The translations under genes were made by a program, and so were the position numbers. Below the pieces are notes generated by a model. That model had not been told where the DNA came from. It worked only from the letters and a program-made list of their open reading frames with translations, and made no database searches. Of a stretch of 64,000 nt of DNA, positions 1-64,000 are shown piece by piece. Location: NCBI GenBank assembly GCA_044356725.1, contig JBIKVS010000002.1, positions 19,264 through 83,263 of the forward strand, read 5' to 3'. The DNA comes from Minisyncoccia bacterium. Lineage in GTDB: Bacteria > Patescibacteriota > Minisyncoccia > SW-4-49-11. How positions within the stretch are numbered: the first letter of the stretch is position 1; the number at the start of each line of letters is the position of its first letter.

Positions 1-2283
1 TAAATAACCAATAGGGATATACTTTCTATTTTCAGACGAAGTACGAGGAATAGCAATATAAAAGCCATCATTAGGCTGTCTATCTTCAGTAAACAATGAT
101 GGTATTTCAGCTTTTTTCTGAGTTGCAATCTTTGTACTTTTAAGCCTCGTCTCTTTTACCAAATTGACCCTTTTCATAACTTCAGGCATTGCCTTTAGTT
201 GTTCTGGTGGACAATTTTTAAGCCAGAGGCAATATCTCGTTCCTCCATTTAAAAAATCATAGCCACCAAGGTACTGTTTAATCCAAAAACTAGCAGATTT
301 ATCATTTTGCTCTATAAAATCTTTATCCTCAGCTAATAAAATCAAATGCCCACCATCAGCAGGGACACTACCATTTACAAGTTTAGCCATTGAGCTTAAG
401 GGTTTTGATCGTCCTTCAATAAATAAATCTTTTGCATCAATCAAATATGGATTAATATTTTTAGCTTTGATTTCATGAGCTTCACCTCTAATATCTTCAT
501 ATTCAAAGATTCGTTTATTATTAGTATCATAACTAGCAAAGCCAATAATCACACAATAAACTGCCGCATTTCCTTTGGCTTCATTACTCCATCTAAAGGT
601 TCTATGAGCAAAATGAATCTTGATATTATAATTACTTAATAAATATCCCCATAGAATACTAGTCTGCTCTCCTTGTACAATTGAATTTGTGGATACAAAG
701 GCTACTTTGATATTGGTATCTTGTATATATTGAGCAGCTTTGATATACCAACCTGTGACATAGTCTAATGTTCCCCCACCTGCTTTTTTATCAAACAATT
801 GTATGATTTGGTCTCGTTGATTTTGTTTCATTATTTTAGCCCCAATAAAAGGTGGATTCCCTAAAATATAGGATAATTTATTTTTGGGGACTATATCTTC
901 CCAATTCACTTCTAGGGCATCTCCATTTATAATTTTGGCAGATTTTTTGAGTGGTAAGCGGATATAATATTGTCCAAATTCATTGCTGACTTGCATATTC
1001 ATTTGATGATCAATCAGCCACATTGCAACTTCAGCTATTCTAGCAGGGAATTCTTCATATTCAATTCCATAAAATTGGTCAACATTAATCCACATAATAG
1101 TACTAATGTCAAATACTCGCTGTCCTGTCTTATGCAAGGCTCTGAGAACTTCTATCTCTAATAATCTTAATTCTCGATAAGTTATGACAAGGAAATTACC
1201 ACAACCACAAGCAGGATCAAGGAAGGTTAGGGTGCTGAGTTTTTTATGAAATTCACCTAATTTATGTGAATTATCTTTGATACTTTCAAATTCTTTCCAT
1301 AAATCATCTAGGAATAGCGGTTTGATGAGTTTGAGAATATTGGTTTCACTGGTATAATGAGCTCCTAAATTTCTTCTTTCTTTTGGATTCATTACACTTT
1401 GGAACATTGATCCGAATATGGCTGGGGAGATTTGACTCCAGTTAATATAACAACAATTAAGTAATGCTTGTCGCATATTACTATCAAAACTTGCGGTTGG
1501 GAGTATTTCTTCAAAAAGTTTTCCATTAATATACGGAAAATCAGCAAGTTGTTCATCCAAATTGCTAAAACGATTTTCTTTGGGGGTATTCAATACCTGA
1601 AATAATTCTTGTAATTTAGCTGCTAAATCACTTCCGTCTTCTGCTGTCCGTTGTTCTAAATAATCTTGGAATTGTTGTTTATTAAAAATTGTGGTATCTT
1701 CTGAGAATAATAAGAATAGAATACGAACCAAATAAACTTCTAATGGATGTCCAGTATATCCAATTTCTTTTAATCTGTCATGAAGTTTTCCCATTAACTC
1801 AGCAGCCTTTATATTGGCAGGATCTTGCTCTTTATAAATTTTCTTTTGATATCCAAGCATATATCCAAAATGCTGAACATTGTCGATAAGTTTATTGAGT
1901 GTAAAATCTATAGTCTTATCTTCTTCTAAATCATATAATCTAAAATTCTCAAAATCACATACCAGAATATATTTGGGTAATTCGTGTTGTTTCAGTCCAT
2001 GAGTATATTCAATTGCTTGCTGATAGGCTTTATCGAGGTTTTTACCTCGACTTTTCATTTCAATTAAAATTGTTCCTTTCCAAAATAAATCAATATAGCC
2101 ATCTTTATCATCTAGTTTTTTTACTCTATGTTCAAAGGTTGATACTCGTTTACTACTAATCCCAAAAACATTAAAGAACTCAACTAAAAATGGTTTCGCA
2201 TCTGCTTCCTCATTGGTAGTATCTTCCCATTCTTTTGAAAATTTTAATGCTCTATCTTTTATTTCATTCCAGCTTAATGCCAT
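1..2283 (-). CDS. MmeI-family Type IIG (Type IIL) restriction-modification enzyme, N-terminal about 760 aa. The start codon is at 2283 and the C-terminus lies beyond the window start.
   Basis: Manual minus-strand translation from the ATG at 2283 gives MALSWNEIKDRALKFSKEWEDTTNEEADAKPFLVEFFNVFGI with no stops down to position 1. It shows a PD-(D/E)xK-type D..EMK nuclease motif (DLFWKGTILIEMKS), DPACGCGNFL (SAM-binding motif I of gamma-class N6-adenine methyltransferases, identical in MmeI), and the NPPF catalytic motif (LGNPPFIGAK). It is absent from the ORF track because it runs off the window edge. Confidence 0.75.
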   Translation of the reverse strand, partial: MALSWNEIKDRALKFSKEWEDTTNEEADAKPFLVEFFNVFGISSKRVSTFEHRVKKLDDKDGYIDLFWKGTILIEMKSRGKNLDKAYQQAIEYTHGLKQHELPKYILVCDFENFRLYDLEEDKTIDFTLNKLIDNVQHFGYMLGYQKKIYKEQDPANIKAAELMGKLHDRLKEIGYTGHPLEVYLVRILFLLFSEDTTIFNKQQFQDYLEQRTAEDGSDLAAKLQELFQVLNTPKENRFSNLDEQLADFPYINGKLFEEILPTASFDSNMRQALLNCCYINWSQISPAIFGSMFQSVMNPKERRNLGAHYTSETNILKLIKPLFLDDLWKEFESIKDNSHKLGEFHKKLSTLTFLDPACGCGNFLVITYRELRLLEIEVLRALHKTGQRVFDISTIMWINVDQFYGIEYEEFPARIAEVAMWLIDHQMNMQVSNEFGQYYIRLPLKKSAKIINGDALEVNWEDIVPKNKLSYILGNPPFIGAKIMKQNQRDQIIQLFDKKAGGGTLDYVTGWYIKAAQYIQDTNIKVAFVSTNSIVQGEQTSILWGYLLSNYNIKIHFAHRTFRWSNEAKGNAAVYCVIIGFASYDTNNKRIFEYEDIRGEAHEIKAKNINPYLIDAKDLFIEGRSKPLSSMAKLVNGSVPADGGHLILLAEDKDFIEQNDKSASFWIKQYLGGYDFLNGGTRYCLWLKNCPPEQLKAMPEVMKRVNLVKETRLKSTKIATQKKAEIPSLFTEDRQPNDGFYIAIPRTSSENRKYIPIGYL

Positions 2284-2303
2284 ATTTGTAAAATTATTAT
2301 TTT

Positions 2304-3254
2304 TTATTTAGCTGTTTTTTGTTGAGTGACTATTTCATAGGCCATAATGGCAGTGGCGGTGGCTACATTGAGTGATTGAATTTGTCCATACATTGGGATA
2401 TACCCGAGCATATCACAGCTAGATGCTATACTTGGTCTCAAGCCTTTGCCTTCACTACCCATTACTAAGACGGTTGGTAAATTATTAAAGTCATATTGAT
2501 AAAAAGGTGTAGCTTCAGGATTACATTCACTTCCTAATATCCAAAATCCTGTTTGTTTGAGAGTATTAAGAGCTGTGTTCATATTCCCAACTTGGACTAA
2601 GGGGACATATTTATCTGCTCCTGAGGCTACTTTAGAGGCTACTGGGGAGATAATTCCTCCGCGATGTTTTGGGAATAATACTCCAAGAGCTCCCATAGTT
2701 TCAGCTACTCGGATAATAGCTCCGATATTCTGCTGGTCAGTAATCTCATCTAGGGCTATGACTAGTCCACCTGGATTTTGTTCTAACTTAGCTTTGATAC
2801 TATATATCCAATCCTCTAATCCTAATAATGGCTCGGCTGTAATAAGGGCTACGATGCCTTGATGTATATAATCCCCTGCTTCGGATATTTCTTTTTCAAG
2901 TAGTCCTGTGATTTTTTGAATTGGGACATATTGTACTAGTGCTAAAGACTCTTTGGCCAGTTCCAAAATTTGCTCTAATCTCTTGTCTCTAACTTGATTT
3001 TCTCTAGTGATATAAATTTTCTGTACTCTCTTTGGTGATTTTTTGAGTACTTCTAAAACTGAGTTTTTACCATAGATATATTGGCTACTGTCTTTGTCTA
3101 TTAAAACTTTACCTTTACTTGGTTTGGCGATTTGATTGGCTGGATTTCGTCGATGTTTGGTAGTTGGCAAAGCTGACTTTGGTACATCTTTTCGGGGAGA
3201 TGGGCGATTTGACTTTGACTTAAGCTTTGACTTCTTCTTGGTAGGATATGGCAT
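2304..3254 (-). CDS. SpoU/TrmH-family RNA 2'-O-methyltransferase (RlmB-like) with a Lys/Arg-rich N-terminal extension
   Basis: The C-terminal half has SPOUT methyltransferase motifs (VIALDEITDQQNIGAIIRVAETMGA, LVMGSEGKGL, SLNVATATAIMAYE). The N-terminal 60 aa are a basic low-complexity region. Confidence 0.8.
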   Translation of the reverse strand: MPYPTKKKSKLKSKSNRPSPRKDVPKSALPTTKHRRNPANQIAKPSKGKVLIDKDSSQYIYGKNSVLEVLKKSPKRVQKIYITRENQVRDKRLEQILELAKESLALVQYVPIQKITGLLEKEISEAGDYIHQGIVALITAEPLLGLEDWIYSIKAKLEQNPGGLVIALDEITDQQNIGAIIRVAETMGALGVLFPKHRGGIISPVASKVASGADKYVPLVQVGNMNTALNTLKQTGFWILGSECNPEATPFYQYDFNNLPTVLVMGSEGKGLRPSIASSCDMLGYIPMYGQIQSLNVATATAIMAYEIVTQQKTAK

Positions 3255-3320
3255 ATATAGTATGAATTATTATGCCTATATTAGCATATATTAAGGGTTT
3301 TGTATAGGTGGGAGGGTATA

Positions 3321-3515
3321 ATTATGAATTATGAGTTGTTAATGATACTTATACAGGCTCATTATATTTTAGTCCTCCCTCCAAAGGGAGACAATATTTC
3401 AAGTTGCAAAATAATCCACCACCGGCACTTCGTGCCACCTCCTCCAAAGGAGGACAATATAATACAAAGTTCAGGCGACTAGTAGGTCGCCCCTCAACGA
3501 GGGGAATTTAATTCA
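3321..3515. repeat. Composite GC-rich palindromic repeat element, copy A. It is a member of a window-wide family.
   Basis: Contains gtcctccctccaaagggagacaa, ggcacttcgtgcc, cctcctccaaaggaggac, ggcgactagtaggtcgcc (3474-3491), and cccctcaacgaggggaat. It is preceded by an AT-rich attatgaattatgagttgtt segment. The same modules recur in copies B to J. Confidence 0.7.
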
Positions 3516-3520
3516 AAGTT

Positions 3521-5323
3521 CTAAGCATATATAACATTAGGATTATATTCTATTAACTCTTGTTGATTTCTTGAGAGATTATCAATTTTTTGCTTTAATT
3601 CAGTGATTTTTGATTGTTTAACATAGAAGTCATCAGGCATTTGATAATTATCTATGTATGCTTTTAAATCATTCAATGCTTTAATAATAGAACTATTATC
3701 TGTAAGTTCTATTTTCCCTAATCTACTCCTTATATATTCACTTTGACTATATATTCTATTTAATTCTTCTACGCTAGATGTGTTAATAGAAAATTCAGAA
3801 TTTATTGTATTATATTCACTACTATATTGGTCTCGATTATTAATTCTTAATTTTATATTTTCTAAAATTGGACTTAATCTAGATATGGCATCTCTGTCTT
3901 TAGTAAGATCCCATCTTGACTTAGATTTATTCTGTTGTAGGTAATCCTCTATTTGTTTTAGTTGCGCTATTCTCAAATTTCTTTCTTCTGGTACTCTAAA
4001 ATCACGAAGTGCTCTGATATTGCTTATAGCTTTCTTTAAGCTATTTAATTCAGTGTCTATAGATTTTGTATTATCTGTGATTTGACTTGCTAATTCTCCT
4101 AAAGTTTTTTGATAATCTTCTTGTAATTCAAAACCTTTATCCTTTAATCTAACTTCACAAGTGATTTCTGCTAATTTTCTTGATAATAAATCTATATTTA
4201 GAATATCAACAGACCTATCTCTTTCTAAATGAGAAGCTTCTTGATATGATGAATCTCCCTCAATACCTTCTACTTCTTGTTGTAAATTATTTTTACTATC
4301 TAAAAGTAAATTCAATTCTCTCTCTTTAGCTACCCCAGCAAAATATTGAATAGATCTTTCAGTTTGTTCTGAACCTGAATAAACTCCTGAATCTGTTTTA
4401 AGTTTTTTAATTCTATCCATTCCTGCAACATACCCGTATAATTCAAATATTCTAGATAGATTTTCATCAGATATATCAAACATATCTACTCCATCCACTG
4501 TCTTAGTAAATTCAGTTTTAGATAATGTTTCTTCTAATTCTCTTTGAGATTGTTCTAATAAAATAGGTTTGTCATTAGCTTCAGCTCCGATTTCTGTATA
4601 ATTGGTTTGTGCTTCTTTTAATTTCTCTTGTAGATCTCCTAATCTCTTTTGTATATCTGTATCTACTAATGCTTTAGTCTCTGCATCAAAAGCTGTTATT
4701 TTTGATTCTACCTCCTGTAAAGCTTCTTCATTGGCACTTACTCGTTTACGATATGTCGGAAGATTCTTAGCTTCTTCAGTGAATTCTTCAAATGTCTTTT
4801 TTGTATCAGGATTTAATTGTTTTAATTCACCATAAGCTTGTGCAATCATCTGTGAAAGTTGTAGTTGTCTTTCTTCTAATTTTATTTTTTTATCTTCCAA
4901 ACTAATTCTAGTTTTTTGTCTAGATTCTAAGGTTTTATTTTGTATTGCATCAAATACTTCTCCCTCCCCACTTTCTAATTGCTGGATTTGAGATTTAATG
5001 TCTTGTATTTCTAATCCTTGTAATGATAATCCGTCTTCATTCACTTCAAACTTTGGCTTTGACGCTTCCCCCTCTTGCTGAACTAAACTATCTAATTCAG
5101 CCGCAAGACTATCTTCTGGCACCTCAGTATCTACCCCTTCACCACCTTCAGATATCGCCTCGCCTTCAAGATTCTCTCCTACCAGCTCTGCAGTTAAATC
5201 TGCTGGACTCATTATCTCTGGCTCGGTTTGGGGTACAGATGATTGATTACTGACACCTCCTCCTTCTGGCAACTCTGGGCTGCTTAATATATGTGGGTTT
5301 TGGTCTGGATTGAAGCTATTCAT
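3521..5323 (-). CDS. Hypothetical protein with an acidic low-complexity N-terminus followed by a long coiled-coil (Gln/Glu/Lys-rich). It lies immediately downstream of ftsA.
   Basis: 600-aa ORF with no FtsZ GTPase signature (no GGGTGTG). It has heptad-like E/K/Q/L-rich segments. There is a 12-nt gap after the ftsA stop, so it is probably cotranscribed. Confidence 0.55.
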   Translation of the reverse strand: MNSFNPDQNPHILSSPELPEGGGVSNQSSVPQTEPEIMSPADLTAELVGENLEGEAISEGGEGVDTEVPEDSLAAELDSLVQQEGEASKPKFEVNEDGLSLQGLEIQDIKSQIQQLESGEGEVFDAIQNKTLESRQKTRISLEDKKIKLEERQLQLSQMIAQAYGELKQLNPDTKKTFEEFTEEAKNLPTYRKRVSANEEALQEVESKITAFDAETKALVDTDIQKRLGDLQEKLKEAQTNYTEIGAEANDKPILLEQSQRELEETLSKTEFTKTVDGVDMFDISDENLSRIFELYGYVAGMDRIKKLKTDSGVYSGSEQTERSIQYFAGVAKERELNLLLDSKNNLQQEVEGIEGDSSYQEASHLERDRSVDILNIDLLSRKLAEITCEVRLKDKGFELQEDYQKTLGELASQITDNTKSIDTELNSLKKAISNIRALRDFRVPEERNLRIAQLKQIEDYLQQNKSKSRWDLTKDRDAISRLSPILENIKLRINNRDQYSSEYNTINSEFSINTSSVEELNRIYSQSEYIRSRLGKIELTDNSSIIKALNDLKAYIDNYQMPDDFYVKQSKITELKQKIDNLSRNQQELIEYNPNVIYA

Positions 5324-5335
5324 ATTAATGATTTT

Positions 5336-6598
5336 TTAATCTGGGAATACCATTTTTAAGAGTTTTTGAATTGGATTTAATATTTTTGATGAACTTTTTT
5401 TCATTACATTAGATAGATTGTCTTTGGAGTCTTGTGAGTATTCTATATGGTCAAACTCTGATTTTATTAGTCCAACTAAATTAGCATAGATTGGATTATC
5501 TACATCAGCTATACTACCTTCTACTCCTTGAGGAGTGCCAATTTTGACTGGTAATTTAAGCTCTTGCTTAGCTAAATCAGCTATTGCTTTCAAATTCGCT
5601 CCTCCACCTACTAGCACTACTCCTGCTGGTAATAATCCATCTCTTTCAATTTTCTTTAATTCTTGAGTGATAAGTTCGAATATTTCTTTTGACCTAGCTT
5701 CGATTATACTAGCTATATAGGCTACTGGAAATATTCCTTCTTCTTCAGAATCAATTTTTGATAAATCAATTTTTAATTTAGCACTCTCTCCTAAGGATTT
5801 TTCTAGAGCTACTCCATATTTTAGTTTTATTTTCTCAGATACTTCAATAGATGTTCGAAGTCCAATAGCTAAATCATTAGTAATATGATTTGCTCCAACT
5901 GGAATTACTCCTATATGGATTATATGTCCTTCTTCATATACAGCTATTGAGGTTGTACCTGCTCCTAAGTCTATCACTGCTACTCCTAAATCTTTTTGTT
6001 TTTTGGTTAATACAGAATTAGCTGAGGCAATTATACCAATTTCTTGAGATGCTACTTTTAGTCCTAAATTATGGACACATTTTTCTAAACTTTTGATGGA
6101 TGATGAATTATTTTCTACAATTAAAGCCTCTACTTCTAATCTAATACCATTCATTCCGACTGGGTTCTTGATACCAGTTTCTTCATCTAAGGTATATGTT
6201 TTGGGAATTATATCTATAACTTCCTTATTTTGACTACTTGGTCCTGGATTGGCATTAGCAATAACTCTGTTTACATCTTCCTCTGTGACATCTCCATCTA
6301 TTTTGGAGACTGCTATTCTTTCTGAGGAAGAGTAACTTTTAATATGTACTCCATTAATTGAGATATGTATTTCTTTGATATCTTCCTCTACCATTTTAGA
6401 GGTGTATTCTAAAGCTTCACTAATACTATGGGTAGCATCTTGAATATCGCTCACCACACCTTTTTTCACTCCTTCACTAGGAGCTACTCCAAGCGCAATA
6501 ATAGAAGGTGTTTTATCTTCTCTTAGACGCTTTCCTATGGCCATCTTAGTAAAAGATGTTCCTACGTCTAATCCAACTATTATTTCATTTTGGGCCAT
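5336..6598 (-). CDS. ftsA: Cell division protein FtsA (actin-like ATPase)
   Basis: N-terminus IVGLDVGTSFTKMAIG (phosphate-1), DLGAGTTSIAVYEEGHIIHIGVIPVGANHITNDLA (phosphate-2 and adenosine motifs), and a C-terminal amphipathic tail. Confidence 0.85.
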   Translation of the reverse strand: MAQNEIIVGLDVGTSFTKMAIGKRLREDKTPSIIALGVAPSEGVKKGVVSDIQDATHSISEALEYTSKMVEEDIKEIHISINGVHIKSYSSSERIAVSKIDGDVTEEDVNRVIANANPGPSSQNKEVIDIIPKTYTLDEETGIKNPVGMNGIRLEVEALIVENNSSSIKSLEKCVHNLGLKVASQEIGIIASANSVLTKKQKDLGVAVIDLGAGTTSIAVYEEGHIIHIGVIPVGANHITNDLAIGLRTSIEVSEKIKLKYGVALEKSLGESAKLKIDLSKIDSEEEGIFPVAYIASIIEARSKEIFELITQELKKIERDGLLPAGVVLVGGGANLKAIADLAKQELKLPVKIGTPQGVEGSIADVDNPIYANLVGLIKSEFDHIEYSQDSKDNLSNVMKKSSSKILNPIQKLLKMVFPD

Positions 6599-6643
6599 AA
6601 TTTATATATATTGTTTTTATATTTTCTATTATATCATATAGTT

Positions 6644-7093
6644 TTAAGAAAATGAATAGTGTTGTTTAATAATTTTTAATAAATCTTCTTCTTTAGAATG
6701 CATCTCCTCATAATCTTCATCTGTCTGATGGTCATATCCTATCAAGTGACATAGCCCATGGACACATAAAGTGGCTATTTCATAGTCTATACGATGTCCT
6801 AATTCTTCAGACTGAGATAGAGCTTTATTATAACATATTACAATTTCTCCTAAAGTCATATCTTCCATAGAATAGTCTGACATCAGATTAAAAGATAAGA
6901 CATCGGTAACTTTGTCTTTATTTCTATATTGAGCATTCAAATTTTGAATAGTACTTTCTGATACAATTGCCACACTAACTGTTGTATCCTGAAATTTACG
7001 GTCAATATTTTTACTAAATATGTCTACACATAAAGCTATCAGATTATTATAATCTGGTATATTAGGAACTTGTGATTCAAATTCCAATATCAT
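6644..7093 (-). CDS. ybeY: rRNA maturation endoribonuclease YbeY
   Basis: HGLCHLIGYDHQTDEDYEEM matches the YbeY H-x3-H-x5-H zinc motif. The size is right at 149 aa. Confidence 0.85.
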   Translation of the reverse strand: MILEFESQVPNIPDYNNLIALCVDIFSKNIDRKFQDTTVSVAIVSESTIQNLNAQYRNKDKVTDVLSFNLMSDYSMEDMTLGEIVICYNKALSQSEELGHRIDYEIATLCVHGLCHLIGYDHQTDEDYEEMHSKEEDLLKIIKQHYSFS

Positions 7094-7096
7094 AAT

Positions 7097-7537
7097 TTAG
7101 GCTAATTTAGTTTGAACTAAATCTTTAATTTGATTACCGTCAGCTTTACCTTGAGCTTTACTTACTACTAGTTTCATCACTGAACCAAAGTTAGCAGAAT
7201 CTCCAAGCTCAGAGATACTAGCTTCCACTAATTGCTCTAGTTCTACATCAGTCAATTTAGCTGGCAAATATCTCTGTATAATCTCTAATTCAGACATTTC
7301 AGAGGCTACCAAGTCCTCTCTTCCTCCCTCTTGATAGGCTTGAATAGAGTCTTTTCTTTGTTTCTCTAGCTTGGACAAAACTTTAATCACATCGCTGTCT
7401 TCTAATGGACTCCCTTTATCAATTTCTGCATTTTTAAACTCTGAGCTTAGAGTTCTAAGTACAGTTTTGGCAAGGTCATCTCTATCTTTCATTGCCTGTA
7501 CCATATCTTTTTTAATTGTAAGAGCAATATTAGACAT
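7097..7537 (-). CDS. yqeY: GatB/YqeY domain protein
   Basis: 146 aa, colinear with the YqeY family (LSKLEKQRKDSIQAYQEGGREDL ... KADGNQIKDLVQTKL). It has the conserved rpsU-yqeY neighbourhood. Confidence 0.8.
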   Translation of the reverse strand: MSNIALTIKKDMVQAMKDRDDLAKTVLRTLSSEFKNAEIDKGSPLEDSDVIKVLSKLEKQRKDSIQAYQEGGREDLVASEMSELEIIQRYLPAKLTDVELEQLVEASISELGDSANFGSVMKLVVSKAQGKADGNQIKDLVQTKLA

Positions 7538-7548
7538 AAATCAATATA

Positions 7549-7818
7549 TTATTTGATACTAGCTTTAATTTTGAGCTTATACTTATTGGGTAATTTTTCT
7601 GTAGATCGAACTTTTCCCATTTTGACAAGCTTATCTTTTTCAGTTAAGAATTGTACTTTTTTGATTGCAGCTTGTCTTTGCTTAGTTTTAGACTTACCTT
7701 TAGTCAAAAATCTAGAGGCTCTAGCTTGGCTTAAAACTTCACTTTTTTGAATGCGTCGAGTAAATCGTCGAATCATAGATTCCACGTTTTCCTTTTCTCT
7801 CTTTATTACTTCTACCAT
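7549..7818 (-). CDS. rpsU: 30S ribosomal protein S21
   Basis: 89 aa, basic. The N-terminus MVEVIKREKENVESMIRRFTRRIQKSEVL resembles S21 (MPVIKVREN..ALRRFKR). A strong SD (AGGAGG) lies 8 nt upstream. Confidence 0.75.
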   Translation of the reverse strand: MVEVIKREKENVESMIRRFTRRIQKSEVLSQARASRFLTKGKSKTKQRQAAIKKVQFLTEKDKLVKMGKVRSTEKLPNKYKLKIKASIK

Positions 7819-7891
7819 ATATTACAACCTCCTTTCATTATTTTGACCAAATAAAGTTGGTCTTATAGCTTATATTAAGACTTTAAAATCA

Positions 7892-7920
7892 ATTTTACCA
7901 CAGAATAATATTTTTTGCAA
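7892..7920 (-). promoter_or_regulatory. Putative sigma70-type promoter for the rpsU-yqeY-ybeY-ftsA gene string
   Basis: On the minus strand the sequence reads TTGCAA-(17 nt)-TGgTAAAAT, an extended -10, about 75 nt upstream of the rpsU start. Confidence 0.35.
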
Positions 7921-7936
7921 TAGTATGTATTGACAT

Positions 7937-9217
7937 TTATTTAGTTACTTTTTTACTTAAAATAGATATCAACTTATCAATCGGGATAATTTCTTGATTT
8001 TCACTTTCTTTATCTCTTAGAATTACAGTTCCATCTACTGCCTCTTTACGCCCTACAATCAAGGTGACTTCTGCATCTGACTGTTTAGCTTTTAATAGCT
8101 GTTGTCTAAGACTTTTAATTCCAAAGTTTTCTTTGACATCTAATCCGTGTTTTTGAATTAAAGATAATATTTTTAAGGCACTTTTCTGTCCCTCAAGCCC
8201 AATAGAAGCTACAAATATATCTGGCTTTTTACCTTTATTTAATTTATTAGGGTTGATTTTTTGCACTAAATCTAATAATAAATCGACATAAATTTCTATT
8301 CCGACAGCACCTGAACGCTTATTACCACCTAATAGTTCAAATAATTCATTATGTCTACCTCCTCTGACCAAAATCATCTCTGGATAATCTTGACTCATAA
8401 TTTCAAAATATACTCCTTCATTAAATCCAATGGAACCCGCCAAAGTAGATTCTAAATTATATTGTATATCAAGAGTATCCAAAAATTCTAATACCGCTTT
8501 GAAATACTGAGTCTCTTCTGTACTAAGATAATCTACTATTTGAGGTATTCTAATATTAACATCTGTATCTAAACTCAAAAGCTCATTGTATAATTGAATG
8601 GGATTATATGATAAAGAACTTGATAGATCTTTAAATCTTTTTGGAGTCTTTGATATTAATTCTTTATAATACTGTTCTCTAGAATCTAAATTTCCAAGAA
8701 CATTAATATTAACAACTAAATTTGTGATTCCTTGTGATTCCAGCATACGATAAGCCGTCAAAATCAGTTCTGCATCCCGAATAGGATTAATATCTCCTAT
8801 ACATTCAGCTTTAAATACATGGAATTGTTTTGGAGTAGTAGCACTGTTATTATCATCATCTACCAAAGATATACCATAATCAAATAGCTTAAGTGACTCC
8901 TCTTGATATGGGATATTATTATCTATCACCGTTTTTAATATTCCAATTGGACCAGGCGCTCCTAATACGATGGTATTTTTAGATTTATATTTTACAGTAA
9001 ATAATGATTCTGTAGCTCCAATATTTAACTTATGTAAAATTTTATTATTAAACACTGATGCTTCTTGAGTAAAAGTAAAGCCACTATTTTGATATCCCAC
9101 ACTTTTTAGAGTATCTCTAATATCTGAGACCACACAGTCCCAAATATTTGAAAATTCAGGATTAATAATGGCTGTATCTAATGAGTGATTTTTTCTTACA
9201 CCTCGTCGTCTTCTCAT
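7937..9217 (-). CDS. Histidyl-tRNA synthetase-like class II aaRS (HisS/HisZ family) with a degenerate motif 2
   Basis: Colinear with HisRS throughout. KQFHVFKAECIG matches RQFHQLGCEVFG. GGRHNELFELLGG..SGAVGIEIY matches GGRYDGLVEQLGG..PAVGFAMGLERL. The C-terminal anticodon-binding domain reads DIFVASIGLEG..VTLIVGRKE. In contrast, the HisRS motif-2 block FRHERPQKGRYRQF is replaced by LVDDDNNSATTPKQF. Confidence 0.6.
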   Translation of the reverse strand: MRRRRGVRKNHSLDTAIINPEFSNIWDCVVSDIRDTLKSVGYQNSGFTFTQEASVFNNKILHKLNIGATESLFTVKYKSKNTIVLGAPGPIGILKTVIDNNIPYQEESLKLFDYGISLVDDDNNSATTPKQFHVFKAECIGDINPIRDAELILTAYRMLESQGITNLVVNINVLGNLDSREQYYKELISKTPKRFKDLSSSLSYNPIQLYNELLSLDTDVNIRIPQIVDYLSTEETQYFKAVLEFLDTLDIQYNLESTLAGSIGFNEGVYFEIMSQDYPEMILVRGGRHNELFELLGGNKRSGAVGIEIYVDLLLDLVQKINPNKLNKGKKPDIFVASIGLEGQKSALKILSLIQKHGLDVKENFGIKSLRQQLLKAKQSDAEVTLIVGRKEAVDGTVILRDKESENQEIIPIDKLISILSKKVTK

Positions 9218-9220
9218 AAT

Positions 9221-9829
9221 CTATTCGTTATTATTGGCAAATATTGTTATTGTATTGAATGGGAATAATCTAATAAGTGGCTTTCCTACTATATAAGCTT
9301 TATTTACTGGTCCCCAATATCTTGAGTCTGAGCTATTACCTCTATTATCTCCTAGTACAAAATATTGATTAGCCTTTAATACTACATCTACAGGCTCTTG
9401 GGATAATGTTTTTAAGCCATCTATGATATAGTCTTCATCCAAAACTGTAGGGGTCTCTGCATTGTTTTCATATAAAAGGACTCCTCCATCCTTAATTACT
9501 ATCCTATCTCCTGGGATACCGATAACTCTTTTAATATAATATTCTCTTTCACTACCCCCTGGGATAAACTCAGTATGAAATACTATTACTTCAGATCTTT
9601 TGGGGTCAGCAAAGTTATAGGTTAGCTGATCTACAATCAGATAATCTCCATCTGAGAAAGTTTGTTCCATAGATCGTCCTTTGACCAAAAATGGTTGTGC
9701 TATATAACCTTTAATTCCAAAGTATAAAATTGCGAATACAATTAATGTCTTGATTATGTCAAATAATTCACTCTTAAAGACATTTGTTTTTTGTTGATTT
9801 GGCTGCTGATACTGTTCTTGCTGCTCCAT
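9221..9829 (-). CDS. lepB: Signal peptidase I (S26 family)
   Basis: Has an N-terminal TM segment, catalytic Ser (KGRSMEQTF), Lys box (YYIKRVIGIPGD), and the GDNRGNSSDSRYWGPV motif. Confidence 0.85.
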   Translation of the reverse strand: MEQQEQYQQPNQQKTNVFKSELFDIIKTLIVFAILYFGIKGYIAQPFLVKGRSMEQTFSDGDYLIVDQLTYNFADPKRSEVIVFHTEFIPGGSEREYYIKRVIGIPGDRIVIKDGGVLLYENNAETPTVLDEDYIIDGLKTLSQEPVDVVLKANQYFVLGDNRGNSSDSRYWGPVNKAYIVGKPLIRLFPFNTITIFANNNE

Positions 9830-9942
9830 GTATAGGCTTCTTAATTAGCAACATTATACATCATTTTTTGATTTTAGTAAAGACCTAAATATATCTAATT
9901 TAAGCTATTTTTTTATATGTTAAAAATTAACATATAAAAGAC

Positions 9943-10599
9943 TTAAATACTCCTATAATCTGACCTTGTTACTATAATATGGTCTAGTACTGCAATTGAT
10001 AACAATTCTCCAGCTGCTTTTATAGTTTCTGTTAAAGATATGTCTGCTTGACTTGGGGTAGCATCTCCAGAGGGGTGATTATGAACTATAATCATTGCGG
10101 CCGCATGGTATTTTATAGCTGGGACAAAAATATCTCTTGGATGTGCTATACTCTGATCAATAGTTCCGATTGATATTATCTCATCATGTATAATTTGATT
10201 TTTTATATTCAAATACAAGCCTCTCAAATACTCTTTTTTTAAATTATGCATATCGCTTACAAAATCCCAAACATCCTGTGGAGATCGTATCGTAGGAATA
10301 TCTATACTTTTATCAGCAAACATTCTTCTTCCAATTTCAAAACAAGCCAAGAGCTGACAGGCTTTTACCTTGGGTAACTCAAAATCAGTCATAACATCAG
10401 AGACTCGACTATAGCCTGTAATAGTTTTGGATCCATAATCTTTAAAAATTCTTTTAGATAACTCTAAAACATTCTCTTTTTTATACCCAGTTCCTAGAAT
10501 AATAGCTAATAACTCTTCTAAATTCAAAGCCTGTACTCCAGAGTTTATCAACTTTTCTCTAGGTTGCTGATCCTCTGGCAAGAATTTTATTTTATACAT
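9943..10599 (-). CDS. radC: RadC-like JAB/MPN domain protein. The start is revised to the second Met.
   Basis: HNHPSGDATPSQADISLT matches the JAMM motif, and the N-terminal helix-hairpin-helix region reads EELLAIILGTG. The ATG at 10599 lies 2 nt after the upstream stop, whereas the track start at 10644 would overlap the upstream gene by 43 nt. Confidence 0.8.
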   Translation of the reverse strand: MYKIKFLPEDQQPREKLINSGVQALNLEELLAIILGTGYKKENVLELSKRIFKDYGSKTITGYSRVSDVMTDFELPKVKACQLLACFEIGRRMFADKSIDIPTIRSPQDVWDFVSDMHNLKKEYLRGLYLNIKNQIIHDEIISIGTIDQSIAHPRDIFVPAIKYHAAAMIIVHNHPSGDATPSQADISLTETIKAAGELLSIAVLDHIIVTRSDYRSI

Positions 10600-10601
10600 A
10601 T

Positions 10602-11603
10602 TTAAGCTAATATTTCGGCAGATATTTCTGGGGCTACCACACAAATATCTGTATCTGTACCCACTTCATAACCACCTACAAAATTAATTCTAGGAGTTAA
10701 CCTAATAAACCATCTAAAACCTTTATACAAATTTCCATCTACTGGAGCAGTTATAATACTCATATTATAGTCAATATCTCCAATTTTTTCATAATAAGAT
10801 TTGAGTATAGCTTTGTATATTTTGGCCAGATTATATAACTCAGTCTGATTGGAATAAGCAAAATGAGTTTGTGGATATTTAGGATAAATCTCAACTTCAT
10901 AAGCTACTCTAGAGGCATAAGGAGCTATAGCTATAAAGTAATCGTTCTCTACAATAACTCTTGTCTTAGCAGTTTGTTCATAATCAATAACTACTTGAGC
11001 TAAATCTCTATTATTGGAGCGATGGTATTCTCTTGTACCTTCAATGATTCTTTCTATACCATCTGGGACAATTGGAGTTGCTATGATCTGAGAATGGGGA
11101 TGCTGTATAGTAGCTCCTGCTTTCTGCCCATGATTATGCACAATAGCAATATATCTAATCTGTTTATTGCTCATTAAATGCAAACTTCTGGCTTGAAAGG
11201 CTTTGAACATTAAAGCTAATTTTTTAATGGAAAAGTCTCTAATCTGAGTTTTAGATTCACGATAAATTACAACTTCATGAACACCCTCCCCTGCCACAAA
11301 GTTATATGGACCTGCTGTATTATAAGTTGGGGAATTAATATCTTTTAAAAGTGGATATTGATTTTTGACTACAAATATTTGTGATTCTTGTCTGTCATCT
11401 TGTAATTCTAGTAAAATTTCTTCTTTAGATTTACCAGATACTATATCTGCAAAAGGATTTATTAAGTTAGATAAATTACTAGCCTGAGCTTCATTGATTA
11501 TTAATGTATGTGGCCTATGATTACGATTAGTCGAAACCAAGACCCATTCTCCTGTGAATATATCTTGACGAAATTCTTGAGTTATTTTTTGTTTTTGCTT
11601 CAT
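10602..11603 (-). CDS. Galactose-1-phosphate uridylyltransferase-like protein (GalT family, HIT superfamily)
   Basis: The H-x-H-x-Q active-site motif (IQHPHSQII) plus two-domain GalT-like length and architecture. Confidence 0.65.
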   Translation of the reverse strand: MKQKQKITQEFRQDIFTGEWVLVSTNRNHRPHTLIINEAQASNLSNLINPFADIVSGKSKEEILLELQDDRQESQIFVVKNQYPLLKDINSPTYNTAGPYNFVAGEGVHEVVIYRESKTQIRDFSIKKLALMFKAFQARSLHLMSNKQIRYIAIVHNHGQKAGATIQHPHSQIIATPIVPDGIERIIEGTREYHRSNNRDLAQVVIDYEQTAKTRVIVENDYFIAIAPYASRVAYEVEIYPKYPQTHFAYSNQTELYNLAKIYKAILKSYYEKIGDIDYNMSIITAPVDGNLYKGFRWFIRLTPRINFVGGYEVGTDTDICVVAPEISAEILA

Positions 11604-11616
11604 ATGAGTTTATATT

Positions 11617-12336
11617 TTATTTATAATATCCTGTAAATAATCTATATTTTATTATTATAGTGTCTATTAATACTTTTATATAATCTTTTAACTTTACATG
11701 AGAACTATCATCATTATACCATATAACTGGCATTTCTTTAATACTATATCCAAAATGGCGAGCTAAAGCTAAGAGTTCAATATCAAATGACCAGCCTTTC
11801 ATATGGATTTTAGAGAAGATATGACGAGCCTTATCCCCAGCGAAAACCTTAAATCCACATTGCGTATCTTTAATACCACCCACCAAAAGTATCTGTATCC
11901 ATAAATTTCCTAAATCGCCTAAAATCTCTTTATATCTAGCTTGTCTGATTTCAACTTTACTACCTTGCATATCTCGAGAGCCTACTACTATATCTACTCC
12001 CTGCTTCATCACTGGCAGTATTTTATCTAATTCATCTATATGAGTGGAGTTATCTGCATCCATAAATAAGACATATTCGCCTTTTGACTCCATAATTCCC
12101 TGCCGTACTACTGCCCCTTTACCTTGATTGACTTTATTATCAATGATTGTAATTGCTTTATATTTTTTAGCCAATTTAGAAACTACTTCTAAGGTATTGT
12201 CTTTGGATCCATCTAGTACAATTATAGTTTCATAACTATCTTGAACCAAATTATCTAAATATTCTACTACACTTTTGATTGTAGGAGTAATTCGTTTTGC
12301 TTCATTATAGGCAGGTATTATTACGCTTATTTCCAT
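11617..12336 (-). CDS. Family 2 glycosyltransferase (dolichyl-phosphate sugar transferase-like)
   Basis: MEISVIIPAYNEAKRI ... VLDGSKDNT ... FMDADNS (DxD) ... GSRD are GT2 hallmarks. Confidence 0.8.
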   Translation of the reverse strand: MEISVIIPAYNEAKRITPTIKSVVEYLDNLVQDSYETIIVLDGSKDNTLEVVSKLAKKYKAITIIDNKVNQGKGAVVRQGIMESKGEYVLFMDADNSTHIDELDKILPVMKQGVDIVVGSRDMQGSKVEIRQARYKEILGDLGNLWIQILLVGGIKDTQCGFKVFAGDKARHIFSKIHMKGWSFDIELLALARHFGYSIKEMPVIWYNDDSSHVKLKDYIKVLIDTIIIKYRLFTGYYK

Positions 12337-12341
12337 ATCTT

Positions 12342-12719
12342 TTATCTATTTTCTAGCCATTCTTCTAATAAAATTCTTGCTGATTCTATGTCTATACTTT
12401 GTCCTTTTGGAATATATCTTTTAGCTAGAGAGCTTGTTAACCTTTCATCGTATTCTTCTATTTCAATTTGAAACTTGGATTTTAATTCTTGAATAAAGTT
12501 TCTAACTTTGAGAGTTTGCTGAGTATCCGTGGATTGAAAATTAAGAGGCAATCCAACTAGAATATAGTCTATAGAATATTCTGTTATAACTTTTTCTAAC
12601 TCTTCCCAGATTGTACTATTATTGTGAATAACTTTTAATGGAAAAGCAATACTATGCTCTGTAGATGAGTGAGCTAGACCGATTCTAACATCTCCATAAT
12701 CTATACTGAGAATATTCAT
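12342..12719 (-). CDS. ruvX: Holliday-junction resolvase-like YqgF/RuvX
   Basis: MNILSIDYGDVRIGLAHSS N-terminus, 125 aa. Confidence 0.8.
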   Translation of the reverse strand: MNILSIDYGDVRIGLAHSSTEHSIAFPLKVIHNNSTIWEELEKVITEYSIDYILVGLPLNFQSTDTQQTLKVRNFIQELKSKFQIEIEEYDERLTSSLAKRYIPKGQSIDIESARILLEEWLENR

Positions 12720-12725
12720 ATCTAA

Positions 12726-13601
12726 TTATTGAGATAATTTTTTATATAAATTCTCAATTTCGGACTCCTCGAAAAAGTTTAATGTAACTATATATCTTTT
12801 ACCCTTCTTTCTTACCTCCACTTTATTATGAATAGTCTCAGACAACTGAGATACCCATTGCTTCACATCTGAGCTAACTTGATTTTGGGCACTATTAGGG
12901 TCTTTTTTTATGACTTTAGCAGTTTGCCGAACATTGAGAGCATTATTAATAATATTATCTAAAACCTGCTCTTGCATCTCTTGAGTTTCTAATCCAGCAA
13001 TAATTTTGGCATGTCCTTCAGTAATGTCTCCTACTGCTAAGGCATTTTGCACCTTTTCTGGTAATTGTAAATATCTAAGAGTATTAGCTACGGCTGACCT
13101 ACTAATATCTAATTGCTTAGCTATAGCTTCTTGTGTGATATTGAATTTGTGCTGTAACTCAGCAAATCCTTTTGCCTTTTCAATTGGATTTAGATTTTGT
13201 CTTTGAATATTCTCAATCAAAGCCAATTCTGCTTTGTCTTGGTCAGTAATTCCTTTTTTAATTACTACCGATACCTTTTTGAGACCTGCTAATTTAGACG
13301 CTCTTAATCTTCTCTCTCCGGCTATTAACTGATATTTACCCTCACTAACTTCTGTTACTACTAATGGCTGCAATATACCTTTATCTTTAATGGACTGTGC
13401 TAAATTTTCTATCTCTTCTTGTAAAAATTCGGTTCTAGGCTGATATGGATTTGGCTCTATGGAGTTAATATTTACTTCTAGTAATTTATCTTCTGATACA
13501 GGAAAGTTTTCAGATTGTAAAACCTGAGCCTTAGATGGTTGATCTGATGTTTTATTCGGGATTAGAGATGATAAACCTCTACCAAGTGGGCTTTTACTCA
13601 T
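12726..13601 (-). CDS. parB: Chromosome partitioning protein ParB/Spo0J
   Basis: ParB box IAGERRLRASKLAG, an LIENIQRQNLNPIEKA helix-turn-helix region, and placement adjacent to parA. Confidence 0.85.
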   Translation of the reverse strand: MSKSPLGRGLSSLIPNKTSDQPSKAQVLQSENFPVSEDKLLEVNINSIEPNPYQPRTEFLQEEIENLAQSIKDKGILQPLVVTEVSEGKYQLIAGERRLRASKLAGLKKVSVVIKKGITDQDKAELALIENIQRQNLNPIEKAKGFAELQHKFNITQEAIAKQLDISRSAVANTLRYLQLPEKVQNALAVGDITEGHAKIIAGLETQEMQEQVLDNIINNALNVRQTAKVIKKDPNSAQNQVSSDVKQWVSQLSETIHNKVEVRKKGKRYIVTLNFFEESEIENLYKKLSQ

Positions 13602-13654
13602 AGCATTATTTTATATTAAATAAATTATATCACAAATACAAATATTTGATAATC

Positions 13655-14419
13655 TTAATTTTGATTAGTTAACTTGATGAGCTCCTGGGCTAATTGACGA
13701 TAAGCAAACGAACCCTTAGATAATGGAGCATAATCATGTATAGCTTTTCCAAAACTAGGAGCTTCAGAAAGGCTAACATTACGGGGTATAACGGTATCAA
13801 AGACATATCCAGGGAAAAACTTACTAACCTCTTTTGCGACCATAGCAGATAATCTATTCCTTCTATCATACATAGTCAAGATTGCCCCCAATACAGATAA
13901 GTCTGGTTTCAAGTTATCAGATATTAACTGAATAGTCTCTAAGAGCTGTCCTAACCCTTCCAAAGCATAATACTCACATTGTACTGGGATTATCACTTTA
14001 TCTGCCGCTACAAGCCCATTAATGGTTAAAAGTCCCAAGCTAGGAGGAGAATCAATAATAATATAATCGTACAAATGCACGAGACTTTGTAACTGGTCAT
14101 ACAATACAAACTCTCGACGATTCATATTGACTAACTCTACTCCGATACCAGCTACATCTTGAGTCCCAGCAATTATATCAAGTTTAGGGTACCTAGTAGT
14201 ATGAATACTGTGACTGAGAGGAGTTGTTTCATCCATCATTAATTCATATAAACCTGGCTTATTTCCTATTTCAAATCCAAGCCCACTTGTAGCATTGCTC
14301 TGAGGGTCTAAATCTATTAATACTACTTTTTTACCAAACTTAGCCAAATAAGAAGCAAGATTAATGCTTGTCGTTGTTTTACCAGTTCCTCCCTTTTGAT
14401 TCGTAACAGTTATAATCAT
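13655..14419 (-). CDS. parA: Chromosome partitioning ATPase ParA/Soj
   Basis: Deviant Walker A motif KGGTGKTT within MIITVTNQKGGTGKTTTSINLA. Confidence 0.85.
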   Translation of the reverse strand: MIITVTNQKGGTGKTTTSINLASYLAKFGKKVVLIDLDPQSNATSGLGFEIGNKPGLYELMMDETTPLSHSIHTTRYPKLDIIAGTQDVAGIGVELVNMNRREFVLYDQLQSLVHLYDYIIIDSPPSLGLLTINGLVAADKVIIPVQCEYYALEGLGQLLETIQLISDNLKPDLSVLGAILTMYDRRNRLSAMVAKEVSKFFPGYVFDTVIPRNVSLSEAPSFGKAIHDYAPLSKGSFAYRQLAQELIKLTNQN

Positions 14420-15399
14420 ATCTCGTAGTTATCCTCTACCCATTTTATCAGATTTCTAGTGTCTTGGAAACGATAACCACCAATTCCGGATTTCAAAACT
14501 ACAATTCCAACGATTCTATCTTTAATCGAGACTACGGAGGACAAAGTCTCGCCAGCCTCATCAGTAAGACCAGTTTTTCCCACTATCATCTGAGTGTCTT
14601 TCTCTAACATTTCATTAGTATTACCAACTCTAATAGCTTGCCCTGATTTAGAATTAATCATAGTCTCTTTTTGTTTTAGAACGGCTATTAAATCTGGATA
14701 ATTGTCATATAAAGCTTGAGTTAACTTCATCACATCACTAGCAGTACTATAATTACTAGTTGGTTTTTGGTCCAAACCATGAGAATTAAAGAATTCACTA
14801 CCTTGCATACCCAAATCTTGAGCTTTTTTATTCATTTTGGACATAAATTCTTCTGTACCTCCAAAGCTCTCAGCCAATAATTGAGCAGCATCATTACTAG
14901 AAACCATCAAAGAAGCCCGTAATATATCCTCAACCGTAAATTGCTCACCTACTGTGAGAGAATTCCCTCCATAAGTATCAAAGGCAGTCTGAGTCATAGA
15001 AATATATCTCTCACTACTCCATTTATATTCATCCATTACCACCATAGCACTCAAAAGCTTGGTGATGCTTGCTAACTGATATCTATTAAGGGCATTTTTA
15101 TTATATAATATATCTCCAGTCTCAAAATCTACCACCAAAGCTGACTCAGCTGTAATACTTGGTTCTATAATTTCTTTATCAAGTTTACGAAATTTTACAA
15201 TAGGAGCGGGTTGTAAAGTATTGGTATTAGTATTAGCTACAACCTGAGTAGAAGGCATATTCAGAATTTTGATATGATGCAAAACTCCTAAATTATTAAG
15301 ACTTTCTACACTATTTTGAGTCGCACCCAAAACCACATTACCAACACCAACAATGGCTATAAGAATTCCCAAATACCAATAAAAATTTTTGAACTTCAT
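14416..15399 (-). CDS. D-alanyl-D-alanine carboxypeptidase (S11, PBP5/6-like)
   Basis: SxxK (SITKLLS), SxN (SSNDAA), KTG (GKTGLT), and an N-terminal signal/TM segment. Confidence 0.8.
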   Translation of the reverse strand: MKFKNFYWYLGILIAIVGVGNVVLGATQNSVESLNNLGVLHHIKILNMPSTQVVANTNTNTLQPAPIVKFRKLDKEIIEPSITAESALVVDFETGDILYNKNALNRYQLASITKLLSAMVVMDEYKWSSERYISMTQTAFDTYGGNSLTVGEQFTVEDILRASLMVSSNDAAQLLAESFGGTEEFMSKMNKKAQDLGMQGSEFFNSHGLDQKPTSNYSTASDVMKLTQALYDNYPDLIAVLKQKETMINSKSGQAIRVGNTNEMLEKDTQMIVGKTGLTDEAGETLSSVVSIKDRIVGIVVLKSGIGGYRFQDTRNLIKWVEDNYEI

Positions 15400-15443
15400 A
15401 GATTATTTATATTTTATATATTATATCATAAAAAAATATAAAT

Positions 15444-15658
15444 ATGAATTGTAGTTTGTGAATTGTCAATTATGAATGGTGAATGATGAATTGGTAGTTG
15501 TGCTTTTGTCTCCCTCCAACTACCTACGGCAGTTAAAAAGGGAGACGAAAATTAAGTATAGGCGACTGAAAGGTCGCACCTACTAAATTTAAGTATCGGT
15601 GAGAGCACCGACTCTACGGAATTCATAATTCACCACTCACAATTTATCATTAAAATTG
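15444..15658. repeat. Composite repeat element, copy B, with AT-rich inverted ends. It directly abuts the 3' end of tRNA-Arg.
   Basis: The left end atgaattgtagtttgtgaattgtcaattatgaatggtgaatgatgaatt and right end ggaattcataattcaccactcacaatttatcatt are inverted relative to each other. Internal modules are tgtctccctcc...aaagggagacg, ggcgactgaaaggtcgc (15561-15577), and atcggtgagagcaccgactctacgg. Confidence 0.7.
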
Positions 15659-15731
15659 TGCTCTCACCAAGACTCGAACTTGGATTAGAGGCTTAGGAGT
15701 CCCCGGTTCTATCCTGTTGAACTATGAGAGC
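15659..15731 (-). tRNA. tRNA-Arg (anticodon CCT)
   Basis: The minus-strand sequence is GCTCTCATAGTTCAACAGGATAGAACCGGGGACTCCTAAGCCTCTAATCCAAGTTCGAGTCTTGGTGAGAGCA. The acceptor stem GCTCTCA/TGAGAGC is perfect. The D-stem is GTTC/GAAC, the T-arm is CCAAG-TTCGAGT-CTTGG, and the anticodon loop is CTCCTAA. There is one A:G mismatch at the base of the anticodon stem, and no CCA is encoded. Confidence 0.7.
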
Positions 15732-15793
15732 ATTGGTCTTATTATACTCAAAAAATTAATTTTTGTATATAAGACACCTTAACAGGTTTGGAT

Positions 15794-17791
<1,998 letters not shown>

Positions 17792-17795
17792 CTAT

Positions 17796-18713
17796 ATGCA
17801 ATCTATTATTACTATTTTAGGTCCAACTGCGATTGGTAAATCTAAGTTAGCCGTGGAGTTAGCTAAGGAATTTTCTGGATCTATCATCTCTGCTGATTCT
17901 AGACAAATTTATAAAGAATTTGATATTGGTAGTGGTAAAATTACTCAGAAAGAGATGCAGAATGTTCCCCATTATATGCTTGATATCCAAAAATTATGGG
18001 AAGATTATAATGTAGCTGAATTTCAAAAAGATGTGGAATCTATTTTACAAGAATTAGAAGTGCAAAAAACTTTACCATTCTTGGTAGGTGGGACTGGCTT
18101 ATATATTGAGTCTATTATATATGATTATCAGCTACCTAATATACCTATTCAAAATCAATTACGACAAGAGTTGTCTCAGATGAATAAATTAGAACTTCAA
18201 AATAAACTTTTATCCCTAACCCCCCAAATTAACTTAAATCAATCCGACTGGAATAATCCTGTTCGATTAATTAGGGCTATTGAAAAAAACATTTTAGGAA
18301 TTAAGCCTACAGACACAAACCCATCCCCTATCTATAAACCTCTATTAATTGGCTTAAAATCTGATTTAAATAATATAAGGGATAGAATTACACTTAGGGT
18401 AGAAGAAAGACTATCACAAGGTGCTATTGACGAGGTGCAGAATATAAAAACAATTCTAAACTCACAACTATCCCCTATTATGGCTCAAAAAAAACTTCAA
18501 CAATTTGGGCTAGGTACTATAGCTATCTGTGATTATCTGGATAAAAAAATTGACTATGAAAAAATGAAGAGTAAATATATTCAATCCGAGTACCAATATG
18601 CTAGAAGACAAATGACTTGGTTTCGTCGTATGTCAGACATTCATTGGTTTGAGGCTGATGATAAAAATTTATTAATTAAAACTAGTCAACTGATTTCTGA
18701 CTTTCTTGAATAG
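17796..18713 (+). CDS. miaA: tRNA dimethylallyltransferase
   Basis: N-terminal P-loop ILGPTAIGKSKLAVELAK and SADSRQIYKEFDIGSGK. The overall length is right. Confidence 0.85.
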   Translation: MQSIITILGPTAIGKSKLAVELAKEFSGSIISADSRQIYKEFDIGSGKITQKEMQNVPHYMLDIQKLWEDYNVAEFQKDVESILQELEVQKTLPFLVGGTGLYIESIIYDYQLPNIPIQNQLRQELSQMNKLELQNKLLSLTPQINLNQSDWNNPVRLIRAIEKNILGIKPTDTNPSPIYKPLLIGLKSDLNNIRDRITLRVEERLSQGAIDEVQNIKTILNSQLSPIMAQKKLQQFGLGTIAICDYLDKKIDYEKMKSKYIQSEYQYARRQMTWFRRMSDIHWFEADDKNLLIKTSQLISDFLE

Positions 18714-19368
18714 CAGTCTTGATGGTAGTGTGTCCAAGAACTAGAGTATCATAAATAAATACATAAAATCTAAATCCAAGTACAAATACTCCAAAACTAA
18801 ATAAAATAAGGGATAAAGGTGGGTACAATATATCTGAGTTGATATAATTTTGCCAGACTGGTAGCTTTGCTAAATATATATGCATAGTAGCTAATATAAA
18901 AGCTGTATAACTTACATATCTAATTAATCTTCGCCATCTTTTTGGACCTAATGTCTTGATTACTATAATCTCAGAAATAGCATAGCAAATATAAAATAAA
19001 TATAAGGCTATAATGCCTAAAGCAACTGCCCAATAGTTTATAATTAGAATATCAGGGTTTGGGAATACATATATCATTGTACCCACAACTCCGTGGATTA
19101 AGGCATACATAAATCCAATTATCCCTAATTGTTTACGATAAGTTAAAAACTGGTCAAAATAATTCCAAAATTTACCAAAAGGCCCTAGTATTAATGACAG
19201 TCCTATTAGCAAATACCCTGTATTAGTAAATCCTTTAAGCACCATCTCAACTACAGACACCGATTCAGAAACTGTCCCTACATAATAAACAGAGAAAAAA
19301 GGTATGGTTGTCAGACTAAAAAGTATAATATTTTTCCAAGGATTTCTTTTTTTTATAATATTGGCCAT
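18682..19368 (-). CDS. Polytopic membrane protein with a MsrQ/YedZ-like ferric-reductase-type transmembrane domain (tentative)
   Basis: Six predicted TM helices. Histidines in consecutive helices (MYALIHGVVGTM and ILATMHIYLAK) align with the heme-ligand pattern of MsrQ. It is 228 aa and overlaps the miaA 3' end by 32 nt in convergent orientation. Confidence 0.45.
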   Translation of the reverse strand: MANIIKKRNPWKNIILFSLTTIPFFSVYYVGTVSESVSVVEMVLKGFTNTGYLLIGLSLILGPFGKFWNYFDQFLTYRKQLGIIGFMYALIHGVVGTMIYVFPNPDILIINYWAVALGIIALYLFYICYAISEIIVIKTLGPKRWRRLIRYVSYTAFILATMHIYLAKLPVWQNYINSDILYPPLSLILFSFGVFVLGFRFYVFIYDTLVLGHTTIKTAIQESQKSVD

Positions 19369-19370
19369 AT

Positions 19371-20459
19371 TTATTTTAAAATAATATTTTTAGTATTTTC
19401 TATAGTGTCTTTAAAGTTGAATTTTTGACTATAATCTTTAAGAGCTTTGATATCTTCTTTAGATAAATTAGTAGCTAATATTTTTATAATAGCCTTAGCC
19501 CAAGCTCTGACATCCTCAACTTCTACATATTCTATCATAGACTTTCCAATTTCTCTAGAACTGGGAATATCTGAGGCAATCACTGGGACACCTTGTTGCA
19601 AAGCCTCCAAAATTGGAAACCCAAATCCCTCATAATAAGATGGGTATAATACAGCTTTTGCCTTTTGATATAATGTCAATTTTTCTAAATTATTAACTCG
19701 ATTGAGATTGATAATATCTTTTTTATACTCTGATTTATCAATGACTTTGACTATATCTTGATATCCATATCCTGGGATACCAGCTAATACTAATTTCAAA
19801 TCTGGATGACTTAATTTAACTAAATCAAAGGCTTCAATAATAGTTATTAGATTTTTTCTTAACTCTTTTCTACCAATAAATAAAAGATACTCTTTACCCT
19901 CTAACGCTGTAATTGTTGTCTTTATCTTATCCTTCTGATTGATATCTAAACTTGGAATTCCTGATGGTATGACTTTAATTTTATCAGGGTTAATCTCATA
20001 TTCACTTGACAGGTCATCTTTGGTAGATTGACTAGGAGTGATTATAGTAGATGCCCATTTAGCTGATAACTTTGTAAAAATAGCCAAATGCCAAAACCTG
20101 AATAAAGAATAGGCTTGAGGGAAAGCTTCATACTCTAAACCGTGGATTACTATAATGCTATTTTTAGGATGAATTGGTGGGATAATACTAGCTGGGGTAT
20201 AAAATCTATCTGGCTTATCTTTTAGCAAAGCCAATGACAATCCCCATAATGTCCATACAAATTTAGTATTAATAATCTGGTTAGTAATGTTCGGTTGTAA
20301 ATCTAAAATTTCTCTATCTAAAGGTGCTCGTGAATACAGAATAATTTCATGCTCCGCTGGGATTGATTGAAGTAAGCCTAAAATTATATTTTGGGCATAA
20401 TATTCAGTACCTGTTTTATTTTTAACTTCTAATTTGGAAGCATCAATGGCTATTTTCAT
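19371..20459 (-). CDS. GT4-family (GT-B) glycosyltransferase
   Basis: LLFIGRKELRKN ... YPSYYEGFGFPILEALQQGVPVIASDI carries the E-x7-E-type motif of retaining GT4 enzymes. Confidence 0.8.
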   Translation of the reverse strand: MKIAIDASKLEVKNKTGTEYYAQNIILGLLQSIPAEHEIILYSRAPLDREILDLQPNITNQIINTKFVWTLWGLSLALLKDKPDRFYTPASIIPPIHPKNSIIVIHGLEYEAFPQAYSLFRFWHLAIFTKLSAKWASTIITPSQSTKDDLSSEYEINPDKIKVIPSGIPSLDINQKDKIKTTITALEGKEYLLFIGRKELRKNLITIIEAFDLVKLSHPDLKLVLAGIPGYGYQDIVKVIDKSEYKKDIINLNRVNNLEKLTLYQKAKAVLYPSYYEGFGFPILEALQQGVPVIASDIPSSREIGKSMIEYVEVEDVRAWAKAIIKILATNLSKEDIKALKDYSQKFNFKDTIENTKNIILK

Positions 20460-20479
20460 ATAATATTATTTAATTATTT

Positions 20480-21481
20480 TTATCTTTGATAACCTAATAC
20501 TCTCTTATACTTATCGAGACTATCGAGCATTATACCAGTACCTTTAGCGACACAGTATAATGGATCCTCCGCAATACTACAAGGCACACCTGTTGACTTA
20601 GAAATAAGCTCAGCTATATTCTTAAGCAATGCTCCCCCTCCGGTTATAACAATTCCTTTTTCTATGATATCACTAGCTAGTTCAGGTGGAGTTTCTTGCA
20701 GCACATTTTTGACTGTTTGAATTATTTCTCTTAGCTCGGCTTGCATAGCTATAGTTACCTCTTCTGAAGTAATTGTGACATTTTTAGGCAGACCAGTTAA
20801 GACATCTCGTCCTCTAATATCCATTGTGTCTGTTTCAATTGGAAGAGCTGAGCCAAGTTGTTTTTTGATATCCTCAGCGGTTTGCTCTCCTATAGCTAGG
20901 CTATATTTTTTCTTGATATGAGTCACAATGGCTTCTGTTAATTTATCTCCTGCTACTCTAGCTGAGGCAAAGGCAACAATTCCACCTAGAGAAATAACTC
21001 CTACTTCAGTTGTCCCTCCACCAATATCAATCACCATACTTCCTGAAGGAATATCAATAGGAATCCCAGCTCCTAGGGCTGCTAGAATTGGCTCTTTGAC
21101 TACATAGGCATTCTTTGCCCCTACATTTAGAGCAACTTCAATCACCGCTCTTTTTTCGGTAGAGGTAATGGAGGCAGGTACAGATATAATACAATCTGGT
21201 CTAAAAACTCTAATTCGCCCACTGACTTTATGAATTAAATACCCAATCAAAGCTTCAGTCATACGATAATCAGCAATTACCCCATCTCTAATTGGTCTGA
21301 CTGCTTTAATGCCATCTGGTGTTCGGCCAATCATTTCTTTAGCTTGATTACCAACTGCTAGAATAGAATTAGTATAAAGATCTACTGCTACTACAGATGG
21401 CTCATCCACTACAATACCTTTATTAGGCAAAAATACTAATACATTTGCTGTTCCTAAATCTATACCTATTCTTTTTACCAT
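20480..21481 (-). CDS. mreB: Rod shape-determining protein MreB
   Basis: IGIDLGTANVLVF, DIGGGTTEVGVISLGGIV, and 333 aa are canonical for MreB. Confidence 0.9.
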   Translation of the reverse strand: MVKRIGIDLGTANVLVFLPNKGIVVDEPSVVAVDLYTNSILAVGNQAKEMIGRTPDGIKAVRPIRDGVIADYRMTEALIGYLIHKVSGRIRVFRPDCIISVPASITSTEKRAVIEVALNVGAKNAYVVKEPILAALGAGIPIDIPSGSMVIDIGGGTTEVGVISLGGIVAFASARVAGDKLTEAIVTHIKKKYSLAIGEQTAEDIKKQLGSALPIETDTMDIRGRDVLTGLPKNVTITSEEVTIAMQAELREIIQTVKNVLQETPPELASDIIEKGIVITGGGALLKNIAELISKSTGVPCSIAEDPLYCVAKGTGIMLDSLDKYKRVLGYQR

Positions 21482-21518
21482 ATCAATTCTTAACTATCTT
21501 TATACTATTATATCATCT

Positions 21519-23009
21519 TTATCCTAATTTGACTCCTTGTTTTCTCAAATTATTCCTGATGGCTCGGGCAGCCGAACCAGTTTTAACCATATTAAGCCAA
21601 TCGCGATGAGGTTTTTGCTTTTTATCGGTAATAATTTCTACTATATCTCCATTTTGTAAACTTGCTGATAATTTAACTGGACTACCATTAACTTTAGCTA
21701 GAACTGCATGCTTACCTATATCTTGATGTATTCTAAAAGCAAAATCAAGGGCGGTGGAGCCCTGCAATAACCTGATAGCATCTCCTTTTGGAGTCATTAC
21801 AAAAATCTGGTCTTGAAATAAATCTAATTTAACATGCTGTAAATATTCTTCTTCCGATAAAGGTTCTTTACCTAAATTTACTAAATCTTGAATCCATTTA
21901 AATCTATCTGTATCAATAAAAGAATGTTTGTCTAAATCTGATTTTTGCTTATATGCCCAATGTGAAGCCACTCCATATTCACAGTATTCATGCATCTCTT
22001 CAGTCCTAATTTGTACTTCAAAGATAGTATCTGTCTGCTTGTCCCTGACAGTAGTATGAATACTTTGATAGCCATTGTCTTTTGGACTAGCAGTATAATC
22101 TTTGACCCTATTTGGCAGAGGCTCAAAATATGATTGTATAACAGAAAATACCTGATAACAAGTAGCTAAGTCTGGGGTTATAATTCTCAAGGCTATTAAA
22201 TCATACACCTGCTCTAACTTTTTACCTGTACCTAATTTTTTATATAAAGAATAGTATTTTTTGGCTCTACCATATAAGCGACCATAGTTAATATTCTCTG
22301 ATTGTAAGACATTTTCTAAATTTAATTCAATTTTTTCTAAGATCTCTTGTCTTGTCGTATATTCTTGTTTTACTTGTGAAATTAATGACTTATATTCCTC
22401 AGGATAGGCATAAGGAAAACTTAAATTTTCTAACTTCTCTTGCAATTTTCCCATTCCTAATCTTTCTGCAATAGGGGCATATATTTCTAAACTCTCAAGA
22501 GCAATTCTTTGAGCTTTTTCTTGAGGTAGAGCTGATAATGTTTCTAGATTATGTAATCTATCTGCTAGCTTGATAAAGATAACCCTAATATCGCGACTCA
22601 TAGCTACAAACATCCTTCTTAAATTCTCAGCATATCTATCCTCACCCTTATATTTAATCACAGATAATTTGGTGACTCCTGAAATCAAGAAAATCACTTC
22701 TCTACTAAATACTTTAGATAATTGACTTAAACTAACTTCAGTATCCTCAGGTACATCGTGGAGTAACATAGCAATTAGACTATCTCTATCTAATTGCATA
22801 TCAGCTAGTATAATACAAGCTGAAACAGGGTGAATAATATAAAAATCACCACTTTTTCTTCTCTGCTCCTGATGGGCTTCAACCATTTGGATAAAAGCCA
22901 TCTCAACTTGATCTAAATCAGTGTTTGAAAGATACTCTAAATGTGGTTTTAGTACATCCCAGAGTTGCTGACTTGCTAACTCTAGATTATCCTTGCTAAT
23001 ATTATCCAT
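21519..23009 (-). CDS. Short RelA/SpoT-homolog (p)ppGpp synthetase/hydrolase with HD, synthetase, and TGS domains and no ACT domain
   Basis: HD motif (IIHPVSACIILADMQLDRDSLIAMLLHDVPEDT), synthetase region (RAKKYYSLYKKL, DLIALRIIT), and TGS (VMTPKGDAIRLLQGSTALDFAFRIH). Confidence 0.8.
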   Translation of the reverse strand: MDNISKDNLELASQQLWDVLKPHLEYLSNTDLDQVEMAFIQMVEAHQEQRRKSGDFYIIHPVSACIILADMQLDRDSLIAMLLHDVPEDTEVSLSQLSKVFSREVIFLISGVTKLSVIKYKGEDRYAENLRRMFVAMSRDIRVIFIKLADRLHNLETLSALPQEKAQRIALESLEIYAPIAERLGMGKLQEKLENLSFPYAYPEEYKSLISQVKQEYTTRQEILEKIELNLENVLQSENINYGRLYGRAKKYYSLYKKLGTGKKLEQVYDLIALRIITPDLATCYQVFSVIQSYFEPLPNRVKDYTASPKDNGYQSIHTTVRDKQTDTIFEVQIRTEEMHEYCEYGVASHWAYKQKSDLDKHSFIDTDRFKWIQDLVNLGKEPLSEEEYLQHVKLDLFQDQIFVMTPKGDAIRLLQGSTALDFAFRIHQDIGKHAVLAKVNGSPVKLSASLQNGDIVEIITDKKQKPHRDWLNMVKTGSAARAIRNNLRKQGVKLG

Positions 23010-23041
23010 GTCTAAAACTTAGATTGTTGATAATTATTTCT

Positions 23042-24316
23042 CTAATTCACCCTCACTATATCAAAGCCTAGCTGAGTTAATCTTTGTTCAATCTGCTCAT
23101 ACCCTCTATCTATATGATGAATATTATCAATGATGCTATCTCGCTCTGAAATTAAAGCTGCCAATAAAAAAGTCATCCCTGCCCTAATATCAGGACTCTC
23201 AATTTTTTTACCATATAATTTAGTTGGGCCATTTACTACCACTCGATAAGGGTCACACATAATTATATTGGCACCCATCTGATTCAAAATATCAGTATAG
23301 AATAATCTTCCATCAAAAATAGTCTCTTGCACCACTGATGTCCCCTCAGCCTGGGTCAACAACAAAGTAAATGGTGCTTGCAGGTCTGTTACAAATCCAG
23401 GATATTCGTGAGTTTTTAGTTGTAATCCTTGATAAGGCTCATTATGAGATATAATTTGTATAAAATCATCACCCAATTCATATTTTACCCCAGCTAAATC
23501 TAAAAACTTCCAAAATACTCGCAAATGCCTTGGTTCAATACCTGTCACCTTAATATCACTTCTAGTCAAAGCTCCTAATATAGCAAAAGTTCCCGCCTCC
23601 AATCTATCGGGTATATTAGTATACTCCAGGGAGTTAGAGTCTAAAACATCTACCCCCTCAATAATAATCTCAGAAGTACCATCACCTGTAATCTTAGCTC
23701 CAGCTAATCTTAACATATCACAGAGAGCTGTAATTTCAGGTTCTAGGGCTGCATTATAAATAGTAGTCTTCCCCCTAGCCTTAACTGCTGCCATAATAAG
23801 ATGTTCTGTAGCAGTATGAGAAATCCATTTGAATACATATTCTATACCATTGAGAGATTTATTTGGTAGTCTAAATATATATTGGCTACTCTCCTCTATT
23901 ACCTCAGCTCCCATTAGAGAAAGACTTTCTAAAGTCATATCAATCGGCCTTCTGCCAATAGCATCTCCACCTGGATGAGGGAATACTACCTCCCCAAATC
24001 GTATCAATAATGGGGCAATAAACAGAAAGGAAGCTCGCATTTTTACAGCTAAGTCGGTTGGAATAATATTAGTATAGACTTTAGTAGTATCTATATTATA
24101 GGAATGATGAGATACTCTCTCTACTATTGCTCCCAATGACTCTAAAATGGCAATCATATCTCTAATATCCTCAATGTCTGGAATATTACGTAGAGTTATT
24201 TGACCATCTATCAAAAGTGTAGCTGGCAAAAGCTTTATAGCTGAATTTTTAGCTCCATAAACTGGAATTTCTCCCTTTTTACCAAATTGATTACCTTTAA
24301 TTTGAAACTTTGCCAT
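23042..24316 (-). CDS. murA: UDP-N-acetylglucosamine 1-carboxyvinyltransferase. The active-site Cys is replaced by Asp.
   Basis: EPSP-synthase fold, 424 aa. The loop PHPGGDAIGRRPID corresponds to GGCAIGARPVD of E. coli MurA, with Asp in place of the Cys. Confidence 0.85.
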   Translation of the reverse strand: MAKFQIKGNQFGKKGEIPVYGAKNSAIKLLPATLLIDGQITLRNIPDIEDIRDMIAILESLGAIVERVSHHSYNIDTTKVYTNIIPTDLAVKMRASFLFIAPLLIRFGEVVFPHPGGDAIGRRPIDMTLESLSLMGAEVIEESSQYIFRLPNKSLNGIEYVFKWISHTATEHLIMAAVKARGKTTIYNAALEPEITALCDMLRLAGAKITGDGTSEIIIEGVDVLDSNSLEYTNIPDRLEAGTFAILGALTRSDIKVTGIEPRHLRVFWKFLDLAGVKYELGDDFIQIISHNEPYQGLQLKTHEYPGFVTDLQAPFTLLLTQAEGTSVVQETIFDGRLFYTDILNQMGANIIMCDPYRVVVNGPTKLYGKKIESPDIRAGMTFLLAALISERDSIIDNIHHIDRGYEQIEQRLTQLGFDIVRVN

Positions 24317-24322
24317 ATAATT

Positions 24323-25621
24323 TTAATTTAATAATTTTAGAATCTCCTCTGTATCATTCCAATTTTCTTTAACCCCTCCAGCTCTCATAATACTAGTCTC
24401 ACTGCCTTTACCTGTGATTATAATTATATATTCATTCTGAGATAATTCTATAGCTTTTTTGAAGGCCTCTCGACGAGATAAAATTCGCCAAGCATTTTTA
24501 TGTTCTTGTTTACCAGCTTCCAATACTCCAGCAAAAACCTCATCTATAATAGCTTGTGGATTCTCATCATAAGGATCCTCATCGGTAATGATAACATAAT
24601 CATTCATCTCACCTGCCACTCTTCCCATTGGAGATCTTTTCCAAGTGTCCCTACCACCACCACAAGAACCCAAGATAGCAATAGTCTTACCATTATCCTT
24701 AAAGCTAGTATTAATAGTCTGATAGACTTTCTCTAATGCCTCTGGGATATGTGCATAATCTACAAATACAGTAGGATTAGTATACACTTTATTCATCCTA
24801 CCTGGAATATCGTTTAAGTTGGCTAAAACTTTATTAATCTTATCATAATCATACCCCAACCAATGGACAATTCCAATTACAAATAAAAGATTATAGCCCA
24901 TAAATTCTCCTAAAACTGGCGTTTTTACATTATATTCTTGGTTAGTATTATTATCTTTATACCTAAATTCTAGCCCATTTTGGTCTGATTTAATAGATAG
25001 CATTTGCAAAGTAGCTTGACTGGACTTACCAGTAGAATATACTTGCTTATCAGTAAGGCTGCGATAATAGTCTTGATGAGCATCATCTTGATTCACCCAA
25101 GAGAGAGGTTTTATAATTTTAGAGTTGATTGTCTTAGATTGAGACTTATCAAAGGACTGGAACAATAATCCTTTAGCTTTCTTATAATTCTCAAAGCCTC
25201 CATGAGCCTCTAAATGTTCAGGATATAAGTTAGTAATGACAACTGAATCAAAATGTATACCTCGATGCCGATTCTGAGCTAGTCCCTCACTAGTGACTTC
25301 TACTATGAAGACTGTTGCTCCATTATTCTTAGCCTCTCGCATCAATTTATGAATTTGTCCTCTACCAGGCATAGAGTTACGGATTTTATTCTTAGATAAT
25401 TCTATACCGTTGCTAGAGTAGACCGAAGAAGTAAGCCCCACCTTCAACCCTAATTTAATTAAGGTCTGATACAGAGTATAAACTGTACTAGTCTTACCTT
25501 TTGTACCTGTAATACCGATTACAATCAGACCTTCACTAGGTTTGCCTAATATAATATTAACTCCATAGTTTAAAACCAAGTGATAGAATGATTTTAACTG
25601 TTTTAATATTTTTTTTATCAT
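24323..25621 (-). CDS. Mur ligase family protein, MurE-like, with a very short N-terminal domain
   Basis: GITGTKGKTST P-loop, the Mur ligase middle domain (NLYPEHLEAHGGFENYKKAK), and C-terminal DYAHIPEALEKV plus GSCGGGRDTWKR as in MurE/MurF. Only about 39 aa precede the P-loop. Confidence 0.65.
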   Translation of the reverse strand: MIKKILKQLKSFYHLVLNYGVNIILGKPSEGLIVIGITGTKGKTSTVYTLYQTLIKLGLKVGLTSSVYSSNGIELSKNKIRNSMPGRGQIHKLMREAKNNGATVFIVEVTSEGLAQNRHRGIHFDSVVITNLYPEHLEAHGGFENYKKAKGLLFQSFDKSQSKTINSKIIKPLSWVNQDDAHQDYYRSLTDKQVYSTGKSSQATLQMLSIKSDQNGLEFRYKDNNTNQEYNVKTPVLGEFMGYNLLFVIGIVHWLGYDYDKINKVLANLNDIPGRMNKVYTNPTVFVDYAHIPEALEKVYQTINTSFKDNGKTIAILGSCGGGRDTWKRSPMGRVAGEMNDYVIITDEDPYDENPQAIIDEVFAGVLEAGKQEHKNAWRILSRREAFKKAIELSQNEYIIIITGKGSETSIMRAGGVKENWNDTEEILKLLN

Positions 25622-25630
25622 ACTGATAAA

Positions 25631-26293
25631 TTAACTTTGCAATTTGTCTACTAAATCTTGATAACTTTGTGCTGGATTATCTGACTTAAATATAGTGCTA
25701 CCAACTGCAATTCTTGTTACTCCCAGACTTTGAATATGATCAATATTATCTAAACTCACAGCCCCATCCCAAGCAATATCTCCCTCATACATAGTATAGC
25801 GATTCTTAAAATCTACTACCTTATCATATACTTTATCCTGTAAGGCTGATCCATAAAACCCTGGATTTACTCCCATAAATTGTACTCCGTCAATTTTTTT
25901 CACCACTTTACCGATATCTCTTATATCAGTATCTGGATTAAGTGCAATTGCCACTTCTTTATTGATAGATTTAATCAAATTGACTAGTTGACGAAGTTGT
26001 TCCAAGTTAGCACAAATCTCTTGATGCACAATAATGCGAGAACAAGGCTTAAAGGATTTGACACTTTCAATAATATCACGAGTATTATTGAAGTTAGCCA
26101 TAATATGTAGTTCGACCTGTAAGTCTCCAAAGTCTTCATAGAAGAATTCTCTTGGCAACAAAGATTTAGACTCTACGAACTCCCCATCCATAATGTCAAT
26201 TTGAATAATTTTAGCTACAGGCTTAATGCTAGACAAATATTCTCTAAACTCTTGTTTAGAATTAGTCAAAATAGCAGGGATAATAATACTCAT
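25631..26293 (-). CDS. rpe: Ribulose-phosphate 3-epimerase
   Basis: 220 aa. MSIIIPAILTNS ... IQIDIMDGEFV ... GVNPGFYGS ... VGSTIF is the Rpe TIM-barrel pattern. Confidence 0.8.
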   Translation of the reverse strand: MSIIIPAILTNSKQEFREYLSSIKPVAKIIQIDIMDGEFVESKSLLPREFFYEDFGDLQVELHIMANFNNTRDIIESVKSFKPCSRIIVHQEICANLEQLRQLVNLIKSINKEVAIALNPDTDIRDIGKVVKKIDGVQFMGVNPGFYGSALQDKVYDKVVDFKNRYTMYEGDIAWDGAVSLDNIDHIQSLGVTRIAVGSTIFKSDNPAQSYQDLVDKLQS

Positions 26294-26330
26294 AGTTTAT
26301 AAGTTAACTTGAACATAATTATAGCATATA

Positions 26331-26646
26331 TTAAAAAAATTATGAATTGTAGGTTGTGAATGGTAAATTGTGAGTTATGAATTATTAACTGTAGGGCTTT
26401 TGTAAAGAGATATTAGGAGGGGGCGACCTTTCAGTCGCCTGAATCCTCCTCCGTCACCTACGGTGCCACCTCCCCCAAGGGAGGACAGTTCTTATCTTGT
26501 CTCCCTTTGGAGGGCGACAGAGACGGAAACTCAAATCACAAAACACTCCACCCCGTCCAGCATAGCTGTCCACCCCTCAAGAGGGGAATTTTAATACAAA
26601 AGACCCTAAAATTCATAATTTACAATTCACAATTTATAATTAAAGC
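26331..26646. repeat. Composite repeat element, copy C. It is the largest copy, with long AT-rich terminal inverted repeats, and serves as the archetype.
   Basis: The left end ttatgaattgtaggttgtgaatggtaaattgtgagttatgaatt is the inverse of the right end aaattcataatttacaattcacaatttataatt. Internal modules are ggcgacctttcagtcgcc (26422-26439), cctcctccgtcacctacggtgccacctcc, cccccaagggagg, tctccctttggaggg, and cacccctcaagaggggaat. The right end abuts the stop of the pilin-like gene. Confidence 0.75.
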
Positions 26647-27816
26647 CTACAGCCCAAATCTACCTCTAGTTACATTGAAGTTTTGTTGGACTTCTTGTAG
26701 TGTTAGACCTTTTCCCTTATAAACTAAAATATTAGCAATATTACCTTGATGAATATATCCTCCACCCCCATATCTTCCTATATTGAAATTAGTTCCCCAT
26801 GTACCAATATTCCCTGAATCATTAGCACTATTTATTAAAACACCATTAGAATAAAACTTAGTACTACCTGATATCCTTGAGATTACAATATTATACCAAG
26901 TATTAATACTATGTGTTGGTCCAGAAGTATAAAGTACTCCTCTAACTCCTATAGTTGGATTATAATATCTAAATCCATTATTAATACTAGTTCCAGTTGA
27001 TAGAGTCCCTCCATTAGCACCAAAATCCCAAATGTATCTATTTGCAACTATTTCTGTTTTATATACCCAAGCAGCAACAGAGAAATCGCCAGTTCCTGGG
27101 GAGATATTATTGGAAACTATTACATAATCATTTATCCCATCAAAAATAAGAGAACCTCCATTAGCAATATTATACCCGACTCCATTGATGAGAGTTCCAT
27201 GATTATTTCCCCCACTCAAATCAAACCAAGTTGTACCAGATCCAGGATAACTAGCTGGAATACCTGCATCTAAATTCAATATTAGACCATCTGTCACGAT
27301 TGGTAACTTTGGCACAGTAGCTGCTAAAGGAGTATTGGCATTACTAGTTTCTACACTAGGTAGGGGGTCATTTATTTTAATATCCACACCTCCTTCTCTT
27401 AATGCTTCTTTTAATCTAATACTAACAGTACTGCTAGCTTCATCTACTGCTATCTCATAACCCGAGCCACCTATATTATCGGTGTCATTTGGATCCTGTG
27501 GTATAGCTTGGATAAAATCAGGGACTAGAGATGATTTTAAATCGATAAATCCTGTACAAGAAGTAGCATCTGGGTCACAAATTTCCTGATAATCTCGGGT
27601 AAGACCTGCTGGATAGCTTCCTTTTTGTAACTTATATTGGGTAATAGTGCTTTCTAAAGTTTGAATATGAGTCTTTCTAATATCATTACGAGCATCAATA
27701 AATCTAGCATCAGCATTAAAATTTACTAAACCAATAGTTAGCAATATACCTATTAGGGTAATTACTAATAATACTTCTATCAGAGTAAATCCTTTATTTA
27801 CATTTTTAGTTTTCAT
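26647..27816 (-). CDS. Type IV prepilin-like N-terminus protein with a C-terminal LamG/ConA-like lectin domain
   Basis: MKTKNVNKGFTLIEVLLVITLIGILL is a class III signal with a G/F cleavage site and a hydrophobic helix. The C-terminus GDFSVAAWVYKTE...FDGINDYV is LamG-like. Confidence 0.7.
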   Translation of the reverse strand: MKTKNVNKGFTLIEVLLVITLIGILLTIGLVNFNADARFIDARNDIRKTHIQTLESTITQYKLQKGSYPAGLTRDYQEICDPDATSCTGFIDLKSSLVPDFIQAIPQDPNDTDNIGGSGYEIAVDEASSTVSIRLKEALREGGVDIKINDPLPSVETSNANTPLAATVPKLPIVTDGLILNLDAGIPASYPGSGTTWFDLSGGNNHGTLINGVGYNIANGGSLIFDGINDYVIVSNNISPGTGDFSVAAWVYKTEIVANRYIWDFGANGGTLSTGTSINNGFRYYNPTIGVRGVLYTSGPTHSINTWYNIVISRISGSTKFYSNGVLINSANDSGNIGTWGTNFNIGRYGGGGYIHQGNIANILVYKGKGLTLQEVQQNFNVTRGRFGL

Positions 27817-27839
27817 TGATTTAATATTAACTTAACTTT

Positions 27840-29120
27840 TTATTCTGACCTTAATGCTTTAACTGGATTTAAGCTAGCTGCCTTAAGAGATGGGTATATT
27901 CCTGCTAATATTCCAATCCCTATACTAATAGCCACTACAATGAGAGTAGAGACTAAGTCAAAGTTAAAGAAAGTCTCAACTTGGAATCCAATTTGATTCA
28001 ATTGCTCTACAATAAATATATTCCCTATTTGCATACTAAGTATAACTATTATCAATCCTGTAACTCCACCTAAGAGACCTATTATAGCTGACTGGATTAA
28101 GAACACTCCTAATATCTGTCCATTAGAGGCTCCCATAGATTTTAGAATTCCGATTTCCTTAGTTTGCTCATAAATACTCATTATCATAGTATTAGTAATA
28201 CCAATCGAGGCAATTACAGCAGAGATTGCTCCAAATGCAAATAAAGCTATAGTGAATGCCTGAATAATATCATCTAAAAATCCTAAGACATCATCGGCGG
28301 TGAATATACCTTGAAAATTATATTTTTCATCAATAGCAGTTTTAATAGCTTGCAATTTTGCTTCCTCTCCAGTTACTCTTAATAGATCATATCCCACGGA
28401 TGAGACATATTCTTCTTTAGAATCAAAACCTCCAATATCAGCTAAAATAGAAGTTGAAGTTGTGAGAGATACAATGGCATCATTTCTATCAGAACCTGGG
28501 TCGAATACTCCTTTAATAGTATAATCATATTGTTTATCAAGAATTTCCTTAGTCTTGACTGTTCCAAACAAAGCACTCTTAGAGGTTACAAAGCTAACTT
28601 TTTTGCCTATCAACTCTTCTGGAGCGACATTATAAAAATCTGCTACGAACTTGGAGACAAAGATATTATCTCCAGTTGGTTTACTTTTATCTCCCCAGAA
28701 ATCTACAAAATATGAATCATCCCCTGTCAAATCCCAACCTGAGATGAAGGCAGGAGCATAAGCTTTATCTTGACCATCTAGTTTGATCTCTAAATTATTG
28801 ACAACTGTTACTGGGACTATATCCGTCACTCCATCTATTTTAGCAATATTATCTACTACTTCCTGTGTAATAAGGGTTGTTTCATTCACATCGGTACTCT
28901 CTGCAGAGGGTGGGTTAAAAGCTCCTGGACCACTGGAATTGGTAATAAATATTTCATTAGATTTAAATTGAGTCTGGATAGCAGAGACTAACAATGTCCT
29001 TAAATCTTGCATTCCAAAGATTATTAAAGACAATAAAATTACCGCAATTGTAATACCTAAACTAGTCAAAATTGTTCTTAATTTCCGTCTTGCCACTAGA
29101 CTAATAGCATATTTAATCAT
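27840..29120 (-). CDS. ABC transporter permease, FtsX/MacB-type
   Basis: N-terminal TM, a large periplasmic loop, and a C-terminal three-TM FtsX-like bundle (KSMGASNGQILGVFLIQSAIIGLLGG). Confidence 0.8.
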   Translation of the reverse strand: MIKYAISLVARRKLRTILTSLGITIAVILLSLIIFGMQDLRTLLVSAIQTQFKSNEIFITNSSGPGAFNPPSAESTDVNETTLITQEVVDNIAKIDGVTDIVPVTVVNNLEIKLDGQDKAYAPAFISGWDLTGDDSYFVDFWGDKSKPTGDNIFVSKFVADFYNVAPEELIGKKVSFVTSKSALFGTVKTKEILDKQYDYTIKGVFDPGSDRNDAIVSLTTSTSILADIGGFDSKEEYVSSVGYDLLRVTGEEAKLQAIKTAIDEKYNFQGIFTADDVLGFLDDIIQAFTIALFAFGAISAVIASIGITNTMIMSIYEQTKEIGILKSMGASNGQILGVFLIQSAIIGLLGGVTGLIIVILSMQIGNIFIVEQLNQIGFQVETFFNFDLVSTLIVVAISIGIGILAGIYPSLKAASLNPVKALRSE

Positions 29121-29124
29121 ATAT

Positions 29125-29793
29125 TTAAATATTATCTACTAATTGACCGTCTTTTAGGAATAATTTTCTGTCAATTCCTTCAGCTAAATGTAAATCATGA
29201 GTTACGAGGAACATTGTCATATTTTCCTCAGCATTAAGTTCAAACAAAAGATGCATTATTTCCTTACCTGTTACTGAGTCTAGATTACCAGTTGGCTCAT
29301 CAGCTAATAAGATTTCTGGTTTAGCAACTAAAGCTCTTGCTATAGCGACTCTTTGCATCTGCCCACCAGACAGCTCATTTGGTCTATGCTTCAATCTATC
29401 TGACAGCCCCACTTTATCTAGAAGATATCTAGCCCTATCTTCTGCCTCTGAACCTGCGAGTTGATGACCAAATTTAAGTGGCAATAATACATTTTCGATG
29501 ACATTGAGTGCTGAGATTAAATTAAATTGTTGAAATATAGTCCCGACTTTAAATCTTCTATATATATTGGGATTATAATCTTTAATATCTTTATTATCTA
29601 CAATTACTTGTCCTTCATAAATTCTATCCAAGCCACCTAATATATTAAGTAAAGTGGATTTACCTGATCCTGAGCTACCAATTATAGCTACCATTTCTTT
29701 GGTTTGAGCGGTAAATGAAATATCATTTAAGGCAATAACTATATTGTCCTTATTCATTTGATAGACTTTTTTGAGATTTTTGACCTCTATCAT
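29125..29793 (-). CDS. ABC transporter ATP-binding protein (MacB/LolD-like)
   Basis: Walker A GSSGSGKST, signature LSGGQMQRVAIARAL, and Walker B LLADEPTGNLD. It overlaps the permease and tkt by 4 nt each. Confidence 0.9.
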   Translation of the reverse strand: MIEVKNLKKVYQMNKDNIVIALNDISFTAQTKEMVAIIGSSGSGKSTLLNILGGLDRIYEGQVIVDNKDIKDYNPNIYRRFKVGTIFQQFNLISALNVIENVLLPLKFGHQLAGSEAEDRARYLLDKVGLSDRLKHRPNELSGGQMQRVAIARALVAKPEILLADEPTGNLDSVTGKEIMHLLFELNAEENMTMFLVTHDLHLAEGIDRKLFLKDGQLVDNI

Positions 29794-31631
29794 ATAGATT
29801 GTCTTAGATTTTCTACTTGTTCCACAATGCTATCTACATTTATTTGCTCAAATTGTAATAACTCTTCTGGAGTTCCGCTCCTTGGAGTTTCTTGTACCGA
29901 TAAAGATCTAATTGGAATATGTACATCCTCTAATTCAGATCTAATCGCTTCAGCTATACCTCCAGCTTGATGATGATCTTCCACCACAATCAAACCTTTA
30001 GTCTCCCGAGCAGCTAAATGTAGTGTTGCAGTATCAAGAGGTTTTATACTATATAAATCTATCACTCTAACACTAACCCCTCTTTCTCTTAGTATATCAT
30101 AGGCTTTCAAACATTCATAGAGAGTAATACCTGCTCCAACTAAAGTTATCTCATCTAATTCACTATTATAAATAGTTTTACTACCTCCAACAACAAAGGT
30201 TTCATTATTACTATATAGAGTCGGAACACCCGCCCTGGTTAATCTTAGATAGCTAAGACCTTCATACAAATAAGCTTGTTCAGTTAATTTAAGAGTTGAT
30301 ATTGAATCACTGGGATATAAAACTACCGAACCAAACATACCTCTAAAAAAAGCAATATCATTCAGAGCCATTTGAGAGGGTCCATCAGCTCCAATTGAAA
30401 CTCCTGGATGAGTTCCTACTATCACAATATTAGCTTCATTGTATTGAGCCATACGAATTTGGTCATAGGCTCTAGTTAGAAACCCAGCAAAGGATGAAAC
30501 AAATGGCTTTTTACCAGTCAGGGACAATCCTGTGGCTACGGATAGCATATTTTGCTCAGCGATAAACATTTCTAAAAATCTATTCTCATCAATATGATTA
30601 GCATAAGTAGAATTACTTACTTCAGCATCAAGTACAATAATATCATTATAATTACTGGTTAAAATTTTCATAGCTTCTCCAAAAGCTTTACGGGGAGAGA
30701 CTAATTCATCCAAACTATAATTAGGATATATTGTATCATCTACTTGTGGTGGAGTATAATTGTATGGAGATAACTTAATAGGAGCTTCAATTTCAGCCCG
30801 CAAATCTAAATTAAGTTGTCCTAACTCTTCAATATAAACCTCAAATTGCTCTTGAGTAAGAGCCTTACCATGCCAATTATCTTTATCCTCAATCAAAGAT
30901 ATTCCCTTACCTTTAAGGGTTTTAGCTAATATAACTGTAGGCTTATCTGAGTTTTTTGCTTGCTTCAAAGCATCTAAAACTTCATCTAGATTATGACCAT
31001 CTATTATAATAGCCTCCCAACCAAAAGATTCAAATTTTTTCTTATAAATTTCAATATTATGACCCTCCATAGTCTCTCCTCGTTGCCCTAATCTATTGAT
31101 ATCTACTATAGCAACTAGATTATTAATTCCATAATGAGCAGCACTGGCAACACTTTCCCAAACCGAACCTTCTGCCAATTCACTATCCCCTAACATAACA
31201 TAAGTGTATGAATTAACTTGGTCAAATTTTTTAGCATTAATTGCATAGCCAATACCAATCCCTAATCCTTGCCCAAGAGACCCGGTGGCAGCATCTGTAA
31301 ATATAAATCTACGACTAGGATGCCCCTCTAAAACACTTGTGAATTGTCGCAATGTTTGAATTTCCTCAGGGGTAATTACTCCAGATAATAACCAAAGACT
31401 ATATAATAATGGTGAAGCATGGCCTTTAGATAAAATAAATCTATCATTATTTATATCCCTAGAATTATTAATATCATACTTAAACTCACCTCCAAAAAAT
31501 AGTCCTACCCCTAATTCAACAGACGATAAAGAGGAAGTGGGATGCCCTGAACCAGCCTGAGTTGTAGAATATAAAATCCAATATCTAACTAATTTGGATA
31601 TTTCCTCAAGTTGATTAATTGTATATTTCAT
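29790..31631 (-). CDS. tkt: Transketolase
   Basis: 613 aa with TPP-binding GSGHPTSSLS, GDSELAEGSVWE, and a C-terminal transketolase domain. Confidence 0.9.
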   Translation of the reverse strand: MKYTINQLEEISKLVRYWILYSTTQAGSGHPTSSLSSVELGVGLFFGGEFKYDINNSRDINNDRFILSKGHASPLLYSLWLLSGVITPEEIQTLRQFTSVLEGHPSRRFIFTDAATGSLGQGLGIGIGYAINAKKFDQVNSYTYVMLGDSELAEGSVWESVASAAHYGINNLVAIVDINRLGQRGETMEGHNIEIYKKKFESFGWEAIIIDGHNLDEVLDALKQAKNSDKPTVILAKTLKGKGISLIEDKDNWHGKALTQEQFEVYIEELGQLNLDLRAEIEAPIKLSPYNYTPPQVDDTIYPNYSLDELVSPRKAFGEAMKILTSNYNDIIVLDAEVSNSTYANHIDENRFLEMFIAEQNMLSVATGLSLTGKKPFVSSFAGFLTRAYDQIRMAQYNEANIVIVGTHPGVSIGADGPSQMALNDIAFFRGMFGSVVLYPSDSISTLKLTEQAYLYEGLSYLRLTRAGVPTLYSNNETFVVGGSKTIYNSELDEITLVGAGITLYECLKAYDILRERGVSVRVIDLYSIKPLDTATLHLAARETKGLIVVEDHHQAGGIAEAIRSELEDVHIPIRSLSVQETPRSGTPEELLQFEQINVDSIVEQVENLRQSI

Positions 31632-32091
31632 AGTCTGTATTATTATTTTCTAATTCTGTAATTTTAGACACTCTTCTAATATGTCTTTCTTGATATGATG
31701 GTTCGGTTATAATAAAAGTTTCCACAATATCTGGCATTATATCCAATTCTAGAGAGGCTGATAGTGCTAAAACATTAATATGATTATGAGCTCTTGCAAT
31801 AGCGGTAGTCTCAATTGAATCCAATAAAGCAGCTCTTGCTCCTGCAATTTTATTAGCTGCAATACTAGCTCCCACCCCAGTACCACAAATCACAATACCT
31901 AAAGCATCGCTATCCTCTACTACTCGTTTAGATACCTCAGAAGCATATTCTGGATAATCATCATCTGGATCATAGACTGTATTACCACAATCTATTACCT
32001 GTAAGTTTTTGGCATTTAAAAACTGAATAATTTCTTGTTTAAGTTCAAATCCTCTATGATCTGAGCCTATGTAAATTGTATCTATATTCAT
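31615..32091 (-). CDS. rpiB: Ribose-5-phosphate isomerase B (RpiB/LacAB family)
   Basis: 158 aa with IGSDHRGFELKQEI and VICGTGVGASIAANKIAGARAAL. Confidence 0.85.
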   Translation of the reverse strand: MNIDTIYIGSDHRGFELKQEIIQFLNAKNLQVIDCGNTVYDPDDDYPEYASEVSKRVVEDSDALGIVICGTGVGASIAANKIAGARAALLDSIETTAIARAHNHINVLALSASLELDIMPDIVETFIITEPSYQERHIRRVSKITELENNNTDYEIYN

Positions 32092-32101
32092 ATATTTAGA
32101 G

Positions 32102-32698
32102 TTATTTTTGTAATAATTTAAGAGCTAAGCGAATTTGTTCTGAGACCTCAAGAGTACCGTCTAAATTTGAGAGTACTTTTTGAATTTGAGACGGTTTATA
32201 TCCAAGAGACTCCAAAGCATCCCAAACATCTTGAGTATTTTGAGATGAAGCTGAGTTAGTAGAAATATCATCAGCAATAGTAATATGATTATATAGTGGG
32301 CTTAATTTATCTTTTAACTCTAAAATTATTCTTTCAGCAGTTTTTTTCCCAATTCCAGAGGCTTGATTCAAGACACTGATTCTTTCTTGTTGAATTGACT
32401 GCATAATAGCTTCTGGTTGGTCTAAATCTAGAATTGCAAGTGCACTTTTAGCTCCTACTCCATTCACTGAAATTAAATATTTGAATAACTCAAATGAAAT
32501 CATATCCAAAAAACCAAATAGAGTAAGGCTATCTTCTTTTACATCTAAATATGTTATCAAAGAAACATTTTCCCCAACAGAACCAACTGAAGTATAAGTA
32601 ATACTATTTACCAAAACACTATACCCCACTCCACGCACATCCACAATTAGGTTGTTATTTTGTTTGTATTGAATTGTTCCAGCTAAACTAGCTATCAT
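32102..32698 (-). CDS. ruvA: Holliday junction DNA helicase subunit RuvA
   Basis: MIASLAGTI N-terminus, the HhH pair LISVNGVGAKSALAIL / ASGIGKKTAERIILEL, and 198 aa. Confidence 0.85.
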   Translation of the reverse strand: MIASLAGTIQYKQNNNLIVDVRGVGYSVLVNSITYTSVGSVGENVSLITYLDVKEDSLTLFGFLDMISFELFKYLISVNGVGAKSALAILDLDQPEAIMQSIQQERISVLNQASGIGKKTAERIILELKDKLSPLYNHITIADDISTNSASSQNTQDVWDALESLGYKPSQIQKVLSNLDGTLEVSEQIRLALKLLQK

Positions 32699-32740
32699 AA
32701 AGTGATTTATATTTATATTTTTATTATATCATATAAATTT

Positions 32741-32960
32741 TTAATTATGAATGGTGGATAATTTAATTATGAATTGTAAGTTGTGAATTATGAATGGCGC
32801 TTCTGTCTCCCTTCGGAGGGAGTACCCGTAGGGGGAGGGAGGACTTCAGACAACACAAGATAACCCCCTCCTAAACTAAAGTATAGGAGGGGCTTAAGAA
32901 CAATGTCGGCGAGGGCGCCGACTCTACGAACTTACAATTTAGAATTCATAATTATATTAT
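32741..32960. repeat. Composite repeat element, copy D, with AT-rich inverted ends, in the divergent ruvA/prx promoter region
   Basis: Has aattatgaattgtaagttgtgaattatgaatgg and aacttacaatttagaattcataatt ends. Internal modules are ctgtctcccttcggagggagtacccgtagggggagggaggac and aacaatgtcggcgagggcgccgactctacgaa, the latter in inverted orientation relative to copies H and I. Confidence 0.7.
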
Positions 32961-33021
32961 TTTATGCTATAATATATAAGGTATAATTTTATACCCGATT
33001 ATTAAATTAAATAAAATCATT

Positions 33022-33543
33022 ATGATGAAAGTAGGACAACCAGCTCCTGACTTTACCTTACAAGGTTATCAGGACGGAAAATTTGCAGAATATTCACTAT
33101 CTCAAATCACTGGTTCTGGGAAATGGGTGGTATTATTCTTCTATCCTCTAGACTTTACTTTTGTATGTCCAACAGAAATTACTGGATTTAACAAAAAAAT
33201 TGAGGAGTTTGATAAGTTAGGAGCTCAAGTATTAGGAGCTAGCGTAGATAGCGTTCACTCTCACAAAGCTTGGGTTGAGAAAGATTTAGGAAAATTAGAA
33301 TTCCCTCTTCTATCTGACTTCAAAAAAGAAACAGCTGATAGCTACAATATTCTAGTTGATGAAGATGGTGGTGTAGCCTTAAGAGGAACATTTATTATTG
33401 ACCCTGATGGAATCTTACGCTACTCAGTAGTTTCTGACTTGAATGTAGGACGAAGCATTGATGAGACTGTAAGAGTATTATCTGCTCTTAAAAATGGAGG
33501 TCTTTGCCCGGTAGAATGGGAAGAAGGAGAAGCTACCTTATAA
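33022..33543 (+). CDS. 2-Cys peroxiredoxin (AhpC/TSA family)
   Basis: WVVLFFYPLDFTFVCPTEI carries the peroxidatic-Cys motif. It is 173 aa. Confidence 0.85.
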   Translation: MMKVGQPAPDFTLQGYQDGKFAEYSLSQITGSGKWVVLFFYPLDFTFVCPTEITGFNKKIEEFDKLGAQVLGASVDSVHSHKAWVEKDLGKLEFPLLSDFKKETADSYNILVDEDGGVALRGTFIIDPDGILRYSVVSDLNVGRSIDETVRVLSALKNGGLCPVEWEEGEATL

Positions 33544-33562
33544 TAGCTATCCCTTAGATAAT

Positions 33563-33596
33563 AAAAAAGGCGGTTTTAAACCGTCTTTTTTATTTA
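33563..33596. terminator. Bidirectional rho-independent terminator between the convergent prx and glutaredoxin-like genes
   Basis: aaaaaa-GGCGG-ttttaaa-CCGTC-tttttt. The hairpin is flanked by A-run and T-run. Confidence 0.6.
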
Positions 33597-33615
33597 ATAT
33601 TCTTTAAACAGTGTA

Positions 33616-33861
33616 TTATGCTTCTATACCAACTAATTTAGCTAAAGTAGCTCTGTCATATCCAATTAGAATTTGACCATCTACATCAATAACAGGGACT
33701 CCCATCTGTCCGCTTTTTTCAACTAATTCATTACGCTTTTCTGCATCTGCAGCAACATTATATTCTACAAAAGGAACATTGTTTTCAGCTAAAAACTCCT
33801 TAGCTTGCTTACAAAAACCACAAGTTGGGGTGGAATAAATCTGTATATTTGGTGTGCTCAT
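33616..33861 (-). CDS. Glutaredoxin/NrdH-like small redox protein
   Basis: 81 aa. The CxxC motif is at the N-terminus (IYSTPTCGFCKQAKEFL) with a thioredoxin fold, and GVPVIDVDGQ matches the conserved cis-Pro region. Confidence 0.7.
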   Translation of the reverse strand: MSTPNIQIYSTPTCGFCKQAKEFLAENNVPFVEYNVAADAEKRNELVEKSGQMGVPVIDVDGQILIGYDRATLAKLVGIEA

Positions 33862-33902
33862 AATTTTAATAGTTAATTTAATACTCTTATATTATATCAC
33901 AA

Positions 33903-34646
33903 TTATTGTAAGAATTCATCTATATATGTCTTAAAGGTATCAATTGGTAAAGCTCCAGCAATTCTAATACCTTGAGTTAACTTCCCATCTTCCAGTTTAC
34001 CTATTATGAATCCTGGAGTTCCATTAACACCATTTTGATTAGCAAAATCCATATCAGCTTTTACTTTATCCAAAGTCTCTTCTTCTTTAAGACAGGTATC
34101 AAATTTATTAGTATCTAAGTCTTGAATCTCCCTTGCCAATTCATTAAGCTTGGATTCTTGCATACCCTCTCCTCCACTTTCAGTATTAGCAAAAATTAAA
34201 TCCACATATTCAAAGTAAGCTTGATTTCCTTTTTGCTCATACACACATTGAGCTGCTACAGCTTGTTTAGTAGCTAATGGATCATGAAAATCTAGGGGAT
34301 AATCTTTCCAAGCTAAGATTGCTTTATCTGTATTCACGTATTGTTCTATAATTTCCTTACGAGCCTCATCATGGAATTTTTTACAAAATGGACATTCAAA
34401 ATCACTAAATTCAATAATAGCAATTTGTGATTTTGACTTAGAACCCAGATAAGGCGTATCTTTTGATAAATCTACAGATATATTCCTAGCATCTACTGGG
34501 TCATCTTGTTCTTGCTGGGAATCTGTATTGGAAGCTGTATTATTGTTAGCTCGAGACTGTGCTCCATTATACAAAACTGCCGAAGCAATCATCATACCAG
34601 ATAAAAGAATCGAAGCGACTATTAATAGAATTGATTTATTTTCCAT
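33903..34646 (-). CDS. DsbA-like thiol:disulfide oxidoreductase with an N-terminal membrane anchor
   Basis: The CPFC active site lies in FSDFECPFCKKFHDEARK. An N-terminal TM segment is present. Confidence 0.7.
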   Translation of the reverse strand: MENKSILLIVASILLSGMMIASAVLYNGAQSRANNNTASNTDSQQEQDDPVDARNISVDLSKDTPYLGSKSKSQIAIIEFSDFECPFCKKFHDEARKEIIEQYVNTDKAILAWKDYPLDFHDPLATKQAVAAQCVYEQKGNQAYFEYVDLIFANTESGGEGMQESKLNELAREIQDLDTNKFDTCLKEEETLDKVKADMDFANQNGVNGTPGFIIGKLEDGKLTQGIRIAGALPIDTFKTYIDEFLQ

Positions 34647-34740
34647 ATTATATTATGCTAATTATATAGATATATTATATCATATATTTTTATCTACATC
34701 AAAACACCTTATAAATTTATAATTAAACAACAATATTACT

Positions 34741-35679
34741 ATGATTTATGACACTATTATAATCGGAGGAGGACCTACAGGAACAGCTGCCTCTATCTAT
34801 GCTGCCCGAAAACAACTCAAAGCTATTCTTATCACTGATAGCTTTGGTGGACAATCTGTAGTATCCAATGACATAGACAATTGGATTGGAGACATTAGAA
34901 TTTCTGGTTTTGACTTAGCTCAAAAGTTTGAGGCTCACATCAAAGCTCAACCTGGTCTTGAGACTTTAGTAGATAGAGTTGCTAAAATTGACCAAGTCTC
35001 AGAGAATCCTTACCCAATTTATGAAGTTGTGACTGAGGGTGGTAAAACTTTTCAAACTAAAACTCTTATTCTTGGAATGGGAGCACATAGAAGGAAATTA
35101 GATGTACCAGGAGAAGCAGAATTTAGCGCAAAAGGAGTAGCCTACTGTGCAACTTGTGATGCTCCATTCTTTGAAGGTAAAAAAGTAGCCGTAGTTGGAG
35201 GCGGGAATGCTGGACTTGAAAGTGCCCTTGACTTACTTGCCTATGCTAGTGAAGTATATCTATTCAATCGTAGTGATGAGTTGAAAGGAGACCCTCAAAC
35301 AGCTGAGAAAATTCAAAAGCACCCTAACTTTAAGGGGATTCTATATAATACAGTTGTAACTGATATTTTTGGTGAGACTATGATGACAGGAGTGCATTAT
35401 CAGAATGTATTAACTCAAGAAATAACGGAGTTAGAATTAGATGGATTATTCATTGAAATTGGATCTCTGCCAAATTCAGATATAGTCAAACATTTAGTAA
35501 ACACTAATCAAATTGGGGAGATTATCATTGATCATAAATACTCCACCACCTCTCGAGCAGGGATATTCGCAGCTGGAGATATCACTGATGAGGCTTATAA
35601 ACAGAATAATATCTCAGCTGGAGATGCTGTCAAAGCTGCCCTCTCAGCTTATGCTTATATTCATAAATTGGAGGGGTAG
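34741..35679 (+). CDS. trxB: Thioredoxin-disulfide reductase
   Basis: FAD motif IIIGGGPTGTAASIYAAR, redox-active CATCD, NADPH motif VVGGGNAGLE, and 312 aa. Confidence 0.9.
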   Translation: MIYDTIIIGGGPTGTAASIYAARKQLKAILITDSFGGQSVVSNDIDNWIGDIRISGFDLAQKFEAHIKAQPGLETLVDRVAKIDQVSENPYPIYEVVTEGGKTFQTKTLILGMGAHRRKLDVPGEAEFSAKGVAYCATCDAPFFEGKKVAVVGGGNAGLESALDLLAYASEVYLFNRSDELKGDPQTAEKIQKHPNFKGILYNTVVTDIFGETMMTGVHYQNVLTQEITELELDGLFIEIGSLPNSDIVKHLVNTNQIGEIIIDHKYSTTSRAGIFAAGDITDEAYKQNNISAGDAVKAALSAYAYIHKLEG

Positions 35680-35738
35680 TTATTATAATTGCTCTAAAGT
35701 AAAAAGAGTATCTTATGGTTAGGATACCCTTTTTATAG

Positions 35739-36023
35739 TTATTTACAAGGAAGAGAATATAAAATAAGTATATTATTTTTATCTATCAGCTCTATTGGAT
35801 CTCCAGGATATAAAATTATATGTCCTGAATTTTGGTTTTCATTAACTATTTCATTACACCGAACAGCGTATATAGTGTATAAATATGATCCATACCTTAA
35901 TAAAATTTTAGATCCGTGATTTATCCTTAAAGCATTATATGTTCTTTCTTTTATTGGTTTTGACAAGATAGGTTCTGGGAAAAAAATTAATCCCAATAAT
36001 AAGATAAAGAACAACCTTTTCAT
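35739..36023 (-). CDS. Small secreted hypothetical protein
   Basis: 94 aa with an N-terminal signal peptide (MKRLFFILLLGLIFF). No recognisable domain. Confidence 0.35.
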   Translation of the reverse strand: MKRLFFILLLGLIFFPEPILSKPIKERTYNALRINHGSKILLRYGSYLYTIYAVRCNEIVNENQNSGHIILYPGDPIELIDKNNILILYSLPCK

Positions 36024-36134
36024 AAATCGATTCCTAAGAACTGGAACACAAATACTATATCATAAAAAGTAGTTATATACAATTGTCTGTACTAGATGAT
36101 ATGATCGAAATATATAGAGTACTAAATAAGCAAT

Positions 36135-36285
36135 TGTCCTCCTTTGGAGGAGGTGGCACGAAGTGCCGGAGGAGGACTAAGGCTGATGTTGTTGTTATAA
36201 AGTTTATTCTAATATTTTAGTATTTCAAGTATAGTCCTCCCTCCCCCTACGGGTACTCCCTCCAAAGGGAGACAAAATAAAGTTC
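36135..36285. repeat. Composite repeat element, copy E. It carries GC-rich modules only, with no AT-rich ends.
   Basis: gtcctcctttggaggaggtggcacgaagtgccggaggaggac is a nested palindrome. It is followed by gtcctccctccccctacgggtactccctccaaagggagacaaaataaa, the same module as in copies H and I. Confidence 0.7.
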
Positions 36286-36418
36286 AACCTTTTGAATATA
36301 AGAATCTAAAAATAAATCTATGTATGCAAGATGAAACTGATTTGATTTAAGATTTTCAGGATTCACATTGTTTCTCCATTGATCAAATACTATTTTGATT
36401 TCAACTATATCAATCATC

Positions 36419-36976
36419 CTACCTCTCCATAAACTCCTGAAACACCTTCGTTTTTTCCAATAATCTCAATTCCTCTTTACACCATTCTGAAAAGGTTGTC
36501 TCATCGGCAAAGGCTCTCGCCACAAATTCTTCCCAGTCAAGCCAACGATAATTCTCTACTTCCTCGGGGTGGGGCTTGATAATATCTGAGCTAATACCAA
36601 AGAATATTGGGCAAATTTCATTTTCTACCACTCCATCTCGCTCAAAACGGTAACGATAAGGACTAGCCTCTACTAAAATCTCAAAATTTTCAATCCCTAA
36701 TTCATATTTAGCTCCTCTTCTTACAGCATCTATAGTATCCTCACCAAGTTCAGGGTGACCACAACAGCTATTAGACCAAACTAATGGCCAAGTTTTTTTA
36801 CCACTCCACCTTTGTTGAATTAAAAACTTTTTATCCTCAGGACGGAATACGAATAAAGAAAAAGCTCGATGAAGCGGAGTGTCTGCAGTATGAACATCAG
36901 ATTTAGGAGCAACTCCAATTACTTCATCAAGATCCGTCACTAAAACAACATGTTCAAAATCTGGTTTCTGTAGCAT
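36419..36976 (-). CDS. idi: Isopentenyl-diphosphate delta-isomerase, type 1 (NUDIX fold)
   Basis: LVWSNSCCGHPELGEDTIDAVRRGAKYELGIE matches E. coli Idi [32 protein letters not shown]. The catalytic Glu is in ENEICPIF. Confidence 0.85.
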   Translation of the reverse strand: MLQKPDFEHVVLVTDLDEVIGVAPKSDVHTADTPLHRAFSLFVFRPEDKKFLIQQRWSGKKTWPLVWSNSCCGHPELGEDTIDAVRRGAKYELGIENFEILVEASPYRYRFERDGVVENEICPIFFGISSDIIKPHPEEVENYRWLDWEEFVARAFADETTFSEWCKEELRLLEKTKVFQEFMER

Positions 36977-36985
36977 TGCAAAAAT

Positions 36986-37639
36986 TTATTTCTTTAATTC
37001 GGCATCTATTAGAGCTTTGAATTCATCTACTGTTTGAGGATTTTTAATAACAACCCCATTTAAAATGAAGGTTGGAGTTGAATTAACCCCAAGTGCTACT
37101 CCTGATTGATAATCTTTCTCTACTCGCTCTTTAGCATCATCTTCAGGTAATAAATCTTCATCAAATTCAGCTACATCAAGACCAATAGCTTTAGCATAAG
37201 CTCCAAATAAACCTCTTGGATCTTCTTCTTTAGACCATTCTGCTTGATTTTTGAAAAGCTCATCTTTCATCTCCCAGAATTTACCTTCCTCACCTGCAGC
37301 CTCAGCAGCTTGAGCAGCTAGGCCGGCATTAGGATGAATACTTCTTAGAGGGAAATGCCTATAAACTATTCTCAAATCCTCAGCACTATAGTCTGATCTT
37401 AATTGTTTTACAATATCTTCATAAGCCTTACAGGCTGGACATTGAAAGTCAGAATATTCAACTAGAGTAACTTTTGCATCTTTATTCCCCAAATAAGTAT
37501 CCTCATCTGTAACCTCTACATTCACATTCCTTGAACCTGTATCTTGAGTTCTAATTCCCCAAAACACTGCACCTGCTACTACCAAAATTGTAATTATAAC
37601 TATTACTTTTCCGATTAAATTATTTTCCGTTGCTTCCAT
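36986..37639 (-). CDS. DsbA-family thiol:disulfide oxidoreductase, membrane-anchored
   Basis: The CPAC active site lies in YSDFQCPACKAYED. An N-terminal TM segment is present. Confidence 0.7.
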   Translation of the reverse strand: MEATENNLIGKVIVIITILVVAGAVFWGIRTQDTGSRNVNVEVTDEDTYLGNKDAKVTLVEYSDFQCPACKAYEDIVKQLRSDYSAEDLRIVYRHFPLRSIHPNAGLAAQAAEAAGEEGKFWEMKDELFKNQAEWSKEEDPRGLFGAYAKAIGLDVAEFDEDLLPEDDAKERVEKDYQSGVALGVNSTPTFILNGVVIKNPQTVDEFKALIDAELKK

Positions 37640-37717
37640 ATATATCTGTTAATAATTAATTTATAATCCTTTTTTATTATACCATATTTTACATTAAATT
37701 AACAATAATATGAATTA

Positions 37718-38959
37718 TTAATGACTATGCCCGTGATGATGTGTATGTTCTGTTTGAGATCTTGGCTTATGAACGTATTTATCAAACACCTTAGCAGCAA
37801 TCAAACTAGTAATTGGTACAGCTAGTATAATAGCAATACTTCCTGAAAGAGTTCTTATTAATTCCTGTCCAATAAATTCCGAATTTAAGGTCACCCAAAT
37901 TGGAATATTGGAACTATTAATATACAATAGTAAGAATAGTGGCAAGCTAGATCCCACATAAGCTAAAGCGAGAGTATTGACTAATGATGCAATATGATCT
38001 CTTCCAACTGACATCCCAGCACTATATAATTGCTTAAACTTAGTCTTGGGATTTGCTCTTTTTATCTCATCTATGGTGGCAGCTTGAGCTACGGTAACAT
38101 CATCTAGAACCCCAAGCATACCTACAATTACTCCTGCTAATAGTATTCCTCTTAGGTCTAAATCCGAATTTACAACTGAAGCTAAATAAAAGGTATCTTC
38201 ACTACCAACCCCAAACATCTGTGCCAAATAGACAAAAATTGCTGAAATACCATAAGCCAGTATTAAGGTTAGGTTCATACTAACAAAAGCGATAAAAGTA
38301 CGAGTCCTAAATCCATGAGATACAAATATAGTTAAAGTAATAATTGTAAAACTAGCTATAAAAGTTACTAAAACTGGATTTTGCCCTCCTAGTAATGAAG
38401 GTACTAGATACCCAACCAGTACAGCTACACTAGCAATTAAGCCTATCATAGAACCTATCCCTTGCCTGCCAGCAAAGATTACAGTTAAAATCAGAAAAAA
38501 GACAAGCATTCCAAGCAAGCCCGGCAATCTATACCTATCCTGAATATAGTACTGCTCATTATCACCTACCATTGTCCTTACCACTACCAAAACATCTCCT
38601 TTTTTATAAATTTGACTTTCTTGCAAATCAGTCCCTCCCCCATTTTCAACTACTATAATTTCACCATTTTTATCTTTATCTAAAATTTTGAGAGTCAAAT
38701 TTTGAGTTATAAGTTTACGGCCTAATAATTCACCTTCTTCTGTTTCTACTGCTTGTACCTCCGCTCTATAAAATCCATCTGGCTCAGTATATTGATCACT
38801 TTGACCCCCCTTTCTATTGTCATTATCTATAGGAGTCTCATCTAAAATTTCTTGTTCCTCTAAATTATTAATCAATTCACTTTCTTGCTCTTGAGCAAAA
38901 TTATATTTGGGTAAAAAAATTAAAGATATAATTCCAAGAGTATAGATAAATTTTTGCAT
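37718..38959 (-). CDS. Polytopic membrane protein (YibE/F-like, tentative) with a His-rich C-terminus
   Basis: Has a signal/TM segment, a soluble N-terminal domain, about 8 TM helices, and the C-terminus HTHHHGHSH. Confidence 0.4.
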   Translation of the reverse strand: MQKFIYTLGIISLIFLPKYNFAQEQESELINNLEEQEILDETPIDNDNRKGGQSDQYTEPDGFYRAEVQAVETEEGELLGRKLITQNLTLKILDKDKNGEIIVVENGGGTDLQESQIYKKGDVLVVVRTMVGDNEQYYIQDRYRLPGLLGMLVFFLILTVIFAGRQGIGSMIGLIASVAVLVGYLVPSLLGGQNPVLVTFIASFTIITLTIFVSHGFRTRTFIAFVSMNLTLILAYGISAIFVYLAQMFGVGSEDTFYLASVVNSDLDLRGILLAGVIVGMLGVLDDVTVAQAATIDEIKRANPKTKFKQLYSAGMSVGRDHIASLVNTLALAYVGSSLPLFLLLYINSSNIPIWVTLNSEFIGQELIRTLSGSIAIILAVPITSLIAAKVFDKYVHKPRSQTEHTHHHGHSH

Positions 38960-38975
38960 ATTTTATAATTATAGA

Positions 38976-40301
38976 TTATTTACTTTTTGAAATAATGTCT
39001 TTAGCAAGATATGGTCTTAATACCTTAGGGATTACAATACTACCATCAGCTTGCTGATAGTTTTCCATAATCGCAATTATAATTCTACCGATAGCAAAGA
39101 CAGTAGCATCATTCATATGTACAAAATTCTTTTTGCCATCGACATCTCTGTATCTGGTCTGCAATCTACGAGCTTGGAAATCTCCCATATAATCTGAAGT
39201 ATGCGTTTCACGATATTGATTTTGTCCAGGTAGCCAAGTTTCTATATCATAAGCTCTTATATCTGGAGTTCCCATATCAGCAGTACATTTTAGTACCACC
39301 TGATAAGGTAATTCTAATTGTTGCATAAGATATTCTTGAATAGCTACAATCAAATCTTGTTCTGCAAACCCTGAGTCCTTATCACTAAATACTTCAATTT
39401 CAATTTTATCAAATTGATGTAATCTCAAAATACCCTTCATATCCTTACCATAAGTACCAGCTTCTCGTCTAAAAGCAGTTGAATACCCCACATATCTAAG
39501 AGGTAGTTGTTTATAATCTAAAATTTCATCCATATGAAGTGGTCCCAAAGTATGCTCAGCACTACCAACCAACATCAATCCATCCTCAGTAGTCTGATAC
39601 CTATCATCAATTGGATCAAGCCTTCCCATTCTCTTCATAACTTCTGCCTTCATCAAAACTGGGGGAACAACAGGGGTATAGGCTTTATAAGATATATTTC
39701 CAAGCCCTGATTTATGAATAATTGCTTGAATAGTATTACTGTCTTTGAGTGTAGATAACACCCATTGCACTAAAGCAAATTGCAAAAGCACTAAATCTCC
39801 TTTTAGATAAGCAAATCTTGCCCCCGAGACTTCGGCTGACTTTTCAGTATCAATTAAATCCAAAGTTTTACCCAATTGCCAATGTTCCAAAGGAGTAAAG
39901 CTAAAGACTGGCTTTTCCCCAACTTGTCTTAATACCACATTCTCATCCTCAGACAATCCAATTGGAGTATCATCTGAATAAGTATTAGGAATTTTATACA
40001 TTAAGTCACTATAAATCTCATCAACTTTCACAAAATCTAAATCTAGCTGAGATAATTTATCTTTAATATCTTTACCTTTTTGAATTAAAGCCTTTTTCTC
40101 ATCATCTGTAAGAGTAGACATTTGCTTCATTTGCTCAGCAATAGAGTTTTTGTCAGTCCTCAAACTTTCAATTCTTTGTAATAAACCCTGCCTTTCCTCA
40201 AATACAGACATCAGATAATCTATATCTACTACTACTTTTTTATTCTTTGCAACTTCAATCAGAAAATCTCGATTGGCTTTAATATAAGATATATCTAACA
40301 T
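38976..40301 (-). CDS. serS: Seryl-tRNA synthetase
   Basis: Coiled-coil N-terminal arm. Class II motif 2 is FRREAGTYGKDMKGILRLHQFDKIE and motif 3 is GRIIIAIMEN. It is 441 aa. Confidence 0.9.
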   Translation of the reverse strand: MLDISYIKANRDFLIEVAKNKKVVVDIDYLMSVFEERQGLLQRIESLRTDKNSIAEQMKQMSTLTDDEKKALIQKGKDIKDKLSQLDLDFVKVDEIYSDLMYKIPNTYSDDTPIGLSEDENVVLRQVGEKPVFSFTPLEHWQLGKTLDLIDTEKSAEVSGARFAYLKGDLVLLQFALVQWVLSTLKDSNTIQAIIHKSGLGNISYKAYTPVVPPVLMKAEVMKRMGRLDPIDDRYQTTEDGLMLVGSAEHTLGPLHMDEILDYKQLPLRYVGYSTAFRREAGTYGKDMKGILRLHQFDKIEIEVFSDKDSGFAEQDLIVAIQEYLMQQLELPYQVVLKCTADMGTPDIRAYDIETWLPGQNQYRETHTSDYMGDFQARRLQTRYRDVDGKKNFVHMNDATVFAIGRIIIAIMENYQQADGSIVIPKVLRPYLAKDIISKSK

Positions 40302-40401
40302 ATTTATGCATAATTTTATATAATATTAAGTATATCACAGCTAAGCTATACACTCAACACAAATTATATGATATAATGAGACATATTATTAAGTAATAAA
40401 A

Positions 40402-42726
40402 ATGAAAATAAGAATTAATAAAGGTTTTTCACTCCTAGAAATACTCTTAGTAATAACATTATTGTCTATATTGTTTACTATATTAGTGGTGAGAATAAAT
40501 CCTCGAAATATAGTTTATATATCAGAAGACAATAAAAGAGAGGCTGATGCATTGACAATTTATCAAGCCTTAGAGCAATATGCTATCAAGAATAATGCCT
40601 ATCCAGAGAGTATAAAGAATATGCCTAATAATAGTTCAGCTTATATCTGTAAAACCTCCGCCCCAAATTGCCAAGCCCCAAAAATAAATTTATCTTCCAT
40701 ACTAGTACCAACATATTTCTCTAAAATTCCAGAATATTCTACAGATAATACTAATAGTGGGTTTTATGTAATTAAAGATATTAATGGTAAAATTGGAGTT
40801 GGAGGAGTAAGACAATTAGACGAGACGACCTTTGTCAAAGGATTGGAGAGTCAAAGTTTTGCGACGATTCCAAATCAACCATCAAAGTTAGCTGTAACCT
40901 CCTGTACATATGCGAATAAAAAAATAAGTATACCCTATACAGCAGGAGAAGTAGGCTATAATTATGCTAGTCAAACAATTAACTCCACGGGAGTAACCGG
41001 ATTAACAGCAACATTATTAGGAGATGAACCTCTCGCAACAGGAGGCACCGTCATAGATAGTGGAGGTTTCCGCTATCACGTCTTTACGAGTAGCGGAACA
41101 TTTAATGTAACAACTACCAACCAGATGACTGTTGTTCTTGTCGGCGGTGGGGGTGGCGGTGGTGGTGGACACGCTAATGCAGGTGCAGGTGCAGGTGCGG
41201 GCGGTAAACTTGTCACACTTGCTGAATCTATTCCATCAGGCTCATTTAACATTGTTATCGGTGACGCCGGAGGCGGAGGAGCAAATGGTGTCGCCGGGAA
41301 TAACGGCCAAGCGTCAACAGGATTCAGTTATACGGCTACCGGTGGACAGGGCGGAGGATCGGGTTGGATCGGAGATTCACGAAATGGCCAAGGTGGGACT
41401 ACGGGTGGTTCTGCGGGTGGGGCCAGTGGTCTTGCAGGAAGCCAAGGTGGTGCAAACGGTGGCGGATGGGATGACGGAGCAGAGGTTCTTAATTCGTTTA
41501 TCGGCAACGGTGCCGGCGGAGCAGATGTAGGTGGTACTTATTCTGGTGGAGGCGGCGGAGGTGGTGTTACGGTATCACTTTCCAGTGTGGCGGCGATAAA
41601 TGGCACCATAGGTTCAAATGCGGTCAAGTACTACACAGAAAATGCAGGCCCTGGCGGAGCTGGGTATGGGGCTGGCGGTGGAGGTGCATCTGGACCGAAT
41701 GCCGGGGGTGCAGGAGCAAAAGGGATTGTCATAGTGAGGTATCAATTAGCAACAGGAGGTAACTTAGCTACCAGTGGACTTCTAGAATATACAGTCACAG
41801 GGACTCCTAGTGGAGTAGGAACCGCTAATTTTGATCTTAGCAATATTGGTAATATGGGAGTTGGTTGTAATAATAGTAATATAGCGGTTAATGTGACAGG
41901 AACTCTCGCAACAGGAGGAGATACTACAACAGATATAACAGTAGGAGCCGATACATATAGAGTACACACATTTACAACCGTCGGTACATCTAGTTTGAAT
42001 GTAACACAAGGTGGAGAGTTTGAATATCTAGTAGTTGGTGGAGGCGGTGCTGGAGGTCCTACATATCATGGCGCCGGGGGAGGAGCAGGGGGATATCGTT
42101 CTTCAGTGATAGGAGAAATGTCTGGTGGAGGAAGTATGGCAGAGCCAAGTTTAACTATAAATAGTGGATCCTATCAAGTTACGGTTGGAGCTGGTGGAAT
42201 TGGAGGAGTGAATAATGGTAATGGCGTAAATTCAACATTTTCTAATATAATAGCACTAGGTGGTGGAGGCGGTAATGGCAGAACTGGAGGATCAGGGTCA
42301 GGTACTTCTTACGGTTCCTCAGGTGTTAGTGTTGGTTTAGGAACTGCTAGCCAAGGATATAATGGTGGTACGGGACTTATGACATCTGCTGCACCTAATT
42401 ATGGCTCAGGTGGTGGTGGTGGTGCCGGAGGAGTAGGCCAAACAGGGACATCTACTTCTGGTGGAAATGGAGGTATAGGTTTAACCTCATCAATTAATGG
42501 GACTCCGATGACACGTGCAGGTGGTGGTGGTGGATCTACATATAATGGGGGCTCCCCAGGACAAGGTATTGCTGGCGGTGGAAATGGAAGTAACGGACAA
42601 GGTACATCTGCAGCATTAAACTCTGGAAGTGGAGGTGGAGGATCTGAACGATCTGCTGGAATAATTCAAGGTGGCTCCGGTGGTTCCGGCATCGTAATCG
42701 TGAGGTATAAGTTATTTGACTATTGA
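40402..42726 (+). CDS. Large secreted protein with a type IV prepilin-like N-terminus and an extremely Gly-rich repetitive body
   Basis: MKIRINKGFSLLEILLVITLLSILFTIL is a prepilin leader plus hydrophobic helix. Long runs follow such as GGGGGGGGHANAGAGAGAGG, with recurring GxGGxG blocks. It is 774 aa. Confidence 0.7.
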   Translation: MKIRINKGFSLLEILLVITLLSILFTILVVRINPRNIVYISEDNKREADALTIYQALEQYAIKNNAYPESIKNMPNNSSAYICKTSAPNCQAPKINLSSILVPTYFSKIPEYSTDNTNSGFYVIKDINGKIGVGGVRQLDETTFVKGLESQSFATIPNQPSKLAVTSCTYANKKISIPYTAGEVGYNYASQTINSTGVTGLTATLLGDEPLATGGTVIDSGGFRYHVFTSSGTFNVTTTNQMTVVLVGGGGGGGGGHANAGAGAGAGGKLVTLAESIPSGSFNIVIGDAGGGGANGVAGNNGQASTGFSYTATGGQGGGSGWIGDSRNGQGGTTGGSAGGASGLAGSQGGANGGGWDDGAEVLNSFIGNGAGGADVGGTYSGGGGGGGVTVSLSSVAAINGTIGSNAVKYYTENAGPGGAGYGAGGGGASGPNAGGAGAKGIVIVRYQLATGGNLATSGLLEYTVTGTPSGVGTANFDLSNIGNMGVGCNNSNIAVNVTGTLATGGDTTTDITVGADTYRVHTFTTVGTSSLNVTQGGEFEYLVVGGGGAGGPTYHGAGGGAGGYRSSVIGEMSGGGSMAEPSLTINSGSYQVTVGAGGIGGVNNGNGVNSTFSNIIALGGGGGNGRTGGSGSGTSYGSSGVSVGLGTASQGYNGGTGLMTSAAPNYGSGGGGGAGGVGQTGTSTSGGNGGIGLTSSINGTPMTRAGGGGGSTYNGGSPGQGIAGGGNGSNGQGTSAALNSGSGGGGSERSAGIIQGGSGGSGIVIVRYKLFDY

Positions 42727-42790
42727 TTCTATATTAAGTGTACTAATTCATAAAGTTAATAAACATATCGACATAGTATTTTAGCACTTT

Positions 42791-42845
42791 GAGTTCCTGG
42801 ACTCCTTGATGGGAGGTGGAACCGTAGGTGTCGTAAGAGTGCAGA
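42791..42845. repeat. Degenerate single-module copy (J) of the repeat family
   Basis: cctggactccttgatgggaggtggaaccgtaggtgtcg resembles the module cctcccttgggggaggtggcaccgtaggtgacgg of copies H and I. Confidence 0.4.
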
Positions 42846-42942
42846 TTTAAATTTCCCTCTATTCCTTAACTTAATAAAAAAATAAAGTCACCCGTAGTAG
42901 AAAAAATGTTTTCCCCTACCCCCTCCCTGTCCGTTCCCAACA

Positions 42943-42980
42943 TAAAAATAATCCCCAAGTTTTTGGGGATTATTTTTATT
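42943..42980. terminator. Bidirectional rho-independent terminator downstream of tRNA-Leu
   Basis: aaaaat-AATCCCCAA-gtttt-TTGGGGATT-atttttatt. The stem is perfect at 9 bp, flanked by an A-run and a T-run. Confidence 0.6.
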
Positions 42981-42981
42981 G

Positions 42982-43064
42982 TGCTGGTGAACGGACTTGA
43001 ACCGTTACGGAGTTGCCTCCAAAGGATTTTGAGTCCTTCGTGTCTACCATTCCACCACACCAGC
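42982..43064 (-). tRNA. tRNA-Leu (anticodon CAA), class II with a long variable arm
   Basis: The minus-strand sequence is GCTGGTGTGGTGGAATGGTAGACACGAAGGACTCAAAATCCTTTGGAGGCAACTCCGTAACGGTTCAAGTCCGTTCACCAGCA. The acceptor stem GCTGGTG/CACCAGC is perfect. The anticodon stem is AAGGA/TCCTT with loop CTCAAAA, the variable arm is long, and the T-arm is CGGTTCAAGTCCG. Confidence 0.85.
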
Positions 43065-43186
43065 TATGTATTATTATAATTGTGGATAACTATGTTAGTA
43101 TACCTGTCTATAAACCCCTTGTCAATAATTTTAAAGTATGTTATAATATAAAAGTATTAGCGATATCAAAATAAAATATTAAAGAT

Positions 43187-43882
43187 ATGCATAACTCAGA
43201 CGACAAATCTCAGCAAATTGCTGAACTAGAACAAATTGTAAAAGAAGCAGAAGCTAGGCTAAACCAAGCAAGGGCTATGTTAACTCAAGTTGCTGGAGCT
43301 AGCCAACCCTACACAAGTGTAGCTGGACAAGCAGAAAAAATTGTATTGGGAGAATTTACCGGAGAATATATGGTAGATGAAAACAAAAAACAATATCCTG
43401 TACCTGCCAACTATGCTAGTAAATCTAAGTTGATTGAAGGAGATCAGCTTAAGCTTACAATAACTGCAGATGGAGCTTTCATTTATAAGCAAATTGGTCC
43501 AGCTCCTCGTAGAAGAGCTATTGGAATTATTACCTATCAGGATAATAGTTATTTTGCTAAAGTTGGAGATGAGCTTTATAGATTATTAACTGCTTCTGTT
43601 ACCTACTTTAGATTATCTCCAGGAGATGAAGTAACAATTTTAACTCCTTTAACCAAAAAAAGTGAATGGGCAGCTATTGAAAATGTAGTTAGTTCTGTAA
43701 CACTTGGAATAGTTAATCCTAATGCTCCCTCACAACTTGGAACTACAACTGTGACTAATTATCAAACTTCTACCCCTAATAACCCTACTGTTACTGAGAC
43801 TGAACCAGAAACTACGCCAGCCGATGAAACTGATTCTGATGAAAAATCAGATGATGAGGAATTAAAAATACAGCCTTGGTAA
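43187..43882 (+). CDS. Hypothetical protein with an N-terminal coiled-coil and a Thr/Pro/Asp-rich acidic tail
   Basis: 231-aa ORF. It overlaps the downstream GtrA-like gene by 7 nt, which suggests an operon. No recognisable domain. Confidence 0.5.
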   Translation: MHNSDDKSQQIAELEQIVKEAEARLNQARAMLTQVAGASQPYTSVAGQAEKIVLGEFTGEYMVDENKKQYPVPANYASKSKLIEGDQLKLTITADGAFIYKQIGPAPRRRAIGIITYQDNSYFAKVGDELYRLLTASVTYFRLSPGDEVTILTPLTKKSEWAAIENVVSSVTLGIVNPNAPSQLGTTTVTNYQTSTPNNPTVTETEPETTPADETDSDEKSDDEELKIQPW

Positions 43883-44307
43883 ATCTCAGAGAAATTATAG
43901 TATTTGGTATAATTGGAGTCATAAATACCTCGATTGATATCGGGGTATTTATGTTTTTAAAATATATATTTCAGATTAATAATCAATCTGATTGGCTAAT
44001 TTTCATAAATCTAATCGCTATTATATTAGCAATTATTTTTAGTTATTTTGCTAATAAATACTTTACTTTTCAACATAAAGCAAAAACTAATACTAAAGAA
44101 ATAACTAGTTTTCTAATTGTAAATTTAGTTGGATTTTTAGTTAATACAAGTATTTTAAGGCTTGTTATTTATTTATTACCTAGTGAAGTTAGTTTGCCTG
44201 TAATTCCATTCTTGATAGATCCTGCCTTTATTGGTAAAATATTAGGAACAGCTGGCTCAATGGTAGTTACCTTTATTGGATATAAATTTTTTGTATTTAA
44301 TAAATAA
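43876..44307 (+). CDS. GtrA-family membrane protein
   Basis: 143 aa with 4 TM helices and the typical GtrA N-terminus IVFGIIGVINTSIDIGVFMFL. Confidence 0.7.
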   Translation: MVNLREIIVFGIIGVINTSIDIGVFMFLKYIFQINNQSDWLIFINLIAIILAIIFSYFANKYFTFQHKAKTNTKEITSFLIVNLVGFLVNTSILRLVIYLLPSEVSLPVIPFLIDPAFIGKILGTAGSMVVTFIGYKFFVFNK

Positions 44308-44319
44308 AAGAATAGTTTT

Positions 44320-45951
44320 ATGCCCGCTTTATATCGTACTTATAGACCTCAAAACTTCAAGCAAGTTATAGGTCAAGAAATTATTAAAACCACCCTACAA
44401 AATGCGATTATCAACAATCGCACTGTACATTCATATCTTTTCAGTGGACCTCGTGGAACTGGGAAAACCACAATGGCTAGAATTTTTGCAAAAGCCTTAA
44501 ATTGTATCAATCGACAACCTAATTCAGCCGAACCTTGTAATCTTTGTGATAATTGTAAATCTATTAACGATAATTCATTTATTGACTTAGTTGAAATTGA
44601 TGCCGCTTCCAATCGTGGAATCGATGAAATTCGTAATTTAAAGGAAGCTATTCGATTTGCCCCTTCTCAGAAAAATGGCTATAAAATATATATTATAGAT
44701 GAGTCTCATATGTTAACCAAAGATGCGTCCAATGCTCTTTTAAAAACACTAGAAGAACCCCCTCATAATACCATTTTTATTTTAGCTACGACTGATGCTC
44801 ATAAAATGCTACCCACCATTCTCTCGAGAGTTCAAAAATTTGATTTCAAACCATTAGCTCACTCAGAGTTAAAGCAAAAGATTTTATTTATAACCAAAGA
44901 AGAACAAATCAAAATCGACGAGCAAGTAGTGAATCAAATTATATTACAAGCGATGGGAGGAGCTAGAGATGCTGAGAGTATTCTAGGTAAATTAATCTCA
45001 GCTGGAACAGAAGATATTACAATAGATTTTGCCTCCACAATTCTAGGTAAAAATTCTTACTTTGAAGCTTATACTTTATTGGAATTTTTATCACACAATC
45101 AACTATATTTAGCTATTCAACATATTCATAAATTATATAATGATGGTTATGGAATGGAACAATTAATCACTAATTTACTAACTATTAGTCATAATATATT
45201 TTTATTACAAATTGATAAAAATCTAATTCAACAAGAATCTTTATTGGATGATGAATATTCCCGATTAGAAATATTAGCTACAGATATATCTAAAATGAAA
45301 GTTAGAGATTTTATTCAGGATCTTGAGACTATTAAATCACAAACCCACTCAGCTTATTTACCATATCTACCTTTGGAATTAGTTATAGCTAAAATTTGGG
45401 ATATAGATAGTATGAATCAAAATTCAAATAATATTATCCCCGATAATATAGATAAGACAACAATTATAAATTCTGATACAAAATTAGCCCCTAAAACTAA
45501 GCCTATAGAGAATATTCCTCCCCAGAATACACCTCCACCAGCTCCTACAACACCCCAACCTAAAGATAACCCAATAGTCAAAGAAACATCTGGCTCTGCA
45601 GATATTTATAGTGTATACAAAGTGTATCCCGCTATTAATAAATCCTTAACTAAAACTAACAAAAGTTTAGCTATAATTTTTGCTCAAACCCATCCTGTTG
45701 AGATAATAGATAATATCATTATAATCGCCGTAGAATCTGATTTTTATAGATCTAGATTAGAGAAAACCACCAAGCTTATCTTAGAATATATAACAGAACA
45801 CTTTCCTTCTATAATGGGAATAAATTTTATTACTAAAAAAGTTGAACCTGTTTCATTTGATTTCAACCAAAACCCAGAATCTGATGTTGAAAATGATAAG
45901 CCTAAAGATATTAATGATACTATAGCCGATATTTTTAAGGATAGTCTATAA
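44320..45951 (+). CDS. dnaX: DNA polymerase III subunit gamma/tau
   Basis: YRPQNFKQVIGQE, Walker A GPRGTGKTT, zinc module CNLCDNC, SRC/sensor motifs, and Walker B YIIDESHML. Confidence 0.9.
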   Translation: MPALYRTYRPQNFKQVIGQEIIKTTLQNAIINNRTVHSYLFSGPRGTGKTTMARIFAKALNCINRQPNSAEPCNLCDNCKSINDNSFIDLVEIDAASNRGIDEIRNLKEAIRFAPSQKNGYKIYIIDESHMLTKDASNALLKTLEEPPHNTIFILATTDAHKMLPTILSRVQKFDFKPLAHSELKQKILFITKEEQIKIDEQVVNQIILQAMGGARDAESILGKLISAGTEDITIDFASTILGKNSYFEAYTLLEFLSHNQLYLAIQHIHKLYNDGYGMEQLITNLLTISHNIFLLQIDKNLIQQESLLDDEYSRLEILATDISKMKVRDFIQDLETIKSQTHSAYLPYLPLELVIAKIWDIDSMNQNSNNIIPDNIDKTTIINSDTKLAPKTKPIENIPPQNTPPPAPTTPQPKDNPIVKETSGSADIYSVYKVYPAINKSLTKTNKSLAIIFAQTHPVEIIDNIIIIAVESDFYRSRLEKTTKLILEYITEHFPSIMGINFITKKVEPVSFDFNQNPESDVENDKPKDINDTIADIFKDSL

Positions 45952-47046
45952 TAGATTGTCTCTTTCTTTCAATAAAATTTCTAACTGAATATTGGTGTTT
46001 TGAATATGAATGAAAGCTTCATACGGAGAGCTAAATTGTAATATTTGTTTCTTATTATAATTGTAATAATTAACATAATAAAAGAAATCTCTATTCATAC
46101 TATAGAACAAATTCCTCATCAAAGGGTCATCGTCAATTGTATCAATTTCTGCATGTTCTTTACCTAGCATATAAGTAGCATATTCCCAAAGCCGAAATAT
46201 AGCTTTTTCTAAATTAGAATATCGTGACCAATTTCTCTCTTCTTGAATACGAATGGAAGATTGTTTTTTAGATTTATTTTTAATAATTTGAGCTTTAGTA
46301 GCCGTCAAGGCAATTTCAAGCCCCATAGATTTGGTCATTAAATCTATATCTTTATGGTTTTTTATATTCATTAAATCAAAATAATTATTACAGGTATACC
46401 AGTGAATATGAATATCTTTTTGCTCCACTTCACGAATCCAAGTCACGCGACCTCCTCTAAACCGTCTAAAGGACTTCAAAGACATAGTCACTGAGCCTCC
46501 TTTTCTTTCATTCACTGTAGTTATAAAATTTTTAATTCCAAGTCCAGTTAATAATTTTTCTAACGGTAATTGTCTATATATAAGTGGGATATAGACCGAA
46601 TTTGGATTAAAATCTAAATAAGTTTTAATCCTATCTATTGTCCCTGCTATTTCATCCTTCCACCAGTCAAAATAATACATACTAAGATGACTACTTCCCC
46701 AATAGGCATCTGGTATTATATAGATTAAATCTTTTTGTAACATTTGCTGCAAAATATCCATAAATTCAGGATATTTTGTATTAGCTACATCTAGAAAATG
46801 TCCCGTCACAATCACCGAAACCTTAATATTTTGAGTATATAGAAACTTAAATAATGGAATATAAATTTGTTCAAATTCTCTTTGCCAAACAGATTCACTT
46901 TGTTGCTTATTTACAAATGGTAATTTCGGATTTTGTAATATATCCACCAAAGACTTAGAAGTATAAGAGAATATCAAAGATAGAGAAATAACTACAGGAT
47001 ATTCTTGCGGGATTGAAATCAAATTTATTTTATCTTTATTACTCAT
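45946..47046 (-). CDS. Hypothetical protein in a glucan-metabolism gene cluster
   Basis: 366 aa, rich in Tyr/Trp, with no recognisable catalytic motif by eye. It overlaps the upstream GT4 gene by 4 nt. Confidence 0.5.
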   Translation of the reverse strand: MSNKDKINLISIPQEYPVVISLSLIFSYTSKSLVDILQNPKLPFVNKQQSESVWQREFEQIYIPLFKFLYTQNIKVSVIVTGHFLDVANTKYPEFMDILQQMLQKDLIYIIPDAYWGSSHLSMYYFDWWKDEIAGTIDRIKTYLDFNPNSVYIPLIYRQLPLEKLLTGLGIKNFITTVNERKGGSVTMSLKSFRRFRGGRVTWIREVEQKDIHIHWYTCNNYFDLMNIKNHKDIDLMTKSMGLEIALTATKAQIIKNKSKKQSSIRIQEERNWSRYSNLEKAIFRLWEYATYMLGKEHAEIDTIDDDPLMRNLFYSMNRDFFYYVNYYNYNKKQILQFSSPYEAFIHIQNTNIQLEILLKERDNLL

Positions 47047-48317
47047 ACCTTATCAATTAATCCTAGTAACTTAGATACTTCCTGTGGCCAATTATGTTTA
47101 GCTAAATCTTCCTGTTGCCTTGTTAAAAGGTCAACTCTAGCATCTTTACCCTGAATGAAATGTAAGATACTATTTGCAAAGGCCTCAATATCATAATAGG
47201 CAAAAGTAGGAGTGGATGGAACCACACTAATAAATCCACTAGTCTCCGAGGCGATAGTAGGGACGCCTGAGCGAATTGCCTCAAGAGCAGTCAAACCAAA
47301 AGGCTCATTAGGAGATGGCATCACGAATAATTGGCTCGTTTTATAAAGTTGATTTCGTGAATTTTCATTCACCCAACCTGTAAATAAAATATTTCTCTCT
47401 AACTTTCTTTTCGCCACATGCTCTACAATTTCTGGCAATAAATTACCTTCTGTAGACCCATCTCCTGCAATAATAAAAGTCACTTGAGAGTCAATTTGTA
47501 AGACTCTGACCGCCGTCTCGAGAAGGAAAAATAAACCTTTCTGCCCAACTACCCTACCCACAAAAAGCACATTCTTACCCTTATCTAAATGCTCAAAACC
47601 AATTTTTTCCGGCTCAAAACTAATATCATTATAAATAGGATAAATTTTATTCTCATCAATATTATAGTCTTCAATCAAAATCTGCTTAGATATATCAGAG
47701 ACAACTGCTACTTTAGAAGCTTGATAAAAACCTTTTTTTTCCAGCTCATACAAAGCCTTAGCTGTATGGTCATTATTCTGTATATACCCACCCGATCTAT
47801 CTACCTCACTGGAATTAATATGATAATAAAAAGGTGTCTCAATCTTATGACGCAAAAGCAAAAAATGAGCAGGGATAGCCATCCAATCCATACCATAAAT
47901 CACATCAAATTTCTGCTTGTTTTTGGTAAGCCAATCATACACAGCATAGGCATAAGCTCTGGTCAACACGGGAGCATTATTGGGGTATAAAGTTTCTTTT
48001 TTATTCTCACCCTTGCTATACAATAAAGGCCATTTGATATTATTTTGTTTCTTTTTACCTTTTGGGACAAATTCAGTTAAAGTAAAGTCTTCTAGGCCAG
48101 GAATAGGACTGTCTGTTTTCGCATATTTTTTGACAGCAGTTTCTAATGATATTATATCAGGGATATTATCAGCATTATGAGGGACTAGAACTGTAACCTC
48201 AGCACCTTGACTTCTTAGCTCATCTACCAAACTTCTCACCAAAACCCCCAAACCACCTTCCATCAAAGGCAAAATCTCCCAAGATAAAATCAGAATTTTT
48301 TTGGGAGTTTGTACCAT
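47043..48317 (-). CDS. Glycogen-synthase-like GT-B glycosyltransferase (GT4/GT5)
   Basis: N-terminal ILILSWEILPLMEGGLGVLV matches the GlgA K/E-TGGL region. The C-terminal E-x7-E is NEPFGLTALEAIRSGVPTIAS. Confidence 0.75.
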   Translation of the reverse strand: MVQTPKKILILSWEILPLMEGGLGVLVRSLVDELRSQGAEVTVLVPHNADNIPDIISLETAVKKYAKTDSPIPGLEDFTLTEFVPKGKKKQNNIKWPLLYSKGENKKETLYPNNAPVLTRAYAYAVYDWLTKNKQKFDVIYGMDWMAIPAHFLLLRHKIETPFYYHINSSEVDRSGGYIQNNDHTAKALYELEKKGFYQASKVAVVSDISKQILIEDYNIDENKIYPIYNDISFEPEKIGFEHLDKGKNVLFVGRVVGQKGLFFLLETAVRVLQIDSQVTFIIAGDGSTEGNLLPEIVEHVAKRKLERNILFTGWVNENSRNQLYKTSQLFVMPSPNEPFGLTALEAIRSGVPTIASETSGFISVVPSTPTFAYYDIEAFANSILHFIQGKDARVDLLTRQQEDLAKHNWPQEVSKLLGLIDKV

Positions 48318-48388
48318 ATTTATAATATATTATATTTCTTATATTATATCATAAAATTTTAAAATAGGCGAATTTGTGTAAACCAATC

Positions 48389-49909
48389 TTACAAGATTCT
48401 TTTATATAAAGAATATCCCTCTTGATTATCCATATTAGGAGCTAATACCCTCACACTATTCGGAGCCATAGTAATATTTAATAACCCTGCATAACCTCCT
48501 AAAGGTTCTGTTTTCCCTGTATATAATAAATCTTTAAGCATAGCCACTTCTGTAATAGCCCCATTTCGCCATTGTATATGTTCTGTAACAGCATAATCAT
48601 TTGGATTTATAATAATCAAAACCGTATCAGCAACATTATTAGTATATCTTTCAAAAGCTAATAATTGATGAGCAGGAGCTATACGAAAATCACCTATTCT
48701 CAAAGCTCTATTTTGTTTATGTAAATTGATAAGGCTTTGTATCCATTCTAAATCAGGGTGATTTTGCTCTACTTTATCCCACTCCATAGCCCCTCTTTGT
48801 TCTGGGTCCCAGTGACCTGTCATCCCAATTTCACTACCATAATAAATATTGGGTGATCCTGGTAAAGTAAATTGTAAAACTTGAGCCAATTTTCTTTTGG
48901 CATTGTCAGGTATTCTAGAAGCTAATCGCTCTAAATCATGATTATCTAAAAATATCCAACTCTTCAGTAAAGATTCTATTCCTATATCTTTGACCATATG
49001 CCTAAGCATATAAGCTACTGTTTCGACTTTGATTTCTCCCTCTAACATTAATATAATTAAACTTCTCAAATGATAATTCACAACCCCATCCATAGCAGGC
49101 ATCCAACCAGCTGGATAATTGATAATCTCCCCTACCACTAAAGAATTTTCTTTTTCTTGATGCGAAACTGCTGTAATTTGGGATAAAAAGTTATGCCCCA
49201 AATCATAAGCAGTATCCAATCTTAAACCATCAATATCATCCTGCATATATGCTCTAATAACTGAATCTTGAGCTTGCCATAAATACTCTTGTACTGCGGG
49301 ATTTTCTAAATTTAATTCTGGTAAATTGAGTTGACCTCGCCAAGTACAAGCTCCTCCTGGTAAATTTTCATCAAAATAAAACCATTCCCTCCAAATACTA
49401 TTAGGATTATGCATTGCATCTTGAAACTGAGTAGAATTTCGTCCAATATGATTAAAGACGCCATCTAGAATTAATTTCATACCTCGCTTATGTAGATTCT
49501 CAGCTAATTTTCTCAAGTCTTCTCTAGAACCAAGCTCTGGAGAAATTTGCTTAAAATCTAAACAATCATATTTATGATTCGTAAAACCTAGTTGAATAGG
49601 ACTTAAATATAAAACCTCAACACCCAAACTCTGTATATAATCTAATTTACTAATTAAACTTGCTAAATCCCCTCCCCAAAATTCCAATTCTTGACTATAT
49701 ACTTTTAACTCCTCAATATACTCCCCTGCTGTGGGCTTATCATTCCAATTTTTAAGAACTCTAGGAGCTGAATATAAGTCTTTTTTAGCTTCTAAATTCA
49801 AACTAGGAGCAAATCTATCGACAATAACTTGATACACAGTAGCCCCATTTCGCCAATCTAATTCTCTTGCCTGATAAACATCTATATTATCTTGACTGTA
49901 ATCTGACAT
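48389..49909 (-). CDS. GH13 alpha-amylase-family glycoside hydrolase
   Basis: GH13 regions I-IV are present: DGVFNH, GLRLDTAYD, EIINY, and FLDNHD. There is also the YQVIVDRF N-terminal motif. Confidence 0.85.
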   Translation of the reverse strand: MSDYSQDNIDVYQARELDWRNGATVYQVIVDRFAPSLNLEAKKDLYSAPRVLKNWNDKPTAGEYIEELKVYSQELEFWGGDLASLISKLDYIQSLGVEVLYLSPIQLGFTNHKYDCLDFKQISPELGSREDLRKLAENLHKRGMKLILDGVFNHIGRNSTQFQDAMHNPNSIWREWFYFDENLPGGACTWRGQLNLPELNLENPAVQEYLWQAQDSVIRAYMQDDIDGLRLDTAYDLGHNFLSQITAVSHQEKENSLVVGEIINYPAGWMPAMDGVVNYHLRSLIILMLEGEIKVETVAYMLRHMVKDIGIESLLKSWIFLDNHDLERLASRIPDNAKRKLAQVLQFTLPGSPNIYYGSEIGMTGHWDPEQRGAMEWDKVEQNHPDLEWIQSLINLHKQNRALRIGDFRIAPAHQLLAFERYTNNVADTVLIIINPNDYAVTEHIQWRNGAITEVAMLKDLLYTGKTEPLGGYAGLLNITMAPNSVRVLAPNMDNQEGYSLYKRIL

Positions 49910-49956
49910 TATTGAATTTAATATTATTATATTTATAATAGCATAAATTAAGAAAA

Positions 49957-50088
49957 GTATGAATGGTGAGTTGTGAGTTCCGTAGGGGCGACCTTACAGT
50001 CGCCTGAGTCCTCCCTACATTAGAGTAATGTCGGCGAGTACATCGACTCTACAAAATTCATAATTTATAATTCACAATTTATAATTAT
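49957..50088. repeat. Composite repeat element, copy F, with AT-rich inverted ends
   Basis: Left end agtatgaatggtgagttgtgagtt. Internal modules are ggcgaccttacagtcgcc (49987-50004) and taatgtcggcgagtacatcgactctaca. The right end aaaattcataatttataattcacaatttataatt abuts the ileS stop codon. Confidence 0.7.
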
Positions 50089-50091
50089 CTC

Positions 50092-52968
50092 CTATTCCAA
50101 AACTGTAATCTGGACTGAGATTTGTTCCTGTTCGAATTTGAAAGTATGAGTATTGGCTGATTCGTCTAAATTACCAAAAACCCATTCTACTACTCCAACT
50201 GGCTGGCTGATAGTATCTTGATATTTATTGATTAAAGCTTGAATCTCTGTTGAAGCTTGTATTGCTAATCTAATATTCTGCTCTTTAGATAATTTGGAGT
50301 TCTTACGGGTAATTTGTAAGTTTCTGATTAACTCTCGGACTAGTCCTTCTTCTTTTAGTTCTGGAGTAATTGTATCATCTAAGCTCAAAGTAAGTCCCTG
50401 ATATTGAATTATATTATCTGAGACTTTTTGAGCTGAGACTTCTTTAACATTAATTTCAGTTTTGATAATCTCTTGCATCCAAGTCTCTAATTCTATACCC
50501 TCGACTCCCATTGCTTGTAATGGTTGTCTAACTTTGATGGCTGAGACTTCTCTTAATTTGAACCCTTGTTCTAGAATTCCTTTGACTTGCTCTACTTTTT
50601 CTAATAATTGGGTATCCACTTGTCCTGTATATTCTGGATATATACTTAGGTGAATGGACTCTACTGCCTCGGCATTTTGACTTACCACTAATTCCTGATA
50701 TAGATATTCTGTGATAAATGGAGCAAATGGAGCTAAGAGATGAATCAAAGTCACAAAATTATTATACAGCGATTGTAAAAATTCTATGTCGCCATTGGCA
50801 AAATCTGTACGAGCGGTGCGAATATACCATTTAGAGATATCCTCCATACAAGCTTTGATTTCTCTTGTAGCTTGTGGGATACGATAATTATCTAATGCCT
50901 GATTGACTTCCTTAACTGCTTGATTAACTCTAGTATATAGCCATTGATTTTTTGGATTTAATGGATTATGTTCTCCGCCTTGAGGTTTCCAATCACTGAC
51001 ATTAGCATAAGTTACCAAAAAGCTATACATATTCCAAAGTGGTAATAGGTATTCTTGAGTAATGATTTTGACTGTTTTAGCTGAGACTGTAGTGTCCTCT
51101 CCAGATGAAATTGGGGTGGAGAAAAAGTTTAACCGCAGAGCATCGGCTCCGAATTGGTCAATCAAATCAATTGGATTGGCATAATTTTTCTTACTCTTTG
51201 ATAGTTTTTGCCCGTCGTCAGCCAATACTAACCCATTTACAATTACACTTTTATAGCTTGGTTTATCGAATAAAGCCGTAGACAATGCTAATAATGAATA
51301 AAACCAACCTCTAGTCTGGTCTACTCCCTCAGCAATATATTCTGCTGGAAATTTGGACTCAAACAATTCCTTGTTCTCAAATGGATAGTGAAATCTAGCA
51401 AATGGCATCGCTCCAGAATCATACCAGACATCTAATACATCTGGAATTCGGTGATACTCTTCTCCGTCTATATTAAAGGTAATATCATCTACAAAGGGTC
51501 GATGCGGGTCATTAAGTTTAACCCCAGATAATTCCTCAAGCTCAGCGAATGAGCCTATAATTTTAGTTTTCCCTGATTCAGACTTCCAAACTGGCAAAGG
51601 AGTACCCCAATATCTGGTACGAGAAATTCCCCAATCTTTGACTTCTTTTAGCCAATTACCAAATCGCCCTTCTTTGATATGTTCAGGAATCCAATTGATA
51701 CTATTATTATTAAAAACTAATTTTTCTCTAAGAGTACTCATAGATACATACCAAGATGTAATTGGCTTATAAATTAAAGGGGTATTAGTCCGCCAACACA
51801 TTGGTAAATCATGCTCATAATCCTCTACTTTGAAGAGTTTATTAGCTTGTTTTAAGTCCTCAATTATATATTTATTAGCTTTGCGGTAAAACATACCAGC
51901 ATAATTAGGAATAGCATCAGTAAAATCTCCCTGATCATTAATAACATCCACCGATACTATACCTACCTTTTGGAAAATTTCATTATCCTCCGCACCATAA
52001 GGGGCGAGATGCACAATTCCAGTTCCTGAATCAGTAGTCACATAATCTCCTTCATAAATCACAAACGCATTTTCTTTACCCACAAAATAATCAAATAAAG
52101 GCTTATAGGTCTTGCCTAATAAATCCTGCCCCTTATATTCTGCGATTACCTCATATTCACTGCCGAAAACACTCTCCGCTAAGTCACGAGCTACAATATA
52201 TTGCTCTTCAGTGTTAGGAATTTTAACCTGAATATAGTCAATCTTACTATTCACAGCCAGAGCAAAGTTAGTCGGTAAAGTCCAAGGTGTAGTAGTCCAA
52301 GCTAATACAAAAACATTAGGGCTATCTGTTAGCTCAAATTTAATCGTCACGGCTGGATCGACTTGTTTTTTATATCCTCCAAGAGCCACTTCAGCATTAG
52401 ATAAAGTTGTCCCCGCTCGAGTGGAATATGGGACAACCTTGAAGCCTTCATAAAGTAGTCCTTTATTATATAATTCAGACAAGCTCCACCAAATAGATTC
52501 TATATAATTATCATCCATAGTGGCATATTCCTCATCGGAATTGGTGAGTCTTCCAATTTTATATTCAAGCTCAATAATTCCTTCTCGGTGTGCAGAGACA
52601 GACTCTCGGCAAAGTTGATTGAATTTATCGATACCATAGTCTTCTATGTCTTTTTTTTGTTGGAAACCTAATTTCTTCTCCACCTCATATTCTACTGGGA
52701 TACCCTGACAATCCCAACCAAGACTACGAGTTACTCGATATCCTTTCATAGTCCAATATCTTGGCATTATGTCTTTTAAAGCAAATGTTAGCATATGTCC
52801 AGCATGAGGTTCCCCATTAGCTGTAATTGGTCCATCATAAAAAGCTTTAGTCCTGTCAGCCGGTCTAGAATCTATAGATTTTTGTAGAATATTTTCAACT
52901 TTCCAAAACTCTAAAGTTTGTTTTTCTAACTCTGCAAAAGATACATTATAGGGTGGCTTGGTGAACAT
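50092..52968 (-). CDS. ileS: Isoleucyl-tRNA synthetase
   Basis: FYDGPITANGEPHAGHMLT matches the E. coli IleRS HIGH region, and GWDCQGIPVEYEVE matches GWDCHGLPIE. The KMSKS motif is GQKLSKSKKN, and WGISRTRYWGTPLPVW is present. It is 958 aa. Confidence 0.9.
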   Translation of the reverse strand: MFTKPPYNVSFAELEKQTLEFWKVENILQKSIDSRPADRTKAFYDGPITANGEPHAGHMLTFALKDIMPRYWTMKGYRVTRSLGWDCQGIPVEYEVEKKLGFQQKKDIEDYGIDKFNQLCRESVSAHREGIIELEYKIGRLTNSDEEYATMDDNYIESIWWSLSELYNKGLLYEGFKVVPYSTRAGTTLSNAEVALGGYKKQVDPAVTIKFELTDSPNVFVLAWTTTPWTLPTNFALAVNSKIDYIQVKIPNTEEQYIVARDLAESVFGSEYEVIAEYKGQDLLGKTYKPLFDYFVGKENAFVIYEGDYVTTDSGTGIVHLAPYGAEDNEIFQKVGIVSVDVINDQGDFTDAIPNYAGMFYRKANKYIIEDLKQANKLFKVEDYEHDLPMCWRTNTPLIYKPITSWYVSMSTLREKLVFNNNSINWIPEHIKEGRFGNWLKEVKDWGISRTRYWGTPLPVWKSESGKTKIIGSFAELEELSGVKLNDPHRPFVDDITFNIDGEEYHRIPDVLDVWYDSGAMPFARFHYPFENKELFESKFPAEYIAEGVDQTRGWFYSLLALSTALFDKPSYKSVIVNGLVLADDGQKLSKSKKNYANPIDLIDQFGADALRLNFFSTPISSGEDTTVSAKTVKIITQEYLLPLWNMYSFLVTYANVSDWKPQGGEHNPLNPKNQWLYTRVNQAVKEVNQALDNYRIPQATREIKACMEDISKWYIRTARTDFANGDIEFLQSLYNNFVTLIHLLAPFAPFITEYLYQELVVSQNAEAVESIHLSIYPEYTGQVDTQLLEKVEQVKGILEQGFKLREVSAIKVRQPLQAMGVEGIELETWMQEIIKTEINVKEVSAQKVSDNIIQYQGLTLSLDDTITPELKEEGLVRELIRNLQITRKNSKLSKEQNIRLAIQASTEIQALINKYQDTISQPVGVVEWVFGNLDESANTHTFKFEQEQISVQITVLE

Positions 52969-53387
52969 ATTATTTTATTATATAACTAATCTATTATTAA
53001 TATGTAGTGTAGCATAAGTCAGTATAGTATTCAAGATAAAAAAACCTAATCTTCTGTATTAGATATATATAATGTCTTTCGTGTTCTATAAATTTCTTTC
53101 GAACATTGTATCGTCAGATATACAGTGAGAAAAAATTTGATAGAACTACAGAAAGACCAGATACTAGGATACATATAATTTAACTTCCTTTTCAATTCAC
53201 CTAAAAAGGTATATAATATTTACAAGCCTTCAGAATGGGGTTGCGAAAAATTGAAGCCCACCTTGACTTACAGGGAAAAATATATTATTTTCCGATGTTT
53301 ATATAAAGGGATTCAGACGCAGTATAGCAATATACATCACCCCTGCATTGAGGGCTTTTTATATTGGGGAAAGAAAAAAGCCGACCA

Positions 53388-53420
53388 CTGGGTAGTCGGA
53401 AAGGAGTCTTTGTCTTGAGT
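53388..53420 (-). terminator. Rho-independent terminator on the minus strand, downstream of the small-ORF locus
   Basis: On the minus strand the sequence reads CCGACTACCCAGTGGTCGG followed by cttttttctt. Confidence 0.45.
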
Positions 53421-53431
53421 GATTAGGTAAA

Positions 53432-53617
53432 TTACCGATCTCTCCAATCTGGGATTACTGGTGCTTCGATTACTTCGCCACAATCGGCTTGATATAGCTT
53501 AGTTGCAGGAGGAAATGCATAGACATGTTTTTGTGGTTCTTCATTGGTTGGGTTACCAGTTGAACCAAAATTTTGCTCTTGATCCATCTCTTTGTTAGTT
53601 GATCGAACATTCCCCAT
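53432..53617 (-). CDS. Candidate small acidic protein (61 aa). Its start codon overlaps a consensus -10 box.
   Basis: ORF MGNVRSTNKEMDQEQNFGSTGNPTNEEPQK... A GGTGGAG SD-like element lies 8 nt upstream. A terminator follows. The composition is not AT-biased. No homology is evident. Confidence 0.25.
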   Translation of the reverse strand: MGNVRSTNKEMDQEQNFGSTGNPTNEEPQKHVYAFPPATKLYQADCGEVIEAPVIPDWRDR

Positions 53618-53643
53618 TATACTCCACCGAATAAATCTGTCAA
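53616..53643 (-). promoter_or_regulatory. Consensus sigma70 promoter copy B (TTGACA-16-TATAAT) on the minus strand
   Basis: The minus-strand sequence is TTGACAgatttattcggtggagTATAATggggaATG. The -35 is at 53638-53643 and the -10 is at 53616-53621. It sits inside a 50-bp direct repeat. Confidence 0.5.
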
Positions 53644-53841
53644 GCCTAATTGAGTTATTTCATCAATCAAACAAAATATTAGCCTGATTATAAATGGGTT
53701 GAATGAGTAAGCTACACTTTTATCTTTTGTCCTTGAAAGACTAGTTTCAAAATATGAGGATGTATGATATGGTTGTTTTATATTGTGTATTAGCTTTAAA
53801 ATAACATAAAATCTTAAGACTATCGTTTGATTTGGAACCAT
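53617..53841 (-). CDS. Candidate small protein (74 aa) downstream of a duplicated consensus promoter. It may equally be a non-coding leader.
   Basis: A GGAGA SD lies 10 nt upstream of the ATG at 53841. The translation is AT-biased (I/L/F/K-rich), so coding status is doubtful. Confidence 0.2.
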   Translation of the reverse strand: MVPNQTIVLRFYVILKLIHNIKQPYHTSSYFETSLSRTKDKSVAYSFNPFIIRLIFCLIDEITQLGLTDLFGGV

Positions 53842-53871
53842 TTTGAAAAATCTCCAATCAGAACATTCCCA

Positions 53872-53899
53872 ATTATACTCTCCTCAATAAATCTGTCAA
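53872..53899 (-). promoter_or_regulatory. Consensus sigma70 promoter copy A (TTGACA-16-TATAAT) on the minus strand
   Basis: The minus-strand sequence is TTGACAgatttattgaggagagTATAATtgggaATGTTCTGA. The -35 is at 53894-53899 and the -10 is at 53872-53877. This is the second copy of the 50-bp repeat, 256 bp from copy B. Confidence 0.5.
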
Positions 53900-53949
53900 G
53901 ACTAATTGAATTTTGTTTACTCTCAAGCTGTATGTTATAATAAAATTAT

Positions 53950-54498
53950 ATGAAAATAATACCAACCAAAATTCCAGATGTACTAATCATAGAACCTCAA
54001 GTTTTTAAAGATAGTCGAGGTTATTTTGTAGAAACCTATAATCAAGCTAAATTTGAAGCTAATGGTCTTAAATATAATTTTGTGCAAGATAATCAATCAT
54101 TTTCCCAGTATGGTACAATTCGGGGCTTACATTTTCAGACTGGAGAATATGCCCAAGCTAAATTAGTCCGAGCTATGCAAGGCACAGTGCTAGATGTAGT
54201 GGTGGACTTGAGGGAAAATTCTCATACTAAAGGTCAGTATGTAGCCGTAGAATTATCTGATACCAATTTCAGACAATTATTGATCCCGAGAGGGTTTGCT
54301 CATGGCTTTGCGGTATTATCAGAGACTGCAATCTTTGCCTATAAATGTGACAATATCTACCATAAAGACTCAGAGGCTGGTATTTTATACTCCGATACTG
54401 AACTACAGATTGACTGGCAAATACCAACGGACAAACAAATTATCTCGGACAAAGACCAAACTTGGCTAACATTACAAGAATATTTACAAAAAATATGA
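53950..54498 (+). CDS. rmlC: dTDP-4-dehydrorhamnose 3,5-epimerase
   Basis: 182 aa, cupin fold. The key motifs are DSRGYFVETY, IRGLHFQ, and RGFAHGFAVLSE. Confidence 0.85.
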   Translation: MKIIPTKIPDVLIIEPQVFKDSRGYFVETYNQAKFEANGLKYNFVQDNQSFSQYGTIRGLHFQTGEYAQAKLVRAMQGTVLDVVVDLRENSHTKGQYVAVELSDTNFRQLLIPRGFAHGFAVLSETAIFAYKCDNIYHKDSEAGILYSDTELQIDWQIPTDKQIISDKDQTWLTLQEYLQKI

Positions 54499-55331
54499 TA
54501 TTAATCACAGGAGCTAATGGACAATTAGGACAGACATTTAGAACTTTAATCTCCCCCAAGCAAGCTATTTTCAAAGGGAGAGAATTAGATATTACCAACT
54601 TTGAGCTAGTAGAAGATTTTATTGCTAAGCATTCTGTTACTGCAATTATCAATGCAGCCGCCTATACTGCGGTTGACTTAGCTGAGACTGAATCTGCTCT
54701 GGCATTTCATATTAATAGTTTTGGGGCTCGTAATCTTGCCTTAATTAGTCAGAAATTTGAAATTCCACTAATACATATATCAACCGACTATGTCTTTGAT
54801 GGGACAAATTATAAACCCTATGTTGAGACAGATATACCCAATCCAATTTCAACTTATGGTAAGTCCAAATTAGAGGGTGAAGAAGCCGTCTTAGAATTAG
54901 CCCACTCGGCTTATATAATTCGCACATCCTGGTTATATTCAGGTTTTGGAAAGAATTTCTTAACCAATATTACCAAATTAGCTCTGGAGCGAGAAAGTCT
55001 ATCGATTGTAGCTGACCAAATTGGAACTCCAACCTATGCTCAAGATTTAGCAGAAGTGATTTTAGAATTATTACCAAACTTAGAGGCAGGAACTAGACAA
55101 ATCCTACATTATTCCAATCAAGGCGTAGCATCTTGGTATGATTTTGCCTATGAAATTATCAATTTACAAAATATCGACTGCAAGCTCACACCAATACCAA
55201 CTACCAGCTACCCCACTCCTGCAGCTAGACCTTATTATTCTATTTTAGATAAAACCTTAATCTCTAGTTTACTCCAATCTCCAATTCCACACTGGAAAGA
55301 CAGTCTCAAAAGGAATCTTATACCTGAATAA
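54495..55331 (+). CDS. rmlD: dTDP-4-dehydrorhamnose reductase. The start is revised to the ATG overlapping the rmlC stop (ATGA).
   Basis: MILITGANGQLGQ is a Rossmann GxxGxxG. YVFDGTNYKPYVETD, the STDYVFDG motif, and a YxxxK-type motif STYGKSKLEGE are present. Confidence 0.8.
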   Translation: MILITGANGQLGQTFRTLISPKQAIFKGRELDITNFELVEDFIAKHSVTAIINAAAYTAVDLAETESALAFHINSFGARNLALISQKFEIPLIHISTDYVFDGTNYKPYVETDIPNPISTYGKSKLEGEEAVLELAHSAYIIRTSWLYSGFGKNFLTNITKLALERESLSIVADQIGTPTYAQDLAEVILELLPNLEAGTRQILHYSNQGVASWYDFAYEIINLQNIDCKLTPIPTTSYPTPAARPYYSILDKTLISSLLQSPIPHWKDSLKRNLIPE

Positions 55332-55854
55332 AGCTTTTTATTTGCTCTAATCTCTCTTCTACGCTGCCTCTTGCAATACAATATTGCTCTGGTTTCAACC
55401 ATAATTGAAGATGCTCTTCCAAAACTTGAGCTACTTGTTCTTGAGACTTTGGATGAGCTCTTAGATACTCTGGCTCAGCTGGGAATTCCACCGGCAAATA
55501 TATAATATAATCATATTGCAATAATCTCTCTCTAATTAAAGCTTTATACAAATCTAAATCTGTCTTGGACATAGAACTTGCCACCACGGCATAACCAAGA
55601 TAATCCAAAACCGATCTATCAGTAATAAATCCTTGCTCCCAGATTGAATTTTCTTTCTCTAATTGATTTAGTAATAAATGCTTTTGAAACACCGCCCGCA
55701 CATCAGTAGGCAATAATTCAAAATCACTAATACCATTATCCTCCCAGAAGTTCCTAACCGTTCTCTGTAAAAACTCTAGATTATATTCTTGAGCTAAAGG
55801 CTTTACTAAAGTGCTTTTACCAGTACCGTGAGCACCTGTGAGAATAATTTTCAT
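55318..55854 (-). CDS. P-loop NTPase (AAA_28 / NadR-C-terminal-like kinase family)
   Basis: Walker A MKIILTGAHGTGKSTLVKPLA. 178 aa. It overlaps rmlD convergently by 14 nt. Confidence 0.6.
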   Translation of the reverse strand: MKIILTGAHGTGKSTLVKPLAQEYNLEFLQRTVRNFWEDNGISDFELLPTDVRAVFQKHLLLNQLEKENSIWEQGFITDRSVLDYLGYAVVASSMSKTDLDLYKALIRERLLQYDYIIYLPVEFPAEPEYLRAHPKSQEQVAQVLEEHLQLWLKPEQYCIARGSVEERLEQIKSFIQV

Positions 55855-55896
55855 ATTTTTATGATATAATATTAATATAACTAAATTATAACATAT

Positions 55897-56796
55897 ATGA
55901 ATATTGGAATTATAGGACTAGGAAGAATGGGAATGGCAATTGCAAAAAGAGCTATTCAACACAATCACACTGTATCAGGGTTTGCACCTTCATTAGAAAC
56001 TAGAGAGTTAGCAGCCACTTTTGGAGTCACACCTTATGAGTCCATCCCTGAATTAGTAGCTAATCTACCCACACCCAGAACAGTTTGGTTAATGGTACCA
56101 GCTGGAGAAATCACCCGCTCTATAATCACTATTTTGGCCGAAATTTTAGAAACTGGCGACACCGTGATTGATGGAGGAAATAGTTATTTCAAAGATTCTC
56201 AAGCTCAAGCTGAATTATTAGAATCAAAATCAATTAATTTTATTGATGTTGGAACTAGTGGCGGACTGAAAGGAGAGCAAATTGGATTTTCTCTAATGAT
56301 AGGAGGACAAAGAGAACTCATGAATTCGTATAATTCCCTTTGGGAGGCTTTAGCAGCCCCTGAAGCTTATACCTATATTGGACCAGCTGGGTCAGGTCAC
56401 TTTGTCAAAATGGTACACAATGGAGTAGAGTACGGAATTATGCAAGCTATGGCAGAAGGTTTTGAGCTAGTCAAAAACGGTCCATATCCTAATCTAGACC
56501 TACAACAAGTCTCAAAAGTATGGAAAAACGGATCTATTATTCGGTCATTCTTAATGGACTTAGCCTATGATGCCTTCCAAAAAGATGCCAACCTAGATTC
56601 TTTAACCGACTATGTAGATGATAATGGAATGGGACGCTGGACCGTAGATACAGCTATTGAACATGCCGTACCCGCTCCAGTAATTACAGATGCTGTATTT
56701 GCAAGATTTAGGTCCAGACAAAATGAATCTTTTGCTGGTAAAGCTCTAGCCGCTCTTCGCAATGAATTTGGCGGACATGAAGTTAAAAAGAAATAG
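55897..56796 (+). CDS. 6-phosphogluconate dehydrogenase (decarboxylating), short YqeC/Gnd-like form
   Basis: NAD(P)-binding MNIGIIGLGRMGMAIA and the 6PGDH signature GSGHFVKMVHNGVEYGIMQAMAEGFEL. It is 299 aa. Confidence 0.8.
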   Translation: MNIGIIGLGRMGMAIAKRAIQHNHTVSGFAPSLETRELAATFGVTPYESIPELVANLPTPRTVWLMVPAGEITRSIITILAEILETGDTVIDGGNSYFKDSQAQAELLESKSINFIDVGTSGGLKGEQIGFSLMIGGQRELMNSYNSLWEALAAPEAYTYIGPAGSGHFVKMVHNGVEYGIMQAMAEGFELVKNGPYPNLDLQQVSKVWKNGSIIRSFLMDLAYDAFQKDANLDSLTDYVDDNGMGRWTVDTAIEHAVPAPVITDAVFARFRSRQNESFAGKALAALRNEFGGHEVKKK

Positions 56797-56825
56797 TTAT
56801 ATACTTTAACTTAATTAAAGAAAAG

Positions 56826-56857
56826 ACCCAGGAATTACCCTGGGTTTTATGGTCATA
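56826..56857. terminator. Bidirectional rho-independent terminator between convergent genes
   Basis: aaagaaaaga-CCCAGG-aattac-CCTGGG-ttttat. Confidence 0.6.
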
Positions 56858-56878
56858 GAATTTTATTCCTCACCTCTA

Positions 56879-57289
56879 TCAACCCTCTTGTGAATATAAC
56901 TTTATATATTTCTGCAAGGCTTGTTCAAGAATAGTAGGCTTGTCCAAGTTCTTCTTAACTACAACTTCTTGCCACCTTCTAACTAAATCTTCGCTCAATC
57001 CTATAATTTCCTTATCTCCCAATCTAGATTTCTTCTGAGACCTGAGTTGACGGATGAAGAACAAAGCTACTCTCTGTAGAAGACCCAGCTGATTATTTGT
57101 GTAATCCACAAAAATTGTCGCTCTATATAATTCTAAGTCACAATACTTATCTAAAGCATTTTCCAGAACTCTTTTCACACTCATGTTTTCCATAAGTGCT
57201 ATCTCTTCTATTACTCTCAGTAGCTCCTCCTCCAACCGAATTTCAAAATAACGTAAGGGTCTGATTTCAACCGAAAGAGCATTAGCCAT
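56879..57289 (-). CDS. Hypothetical protein with two tandem ribbon-helix-helix-like repeats (possible DNA-binding regulator or antitoxin-like)
   Basis: Repeat 1 is RYFEIRLEEELLRVIEEIALMENMSVKRVLENALDKY. Repeat 2 is IIGLSEDLVRRWQEVVVKKNLDKPTILEQALQKY. Both fit the beta-strand, helix A, helix B pattern of RHH folds. Confidence 0.45.
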   Translation of the reverse strand: MANALSVEIRPLRYFEIRLEEELLRVIEEIALMENMSVKRVLENALDKYCDLELYRATIFVDYTNNQLGLLQRVALFFIRQLRSQKKSRLGDKEIIGLSEDLVRRWQEVVVKKNLDKPTILEQALQKYIKLYSQEG

Positions 57290-57359
57290 GAGTAGACCTC
57301 ATTTTAGAGAACCACCTAGTTTATAGCATATATAGCCTTAGCTGTCAAAATAAATAAAT

Positions 57360-57902
57360 TTATTTACTATATTCCTTAATTAAACTATTATACTTTTTAT
57401 TCTGCTCGACAATATCTTTTAACTGTTCCTCACTCACAGGAAATTCAAAACAATCTTGAGTATAATTGTCTTTATTTTTACAATTATCTTTAACTTCGGT
57501 ATAAAAAGCAGCTTGACTTTCTGTTTGAGTAAAATCTTGAGTGCTAACAGTCAAGACTTCGACAGATTTACCAAAAGCCTCTGACAGGACTAGAATATAC
57601 TGCTTGCCTTCCTTTTGTCTACCTAATTTATATTCAGCCTGATTACAAGGCAAATCTTCTGAGCACTCTCTTAAAGTTATTTTTTTATCTCCTTGAGTTA
57701 ACTCACAAGCAACCCCAGTTAAATCTGTCTTGGCACATCCCTCTCCAGTTAAAGCAATTTTAATAATTTCAGTACGAGGACTAAAAAAAGCAAAGATAGC
57801 TGTCACTAATACAACCACTATAACCGCAATAGAATTACGCCATAATCTTTGCCTCCCTAGATTGGGAGTTGCTGCTGATGATAAATCTATTCGATCGGAC
57901 AT
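57360..57902 (-). CDS. Membrane-anchored Cys-rich hypothetical protein
   Basis: A single TM helix (IAVIVVVLVTAIFAFF) followed by an extracytoplasmic domain with 8 Cys. It overlaps the upstream glutaredoxin gene by 16 nt. Confidence 0.45.
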   Translation of the reverse strand: MSDRIDLSSAATPNLGRQRLWRNSIAVIVVVLVTAIFAFFSPRTEIIKIALTGEGCAKTDLTGVACELTQGDKKITLRECSEDLPCNQAEYKLGRQKEGKQYILVLSEAFGKSVEVLTVSTQDFTQTESQAAFYTEVKDNCKNKDNYTQDCFEFPVSEEQLKDIVEQNKKYNSLIKEYSK

Positions 57903-58174
57903 ACTTTAGGAGTATTATCTTCAGTTTTTTGCTCTGTTTTAGAGTAATTAGCATATAGATATTCTACAATAGCATCAGATTCATATAGCATAACTCCCTT
58001 TTCTTGGTCTACCAAAAATGGCACTTGAGGTTTATCCCCTAACTTCATCATCACTTCTCTCTGAGCTGAGCCGGTCTTTGAAATACGACAAATAAAGTCT
58101 AGCTCTAAGTCATTCAAAGCCACTCTTACTTTATGACAAAATGGACATTCTTCTCTTTGATATAATTCCAACAT
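57887..58174 (-). CDS. Glutaredoxin-family protein (CPFC)
   Basis: MLELYQREECPFCHKVRVAL carries an N-terminal CxxC in thioredoxin-fold context. It is 95 aa. Confidence 0.65.
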   Translation of the reverse strand: MLELYQREECPFCHKVRVALNDLELDFICRISKTGSAQREVMMKLGDKPQVPFLVDQEKGVMLYESDAIVEYLYANYSKTEQKTEDNTPKVCPIE

Positions 58175-58211
58175 ATATTTTTGATTAAGTTAATAATATA
58201 ATTATATTATA

Positions 58212-58245
58212 TCATAAAAAAGCCCGTGATGAAATACCACGAGCC
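58212..58245 (-). terminator. Rho-independent terminator on the minus strand
   Basis: On the minus strand the sequence reads GCTCGTGG-tatttca-TCACGGGC followed by ttttttatgat. Confidence 0.5.
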
Positions 58246-58261
58246 AGAAATGCTAGGTAAG

Positions 58262-58558
58262 CTATGTCCGTTTGGGACCAAAGCCTCTCCCATTAACACC
58301 CCCTGTAGAAATAGGAGGTTTGTTTTTTGGAGTATATCGTTTTTTCCTTTCTCTTGTTCTCATATTATCCCAAGCTTGGATATCGACTCCAACTACGAAT
58401 ACTTCCTCTTTTAGAGACACTTCTTCTATTTGAGATTGATGAGTTAAAGTGTTTAATACAATACGCATTCTGCATGTACAAGTATCAGATATACATGGTA
58501 CAATTACCCACTTTGAATTATTATGTGGCCTTATTGGAGGTGATAATAAAGCTGTCAT
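58262..58558 (-). CDS. Candidate small Cys-containing protein (98 aa)
   Basis: The ORF ends 20 nt before the minus-strand terminator. It contains CISDTCTC and a basic C-terminal tail. No homology is recognisable. The overlapping plus-strand ORFs look spurious. Confidence 0.3.
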   Translation of the reverse strand: MTALLSPPIRPHNNSKWVIVPCISDTCTCRMRIVLNTLTHQSQIEEVSLKEEVFVVGVDIQAWDNMRTRERKKRYTPKNKPPISTGGVNGRGFGPKRT

Positions 58559-58614
58559 TTTCTTAAAGCAGATTCATTTATTTATATAACACAATATAAA
58601 ACATTTGTCAACAT

Positions 58615-59592
58615 TTATCTACAAAGTGTAGTTTTTGAATAAAAAAGCCCCTGCCAAAAGCAAGAGCTTGTAAAGTTATTCGCACGGTTGACTATATAGT
58701 CAATTAGAGCTAATAGTGGCTCTGATTGACCATTTTTGTTATATGGTTCCAGAGCTTGGTTTCCTTCCTCCATTAGAGATGTAACACGCCTCCTACACTC
58801 CGCTAAACCCAATAACTTTGGATAAGTAGATTTATCCGCTGTCAGGTCTTTACCCGCCATCTTACCGAAAACTTTAGCACTAGCGGTGACATCAAGTATA
58901 TCATCACTTATCTGAAAGCCCAGACAAACACACTTAGCATAGACTCGCAGAGCCTCTATCAAATCCTTATCTGCTCCACCGATTATAGCTCCACTGACTA
59001 CAGAAGCTCGTAATAAAGAGCCTGTCTTATGGAGATGTATGTATTCAAGGGTGTCTAAATCAACTTCTTTACCCTCAAACTCTAAACCTACTGCCTGACC
59101 ACCCATTAGACCAGAAGCACCAGAGGCAAGCGAGAGCTCGCCCACAACTGCAAGCAAACGCTCAGCTGGCACATCAGGACTCTGCAAGGCAATCTTCTCA
59201 AAAGCACGGACTAGCAGGGAGTTCCCTGCAAGAATAGCCATTGCCTCCCCATAAACTTTATGATTAGTCGGCCTCCGCCCTCGACGAAAATTACAATTGC
59301 CAAGAGGGGGTAGATCATCGTGAATAAGAGATGAAATGTGTATCATCTCTAGTGCCACCGATGTGGGCATAGCTTGGGTTACCGTACCCCCAGCTAACTC
59401 GCAAGCAGCTAGACACAGAATTGGCCTTAACCGCTTACCACCATTCAGAAGAGAATACCTCATTGACTCCTTAAGTTTATTTAGCCTATAAATATCCAGA
59501 CTCAATGCTTGATCAAGAGCAGCCTCAATCTGTAGACGCCTATTTTCAATATATTGAGCAAAATCAAACTTAGCAGAATTTTTACTAGCCAT
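58615..59592 (-). CDS. Polyprenyl diphosphate synthase (IspA/GGPPS family) with an atypical first Asp-rich motif
   Basis: GGKRLRPIL, IHDDLPPLGNCNFRRGRRPTNHKVYGEAMAILAG, and the second motif GFQISDDILD. The FARM lacks the usual third Asp. Confidence 0.8.
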   Translation of the reverse strand: MASKNSAKFDFAQYIENRRLQIEAALDQALSLDIYRLNKLKESMRYSLLNGGKRLRPILCLAACELAGGTVTQAMPTSVALEMIHISSLIHDDLPPLGNCNFRRGRRPTNHKVYGEAMAILAGNSLLVRAFEKIALQSPDVPAERLLAVVGELSLASGASGLMGGQAVGLEFEGKEVDLDTLEYIHLHKTGSLLRASVVSGAIIGGADKDLIEALRVYAKCVCLGFQISDDILDVTASAKVFGKMAGKDLTADKSTYPKLLGLAECRRRVTSLMEEGNQALEPYNKNGQSEPLLALIDYIVNRANNFTSSCFWQGLFYSKTTLCR

Positions 59593-59694
59593 TTTAAAGA
59601 ACTCCCTCTCGCTGAAGCGAGAATAGATTAACCCTACACTTATACCATATACTCCTCTCTTTGTCTACGATGTTCCTCATCTTATTTAGTATTT

Positions 59695-59815
59695 AAATTC
59701 CCCTCTTGAGGGGTGGATTCCTGCTATGTTTACATAGTAGGGAGACGGGGTGGAATAAAATATCAAAACAACACTCCACCCCACCCTGCGGGTACCCCTC
59801 AAGAGGGGAATTTAA
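59695..59815. repeat. Composite repeat element, copy G, in the divergent ispA/valS promoter region
   Basis: aattcccctcttgaggggtgg and gtacccctcaagaggggaattta are inverted copies of the CCCCTC-AAG-AGGGG hairpin module. Between them lies gggagacggggtggaat...ctccaccccaccctgcgggtac. Confidence 0.65.
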
Positions 59816-59963
59816 GTTCAGCACACATCAGAATCAGACTATAAAGCCAAATTCTCCAAAAGAGGATAGTTTATAGCTAATATATACATATTGTATACTT
59901 TCATTGAATAAAATCTCTAGATTTGCTATAATTAAACTTAAATATAGCTTAATCTAACAAACT

Positions 59964-62327
59964 ATGCCTCTTGTATCCAAATACGAAATTACCGAACGCG
60001 AAGCCTATTGGCGTGAATTTTGGGCGAAACAGAATATCTATGCCTTTGATGAGAATTCGGAGAAGCCTATTTTCTCCGTAGATACTCCTCCACCCTATGT
60101 CTCAGCAGATCACTTACATCCAGGACATATTATGAGCTATTCTCAAGCTGAATTTGTCGTACGATTCAAGCGAATGCAAGGTTATAATGTGTTTTATCCA
60201 ATGGGATTTGATAATAATGGACTGCCAACTGAAAGGCATGTAGAGAAAAAATATAAAATCAAGAATAAAGATGCCATTAGTCGCTCTGAATTTATCAAAT
60301 TATGTCTCGAAGAAACTCAAAAAGGAATCCAAACCTATCGCAATCTCTGGTCACTTTTAGGAGTTTCAGTTGATTGGTCTAAGACTTACTCCTCTATCAA
60401 TCCTCACTCCCAGAAAATTGCTCAGTGGTCATTTTTAGATTTATATAAAAAAGGCTTATTAACTCAAAGAGAAGAGCCAATAATGTGGGATATTAGCTTT
60501 CAATCGGCTCTAGCTCAGACTGATCTTGAAGACTCCGAGCAAGACTCTCACCTCAATGATATAATCTTCAAAGCCGAAGAATCTGGTGAAGACTTAATTA
60601 TAGCTACCACCAGACCCGAGTTAATCCCAGCAGCAGTGGCTTTGTTCTTCCACCCAGAAGATAGCCGATATCAGCATCTTATTGGTACTAAAGCTATCGC
60701 CCCGATTTCTGGACACACTGTGCCAATTTTGACAGACGAGAGCGTCGACAAAGATTTTGGAACAGGTTTGATGATGGTTTGTACTTGGGGAGATACTGAG
60801 GATATAGCCAAATGGAAAAAATATAATCTGGAGACTAGACTAATCTTCAATCAAAAAGGGATTTTGAATGACCTAGCAGGAGCTTATGCTGGAGGACATA
60901 TTAGTAAATTAAGAAAGACGATATTAGAAGATTTACAAACCCAAAACTTATTAGTCAAACAAACCCCCATCACCCACACCGTCCAAGTTTCTGAAAGGTC
61001 AGGTACTCCAATAGAATTTATCCTGACCAAACAATGGTTTATCAATGTAGTAGAGCATAAAGAAGCCCTATTAGAGCAAGGTAAAAAACTCAATTGGTAT
61101 CCAAAGAGAATGTTTTCTATCTACTCTGACTGGGTTAGCTCACTCAAATGGGACTGGTGCATCTCCAGACAAAGATATTATGGAGTTCCAATACCAGTCT
61201 GGTATCATAAACAAACTGGGGAAGTAATCCTACCTCAAGAAGATGAATTGCCAGTTGACCCAACCGAATATACCCCTAGAGGCTATAATGCTGAAGATTT
61301 AATCCCTGAGCACGATGTGCTAGACACTTGGATGACCTCCTCAATGTCGCCTGAAATTGGAGCCAAATTAGTAGCAGACACGGAGATTAGTGCTAAATTA
61401 TTCCCATCCAGCCTGCGACCTCAAGCCTTCGAGATAATCCGAACATGGCTATTCTATACAGTCACTAAAGCCTACTTTCATCATAATAGTCTACCCTTTA
61501 GTGATGTGATGATATCAGGACACGGACTAGACAATCAAGGACGGAAAATTAGCAAAAGACTAGGCAATTTCACCCCACCAGAGCAAACTATAGCAACCTA
61601 TGGAGCAGATGCTATGAGATATTGGGCTACAGGTACCACTCTGGGAGAGAATATCCGATACAATGAAGATGAAATCAAAAAAGGCAAGAAAACAGTCAAT
61701 AAACTATTCAATGTTGGTAAATTTTCTGAATTACATCTGCAGAATTTCACTCTACCCGCGCAAACACCTGAACTAGAATTAATCGATAAATGGATTTTAG
61801 CTGAATTAAATCAAACTATTAAGACCGCAACTGAGAGCTTCGAGCAATATGAATACTACAGAGCAAAAACCGCTGTGGATAGCCTATTCTGGAATAAACT
61901 TACCGATTATTATCTAGAATTAATCAAATACAGACTATATGATGAGACCCCAGAAGGCCAAAATTCCCGCCTAGCAGCTCAGTATACTCTATATATAGTA
62001 TTAGAACAGATACTCAAATTATATGCCCCAATTTTGCCATTTATAACTGAGGAGATATATCACGGACTATATGCTCAATCAGAAAATGAAAGTATTCATC
62101 AATCCAATTGGCCAAAGACAAATACAAATTGGCAACTCTCTAGTGACGAACACAATCTAATGACAGATATTCTAGCAGTCATCGAGTCCGTAAGAGCTTA
62201 TAAATCTCAGAATAGTATTTCTCTAGGAAAGGAAATTGAAACTTATACCTATACTTCTACTCAAGACTTAAGCCCATACGAAGACTTCCTAGCCAAGGCT
62301 CTCAGAGTTGGCAAGTTGGTGAAGTAG
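59964..62327 (+). CDS. valS: Valyl-tRNA synthetase, short form without a C-terminal coiled-coil
   Basis: HIGH region PPPYVSADHLHPGH. ATTRPELIPAAVALFFHPEDSRY matches ValRS TTRPETMLGDTAVAV.PED.RY. WCISRQRYYGVPIPVWY and the KMSKS-like GRKISKRLGN are also present. It is 787 aa. Confidence 0.9.
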   Translation: MPLVSKYEITEREAYWREFWAKQNIYAFDENSEKPIFSVDTPPPYVSADHLHPGHIMSYSQAEFVVRFKRMQGYNVFYPMGFDNNGLPTERHVEKKYKIKNKDAISRSEFIKLCLEETQKGIQTYRNLWSLLGVSVDWSKTYSSINPHSQKIAQWSFLDLYKKGLLTQREEPIMWDISFQSALAQTDLEDSEQDSHLNDIIFKAEESGEDLIIATTRPELIPAAVALFFHPEDSRYQHLIGTKAIAPISGHTVPILTDESVDKDFGTGLMMVCTWGDTEDIAKWKKYNLETRLIFNQKGILNDLAGAYAGGHISKLRKTILEDLQTQNLLVKQTPITHTVQVSERSGTPIEFILTKQWFINVVEHKEALLEQGKKLNWYPKRMFSIYSDWVSSLKWDWCISRQRYYGVPIPVWYHKQTGEVILPQEDELPVDPTEYTPRGYNAEDLIPEHDVLDTWMTSSMSPEIGAKLVADTEISAKLFPSSLRPQAFEIIRTWLFYTVTKAYFHHNSLPFSDVMISGHGLDNQGRKISKRLGNFTPPEQTIATYGADAMRYWATGTTLGENIRYNEDEIKKGKKTVNKLFNVGKFSELHLQNFTLPAQTPELELIDKWILAELNQTIKTATESFEQYEYYRAKTAVDSLFWNKLTDYYLELIKYRLYDETPEGQNSRLAAQYTLYIVLEQILKLYAPILPFITEEIYHGLYAQSENESIHQSNWPKTNTNWQLSSDEHNLMTDILAVIESVRAYKSQNSISLGKEIETYTYTSTQDLSPYEDFLAKALRVGKLVK

Positions 62328-62340
62328 CGATAATTATAAA

Positions 62341-62573
62341 TGTTGAGTTGTGAATTTCATAGCGGAGCCGTCCCTATGGGAGTTAAACGTTTATCCCTCC
62401 ATATCGTAGAGTCGGTGCCCTCGCCGACATTGTTCTAATGTAGGGTAGACCTTTCAGTAGCCTATGTCCTCCCTCCCCCTGCGGGTACTCCCTCCAAAGG
62501 GAGACAAAATAAAAACTATCCTCCCTTGGGGGAGGTGGCACCGTAGGTGACGGAGGAGGACTATTGTATAAAA
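62341..62573. repeat. Composite repeat element, copy H, upstream-flanking the tRNA pair. It is a near-identical direct repeat of copy I.
   Basis: cgtagagtcggtgccctcgccgacattgttcta ... gtagacctttcagtagcc ... gtcctccctccccctgcgggtactccctccaaagggagacaaaataaaaactatcctcccttgggggaggtggcaccgtaggtgacggaggaggact. It is about 95 percent identical to 62905-63063 over about 165 bp. Confidence 0.8.
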
Positions 62574-62661
62574 GTCATAACTAAAAATTTTTAAACGAAG
62601 AAAACACCGGTCATTGACCAGTGCTCATAGATTGAATTAAAGAGGGAAATCCCTAGTAAAA

Positions 62662-62732
62662 TCGAAGCGGCAGGATTTGAACCTACGACCCCCTGCATGT
62701 GCAGGTGCGCTACCAGACTGCGCTACGCCCCG
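62662..62732 (-). tRNA. tRNA-like gene with an atypical 4-nt anticodon loop (ACAT). It may be a tRNA-Met(CAT) variant or a pseudogene.
   Basis: The minus-strand sequence is CGGGGCG-TA-GCGC-AGTCTGGTA-GCGC-A-CCTGC-ACAT-GCAGG-GGGTC-GTAGG-TTCAAAT-CCTGC-CGCTTCG-A. The acceptor (with two G:U pairs), D-arm, variable loop, and T-arm are canonical. It is 71 nt instead of about 74, and the shortfall is entirely in the anticodon loop. Confidence 0.5.
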
Positions 62733-62741
62733 ATGGAGAAA

Positions 62742-62817
62742 CGGTGAGTGGTGGATTCGAACCCCTGAAACTTATCACGAATTGAGACAAGTAGCTCCCA
62801 AGAGCAACTACCCCACC
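62742..62817 (-). tRNA. tRNA-like gene with a canonical acceptor and TTCGAAT T-loop but non-canonical D and anticodon arms. The anticodon is unresolved.
   Basis: The minus-strand sequence is GGTGGGG-TAGTTGCTCTTGGGAGCTAC-TTGTCTCAATTCGTGATAAG-TTTC-AGGGG-TTCGAAT-CCACC-ACTCACC-G. The acceptor pairs 6/7. The D region folds as GTTGCTC-TTGG-GAGCTAC with a 4-nt loop. The anticodon region folds as ACTTGTC-(9 nt)-GATAAGT. It lies 9 nt from the previous tRNA-like gene. Confidence 0.4.
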
Positions 62818-62883
62818 ATAATCCGTATATTATTATACTTATATTTTCTTAATTGTCAAGAGTTGAGGCGGTACAATTATAGA

Positions 62884-63063
62884 TTATGAATTATTAATGA
62901 TAAATTCGTAGAGTCGGTGCCCTCGCCGACATTGTTCTAGTGTAGGGGCGACCTTTCAGTCGCCTGTGTCCTCCCTCCCCCTGCGGGGACTCCCTCCAAA
63001 GGGAGACAAAATAAAAACTGTCCTCCCTTGGGGGAGGTGGCACCGTAGGTGACGGAGGAGGAC
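62884..63063. repeat. Composite repeat element, copy I, downstream-flanking the tRNA pair
   Basis: cgtagagtcggtgccctcgccgacattgttctag ... ggcgacctttcagtcgcc (62947-62964) ... gtcctccctccccctgcggggactccctccaaagggagacaaaataaaaactgtcctcccttgggggaggtggcaccgtaggtgacggaggaggact. Confidence 0.8.
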
Positions 63064-63088
63064 TGAGCTAAATTTACCCTATCCCCAC

Positions 63089-64000
63089 CTACCTATACAA
63101 ATACTTCTGAAATTCTATGAATAAATCTCGAATAGACTCAACCCCACCCAAATTCTGTTGAGCCTCTGCCAGAGAATGATATTTATTCTGTAATAAAATA
63201 GCTAATCTATCCTGATCCAATTCCTCGAATCCAGATTGAATATATTTATCCAACACAAATTGCAAAAATTGCTTCTGAGACTCACTTAAATCATCTAAAA
63301 TATCCTGCTTGGATTGCAAAACTCTCATTTCCCTTGAAATTGGTTTATTCTCAGCATTAAAGACATATTCCAAAACATCAAACAAATCACTATTCTCCGC
63401 ATCCACTAATTTTTGTAAAGTTTTCAGCTTATCTTGACTAAACCCAGCTTGACCTAATTTTTCCAAAAGCTGTTTACGAGTAATTGGACTACCCCAAATA
63501 GCCCTTAATTCCTGCTCTGTGGTGAATAATTTTGGCAATTCCCCAAATAAATTATGCATAAATTCTTCCACTGAAACCGGTCTTCCTTGAGCATCCCAAA
63601 AAGAAGTCGAGACCATAGACTGAATTTCCCTAATTTTACCATCTCTTAATTTCACTTTAATCTTTTTATTCTCACCTACTATAGGAGGAATTGTAGCTCC
63701 AGTTGGAGGATATACTTTAGTCCCAGAATCTCCCACAGGACTTACAGACCCATCTTCTATAACTCCACCTTCCCACTTTGGATCCGCAAACAACCGATAA
63801 GCCTCCACAAAATCATAAATAGTAAAGAAATCCTTACCCTCAAAGACTCTCGTGCCCCTACCAATAATTTGTTTGAACTCAATCATAGAATTAATCGGTC
63901 GCATCAAGACAATATTCCTGACATTACGAGCATCCACCCCAGTAGATAATTTTTGAGAAGTAGTCAAAATAGTTGGGATAGTCTTCTCGTTATCCTGAAA
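63089..64000 (-). CDS. Type I restriction enzyme R subunit (HsdR)-like helicase, C-terminal about 300 aa. The N-terminus lies beyond the window end.
   Basis: The reading frame stays open to position 64000 (FQDNEKTIPTILTTSQKLSTGVDARNVRNIVLMRPINSMIEFKQIIGRGTRV). Helicase motif VI is QIIGRGTR, and the C-terminal helical domain is typical of Type I HsdR. A Type III Res subunit is the alternative. Confidence 0.55.
   Translation of the reverse strand, partial: FQDNEKTIPTILTTSQKLSTGVDARNVRNIVLMRPINSMIEFKQIIGRGTRVFEGKDFFTIYDFVEAYRLFADPKWEGGVIEDGSVSPVGDSGTKVYPPTGATIPPIVGENKKIKVKLRDGKIREIQSMVSTSFWDAQGRPVSVEEFMHNLFGELPKLFTTEQELRAIWGSPITRKQLLEKLGQAGFSQDKLKTLQKLVDAENSDLFDVLEYVFNAENKPISREMRVLQSKQDILDDLSESQKQFLQFVLDKYIQSGFEELDQDRLAILLQNKYHSLAEAQQNLGGVESIRDLFIEFQKYLYR

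What the first reader, a model, noticed from the sequence alone, without database searches (positions are those of the whole stretch)
3521..6598. ftsA is followed by a 600-aa acidic coiled-coil protein instead of ftsZ
In most bacteria ftsA is immediately followed by ftsZ. Here the gene 12 nt downstream of ftsA encodes a protein with an acidic, Pro/Glu/Gly-rich N-terminus and several hundred residues of heptad-like coiled-coil. It has no tubulin/FtsZ GTPase signature (GGGTG[ST]G), and there is no ftsZ anywhere in the 64 kb. Upstream lies the conserved rpsU-yqeY-ybeY string.

The protein could be a lineage-specific division scaffold of the EzrA/ZapA/DivIVA functional class that has taken the ftsZ-adjacent position. 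That would be of interest for division in a reduced-genome lineage.
Basis: partly seen in the sequence, partly recalled or inferred. Interest (0 to 1): 0.5.

Follow-up and report, generated by a model that had tools for sequence, protein, structure and literature searches.

The report
Hypervariable coiled-coil gene beside ftsA
In one group of ultra-small freshwater bacteria (Paceibacteria), the division gene ftsA is followed not by ftsZ but by an orphan, fast-evolving coiled-coil scaffold gene whose parts are swapped between species. ftsZ is intact elsewhere in related genomes, so this gene is a candidate FtsA-linked accessory protein of unknown function and not a replacement for FtsZ.

Summary
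ftsA (5336-6598, minus strand) is followed after 12 nt by a 600-aa ORF, here called X (3521-5323). X is acidic, has no signal peptide or membrane segment, and has no FtsZ signature. The window contains no ftsZ.

X belongs to a tiny orphan family: 28 hits among 1.84 billion representative proteins, no Pfam, NCBIfam, PADLOC or PHROGs family, and no PDB relative by sequence or fold. Its layout is a short conserved N-terminal motif, a roughly 70-aa acidic disordered spacer, and confidently predicted helical bundles.

The ftsA-X pair, 3-20 nt apart, occurs in every sampled relative whose FtsA is at least 65% identical. Other Patescibacteria keep ftsA-ftsZ. The clade still has a canonical FtsZ with its C-terminal FtsA-binding peptide, unlinked from ftsA.

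The unexpected part is that X is hypervariable. Genomes with 98% nucleotide identity, or 99-100% identical FtsA, carry unrelated X modules. One breakpoint recurs near codon 255. dN/dS is 0.35-1.3, against 0.02-0.27 for neighbouring genes. Two distant homologues are not next to ftsA.

The "division scaffold" reading is plausible from operon structure only. The cassette exchange points to a conflict-driven or weakly constrained role. Interest is moderate.

The parts
5336..6598 (-). ftsA, 420 aa, canonical. It has the 1C (SHS2) insert and a C-terminal tail ...KILNPIQKLLKMVFPD that looks like the usual amphipathic membrane-targeting helix (that last point is inferred from the sequence).
   Evidence: TIGR01174 2.9e-99, 332.6 bits against cutoff 175.9; PF14450 and PF02491.
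5324..5335 (-). 12-nt ftsA-X spacer. There is no room for a promoter, so the two genes are presumably co-transcribed. In the window the two ORFs are in the same frame (TAA plus 4 codons). That is not conserved in relatives, whose gaps are 3, 9, 11, 13, 18 or 20 nt.
5258..5323 (-). X residues 1-22: conserved N-terminal short motif MN(N/S)FNPDQNPHILSSPExxEGG. Its core is hydrophobic-x-x-P-E-x(1-2)-E-G-G. Variants are MRLFENSIVYAPEQEGG and LFNPETEG.
   Evidence: Alignments. Nucleotide similarity to L018 (flanks 87% nt) runs from ftsA into X only as far as window 5264, i.e. the motif only.
5063..5257 (-). X residues about 23-87: acidic disordered spacer. The sequence is not conserved, but the composition is.
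   Evidence: pLDDT below 50 for residues 1-69. In 37 members: length 50-111 aa (mean 70), 26% acidic, net charge per residue -0.21.
4553..5062 (-). X residues 88-257: conserved N-module. It consists of a beta-hairpin (KFEVxEDGLSLQG) followed by long helices. Family-invariant residues are G98-L99-S100, T216 (FDxET), and Y242/E248/D251 (YTExGAExxDK).
   Evidence: invariant in 37 of 37 members; pLDDT 85-95
3521..4552 (-). X residues 258-600 plus stop codon: exchangeable C-module. The window has the short 'type A' form ending in YNPNVIYA. The near-identical genome L046 has an unrelated longer 'type B' form here.
   Evidence: Window vs L046: 98.4% nt identity down to 4553, nothing detectable from 4553 to 3490, then 97.1% from 3490. 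The types are defined in the alignment.
3490..3504 (-). GC-rich hairpin (CCCCTCGTTGAGGGG) 17 nt after the X stop codon. It marks the distal edge of the exchanged cassette and may be a terminator.
3438..3453 (-). One copy of a dispersed GC-rich hairpin repeat (CCTCCTTTGGAGGAGG core) in the 266-nt X-rlmB spacer.
   Evidence: 5 copies in the window against 0.43 expected; no Rfam match.
6644..7818 (-). The rpsU-yqeY-ybeY string directly upstream of ftsA. The ybeY-ftsA gap is 45 nt.
2304..3254 (-). rlmB (SpoU-type 23S rRNA methyltransferase), the next gene after X. Beyond it lies a strain-variable region; in the window this is an MmeI-type restriction-modification gene at <1-2283.

Best explanation
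X is a lineage-restricted cytoplasmic scaffold or hub protein made from the same transcript as FtsA. This Paceibacteria clade has moved ftsA into a hisS-rpsU-yqeY-ybeY-ftsA string and left ftsZ elsewhere.

X has three parts:
1. A short conserved N-terminal motif, inferred to be a docking peptide for a partner, with FtsA the obvious candidate.
2. An acidic disordered spacer of about 70 aa, conserved in composition but not in sequence.
3. About 500 residues of helical bundles, inferred to drive self-assembly.

FtsZ keeps its FtsA-binding C-terminal peptide, so X does not replace FtsZ. X most likely acts as an accessory adaptor that links membrane-bound FtsA to something else at the division site.

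What is shown: the gene structure, the operon-like spacing, the family's restriction to this clade, the modular architecture, presence in every sampled clade member, and evolution by exchange of modules between species with dN/dS of 0.35-1.3. What is inferred: cytoplasmic location, FtsA binding, self-assembly, and any role in division.
For: - Spacing: ftsA stop to X start is 3-20 nt in 14 lineages. The pair is present in 9 of 9 GTDB species with FtsA at least 70% identical, and in 7 metagenomic contexts. X is always intact at 590-769 aa.
- Breakpoints: when X is wholly replaced (L017 vs L016), nucleotide similarity ends at the last base of ftsA (its stop codon, position 7263). The incoming allele takes the same position, 9 and 18 nt after that stop.
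- Location: no signal peptide or TM segment.
- Structure: confident helical models for both allele types, pLDDT 81 and 83.
- Spacer: its acidity is conserved across 37 members despite sequence turnover.
- Conserved core: invariant motifs occur in all alleles.
- Architecture: it parallels PopZ, which has an N-terminal client-binding region, a 78-aa acidic IDR and a helical oligomerisation domain (PMC9512792).
- FtsZ: the clade's FtsZ is canonical, with its C-terminal peptide.
Against: - No physical link to FtsA was tested.
- All 14 neighbouring genes are also syntenic in this clade, so adjacency is weak evidence.
- Genomes with 99-100% identical FtsA carry X alleles only 25-48% identical to each other, and one of them (L016) lacks the PExxEGG motif. 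No FtsA-X co-variation is therefore visible.
- dN/dS of about 1.2-1.3 in the N-module, and exchange of X between species, are unusual for a housekeeping divisome component.
- Distant homologues P0035 and P0039 are not next to ftsA.
Confidence: 0.4

Rival explanations
1. X is a conflict-interface protein: a target, sensor or decoy in phage-host or symbiont-host interactions. It may be exposed or exported by a non-classical route. On this reading it lies after ftsA only because that site borders a strain-variable island, and it has no role in division.
For: - Cassette replacement occurs between genomes that are 98% identical, and between genomes with identical FtsA.
- The breakpoint recurs near codon 255 in two independent pairs.
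- An X-to-rlmB tract shares 90% nt identity between species whose flanks are only 70-75% identical.
- dN/dS is 1.31 and 1.15 in the N-module, against 0.02-0.27 in neighbouring genes (Fisher p = 1e-4 and 2e-11).
- The region past rlmB varies between strains: MmeI or Type ISP restriction-modification genes, IS elements, pilin-like genes. The MmeI target-recognition domain is also swapped between the window and L046.
- Distant homologue P0035 sits beside two Wzy_C genes and a restriction-modification/ABC cluster.
- The composition is acidic and almost free of Cys.
Against: - No signal peptide, TM segment, lipobox or sorting motif.
- No match to PADLOC defence models or PHROGs.
- X is present and intact in every clade member, not present in some and absent in others.
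- It is tightly coupled to ftsA, with no promoter space.
- No immunity-like ORF travels with the cassette, which ends 31 nt after the stop codon.
Confidence: 0.3
2. X is a general cytoskeletal or polar-organising coiled-coil protein (like PopZ, DivIVA or Ccrp) used for cell shape, polarity or an attachment structure, and not specifically for FtsA-dependent division.
For: - The architecture is a short motif, an acidic IDR and a helical assembly domain (PopZ comparison from PMC9512792).
- Coiled-coil scaffolds tolerate rapid sequence change.
- mreB is also present in the window at 20480-21481.
- Distant homologues are unlinked from ftsA.
Against: - No homology to any such family.
- Nothing in the data points to a pole or to cell shape.
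- Tolerance of change does not explain inter-species allele exchange, or dN/dS at or above 1 between genomes whose dS is only 0.02-0.1.
Confidence: 0.2
3. X is a weakly constrained, nearly neutral filler ORF with no important function. Its variability would reflect only relaxed selection plus recombination in the conserved flanks.
For: dN/dS is near 1 in two close pairs. The family is tiny and lineage-restricted.
Against: - The ORF is intact at 576-769 aa in 37 full-length family members, and none of the sequenced loci carries a frameshift or internal stop.
- More than 20 positions are invariant across alleles that are otherwise about 25% identical.
- Spacer composition is conserved.
- AF2 models from only 14-17 sequences are confident.
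- dN/dS is 0.35-0.5 in two other pairs.
Confidence: 0.07

Closest known systems
PopZ (polar organising protein Z, Caulobacterales)
   Same: Both have a three-part hub architecture: a short N-terminal partner-binding region, an acidic disordered spacer, and a helical C-terminal self-assembly region. The spacers are similar in size and charge (PopZ 78 aa, net charge per residue -0.28; X mean 70 aa, -0.21). In both, spacer composition is conserved while the sequence drifts (PMC9512792).
   Different: - No sequence or profile match.
- X is 3-4 times longer, with about 500 helical residues and small beta-hairpins.
- The X spacer is Gly-rich (12%) and Pro-poor (4%); the PopZ spacer is 23-29% Pro.
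- X sits in an ftsA operon and is hypervariable, with allele exchange.
EzrA, ZapA, ZapB, DivIVA, GpsB, SepF (FtsZ/FtsA-associated coiled-coil division proteins)
   Same: They are cytoplasmic-side, largely helical or coiled-coil proteins that work with the FtsZ/FtsA ring. X is of similar size to EzrA (about 560 aa) and lies at a division locus.
   Different: - No Pfam or NCBIfam hit to any of them at E <= 0.1 for X, or at E <= 0.01 for 17 family members.
- X has no N-terminal TM anchor, which EzrA has.
- Those families are conserved housekeeping genes and are not exchanged as cassettes.
PilN, partner of the FtsA-like ATPase PilM
   Same: The gene order matches: an actin-fold FtsA/PilM-family gene is followed immediately by a gene whose product begins with a short conserved peptide and continues as coiled coil. 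From memory, the PilN N-terminal INLLP peptide docks on PilM. X has I-L-S-S-P or I-V-Y-A-P with the same I-x-x-x-P spacing. This is a lead and was not tested.
   Different: X has no TM helix after the peptide. The upstream gene is a true FtsA with the 1C domain, not PilM: TIGR01174 scores 332 bits and pilM 27 bits. There is no pilO/P/Q context. Docking was not tested.
SMC/MukB/Rad50 coiled-coil arms
   Same: Long antiparallel helical segments. JGI labels two family members (P0010, P0022) 'chromosome segregation ATPase'. There are weak sub-threshold hits to SMC, JetC and LmuB coiled-coil regions.
   Different: X has no ABC ATPase head and no hinge. The SMC score is 19.5 bits against a cutoff of 729.4. 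The JGI label is a coiled-coil artefact.
Mosaic or cassette-type variable genes (flagellin, pilin, pneumococcal PspA, restriction-enzyme target-recognition domains)
   Same: A conserved N-terminal part joined to exchangeable distal modules; ancient allele classes shared across species by recombination; elevated dN/dS.
   Different: Those proteins are exported or bind DNA. X has no export signal and no recognisable binding domain, and it is co-transcribed with a division gene.

Membership tests
FtsA (the upstream gene) | Actin-fold ATPase with the SHS2 (1C) insert; scores above the TIGR01174 equivalog cutoff | tested here: met
   332.6 bits against cutoff 175.85; PF02491 3e-22; PF14450 6e-36.
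FtsZ/tubulin (X as a divergent FtsZ) | Tubulin GTPase domain with the GGGTG[ST]G signature | tested here: not met
   No motif in any frame of the window. No Tubulin or FtsZ_C hit for X. X is all-helical with no Rossmann-like domain.
EzrA | Match to the EzrA family profile | tested here: not met
   No hit at E <= 0.1 for X or at E <= 0.01 for any of 17 family members.
EzrA | N-terminal transmembrane anchor | tested here: not met
   The N-terminus is acidic and disordered. The maximum 19-residue hydropathy is 0.66.
EzrA | Spectrin-like repeat arch fold | tested here: not met
DivIVA/GpsB, ZapA, ZapB, SepF | Match to the respective Pfam/NCBIfam profiles | tested here: not met
   Only Snapin_Pallidin (19 bits, below cutoff), DUF3053 and SMC_prok_A (19.5 bits) are listed. 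No family recurs among the 17 members.
SMC / 'chromosome segregation ATPase' (JGI label on P0010 and P0022) | Walker A/B ABC head domains and a hinge flanking the coiled coil | tested here: not met
   TIGR02169 scores 19.5 bits against cutoff 729.4, and the match lies only over coiled-coil positions 676-843. No globular head appears in the models.
PopZ | Homology to the PopZ family profile | tested here: not met
   No Pfam hit.
PopZ | Architecture: N-terminal client region, acidic IDR, helical oligomerisation domain | tested here: met
   compared with PMC9512792. This is an architectural likeness only.
ClyA/AhlB-type alpha-pore-forming toxins | Helical bundle with a hydrophobic beta-tongue/head; a significant structural match | tested here: not met
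   Best Foldseek hit is AhlB at E = 0.39, probability 0.35, TM-score 0.13-0.26. X has no hydrophobic segment.
Polymorphic toxin / CDI-type cassettes | Variable C-terminal toxin domain followed by a cognate immunity gene | tested here: not met
   The exchanged segment ends 31 nt after the stop codon with no extra ORF. Both C-modules are helical scaffold, not enzyme-like.
Known anti-phage defence proteins (PADLOC) or phage protein families (PHROGs) | Significant profile match | tested here: not met
   Only coiled-coil noise: JetC E = 0.006 at 12 bits, LmuB E = 0.05, and one short PHROG of unknown function.
PilN-like partner of a PilM/FtsA-family ATPase | N-terminal peptide that docks on the ATPase | not testable with these tools
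PilN-like partner of a PilM/FtsA-family ATPase | Transmembrane helix after the N-terminal peptide | tested here: not met
   No hydrophobic segment.

The most novel reading that the evidence does not exclude
X is a core FtsA-docked divisome adaptor that is itself the object of an arms race. For example, it could be the target, or a guard or decoy, for phage-encoded division inhibitors. On this reading a clade of ultra-small bacteria keeps several ancient X cassettes and trades them between species by recombination at a fixed joint near codon 255. It would be the first case of a division-machinery component that evolves like a surface antigen.
Probability: 0.15. Interest if true: 0.8.

Novelty: new variant of a known kind. 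Interest (0 to 1): 0.5.

Why it matters
Cell division in Patescibacteria (CPR) has hardly been studied, and these organisms are mostly uncultured. This clade has broken the near-universal ftsA-ftsZ linkage. It has installed an orphan modular scaffold gene that is tightly coupled to ftsA, present in every sampled member, and as variable as an antigen gene.

If X binds FtsA, it is a new type of divisome adaptor, and possibly a window on phage or host pressure acting on division. If X does not bind FtsA, the locus is still a clean natural example of cassette exchange in a core gene. Two discrete allele classes occur in genomes 98% identical, and Lake Mendota metagenomes carry this clade, so a time series from that lake could follow the alleles.

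The result is also a caution for annotation. The 'chromosome segregation ATPase' label on some family members is a coiled-coil artefact.

Tried and rejected
- **FtsA + X co-fold as one chain.** The in-frame DNA reference was rejected because of the stop codon. No interface test was therefore possible.
- **Foldseek against AFDB50.** The library was unavailable.
- **Defence or phage origin.** PADLOC and PHROGs gave nothing meaningful.
- **Internal sequence repeats.** These were suggested by the three beta-hairpin-plus-helix units. hhalign between segments gave probabilities below 6%.
- **A false lead that the clade lacks FtsZ.** A protein search with the L003 FtsZ fragment listed only hits at 98-99% and at or below 69% identity. 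The metagenome scan then found ten loci at 82-100% identity, so the gap was a search artefact.
- **ftsZ position in the window's own genome.** In relative L057, ftsZ lies next to orthologues of window 33022-34646. The window has a synteny break there and no ftsZ.
- **Stop-codon read-through fusion of FtsA and X.** The two ORFs are in frame in the window, but the frame relation is not conserved in relatives.
- **Rfam on the X-rlmB spacer.** No match.
- **Literature.** Searches for Patescibacteria with FtsA/FtsZ/coiled-coil terms, the dcw cluster or the divisome found nothing on this gene.
Full report
**1. The observation**

The ORF table shows ftsA at 5336-6598 (-) and a 600-aa ORF, here called X, at 3521-5323 (-). 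The gap between them is 12 nt.

The upstream gene is a true FtsA. It scores 332.6 bits on TIGR01174 against a cutoff of 175.9 and has the SHS2_FTSA and FtsA domains. Further upstream are ybeY, yqeY and rpsU. Downstream is rlmB.

X is acidic, with pI about 4.3. Its first 100 residues carry net charge -21. It has no hydrophobic segment: the highest 19-residue hydropathy is 0.66.

No FtsZ signature occurs in any frame of the window. tblastn with this clade's own FtsZ gives nothing better than E = 8.4 across the 64 kb. The remaining window genes are housekeeping genes, and they include mreB.

The N-terminal spacer is acidic and Gly-rich but not Pro-rich.

**2. What X is**

X has no Pfam or NCBIfam family. 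The only listed hits are sub-threshold coiled-coil noise: Snapin at 19 bits and SMC at 19.5 bits against a cutoff of 729. No family recurs when 17 members are scanned individually. PADLOC and PHROGs give nothing meaningful.

The family is very small.
- A word-indexed search of 5.8 billion protein clusters found 26 relatives.
- A profile search of 1.84 billion representatives found 28.
- A profile search of PDB sequences found none at E <= 1.

AlphaFold2 gives confident models for both allele types.
- The window's allele has pLDDT 81. Residues 1-69 are disordered, followed by long helices with small beta-hairpins.
- The longer allele type has pLDDT 83, with residues 1-85 disordered.

X is therefore an orphan. 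Alignments and the models show four parts:
1. An N-terminal motif, MNNFNPDQNPHILSSPExxEGG, with the variant MRLFENSIVYAPEQEGG.
2. An acidic disordered spacer. It is 50-111 aa long (mean 70), 26% D/E, with net charge per residue -0.21. Its composition is conserved in 37 members while its sequence is not.
3. A conserved N-module, residues 88-257. Its invariant residues are G98-L99-S100, T216, and Y242/E248/D251.
4. A C-terminal half that comes in at least two very different forms. The short 'type A' form ends in YNPxVIY, as in the window. 'Type B' is longer.

No internal sequence repeats are detectable.

**3. Is the gene pair conserved?**

All seven metagenomic contexts retrieved for homologues show ftsA followed immediately by X.

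I then scanned one genome per GTDB species with the window's FtsA. That returned 30 loci, which I screened with an X profile and an FtsZ query.
- All 9 loci with FtsA at least 70% identical have X as the next gene. Their records call them Paceibacteria, Parcubacteria or Minisyncoccia MAGs.
- All 20 loci with FtsA at or below 40% identical have ftsZ as the next gene. These include other Patescibacteria such as Roizmanbacteria and Saccharibacteria-labelled MAGs.
- One intermediate lineage (L019, FtsA about 60% identical) keeps hisS-yqeY-ybeY-ftsA. That string is followed by convergent unrelated genes, with neither X nor ftsZ.

A more divergent X (P0032) is also preceded by an ftsA 65% identical to the window's, with a 3-nt gap. 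Across the clade the ftsA-X gap is 3-20 nt.

There are two caveats.
- The whole parA-parB-ruvX-GT2-galT-radC-lepB-hisS-rpsU-yqeY-ybeY-ftsA-X block is syntenic in this clade. Adjacency alone therefore says little about function.
- Two distant homologues with usable context are not next to ftsA. P0035 lies between a CYTH gene and two Wzy_C genes. P0039 is on a contig with 52% GC.

In addition, the type-B C-module occurs fused to other domains in an unrelated context in P0037.

**4. Where is ftsZ?**

In relative L003/L055, ftsZ lies about 9.4 kb downstream of X. A metagenome scan found ten loci whose FtsZ is 82-100% identical to that one.

The protein is canonical. It has the GGGTGSG signature and ends in ...FELPAFIRNKLNKK, the conserved C-terminal peptide that binds FtsA in model bacteria (the binding role is established knowledge).

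In L057, ftsZ sits beside a pilin-like gene next to orthologues of window 33022-34646. Those orthologues are 83-99% identical at the protein level. The window has a synteny break at that point.

FtsZ has therefore been unlinked from ftsA in this clade, not lost. X holds ftsZ's position and not its role. I could not see the window's own ftsZ, because only 64 kb of that genome is available.

**5. The unexpected finding: X is hypervariable and mosaic**

Per-gene comparison with 12 relatives shows X as the outlier among 14 genes. In L046, 11 of the 13 neighbouring proteins are 98-100% identical (GT2 is 95%). X aligns over only 53% of its length, at 81% identity.

At the DNA level:
- The window and L046 are 98.4% identical from 15324 down to 4553.
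- No similarity is detectable from 4553 to 3490, which is X codons 258-600 plus 31 nt.
- Identity is 97.1% again from 3490.
- Against L018, whose flanks are 87% identical, similarity stops at 5264. Only the N-terminal motif is shared.

FtsA identity and X identity do not track each other.

| Comparison | FtsA identity | X identity |
|---|---|---|
| L005, L016, L017 (pairwise) | 99-100% | 25-48% |
| L016 vs L013 | 75% | 70% |
| Window vs L017 | 70% | 59% |

blastn between these loci gives the breakpoints.
- L017 vs L016: similarity ends at the ftsA stop codon and resumes after X.
- L017 vs L005: the breakpoint is at X codon about 252. That matches the window/L046 joint, just after the invariant YTExGAExxDK motif.
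- L016 vs L013: a tract from X through rlmB is 90% identical, while the flanks are 70-75% identical.

Selection estimates (Nei-Gojobori) are below.

| Pair and region | dN/dS | Nonsyn : syn differences | Fisher p |
|---|---|---|---|
| Window/L046, X N-module | 1.31 | 12.5 : 2.5 | 1e-4 vs neighbours |
| L017/L005, X N-module | 1.15 | 63 : 15 | 2e-11 vs ftsA |
| L007/L009, X full length | 0.50 | 180 : 84 | not tested |
| L015/L020, X full length | 0.35 | 10 : 7 | not tested |
| Neighbouring genes | 0.02-0.27 | | |

Each allele recurs on several independent contigs: 8 for P0001, 4 for P0013, 12 for P0010 and 15 for P0023. Assembly chimeras are therefore unlikely.

Yet X is intact at 590-769 aa in every locus, and more than 20 positions are invariant across alleles. 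It behaves as a core gene with exchangeable modules.

**6. Interpretation**

The best-supported reading (confidence about 0.4) is that X is a cytoplasmic modular scaffold or hub co-transcribed with FtsA. It has a docking motif, an acidic spacer and a helical assembly domain. It most likely acts as an FtsA-associated accessory adaptor and does not substitute for FtsZ.

The architecture parallels PopZ, which has an N-terminal client-binding region, a 78-aa acidic IDR and a helical oligomerisation domain (PMC9512792). There is no homology to PopZ.

The gene order, and an N-terminal I-x-x-x-P peptide, also recall PilM-PilN. That comparison is from memory and untested, and X lacks PilN's TM helix.

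The main rival (about 0.3) is that X is a conflict interface with phage or host, sitting at the edge of a strain-variable island. In favour:
- cassette exchange;
- dN/dS near 1;
- variable restriction-modification, IS and pilin genes just beyond rlmB;
- a parallel swap of the MmeI target-recognition domain between the window and L046.

Against this rival:
- no export signal;
- no defence-family match;
- universal presence in the clade;
- tight coupling to ftsA.

The two readings are not exclusive. A division-linked protein could itself be the contested target; that is the novel case, with probability about 0.15.

Two lesser rivals remain: a general polar or cytoskeletal organiser (about 0.2, overlapping with the best reading), and a nearly neutral ORF (about 0.07).

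**7. Novelty and verdict**

X is an uncharacterised, lineage-restricted family and a member of no known division, SMC, toxin or defence family. Its kind, a modular coiled-coil scaffold, is familiar. The operon link to ftsA combined with antigen-like cassette evolution is new.

However, the division role rests on operon structure alone, ftsZ is present in the lineage, and the evolutionary behaviour argues against a standard housekeeping scaffold. Interest is 0.5.

Noticed in passing
window 3438-3453(-), 26469-26484(-), 36138-36153(+), 62520-62535(+), 63022-63037(+): A dispersed GC-rich hairpin element lies in intergenic regions. Its core is tgtCCTCC(T/C)TTGG(A/G)GGAGGtggcac...gtgccggaggaggact. 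Three copies share further upstream hairpin modules. There are 5 copies against 0.43 expected by chance. The copy tested has no Rfam match. It could be a REP/MITE-like repeat or a terminator family.
   Followed up: partly
window 1-2283 (-), gene runs off the window start: This is an MmeI-family restriction-modification gene with N, helicase-spacer, MTase and TRD domains. Nucleotide similarity to the 97-98% identical genome L046 ends at window 401, inside the target-recognition domain. That is a second cassette swap within 5 kb of the X swap.
   Followed up: partly
window ~32700-33020; L057 1520-4596: There is a synteny break here. In close relative L057, the AhpC/thioredoxin-like orthologues of window 33022-34646 are followed by a 489-aa pilin-like gene and then ftsZ. 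In the window they are followed by ruvA and rpiB. GC skew is flat over 32-36 kb.
   Followed up: partly
window 5324-5338: ftsA and X are in the same reading frame, separated only by TAA plus four codons (K-I-I-N). Relatives with 9- or 18-nt gaps are also in frame, but those with 11-, 13- or 20-nt gaps are not. Programmed read-through is therefore unlikely.
   Followed up: yes
window 40000-44000: This segment has higher GC (0.40 against about 0.33) and reversed GC skew. It carries a 774-aa protein with a Gly_rich_2 domain (40402-42726, +) and ORFs with no family match, and may be an island. A pilin-like gene (N_methyl + Laminin_G_3) lies at 26647-27816.
   Followed up: no
L045 8001-11090 (P0037): A 1029-aa protein carries the type-B C-terminal module of X at its N-terminus. 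The module is fused to about 45-aa helical repeats and a large C-terminal domain with no family match. The context is unrelated (V-type ATPase, P-type ATPase). The module can therefore exist independently of X.
   Followed up: partly
tool behaviour, vs 63: The word-indexed protein search with a 196-aa FtsZ fragment listed no relatives between 69% and 98% identity. The metagenome DNA scan found ten loci at 82-100% identity (nine of them at 82-89%).
   Followed up: yes
L007 12335-15603; L009 13730-14908; L010 13936-17253: The segment after X/rlmB differs between species of the clade. L007 has IS1595/rve transposase genes plus a pilin-like Gly_rich_2 gene. L009 has a pilin-like gene. L010 has a Type ISP restriction enzyme. 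L003 has tig-comEC...ftsZ.
   Followed up: no

What the first reader, a model, noticed from the sequence alone, without database searches (positions are those of the whole stretch)
26331..26646. Family of modular GC-rich palindromic repeat cassettes bounded by AT-rich inverted repeats, at least 10 intergenic copies in 64 kb
In an AT-rich genome, ten intergenic sites carry combinations of the same few GC-rich hairpin modules. Approximate coordinates are A 3321-3515, B 15444-15658, C 26331-26646, D 32741-32960, E 36135-36285, F 49957-50088, G 59695-59815, H 62341-62573, I 62884-63063, and J 42791-42845.

The modules are:
- M1: GGCGAC-N6-GTCGCC. Loops are tgaaag, ctttca, cttaca, or tagtag, and it occurs in both orientations.
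- M2: TTCGTAGAGTCGGTGCCCTCGCCGACATTGTT.
- M3: GTCCTCCCTCC(CCCTGCGGGTAC)TCCCTCCAAAGGGAGACAA.
- M4: CCTCCCTTGGGGGAGGTGGCACCGTAGGTGACGGAGGAGGAC.
- M5: CCCCTC-AAG-AGGGG-AAT.

In most copies the modules are bracketed by AT-rich terminal inverted repeats built from TGTGAATT/AATTCACA and ATGAATT units. For example, copy C begins ttatgaattgtaggttgtgaatggtaaattgtgagttatgaatt and ends aaattcataatttacaattcacaatttataatt. This is MITE/REP/BIME-like architecture.

The modules are shuffled and inverted between copies, which argues for a mobile or recombining element rather than one conserved RNA gene. The copies sit in every intergenic context: between tandem genes, between convergent genes, in divergent promoter regions, abutting a tRNA 3' end, and abutting stop codons. 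No transposase is present in the window.

They could be non-autonomous MITEs, REP-like elements serving a RAYT encoded elsewhere, structured terminator or insulator RNAs, or an undescribed structured-RNA family.
Basis: seen in the sequence. Interest (0 to 1): 0.75.

Follow-up and report, generated by a model that had tools for sequence, protein, structure and literature searches.

The report
REP/BIME-like palindrome mosaics in a Paceibacteria genome
The GC-rich hairpin cassettes are real and are best read as clusters of REP-type repeats, the short palindromes moved by a RAYT tyrosine transposase, here in a tiny-genome candidate-phyla-radiation bacterium, with one repeat unit also present almost unchanged in Bacteroidota.

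Summary
Nine of the 17 intergenic gaps of 100 nt or more carry the same GC-rich hairpin modules, and a tenth holds a decayed copy. Shuffled sequence gives about zero matches.

The window comes from a freshwater Paceibacteria/Minisyncoccia (CPR) genome of about 34.6% GC.

- **M1, M2 and a new module M8** are canonical GTAG-tagged REPs.
- **M3 and M4** are one two-hairpin unit in opposite orientations, forming REPIN-like inverted doublets.
- **M5 and a further module M6** appear to share that layout.
- **The AT-rich "inverted repeats"** are period-7 arrays. They lie next to the GTAG foot, and their outermost unit supplies a -35 box for the neighbouring gene.

Strains 87-95% identical carry different module sets at the same sites. 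Orientation relative to flanking genes is random.

Related metagenome contigs encode a RAYT-like Y1 transposase. It is flanked by M1 on both sides and has an in-frame M1 inside the gene. No RAYT lies in the window or within 10 kb of either end.

The two-hairpin unit also occurs nearly letter for letter in Bacteroidota. Its only database neighbour is a sub-threshold match to Rfam whalefall-1.

Verdict: a REP/BIME/RAYT system, apparently undescribed in CPR, with unusual features. Interest is moderate.

The parts
3321..3515 (.). Cassette A, upstream of the SpoU methylase gene. It holds a heptamer array (3320-3350), a short M3 hairpin (3372-3392), a two-hairpin unit on the minus strand (3414-3455), M1 fused to a short M5 (3472-3508).
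   Evidence: Model R1 scores 55 bits at 3414-3455. Orthologous sites in L040 and L068 keep the M5-M1-M4 order but swap the promoter-proximal module.
15439..15657 (.). Cassette B. It holds a left heptamer array (15439-15493, 7 units), an M3 variant with a 17-nt insertion in its loop (15508-15546), M1 on the minus strand with its GTAG foot (15561-15583), M2 on the minus strand (15595-15617), and a right heptamer arm abutting the 3' end of tRNA-Arg.
26337..26383 (-). Cassette C, left heptamer array. Read on the minus strand, its outermost unit gives the -35 box TTCATA. The -10 TATAAT preceded by TG lies 17 nt further on, upstream of the rpe gene.
   Evidence: TRF. Promoter scan (minus strand, 26346 to 26318, 10 of 12 matches). 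In ortholog L083 a single heptamer lies directly next to the GTAG of M1.
26420..26439 (+). Cassette C, M1 REP hairpin GGGGCGAC-CTTTCA-GTCGCC. The foot is degenerate here (TTAGGAGG).
26443..26486 (-). It consists of hp1 CCUCCC-UUGG-GGGAGG, hp2 GGCACC-GUA-GGUGAC and a tail GGAGGAGGAU.
   Evidence: Model R1 scores 59.1 bits, E 1.7e-17. Consensus structure.
26499..26592 (.). Cassette C, a degenerate M3 hairpin (26499-26514) and the extended M5 unit. The M5 unit reads CCACCCC, a small CAGC-AUA-GCUG hairpin, then CCACCCCUC-AAG-AGGGG, with its core at 26573-26589.
26610..26641 (+). Cassette C, right arm AATTCATAATTTACAATTCACAATTTATAATT. It is an outward-facing promoter-like sequence that points antisense into the 3' end of the pilin-like gene.
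32732..32957 (.). Cassette D, in a divergent promoter region between ruvA and ahpC. It holds a left heptamer array (32732-32795, 9 units), a long M3-type unit (32805-32844), M2 on the minus strand (32905-32927) and a right arm. Each arm supplies TTCATA, then 17 nt, then TGnTATAAT for the gene beside it.
   Evidence: R1 scores 31.2 bits.
36136..36273 (.). Cassette E, two two-hairpin units in inverted, tail-to-tail arrangement (36136-36177 plus strand, 36234-36273 minus strand). There are no arms.
   Evidence: R1 scores 66 and 34.8 bits..
42791..42845 (+). Site J, a decayed copy of the two-hairpin unit. By eye it matches M4 at about 24 of 26 central positions.
   Evidence: Not detected by R1 at E <= 1.
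49960..50086 (.). Cassette F, a head-to-head REP dimer with both GTAG feet pointing outwards. It holds left heptamers, M1 (GTAG at 49981, hairpin to 50004), M2 on the minus strand (50030-50052) and the right arm (50055-50086).
   Evidence: It is identical in L006 and L007 except for one missing heptamer in L007. Its core is replaced by other modules in L021.
59695..59815 (.). Cassette G, an inverted pair of M5-type units (cores at 59697-59713 minus strand and 59795-59811 plus strand), upstream of the ValRS promoter.
   Evidence: It is identical in L006, replaced by M3/M4-type modules in L009, and almost empty in L007.
62341..62561 (+). Cassette H, downstream of ValRS. It holds heptamers, M8 with an internal insertion (62359-62400), M2 (62406-62428), a degenerate M1, a long M3-type unit on the minus strand (62466-62505) and the M4 unit (62518-62561).
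   Evidence: A 158-nt block running from the CGTAG of M2 to GGAC is 95.6% identical to cassette I and has sharp ends.
62875..63063 (+). Cassette I. It holds heptamers (62875-62906), M2 (62908-62930), M1 with its GTAG foot (62941-62964), a long M3-type unit on the minus strand (62968-63007) and the M4 unit (63020-63063). The M3 and M4 units lie head to head, 12 nt apart.
   Evidence: As single-stranded DNA it folds into one long imperfect hairpin with z = -4.44.

Best explanation
The cassettes are REP clusters, that is BIME-like mosaics, of a Paceibacteria (candidate phyla radiation) genome.

**Two classes of building block**
1. GTAG-tagged REP hairpins. M1 has the consensus tTC-GTAG-G-GGCGAC-CTTTCA-GTCGCC-TG. 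M2 has CGTAG-A-GTCGGYG-CCCT-CRCCGAC. M8 is the third type.
2. A roughly 42-nt two-hairpin unit. It has hp1 CCUCCY-UUGG-RGGAGG, a freely varying hp2, and a G-rich tail GGAGGAGGAC. It usually sits as an inverted doublet (M3 plus M4) and can fold into one long hairpin, as REPINs do.

**Proposed mechanism** (inferred by analogy with E. coli TnpA-REP and IS200/IS605, not shown here)
- A single-copy RAYT, an HUH Y1 tyrosine transposase, binds the hairpin on single-stranded DNA.
- It reads the GTAG foot and cleaves and rejoins there.
- REPs, and whatever lies between two of them, are then copied, lost or exchanged at the few intergenic sites where they are tolerated.
- Recombination between the many near-identical copies adds further shuffling.

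**Shown:** the repeat family, its hairpin constraints, strain-to-strain turnover, random orientation, and a RAYT flanked by M1 in related genomes.

**Inferred:**
- that a RAYT is encoded in this genome;
- that the RAYT mobilises the untagged two-hairpin units;
- that the heptamer arrays next to the GTAG feet are by-products of this activity or of slippage.

**Likely side effects on the host:**
- The outermost heptamer provides a -35 box for adjacent genes.
- The GC-rich hairpins probably block transcript read-through or degradation in either orientation.
For: 1. **The repeats are real and non-random**.

2. **M1 has the REP signature.** About 80 non-redundant M1 copies occur in 741 kb of related DNA. 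Almost all carry GTAG immediately 5' of a 6-bp GC stem whose bottom is three G-C pairs. M2 and M8 have the same foot. These are the features that define GTAG REPs in PMC3733652 and PMC6006769.

3. **A RAYT is associated with M1.**
   - Contig L100 encodes a 174-aa protein that matches Pfam Y1_Tnp at 33 bits against a cutoff of 23.
   - It matches NCBIfam "REP-associated tyrosine transposase" at 70.7 bits, against 27 bits for IS200 transposase.
   - For its 87%-identical homologue P0010, the only PDB match is E. coli TnpA-REP, entry 4er8.
   - Its motifs are NHIH, WQ and YIDENP.
   - M1 lies 25-50 nt upstream of the start codon and again just after the stop codon in L100, L130, L131 and L137. 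An in-frame M1 lies inside the gene between the HUH and Tyr motifs. PMC6006769 describes that last feature as unique to RAYT subclass 2.4.
   - The RAYT occupies at least two different loci. It is absent from the same tRNA-flanked site in relatives about 92% identical across the flanking gene.

4. **Module content turns over.** Strains 95%, 91%, 87% and about 84% identical in flanking genes carry the same, partly swapped or wholly different module sets at sites A, C, F, G and H.

5. **Copies are recent.** H and I share a 158-nt block at 95.6% identity. The block starts exactly at the GTAG foot.

6. **The hairpins are constrained.**
   - In 44 distinct M4 sequences, the hp1 pair at columns 8-13 is C-G in 22 and U-A in 22, with none broken. 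The hp2 pairs show many changes on both sides.
   - A model built only from M4 finds the long M3 copies on the opposite strand at E 1e-9 to 4e-8.
   - It finds 162 units in 586 kb of related loci.

7. **There is no orientation bias relative to flanking genes.** M1 is sense in 9 cases and antisense in 8. M4 is sense in 13 and antisense in 14.

8. **Assemblies break inside the cassettes**.
Against: - No RAYT is present in the window or within 10 kb of either end. I could not read the rest of this genome.
- The RAYT-bearing contigs are related Paceibacteria. They are not shown to be the same species as the window.
- The two-hairpin units, which make up much of the cassettes, have no GTAG foot. 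They are not seen flanking any RAYT.
- The RAYT is flanked by M1 in direct orientation, not inverted.
- The NCBIfam score falls just below the curated cutoff (70-78 bits against 80).
- No clean empty-versus-filled site with exact boundaries was found for a single module. Most differences between strains are replacements, which recombination alone could produce.
- Near-identical modules in different species and phyla are unusual for REPs, which are normally species-specific.
Confidence: 0.7

Rival explanations
1. The modules, above all the two-hairpin unit, are genes or cis-elements for a structured RNA. On this reading they belong to a whalefall-1-like small-RNA family present in many copies, and the hairpins are conserved because the RNA acts as such, for example by binding the ribosome or a protein through its GGAGG/CCUCC segments.
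For: - Covariation is perfect in hp1, and hp2 shows many compensatory changes.
- The U19-G37 pair is U-G in all 44 sequences. Variable pairs show eight G-U wobbles against three C-A or A-C mismatches on the M4 strand.
- There are weak matches to Rfam RF01762 whalefall-1 with the same layout (25 bits, E 4e-4). Its authors rated that motif as certainly an RNA.
- The unit is conserved across phyla.
Against: - Orientation relative to neighbouring genes is random.
- The unit usually occurs as inverted doublets, so both strands carry it.
- Content differs between close strains at the same site.
- No promoter or terminator is consistently attached to the unit.
- The whalefall-1 score is below the gathering threshold (25 bits against 37), and the matches did not appear at E <= 0.05 in a larger search of related loci.
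- Hairpin covariation is equally expected for REPs recognised as single-stranded DNA.
Confidence: 0.12
2. The cassettes are host regulatory architecture kept by selection. Stable GC hairpins would terminate or insulate transcription and protect mRNA 3' ends in an AT-rich genome, and the heptamer arrays would be promoter upstream elements. Similarity between sites would come from gene conversion, not transposition.
For: - The outermost heptamer supplies TTCATA 17 nt from TGnTATAAT at C and at both sides of D. By eye the same arrangement holds at B and F.
- The cassettes sit exactly between the upstream gene's stop codon and the next promoter.
- Sites A and F stay occupied across relatives 79-88% identical.
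- The hairpins fold stably on either strand.
Against: - Only M5, in one orientation, resembles an intrinsic terminator with a T-tract.
- Arms also point antisense into the 3' ends of genes and of a tRNA (C right, F right, B right).
- Site G is nearly empty in L007, with the same ValRS promoter.
- About half of the long intergenic gaps have no cassette.
- The GTAG feet and the M1-flanked RAYT are not explained by this reading.
- This reading is compatible with secondary co-option of REPs, so it is not fully exclusive of the best explanation.
Confidence: 0.1
3. They are classical MITEs, that is deletion derivatives of a DDE-type insertion sequence, with the AT-rich arms as terminal inverted repeats.
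For: - Inverted AT-rich arms bracket B, C, D and F.
- The size range of 130-320 nt fits.
- They lie in intergenic DNA.
Against: - The arms are tandem heptamers whose number varies.
- E, G and J have no arms, and H and I have only one.
- I saw no target-site duplication at the ends of C, F, H or I.
- The internal content is not one sequence but shuffled modules.
- No recurring transposase-like protein family appears in 387 kb of related loci.
Confidence: 0.03

Closest known systems
GTAG-tagged REPs with their RAYT (REPtrons), especially RAYT subclass 2.4 / Bertels group 4 (PMC3733652, PMC6006769)
   Same: - M1, M2 and M8 are GC-rich hairpins of about 23 nt with GTAG at the foot. The bottom of the M1 stem is three G-C pairs.
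- They are multi-copy and intergenic, and occur as single copies, head-to-head dimers or clusters.
- The associated protein has NHIH, WQ and YIxxNP motifs.
- The protein carries an in-frame REP between the HUH and Tyr motifs.
   Different: - The host is a candidate-phyla-radiation bacterium with a streamlined genome. In my searches of the paper library, none of the papers I inspected describes REPs or RAYTs in that group.
- The RAYT is flanked by M1 in direct orientation.
- The REP sequence is conserved across many species.
- Heptamer arrays adjoin the feet.
- The Tyr motif is YIDENP rather than YIxNNP.
BIMEs of E. coli and REPINs of Pseudomonas
   Same: - The cassettes are mosaics of a few palindromic unit types in alternating orientation, joined by recurring linkers. 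Two linker types recur between M3 and M4.
- Inverted doublets fold into one long hairpin.
   Different: - There are more unit types per cluster. At least six are mixed at one site.
- The commonest unit has two hairpins plus a single-stranded G-rich tail and no GTAG foot.
- The clusters are bracketed by AT-rich heptamer arrays that double as -35 boxes.
Rfam RF01762 whalefall-1 RNA motif (Weinberg et al. 2010, PMC2864571)
   Same: The layout and part of the sequence agree. The Rfam consensus reads hairpin CuCuCC-UuGG-GGaGaG, a second variable hairpin, then the tail AGgGuGAGGAC. The unit here reads CCUCCY-UUGG-RGGAGG, hp2, then GGAGGAGGAC.
   Different: - The scores are 17-25 bits against a gathering score of 37, so the unit is not a member by Rfam's criterion.
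- The model's second hairpin is skipped in the alignment.
- Whalefall-1 is known only from whale-fall metagenomes and was interpreted as a free-standing non-coding RNA, not as a repeat.
GC clusters of yeast mitochondrial DNA and Rickettsia palindromic elements
   Same: Both are short GC-rich palindromes that spread through AT-rich, compact genomes and can nest inside one another. This comparison rests on my own knowledge; PMC4478555 was listed but I did not read it.
   Different: There is no sequence relationship, the hosts differ, and no RAYT-type enzyme is known for them. This is an analogy only.

Membership tests
GTAG-tagged REP | Short (about 20-40 nt) GC-rich imperfect palindrome | tested here: met
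   M1 is a 6-bp stem with a 6-nt loop. M2 is a 7-bp stem with a 4-nt loop.
GTAG-tagged REP | GT[AG]G tetranucleotide 0-2 nt 5' of the hairpin foot | tested here: met
   GTAG directly precedes nearly all of the roughly 80 M1 copies, all 21 M2 copies and all 14 M8 copies. A few copies in the window are degenerate: C has TTAGGAGG and A has TTGAGG.
GTAG-tagged REP | Many copies per genome, mostly intergenic, often as dimers or clusters | tested here: met
   Five M1 and five M2 copies occur in 64 kb, all intergenic. F is a head-to-head dimer. The whole-genome copy number could not be measured.
REPtron (REP plus cognate RAYT) | A RAYT gene in the same genome, flanked by the same REP | not testable with these tools
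   - In related contigs (L100, L130, L131, L137) a RAYT-like gene is flanked by M1.
- In the window and within 10 kb of either end there is none.
- The rest of this genome could not be read.
RAYT subclass 2.4 | HUH motif NH[IFV]H, WQ motif, Tyr motif YIxNNP | tested here: inconclusive
   NHIH and WQ are present. The Tyr motif is YIDENP or YIDQNP, which differs at one position. Motif definitions come from PMC6006769. I built no phylogeny.
RAYT subclass 2.4 | REP inserted in frame inside the RAYT gene between the HUH and Tyr motifs | tested here: met
   The sequence CAGGCGAC-ATAAG-GTCGCC-CCTAC lies inside the gene and encodes ...NTGDIRSPLRE... It is conserved in P0009-P0012.
NCBIfam NF047646 REP-associated tyrosine transposase | Score at or above the curated cutoff of 80 bits | tested here: not met
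   The five proteins score 69-78 bits. This is the best-scoring family for each and far above IS200 transposase at 24-33 bits.
BIME / REPIN | Two copies of one palindromic unit in inverted orientation that can fold into one long hairpin | tested here: met
   - The long M3 and M4 are the same unit on opposite strands, 12 nt apart in H and I.
- They fold together with z = -4.44.
- G is an inverted M5 pair.
- In Bacteroides sp. 519 the same unit forms inverted pairs.
Rfam RF01762 whalefall-1 | Covariance-model score at or above the gathering score of 37 bits | tested here: not met
   The best score is 25 bits, E 4e-4, in an 800-nt search. There were no hits at gathering threshold in the window or in the Bacteroidota loci.
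Classical MITE | Terminal inverted repeats, fixed-length target-site duplication, related autonomous transposon | tested here: not met
   - The arms are variable heptamer arrays and are absent from E, G and J.
- I saw no duplication at the cassette ends by eye.
- No recurring transposase-like family appears in the related loci.
Intrinsic terminator | GC hairpin followed by a T-tract, oriented with the upstream gene | tested here: not met
   Each scanned cassette has one terminator-like site: M5 on the plus strand in C, and M2 followed by a T-rich tail in D. Module orientation is random relative to genes.

The most novel reading that the evidence does not exclude
The two-hairpin unit (hp1 CCUCCY-UUGG-RGGAGG, variable hp2, tail GGAGGAGGAC) may not be just another REP. 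It could be a distinct, horizontally spreading element or functional module with these properties:
- It is shared by Paceibacteria and Bacteroidota.
- It is the true identity of the orphan Rfam motif whalefall-1.
- It is recognised by something other than the GTAG-reading RAYT. Candidates are a subclass 2.6-type Y1 enzyme, or the ribosome through its masked perfect Shine-Dalgarno sequence GGAGGUG.

In the same reading, the heptamer arrays of GTRRRTT units would be footprints left by repeated cleavage and rejoining at GTRG-like feet.
Probability: 0.15. Interest if true: 0.7.

Novelty: new variant of a known kind. Interest (0 to 1): 0.5.

Why it matters
Candidate-phyla-radiation bacteria have very small, tightly packed genomes and are usually described as poor in mobile DNA.

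- **Burden on the genome.** About a quarter of the intergenic DNA in this 64-kb stretch is REP-type repeat mosaic. This DNA turns over between strains and supplies promoter -35 boxes.
- **Effect on assembly and annotation.** The repeats break metagenome assemblies at the same places. They also generate spurious ORFs that recur between genomes. Both affect how these genomes are binned and annotated.
- **Strain markers.** The modules can distinguish strains in lake time series.
- **Cross-phylum sharing.** The two-hairpin unit shared with Bacteroidota hints at horizontal transfer of a REP system between very distant bacteria.
- **An orphan Rfam family.** The results offer a testable origin for an Rfam motif known only from one metagenome.

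Tried and rejected
- **Rfam.** At gathering threshold, the window and 18 Bacteroidota loci gave only tRNAs and one FopS small RNA. At E-value threshold the cassettes gave only chance-level microRNA or snoRNA hits and the weak whalefall-1 matches. Those did not appear at E <= 0.05 in a 62-kb search of related loci.
- **Crude HUH...Y regular expressions** on all ORFs found nothing. They were too strict to be informative.
- **RAYT searches of the first 75 loci.** phmmer with E. coli RayT found nothing. The RAYT appeared only after the metagenome scan with the M1 23-mer.
- **Clustering ORFs** from 387 kb of related loci found no protein family that travels with the cassettes.
- **Viral contigs** contain neither M4 nor M1 as exact matches, so I found no evidence for a phage vector.
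- **Literature search** for the module sequences themselves returned nothing.
- **Triple helix.** I considered a structure with two pyrimidine strands and one purine strand. I rejected it because the two pyrimidine strands run in the same direction, so they compete for Watson-Crick pairing.
- **Target-site duplication.** I considered the repeated strand that flanks hp2 as a possible duplication. This is unresolved, because the C/G variant of hp1 no longer matches the tail.
- **Looking for a RAYT beyond the window ends.** The gene tables of the 99.5-kb contig show none within 10 kb.
Full report
**What the window is**

The 64-kb window is 34.6% GC, gene-dense and mostly transcribed from one strand. 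Its genes include pilin-like N_methyl proteins, transketolase, rpe, rpiB and several tRNA synthetases.

Identical copies occur in several freshwater metagenomes. One is sample 3300035666; the title of a genome assembly (JBIKWJ01) carries the same sample number and the label "ME2015-09-13", which I take to mean Lake Mendota.

The nearest species representatives in the genome collection are MAGs labelled Minisyncoccia, Paceibacteria or Parcubacteria. They are 79-88% identical over shared genes. The host is therefore a member of the candidate phyla radiation.

Yes. All ten sites read as described. Self-BLAST places the window's main repeated DNA at them; a few short weak matches lie elsewhere.

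| Module | Hits in window | Expected from shuffles |
|---|---|---|
| M1 | 5 | 0.01 |
| M3 core | 6 | 0 |
| M5 | 3 | 0 |
| M2 | 5 sites | 0.01 |
| 32-nt right arm | 2 | 0 |

Nine of the 17 intergenic gaps of 100 nt or more are occupied, and J makes a tenth. The sites sum to 1,818 nt, about a quarter of the intergenic DNA.

Tandem Repeats Finder shows that the AT-rich arms are period-7/14 arrays. E, G and J lack arms. J is a decayed copy.

**Anatomy: the GTAG-tagged hairpins**

When M1 is collected from 741 kb of related DNA, nearly every copy reads tTC-GTAG-G-GGCGAC-CTTTCA-GTCGCC-TG. M2 has the consensus CGTAG-A-GTCGGYG-CCCT-CRCCGAC. A further module, M8 (GTAG-C-GGAGGG-TTTAT-CCCTCC), has the same foot.

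A GT[AG]G tetranucleotide at the foot of a short GC-rich hairpin is the defining feature of GTAG REPs (PMC3733652; PMC6006769).

F is a head-to-head dimer of M1 and M2, with both feet pointing outwards.

**Anatomy: the two-hairpin unit**

- **Consensus structure.** RNAalifold on 44 distinct M4 sequences gives two adjacent hairpins followed by an unpaired G-rich tail.
- **Covariation.** The last pair of hp1 is C-G in 22 sequences and U-A in 22, with none broken. The hp2 pairs show many changes on both sides.
- **M3 is the same unit.** A covariance model built only from M4 (R1) finds the five M4 copies in the window at 55-66 bits. It also finds four long M3 copies on the opposite strand at 31-36 bits, E 1e-9 to 4e-8. 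M3 and M4 are therefore one unit in inverted orientation.
- **Arrangement.** In H and I the two lie head to head, 12 nt apart. As single-stranded DNA they fold into one long imperfect hairpin with z = -4.44. That is the REPIN arrangement.
- **Related modules.** By eye, M5 and M6 have the same layout of hairpin, variable hairpin and repeated strand. G is an inverted M5 pair.
- **Abundance.** R1 finds 162 units in 586 kb of related loci. In some, hp2 is expanded to several tens of nucleotides.

**The arms**

The heptamers (GTRRRTT on one side, AATTCAY on the other) lie directly 5' of the GTAG foot in 11 of 21 M2 copies and in some M1 copies. Their number varies between strains.

At C and at both sides of D, the outermost unit provides TTCATA 17 nt from TGnTATAAT in front of the neighbouring gene. 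By eye the same holds at B and F.

Equally good arms also point antisense into the 3' ends of genes and of tRNA-Arg. They therefore belong to the cassette, not to the host promoter. What produces them is not explained.

**Behaviour between strains**

| Locus | Identity to window | What it carries |
|---|---|---|
| L001-L005 | 100% | Identical sequence |
| L006 | 95% | The same cassettes at F, G, H and I, with SNPs and one linker swap |
| L009/L010 | 91% | A different module set at G and H, and no tRNA pair between H and I |
| L007 | 87% | F retained minus one heptamer, G almost empty, other modules at H |
| L021 | 84-88% over the flanking genes | F core replaced |
| L083 | 84% | C core replaced, with M1 directly against the first heptamer |
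| L040, L068 | 88%, 79% | Site A keeps the order M5-M1-M4 but swaps the promoter-proximal module |

Within the window, H and I share a 158-nt block at 95.6% identity. It begins exactly at the CGTAG of M2 and ends at GGAC.

Module orientation relative to flanking genes is random. M1 is sense in 9 cases and antisense in 8. M4 is sense in 13 and antisense in 14.

**The enzyme**

A metagenome scan with the M1 23-mer returned 53 loci. One of them, L100, encodes a 174-aa protein.

- It matches E. coli RayT at E 9e-5.
- It matches Pfam Y1_Tnp at 33 bits against a cutoff of 23.
- It matches NCBIfam "REP-associated tyrosine transposase" at 70.7 bits against a cutoff of 80, compared with 27 bits for IS200 transposase.
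- For its 87%-identical homologue P0010, the only PDB match is TnpA-REP, entry 4er8.

Homologues at 56-96% identity exist. In L100, L130, L131 and L137 the gene has M1 25-50 nt upstream of its start codon and M1 again just after its stop codon, both in the gene's orientation. An M1 also lies in frame inside the gene, between the NHIH and YIDENP motifs.

An in-frame REP inside the gene, NH[IFV]H, WQ, and REP stems that start with three G-C pairs are the published hallmarks of RAYT subclass 2.4. That subclass is common in Cyanobacteria and Bacteroidetes and is patchily distributed.

The RAYT occupies two different loci: ligA-murG in L100 and L130, and a tRNA-flanked site in L131 and L137. At the second site, relatives about 92% identical across the flanking gene have no RAYT, and other relatives have only cassettes there.

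No RAYT lies in the window or within 10 kb of either end. The rest of this genome could not be read.

**Distribution beyond the CPR**

The M4 pattern has 27 specified bases and a free hp2. It matched 65 stretches in species-representative genomes:
- many Paceibacteria/Parcubacteria MAGs;
- Bacteroides sp. 214 and 519, and a Bacteroides MAG;
- Lewinella cohaerens;
- a Chitinophaga MAG;
- Bacteroidetes UBA2475;
- a low-GC MAG labelled Hyphomicrobiales.

In Bacteroides sp. 519 the unit forms inverted pairs inside a palindromic element of about 200 nt. In the Chitinophaga MAG the M3-linker-M4 doublet is present. Some 40-mers differ by only 1-2 nt between phyla.

Viral contigs contain no exact match.

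**Known families**

No Rfam family reaches its threshold. The only meaningful neighbour is RF01762 whalefall-1, with 25 bits against a gathering score of 37. Its consensus has the same hairpin, a variable second hairpin and a similar tail. It was described from whale-fall metagenomes only and judged to be a non-coding RNA.

In my searches of the paper library, the papers I inspected do not describe REPs or RAYTs in candidate-phyla-radiation bacteria, and none holds the module sequences.

**Conclusion**

The cassettes are REP clusters of the BIME/REPIN kind.

- **Shown:** the family is real, its hairpins are constrained, its content turns over between strains, it has no preferred orientation, and M1 is the REP of a RAYT in related genomes.
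- **Inferred:** this genome encodes such a RAYT, the RAYT or recombination moves the untagged two-hairpin units, and the hairpins and heptamers have been co-opted as transcript barriers and -35 boxes.
- **Unexpected for a REP system:** the cross-phylum conservation of the two-hairpin unit, and the heptamer arrays. These remain unexplained.

Noticed in passing
window 62661-62733 (-) and 62735-62822 (-); L007 12406-12568 (-): One tRNA-like gene folds as a cloverleaf, but its anticodon arm is a 5-bp stem with only a 4-nt loop (ACAU). ARAGORN reports "tRNA-??? (ca)". In the 87% relative L007 the stem has changed on both sides and the loop has 3 nt. A second tRNA-like sequence directly beside it is called by neither ARAGORN nor Rfam. 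The pair lies between cassettes H and I and is missing in L009/L010.
   Followed up: partly
window 40402-42726 (+): The 774-aa protein with an N-terminal methylation motif and a Gly_rich_2 domain is encoded by DNA of about 50% GC in a 34.6% GC window. It is the only long GC-rich stretch that is not a cassette.
   Followed up: no
L002 (ends at window 26571), L010 (starts at site G), L134 (ends 106 nt after ValRS): Independent metagenome assemblies of this population break inside the cassettes, so the repeats limit the contiguity of these genomes.
   Followed up: partly
window 62328-64000; L006 12.4-22.4 kb; L009 8.5-11.7 kb; L007 12.1-22 kb: The DNA downstream of ValRS is a strain-variable island. 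It holds type I restriction-modification genes and Fic here and in L006, HTH/SocA_Panacea genes in L009, and carotenoid genes in L007. In L006 at least six cassettes lie among the restriction-modification genes.
   Followed up: partly
window 26416-26720 (+), clustering with ORFs in L029 and L031: The GC-rich cassettes create open reading frames of about 100 aa that recur between genomes. Gene callers could annotate them as conserved hypothetical proteins.
   Followed up: no
L100 11249-11771 (-); L130 4001-4516; L131 881-1387; L137 523-1029: The RAYT-like gene of related Paceibacteria carries an in-frame M1 hairpin that encodes ...TGDIRSPL... It is flanked by M1 in direct rather than inverted orientation. 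It is present or absent at the same tRNA-flanked site in relatives about 92% identical across the flanking gene.
   Followed up: yes
L015, L037, L053, L064 (MAG labelled Hyphomicrobiales, 32-37% GC): These contigs carry the two-hairpin unit together with their own REP, which has a GTAG-like foot at one end and CTAC at the other (for example GCAGAGACAAGGCATGCCTTGTCTCTAC). Their GC content seems too low for Hyphomicrobiales, so the taxonomic label is probably wrong.
   Followed up: no
beyond the window start (gene table of the 99.5-kb contig): An MmeI-family restriction-modification gene (906 aa) lies directly next to the SpoU methylase gene, just outside the window. This is a second restriction system near cassette-rich DNA.
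   Followed up: no

What the first reader, a model, noticed from the sequence alone, without database searches (positions are those of the whole stretch)
62341..63063. Two ~95 percent identical ~165-bp direct copies of the repeat cassette bracket a tandem pair of tRNA-like genes, immediately next to an HsdR-like restriction gene
Copies H (62341-62573) and I (62884-63063) carry the same module order in the same orientation: M2, M1, M3, M4. They differ at only a few positions, for example gtagacctttcagtagcc versus ggcgacctttcagtcgcc, and gggtact versus ggggact. The two tRNA-like genes at 62662-62817 lie between them.

Other copies in the window are much more diverged, so this pair looks like a recent duplication or the two ends of a small composite unit. 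Direct repeats flanking tRNA genes next to a defence gene are a classic signature of an integration or excision junction. Recombination between H and I would delete the tRNA pair.
Basis: seen in the sequence. Interest (0 to 1): 0.55.

Follow-up and report, generated by a model that had tools for sequence, protein, structure and literature searches.

The report
Scattered hairpin repeats flank anticodon-less tRNA-like genes
The two 160-bp repeats are real, but they belong to a hairpin-repeat family found in almost every long gap between genes of this tiny uncultured (CPR) bacterium and are not integration scars; the more unusual thing is what lies between them, a conserved pair of tRNA-shaped RNA genes that kept the tRNA body but lost a usable anticodon loop.

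Summary
The core observation holds. Window 62404-62562 and 62906-63064 are 159-nt direct repeats with 7 mismatches (95.6% identical). They bracket two tRNA-like genes and lie next to the 3' end of an HsdR gene.

The integration-junction reading is not supported.
- The repeats belong to a mosaic family of short hairpin modules, similar in style to REP/BIME elements. Modules occur in 8 of the 10 long intergenic gaps of this Patescibacteria (CPR) window.
- Other copies match single modules at 95-98% identity. The H/I pair stands out by its colinear length, not by its identity.
- The repeats flank the tRNA-like unit, not the island, and do not overlap a tRNA 3' end. No integrase or transposase was found.

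The bracketed unit is ancestral. It consists of a perfect sigma-70 promoter, RNA A (tRNA-Val-derived), RNA B (tRNA-Pro-like) and a terminator. It sits downstream of valS in nine related species, none of which has the repeat pair.

B keeps a fully covarying cloverleaf, but its "anticodon loop" is only 3-4 nt, or is replaced by 28-110-nt inserts. A keeps a covarying acceptor/T helix, but its anticodon arm differs from species to species. I read both as selected, non-decoding tRNA-shaped RNAs.

The locus is a hot spot for defence genes. The window carries a type I R-M island on one side of the unit, and a relative carries a Type ISP enzyme on the other side.

The parts
59964..62327 (+). valS (787-aa ValRS). 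The closest homologues outside CPR in the genome scan are DPANN archaea. It is the conserved left anchor of the locus.
62330..62403 (+). Left part of cassette H: an AT-rich run of heptamer-type repeats plus the extra module 'M2'. Copy I has no counterpart.
62404..62562 (+). Repeat copy H, a four-module block: M1 hairpin GTCGGTG-CCCT-CGCCGAC, a degraded M3 hairpin, and M4a and M4b.
62602..62626 (-). Intrinsic terminator of the tRNA-like unit: an 11-bp stem followed by a T run.
   Evidence: Equivalent terminators in relatives.
62642..62655 (-). Small trailer hairpin (AGGGA-UUU-CCCU). It is conserved as GAGGGA..UCCCUC in L004, L005, L006 and L095.
62662..62732 (-). RNA B: a tRNA-Pro-like cloverleaf (C1-G72, A73). 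Its anticodon stem CCUGC/GCAGG is capped by a 4-nt loop, ACAU.
62742..62817 (-). RNA A: a tRNA-Val-derived gene with a 6-bp 'anticodon' stem and a 9-nt loop UCAAUUCGU. In this genome its D and T stems carry mismatches.
62832..62859 (-). Consensus sigma-70 promoter TTGACA-16-TATAAT (12 of 12 positions) that drives A and B.
   Evidence: Conserved in relatives.
62876..62905 (+). AT-rich heptamer-type array that starts cassette I. It lies at about the point where similarity to L005 and L006 upstream of the promoter ends.
62906..63064 (+). Repeat copy I, the same four-module block with an intact M3 hairpin. On the minus strand, M4b offers a terminator-like hairpin and T run just downstream of hsdR.
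63089..64000 (-). 3' part of hsdR, the first gene of a lineage-specific type I R-M island (HsdR, Fic, HsdS, KAP NTPase, HsdM). The island continues beyond the window.

Best explanation
H and I are two copies of one four-module block (M1-M3-M4a-M4b). The block belongs to a genome-wide family of short, hairpin-forming intergenic repeat modules. In style the family resembles the REP/BIME mosaics of enterobacteria, and the cassettes are often bounded by inverted arrays of AATTCAT/ATGAATT-type heptamers.

The two copies occupy the two spacers on either side of an older, vertically inherited transcription unit on the minus strand. That unit runs: consensus promoter, RNA A (tRNA-Val-derived), RNA B (tRNA-Pro-like, 4-nt 'anticodon' loop), terminator.

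Copy H sits in the spacer after valS, where relatives carry other module combinations. Copy I sits where a lineage-specific type I R-M island abuts the promoter of the unit.

Inferred steps:
- The block was most likely copied from one spacer to the neighbouring one by local duplication or gene conversion. The copies have since diverged by about 4%, and the M3 hairpin of H has decayed.
- Like the other cassettes, the block probably acts as 3'-end hairpins or insulators between closely packed transcription units. It is not a recombination site for an integrase.
- RNAs A and B are probably transcribed and processed like tRNAs. This follows from the conserved promoter and terminator, the covarying acceptor/T helices, and the invariant G18G19 and T54-C56 positions in B.
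- B cannot decode. I read A and B as selected tRNA-shaped RNAs that act outside decoding. What they actually do is unknown.
For: Repeat family:
- Modules of H/I hit only the long intergenic gaps (3255-3520, 15400-15793, 26294-26646, 32699-33021, 36024-36418, 42727-43186, 49910-50091, 62328-63088), in both orientations and in different orders. Module identities are 95-98%.
- The same modules occur in other species at 93-100% identity, although the valS DNA is only 75-88% identical.
- The M4b hairpins are 94.5% paired, with 2 compensatory pairs. Both strands of copy I fold with z = -4.1.

Ancestry of the tRNA-like unit:
- The unit lies downstream of valS in L004/L090, L005, L006, L007/L096, L009, L093, L095, L097 and L098. 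None of these has the 159-nt block or a flanking pair.
- In the relatives where the called genes were listed (L095-L098), the genes beyond the unit are a carotenoid synthase plus UbiA, or NadE, instead of R-M genes.

Selection on the RNAs:
- B: 98.6% of cells form a pair, 10 of 21 pairs show compensatory changes, and 0 of 500 shuffles reach this. Its loops are ACAU, AAU, UUCG, UUAG, UAU, UACG and UUCG.
- A: the acceptor/T helix is 93.3% paired, 9 of 12 pairs are compensatory, and 0 of 500 shuffles reach this.
- The promoter matches the consensus at 12 of 12 positions.
- The best E. coli match of B is tRNA-Pro.
- The other two tRNAs in the window are normal.
Against: - No enzyme that could move the repeats was found, so how they spread is unknown.
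- The terminator-like hairpin of M4b faces the incoming transcript in only about half of the cassettes (reading). A simple one-directional terminator role therefore does not hold.
- The homology between H and I ends exactly at module boundaries. That also fits two separate insertions of a composite mobile element.
- There are no expression, processing or aminoacylation data for A or B.
- A in this genome has mismatches in its D and T stems and may be decaying.
- Only 64 kb of this genome is visible. I could not check whether canonical tRNA-Pro and tRNA-Val genes exist elsewhere, or how many cassettes the genome holds.
Confidence: 0.65

Rival explanations
1. H and I are att-like junctions, or the two ends of a small composite mobile unit that carries the tRNA-like genes, created by integration next to the defence island.
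For: The repeats are direct and 96% identical, and they bracket tRNA-like genes next to a lineage-specific R-M island. The locus accepts defence genes in other species too.
Against: The unit is syntenic in nine relatives that lack the repeats. The repeats flank the tRNA-like genes, not the island, and do not include a tRNA 3' end. The repeat is one instance of a dispersed family. No integrase was found. Contigs that span the region, from several samples, all show the same arrangement.
Confidence: 0.05
2. H and I are two independent insertions of one roughly 160-nt composite mobile element (MITE-like or REP-like), not a local copy.
For: The homology starts and ends exactly at module boundaries (start of M1, end of M4b). 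A similar M1...M4a...M3 order recurs in another species, at L093 7003-7158. Modules are better conserved across species than valS is.
Against: No third full-length copy exists among the eight other cassette sites of the window, in the extra 3 kb of L001, or in about 100 kb of relatives' loci. The only two full copies lie in adjacent spacers. No target-site duplication was seen, and no transposase was found.
Confidence: 0.2
3. The cassettes, especially the 97-nt M4 domain, are genes for structured small RNAs related to the Whalefall-1 motif, rather than DNA-level repeats.
For: Whalefall-1 (RF01762) gives sub-threshold hits of 25.0 and 23.4 bits on the minus strand of M4a. The hairpins show compensatory changes. 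The folds are stable.
Against: The scores are below the gathering threshold of 37 bits. Modules shuffle in order and orientation relative to the flanking genes. No promoter is evident in the cassettes as read. Both strands fold equally well.
Confidence: 0.1
4. A and B are just decaying tRNA pseudogenes with no function.
For: The anticodon loops cannot decode. In this window A has mismatches in its D and T stems and is not called by any tRNA tool. In the more distant relative L102 the B-like gene looks degenerate.
Against: The helices are kept through many compensatory changes in species that all lack a normal loop. The tertiary-contact bases are invariant in B. The consensus promoter and the terminator are conserved in all ten species.
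Confidence: 0.12

Closest known systems
REP/BIME elements (repetitive extragenic palindromes and their mosaic arrays) of Enterobacteria and Pseudomonas
   Same: Short imperfect palindromes, strictly extragenic, present in both orientations, combined in variable mosaics, often at the 3' ends of genes, and many copies per genome. The description of REP/BIME comes from my own knowledge.
   Different: The sequences are unrelated. Several distinct hairpin types (M1, M3, M4a, M4b and others) are combined with heptamer arrays. No RAYT-type transposase was seen in the 64 kb. The host is a reduced CPR genome, and one literature search for REP elements in that phylum found nothing relevant.
STRR heptamer repeats and short dispersed repeats of heterocystous cyanobacteria
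   Same: Tandem 7-nt repeats in intergenic DNA next to hairpin repeats. The comparison rests on my own knowledge. The AATTCAT/ATGAATT arrays are seen.
   Different: The heptamer sequence and the phylum differ. Here the arrays often sit as inverted pairs around the hairpin cassette.
Bacillus cereus tRNA-Other, a pseudo-tRNA that flanks a genomic island and does not act in translation (PMC3399842)
   Same: A tRNA-derived gene next to a variable island, kept in the genome without serving in decoding. That paper proposes that inactivated tRNAs can be recruited to other roles.
   Different: According to the paper, tRNA-Other still has an anticodon (Trp). Here the loop itself is reduced to 3-4 nt or replaced by inserts. 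There are two genes in one operon, and they are conserved across about ten CPR species with covariation.
tRNA-gene att sites of integrative islands
   Same: tRNA-type genes next to a lineage-specific defence island, together with direct repeats.
   Different: [quoted passage not shown] None of these three features is met here.
Whalefall-1 RNA motif (RF01762; PMC2864571)
   Same: It shares the UCUCCCUUUGGAGGGAG hairpin and the GGAGGGAGGAC tail with the minus strand of M4a. It is known only from environmental DNA.
   Different: The scores of 25 and 23.4 bits are below the 37-bit threshold, so this is not a member by Rfam's criterion.
tRNA mimics that keep only part of the tRNA: the tmRNA tRNA-like domain and bacterial YrlA Y RNAs (PMC4201824)
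   Same: An acceptor/T-arm 'top half' is kept while the anticodon function is absent.
   Different: A and B are stand-alone cloverleaf-sized RNAs whose ends lie in the acceptor stem. There is no tag reading frame (ARAGORN finds no tmRNA) and no Ro-binding stem.

Membership tests
Decoding tRNA (Rfam RF00005) | Cloverleaf that scores above the Rfam gathering threshold | tested here: met
   B scores 50.6 bits against a threshold of 29. A in the window gives no hit even at E <= 10, although its homologues in L006, L009, L004 and L007 score 58.8, 53.1, 49.8 and 33.7 bits.
Decoding tRNA (Rfam RF00005) | A 7-nt anticodon loop with U33 and a usable anticodon | tested here: not met
   The B loop is ACAU, 4 nt. 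It is 3-4 nt in six relatives, or replaced by 28-110-nt inserts. The A loop is 9 nt in the window. ARAGORN reports B as 'tRNA-???'.
att junction of a tRNA-targeting integrative island | The direct repeat equals the 3' part of the tRNA gene and brackets the island | tested here: not met
   The repeats lie 99 nt and 88 nt outside the tRNA-like genes and bracket those genes, not the R-M island.
att junction of a tRNA-targeting integrative island | An integrase or recombinase gene next to the junction | tested here: not met
   None was found in the window or among the genes called in the next 10 kb. The far end of the island could not be read.
att junction of a tRNA-targeting integrative island | The repeat is confined to the two junctions | tested here: not met
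   Its modules occur in seven further intergenic gaps of the window and in other species.
REP/BIME-type extragenic palindromic repeats | Short imperfect palindromes, extragenic, multi-copy, in both orientations and in mosaic arrangements | tested here: met
   All nhmmer and BLAST module hits in the window fall in intergenic gaps, on both strands and in variable order.
REP/BIME-type extragenic palindromic repeats | An associated RAYT (Y1 HUH) transposase | tested here: inconclusive
   A Pfam scan of the window ORFs found none, but only 64 kb of the genome is visible.
MITE | Terminal inverted repeats together with target-site duplications | tested here: inconclusive
   Inverted heptamer arrays bound the cassettes at 15400-15793, 26294-26646, 32699-33021 and 49910-50091. 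H and I lack the right-hand array, and no target-site duplication was seen at their ends.
Whalefall-1 RNA (RF01762) | Score at or above the Rfam gathering threshold (37 bits) | tested here: not met
   25.0 and 23.4 bits.
tmRNA (standard or two-piece) | A tRNA-like domain together with a tag reading frame, detected by ARAGORN | tested here: not met
   ARAGORN finds no tmRNA in the window or in the relatives' loci.
Group I intron-containing tRNA of Patescibacteria (PMC13011429) | A group I intron core in the anticodon loop | tested here: not met
   Rfam finds no intron family in the units. The inserts are at most about 110 nt and are unique sequences.
Pseudo-tRNA or tRNA-like small RNA acting outside translation (such as tRNA-Other) | Expressed, but absent from polysomes and poorly aminoacylated | not testable with these tools
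   This needs RNA data. Only the conservation of the promoter and terminator and the covariation could be shown.

The most novel reading that the evidence does not exclude
A and B represent a clade-wide, selected class of stand-alone tRNA-shaped RNAs without an anticodon. The acceptor, T and D parts are kept by compensatory evolution. The anticodon arm is a free slot: 3-4-nt caps, 8-10-nt loops, or 28-110-nt inserts that in several species carry a self-complementary GGCGCC or GGGCCC at the tip. Such RNAs would be made and matured like tRNAs but would act outside decoding, for example as carriers of an amino acid for a non-ribosomal reaction, or as decoys or regulators for proteins that bind tRNA. 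They mark a hot spot where defence genes are inserted next to valS.
Probability: 0.45. Interest if true: 0.75.

Novelty: new variant of a known kind. Interest (0 to 1): 0.5.

Why it matters
For the repeats: they show that even a very small, gene-dense CPR genome fills its few long spacers with a shuffling set of hairpin modules. These modules are better conserved across species than a housekeeping gene. That raises two questions: how they spread without a visible transposase, and whether they insulate tightly packed operons.

For the tRNA-like pair: compensatory evolution keeps a complete cloverleaf whose anticodon loop is only 3-4 nt. This is direct sequence evidence for a job of the tRNA shape that has nothing to do with reading codons, in organisms with minimal translation and regulatory equipment. 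The idea can be tested with existing lake metatranscriptomes and with simple in vitro assays.

A practical point: tRNA finders report B as 'tRNA-???' or mis-assign it (ARAGORN calls the L095 copy tRNA-Ile). This could distort tRNA counts for these genomes.

Tried and rejected
- **Alternative junctions via HsdR.** A homology search with the C-terminal 303 aa did not return the exact protein, only a 93% fragment on a 1.1-kb contig. The test for an H/I recombinant could therefore not be made this way.
- **Metagenome pattern scan.** A scan for promoter plus T arm gave 11 loci, of which only L090 (identical to L004) and L093 are true homologues. The rest are ordinary tRNA genes with a similar promoter.
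- **Viral contigs.** No match to the M4b module or to a B-type pattern.
- **Two-piece tmRNA.** Considered because of the tandem tRNA-like halves and the G3:U70 pair in the window's B. Rejected: ARAGORN finds no tmRNA, there is no tag frame, and G3:U70 is not conserved (pair 3-69: GC in 6 sequences, GU in 1).
- **Degenerate group I introns as the source of the inserts.** No Rfam intron hit, and the inserts are too short and are unique sequences.
- **Small proteins encoded in the cassettes.** The 52-aa and 49-aa ORFs in H and I differ by non-conservative changes and have different ends. The 52-aa gene called in L001 is unrelated.
- **One-directional terminator role for the cassettes.** The orientation relative to the flanking genes is inconsistent.
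- **Contig ends as evidence of rearrangement.** L002 ends inside H (window 62433) and L003 ends at the 3' end of B (62663). These are most simply assembly breaks at repeats.
- **Literature.** Searches for CPR tRNA-like RNAs and for CPR REP elements found nothing on either feature.
Full report
**1. What the sequence shows.**
The window is AT-rich (34.6% G+C) and comes from an uncultured Patescibacteria/CPR bacterium. Its ValRS C-terminal half is 85-93% identical to MAGs labelled Saccharibacteria, Parcubacteria and Paceibacteria, from samples that include muddycreek and ME2003. The next best matches are DPANN archaea at 43-50%.

Window 62404-62562 and 62906-63064 match over 159 nt with 7 mismatches and no gaps. 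This is the longest repeat in the window.

The 62341-62403 part of copy H ('M2') has no counterpart in copy I.

**2. What the repeats are.**
The window is tightly packed. A crude gene map leaves only ten gaps longer than 180 nt. BLAST and nhmmer searches with the H/I sequence hit these gaps and nothing else: 3255-3520, 15400-15793, 26294-26646, 32699-33021, 36024-36418, 42727-43186, 49910-50091 and the two spacers of the finding.

The hits are to single modules of 20-70 nt:
- M1: GTCGGTG-CCCT-CGCCGAC
- M3: GGCGAC-CUUUCA-GUCGCC
- M4a: a CCCC/GGGG hairpin plus a CUCCCU/AGGGAG hairpin
- M4b: a CCUCCC/GGGAGG hairpin, a GGCAC/GUGCC hairpin and a GGAGGAGGAC tail

The modules appear in different orders and on both strands. 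In several gaps they lie between inverted arrays of AATTCAT/ATGAATT-type heptamers.

Identity at module level is 95-98%, the same as between H and I. In M3, copy I is closer to the copy at 49982 than to H, and three of the four M3 differences in H break the hairpin.

The same modules occur in other species at 93-100% identity, although valS DNA is only 75-88% identical. The M4b hairpins are kept through compensatory changes: 94.5% of cells pair and 2 pairs are compensatory. Copy I folds equally well on both strands, with z = -4.1 on each.

No Rfam family reaches its threshold. The nearest is Whalefall-1, at 25 bits against a threshold of 37. That motif is known only from environmental DNA (PMC2864571).

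No transposase, integrase or RAYT is encoded in the window or in the next 10 kb. The short ORFs inside H and I are not conserved as proteins.

In kind, this is a REP/BIME-like mosaic repeat family. That comparison rests on my own knowledge.

**3. What lies between the repeats.**
A complete transcription unit sits on the minus strand:
- a 12-of-12 consensus promoter, TTGACA-16-TATAAT, at 62859-62832;
- RNA A at 62817-62742;
- a 9-nt spacer;
- RNA B at 62732-62662;
- a small hairpin;
- a strong intrinsic terminator at 62626-62602.

B is a clear tRNA by Rfam (50.6 bits). However, its anticodon stem CCUGC/GCAGG is closed by only four bases, ACAU. ARAGORN reports it as 'tRNA-???'. Its best E. coli match is tRNA-Pro, at 78-81%.

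A is not called by any tool in this genome.

**4. Comparison with relatives.**
I collected the valS neighbourhood from nine related species with ValRS at least 84% identical: L004 (identical to L090), L005, L006, L007 (identical to L096), L009, L093, L095, L097 and L098.

All nine carry the same unit, convergent with valS, with the same promoter and a terminator. None has the 159-nt block or a flanking pair.

The spacer between valS and the unit holds different modules in each species, and none in L004. The unit is therefore ancestral and the repeats are later arrivals.

*Gene B.* Seven species have a 3-4-nt cap in place of the anticodon loop:

| Source | Cap |
|---|---|
| window | ACAU |
| L005 | AAU |
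| L007 | UUCG |
| L093 | UUAG |
| L095 | UAU |
| L097 | UACG |
| L098 | UUCG |

L009 has a 28-nt extension, and L004 and L006 have an insert of about 110 nt.

On the seven short versions, 98.6% of helix cells pair. Ten of 21 pairs show changes on both sides. No shuffle out of 500 reaches this, and slid controls drop to 42-51% paired. G18G19 and T54-C56 are invariant.

*Gene A.* The acceptor/T helix is 93.3% paired, with 9 of 12 pairs compensatory. Its anticodon arm differs widely between species:
- a normal-looking GAC loop in L006;
- UAC in L004;
- GGC in L093;
- 8-9-nt loops in L097, L005 and the window;
- a long hairpin in L007;
- an extended 15-nt loop in L098;
- a 3-nt loop in L009.

A covariance model built from B finds nothing else in the window or the loci except these units. 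In more distant relatives it also finds:
- two B-like genes in L101 (ValRS 65%), each with its own TTGACA motif upstream and a hairpin plus T run downstream, and with CCA encoded. One has a 9-10-nt loop and the other a large insert.
- a degenerate B-like gene in L102 (ValRS 64%).

The other two tRNAs of the window are normal.

The simplest reading is that the tRNA body, but not the anticodon, is under selection. Because B cannot decode, this points to tRNA-shaped RNAs that act outside decoding.

The closest described case is the B. cereus pseudo-tRNA tRNA-Other, which also flanks a genomic island (PMC3399842). Searches of the paper library found no description of such RNAs in CPR. The known Patescibacteria tRNA oddity is group I introns (PMC13011429), and none is detectable here.

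**5. The defence neighbourhood.**
In L095-L098 the genes beyond the promoter are small ORFs, NadE, a carotenoid synthase and UbiA. In this genome a type I R-M island (HsdR, Fic, HsdS, KAP NTPase, HsdM) takes that place.

Similarity to L005 and L006 upstream of the promoter ends at about 62875, where the heptamer array of cassette I begins.

HsdR has only 72% or lower identity to anything but one fragment, and its next relatives are in unrelated phyla.

In L093 a Type ISP/MmeI-like R-M gene is inserted on the other side, between valS and the unit. It is also followed by cassettes.

The H/I repeats, however, are not the junction signature:
- they flank the conserved unit;
- they do not include tRNA sequence;
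- they belong to a dispersed family;
- cassettes also lie inside the island, in L001 between HsdR and Fic.

**6. Variation.**
The exact ValRS protein is on seven contigs. The 99.5-kb contig (two samples, plus three similar places) and L001 (another sample) have the same 762-nt distance between valS and hsdR. L001 is 100% identical over the region.

Two contigs end at window 62433 (inside H) and at 62663. Assemblers typically break at repeats.

I could not inspect reads, so a rare recombinant cannot be excluded.

**7. Verdict.**
Most likely the four-module block was copied locally between two neighbouring spacers, and the copies have since diverged by about 4%.

The integration-junction idea is not supported.

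The part worth following up is the bracketed operon of two tRNA-shaped RNAs that lack a working anticodon loop and are kept by compensatory evolution across a CPR clade. Their function is unknown. I favour a role that uses the acceptor/T half of the tRNA (maturation and CCA addition, possibly charging or protein binding). This part is inference only.

Noticed in passing
L004 7313-7409, L006 7388-7498, L009 7746-7796, L101 6765-6900 (all minus strand): Where gene B carries a long insert instead of a short cap, the tip of the inserted arm holds a self-complementary GC hexamer: GGCGCC in L004, L006 and L009, and GGGCCC in L101. The inserts are otherwise unique sequences. This might allow loop-loop dimers or serve as a protein site.
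   Followed up: partly
L093 586-3918 (+): A Type ISP/MmeI-like restriction-modification ORF (Pfam Type_ISP_C, N6_Mtase) sits between valS and the tRNA-like unit in this relative. It is followed by repeat cassettes at 3441-3560 and 4309-4446. This is a second, independent defence insertion at the same locus.
   Followed up: partly
L101 6595-6670 and 6765-6900 (minus strand); L102 5454-5532 (minus strand): More distant relatives (ValRS 64-65%) also carry B-like genes (acceptor CGGGACG/CGUCCCG, A73) next to valS. In L101 there are two, each with a TTGACA motif upstream, a hairpin plus T run downstream, and an encoded CCA. ARAGORN calls one of them tRNA-Phe, with an off-register anticodon.
   Followed up: partly
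window 15400-15793, 26294-26646, 32699-33021, 49910-50091: Cassettes are bounded by inverted arrays of 7-nt repeats (ATGAATT, GTGAATT or TAAATTG on one side and their complements on the other), in the manner of terminal inverted repeats. H and I have only the left-hand array.
   Followed up: partly
window 62466-62507 and 62968-63009 (minus strand): Sub-threshold similarity to the Whalefall-1 RNA motif (RF01762; 23.4 and 25.0 bits against a threshold of 37). That motif is so far known only from whale-fall metagenomes. It may be the same kind of repeat module from an uncultured relative.
   Followed up: partly
window 6606-6660, 15398-15452, 21472-21516, 32701-32755, 34645-34684, 48308-48352, 58177-58216: A recurring ATTATATCATA motif (complement TATGATATAAT, an extended -10 box) lies directly upstream of minus-strand operons. 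It is probably the standard promoter of this genome.
   Followed up: no
window 59964-62327; also 50092-52968: The ValRS is a short 787-aa form. Outside CPR, its nearest relatives in the genome scan are DPANN and other archaea (33-50% identity). In many relatives valS stays linked to ileS and a glutaredoxin gene.
   Followed up: no
window 59593-59963 and 26294-26646: Further module types not present in H or I (for example AAATTCCCCTCTTGAGGGGTGGA...GGGGTGGA) recur in other gaps.
   Followed up: no
window 52969-53616: The second-longest gap (648 nt) contains no module of the family and no Rfam hit. It has two terminator-like hairpins, and its content is unexplained.
   Followed up: no
L095 6679-6752 (minus strand): ARAGORN calls the B homologue of the closest relative 'tRNA-Ile (tat)'. 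The arm actually folds as a 5-7-bp stem with a UAU triloop. This is an example of how these genes can be mis-annotated as decoding tRNAs.
   Followed up: yes
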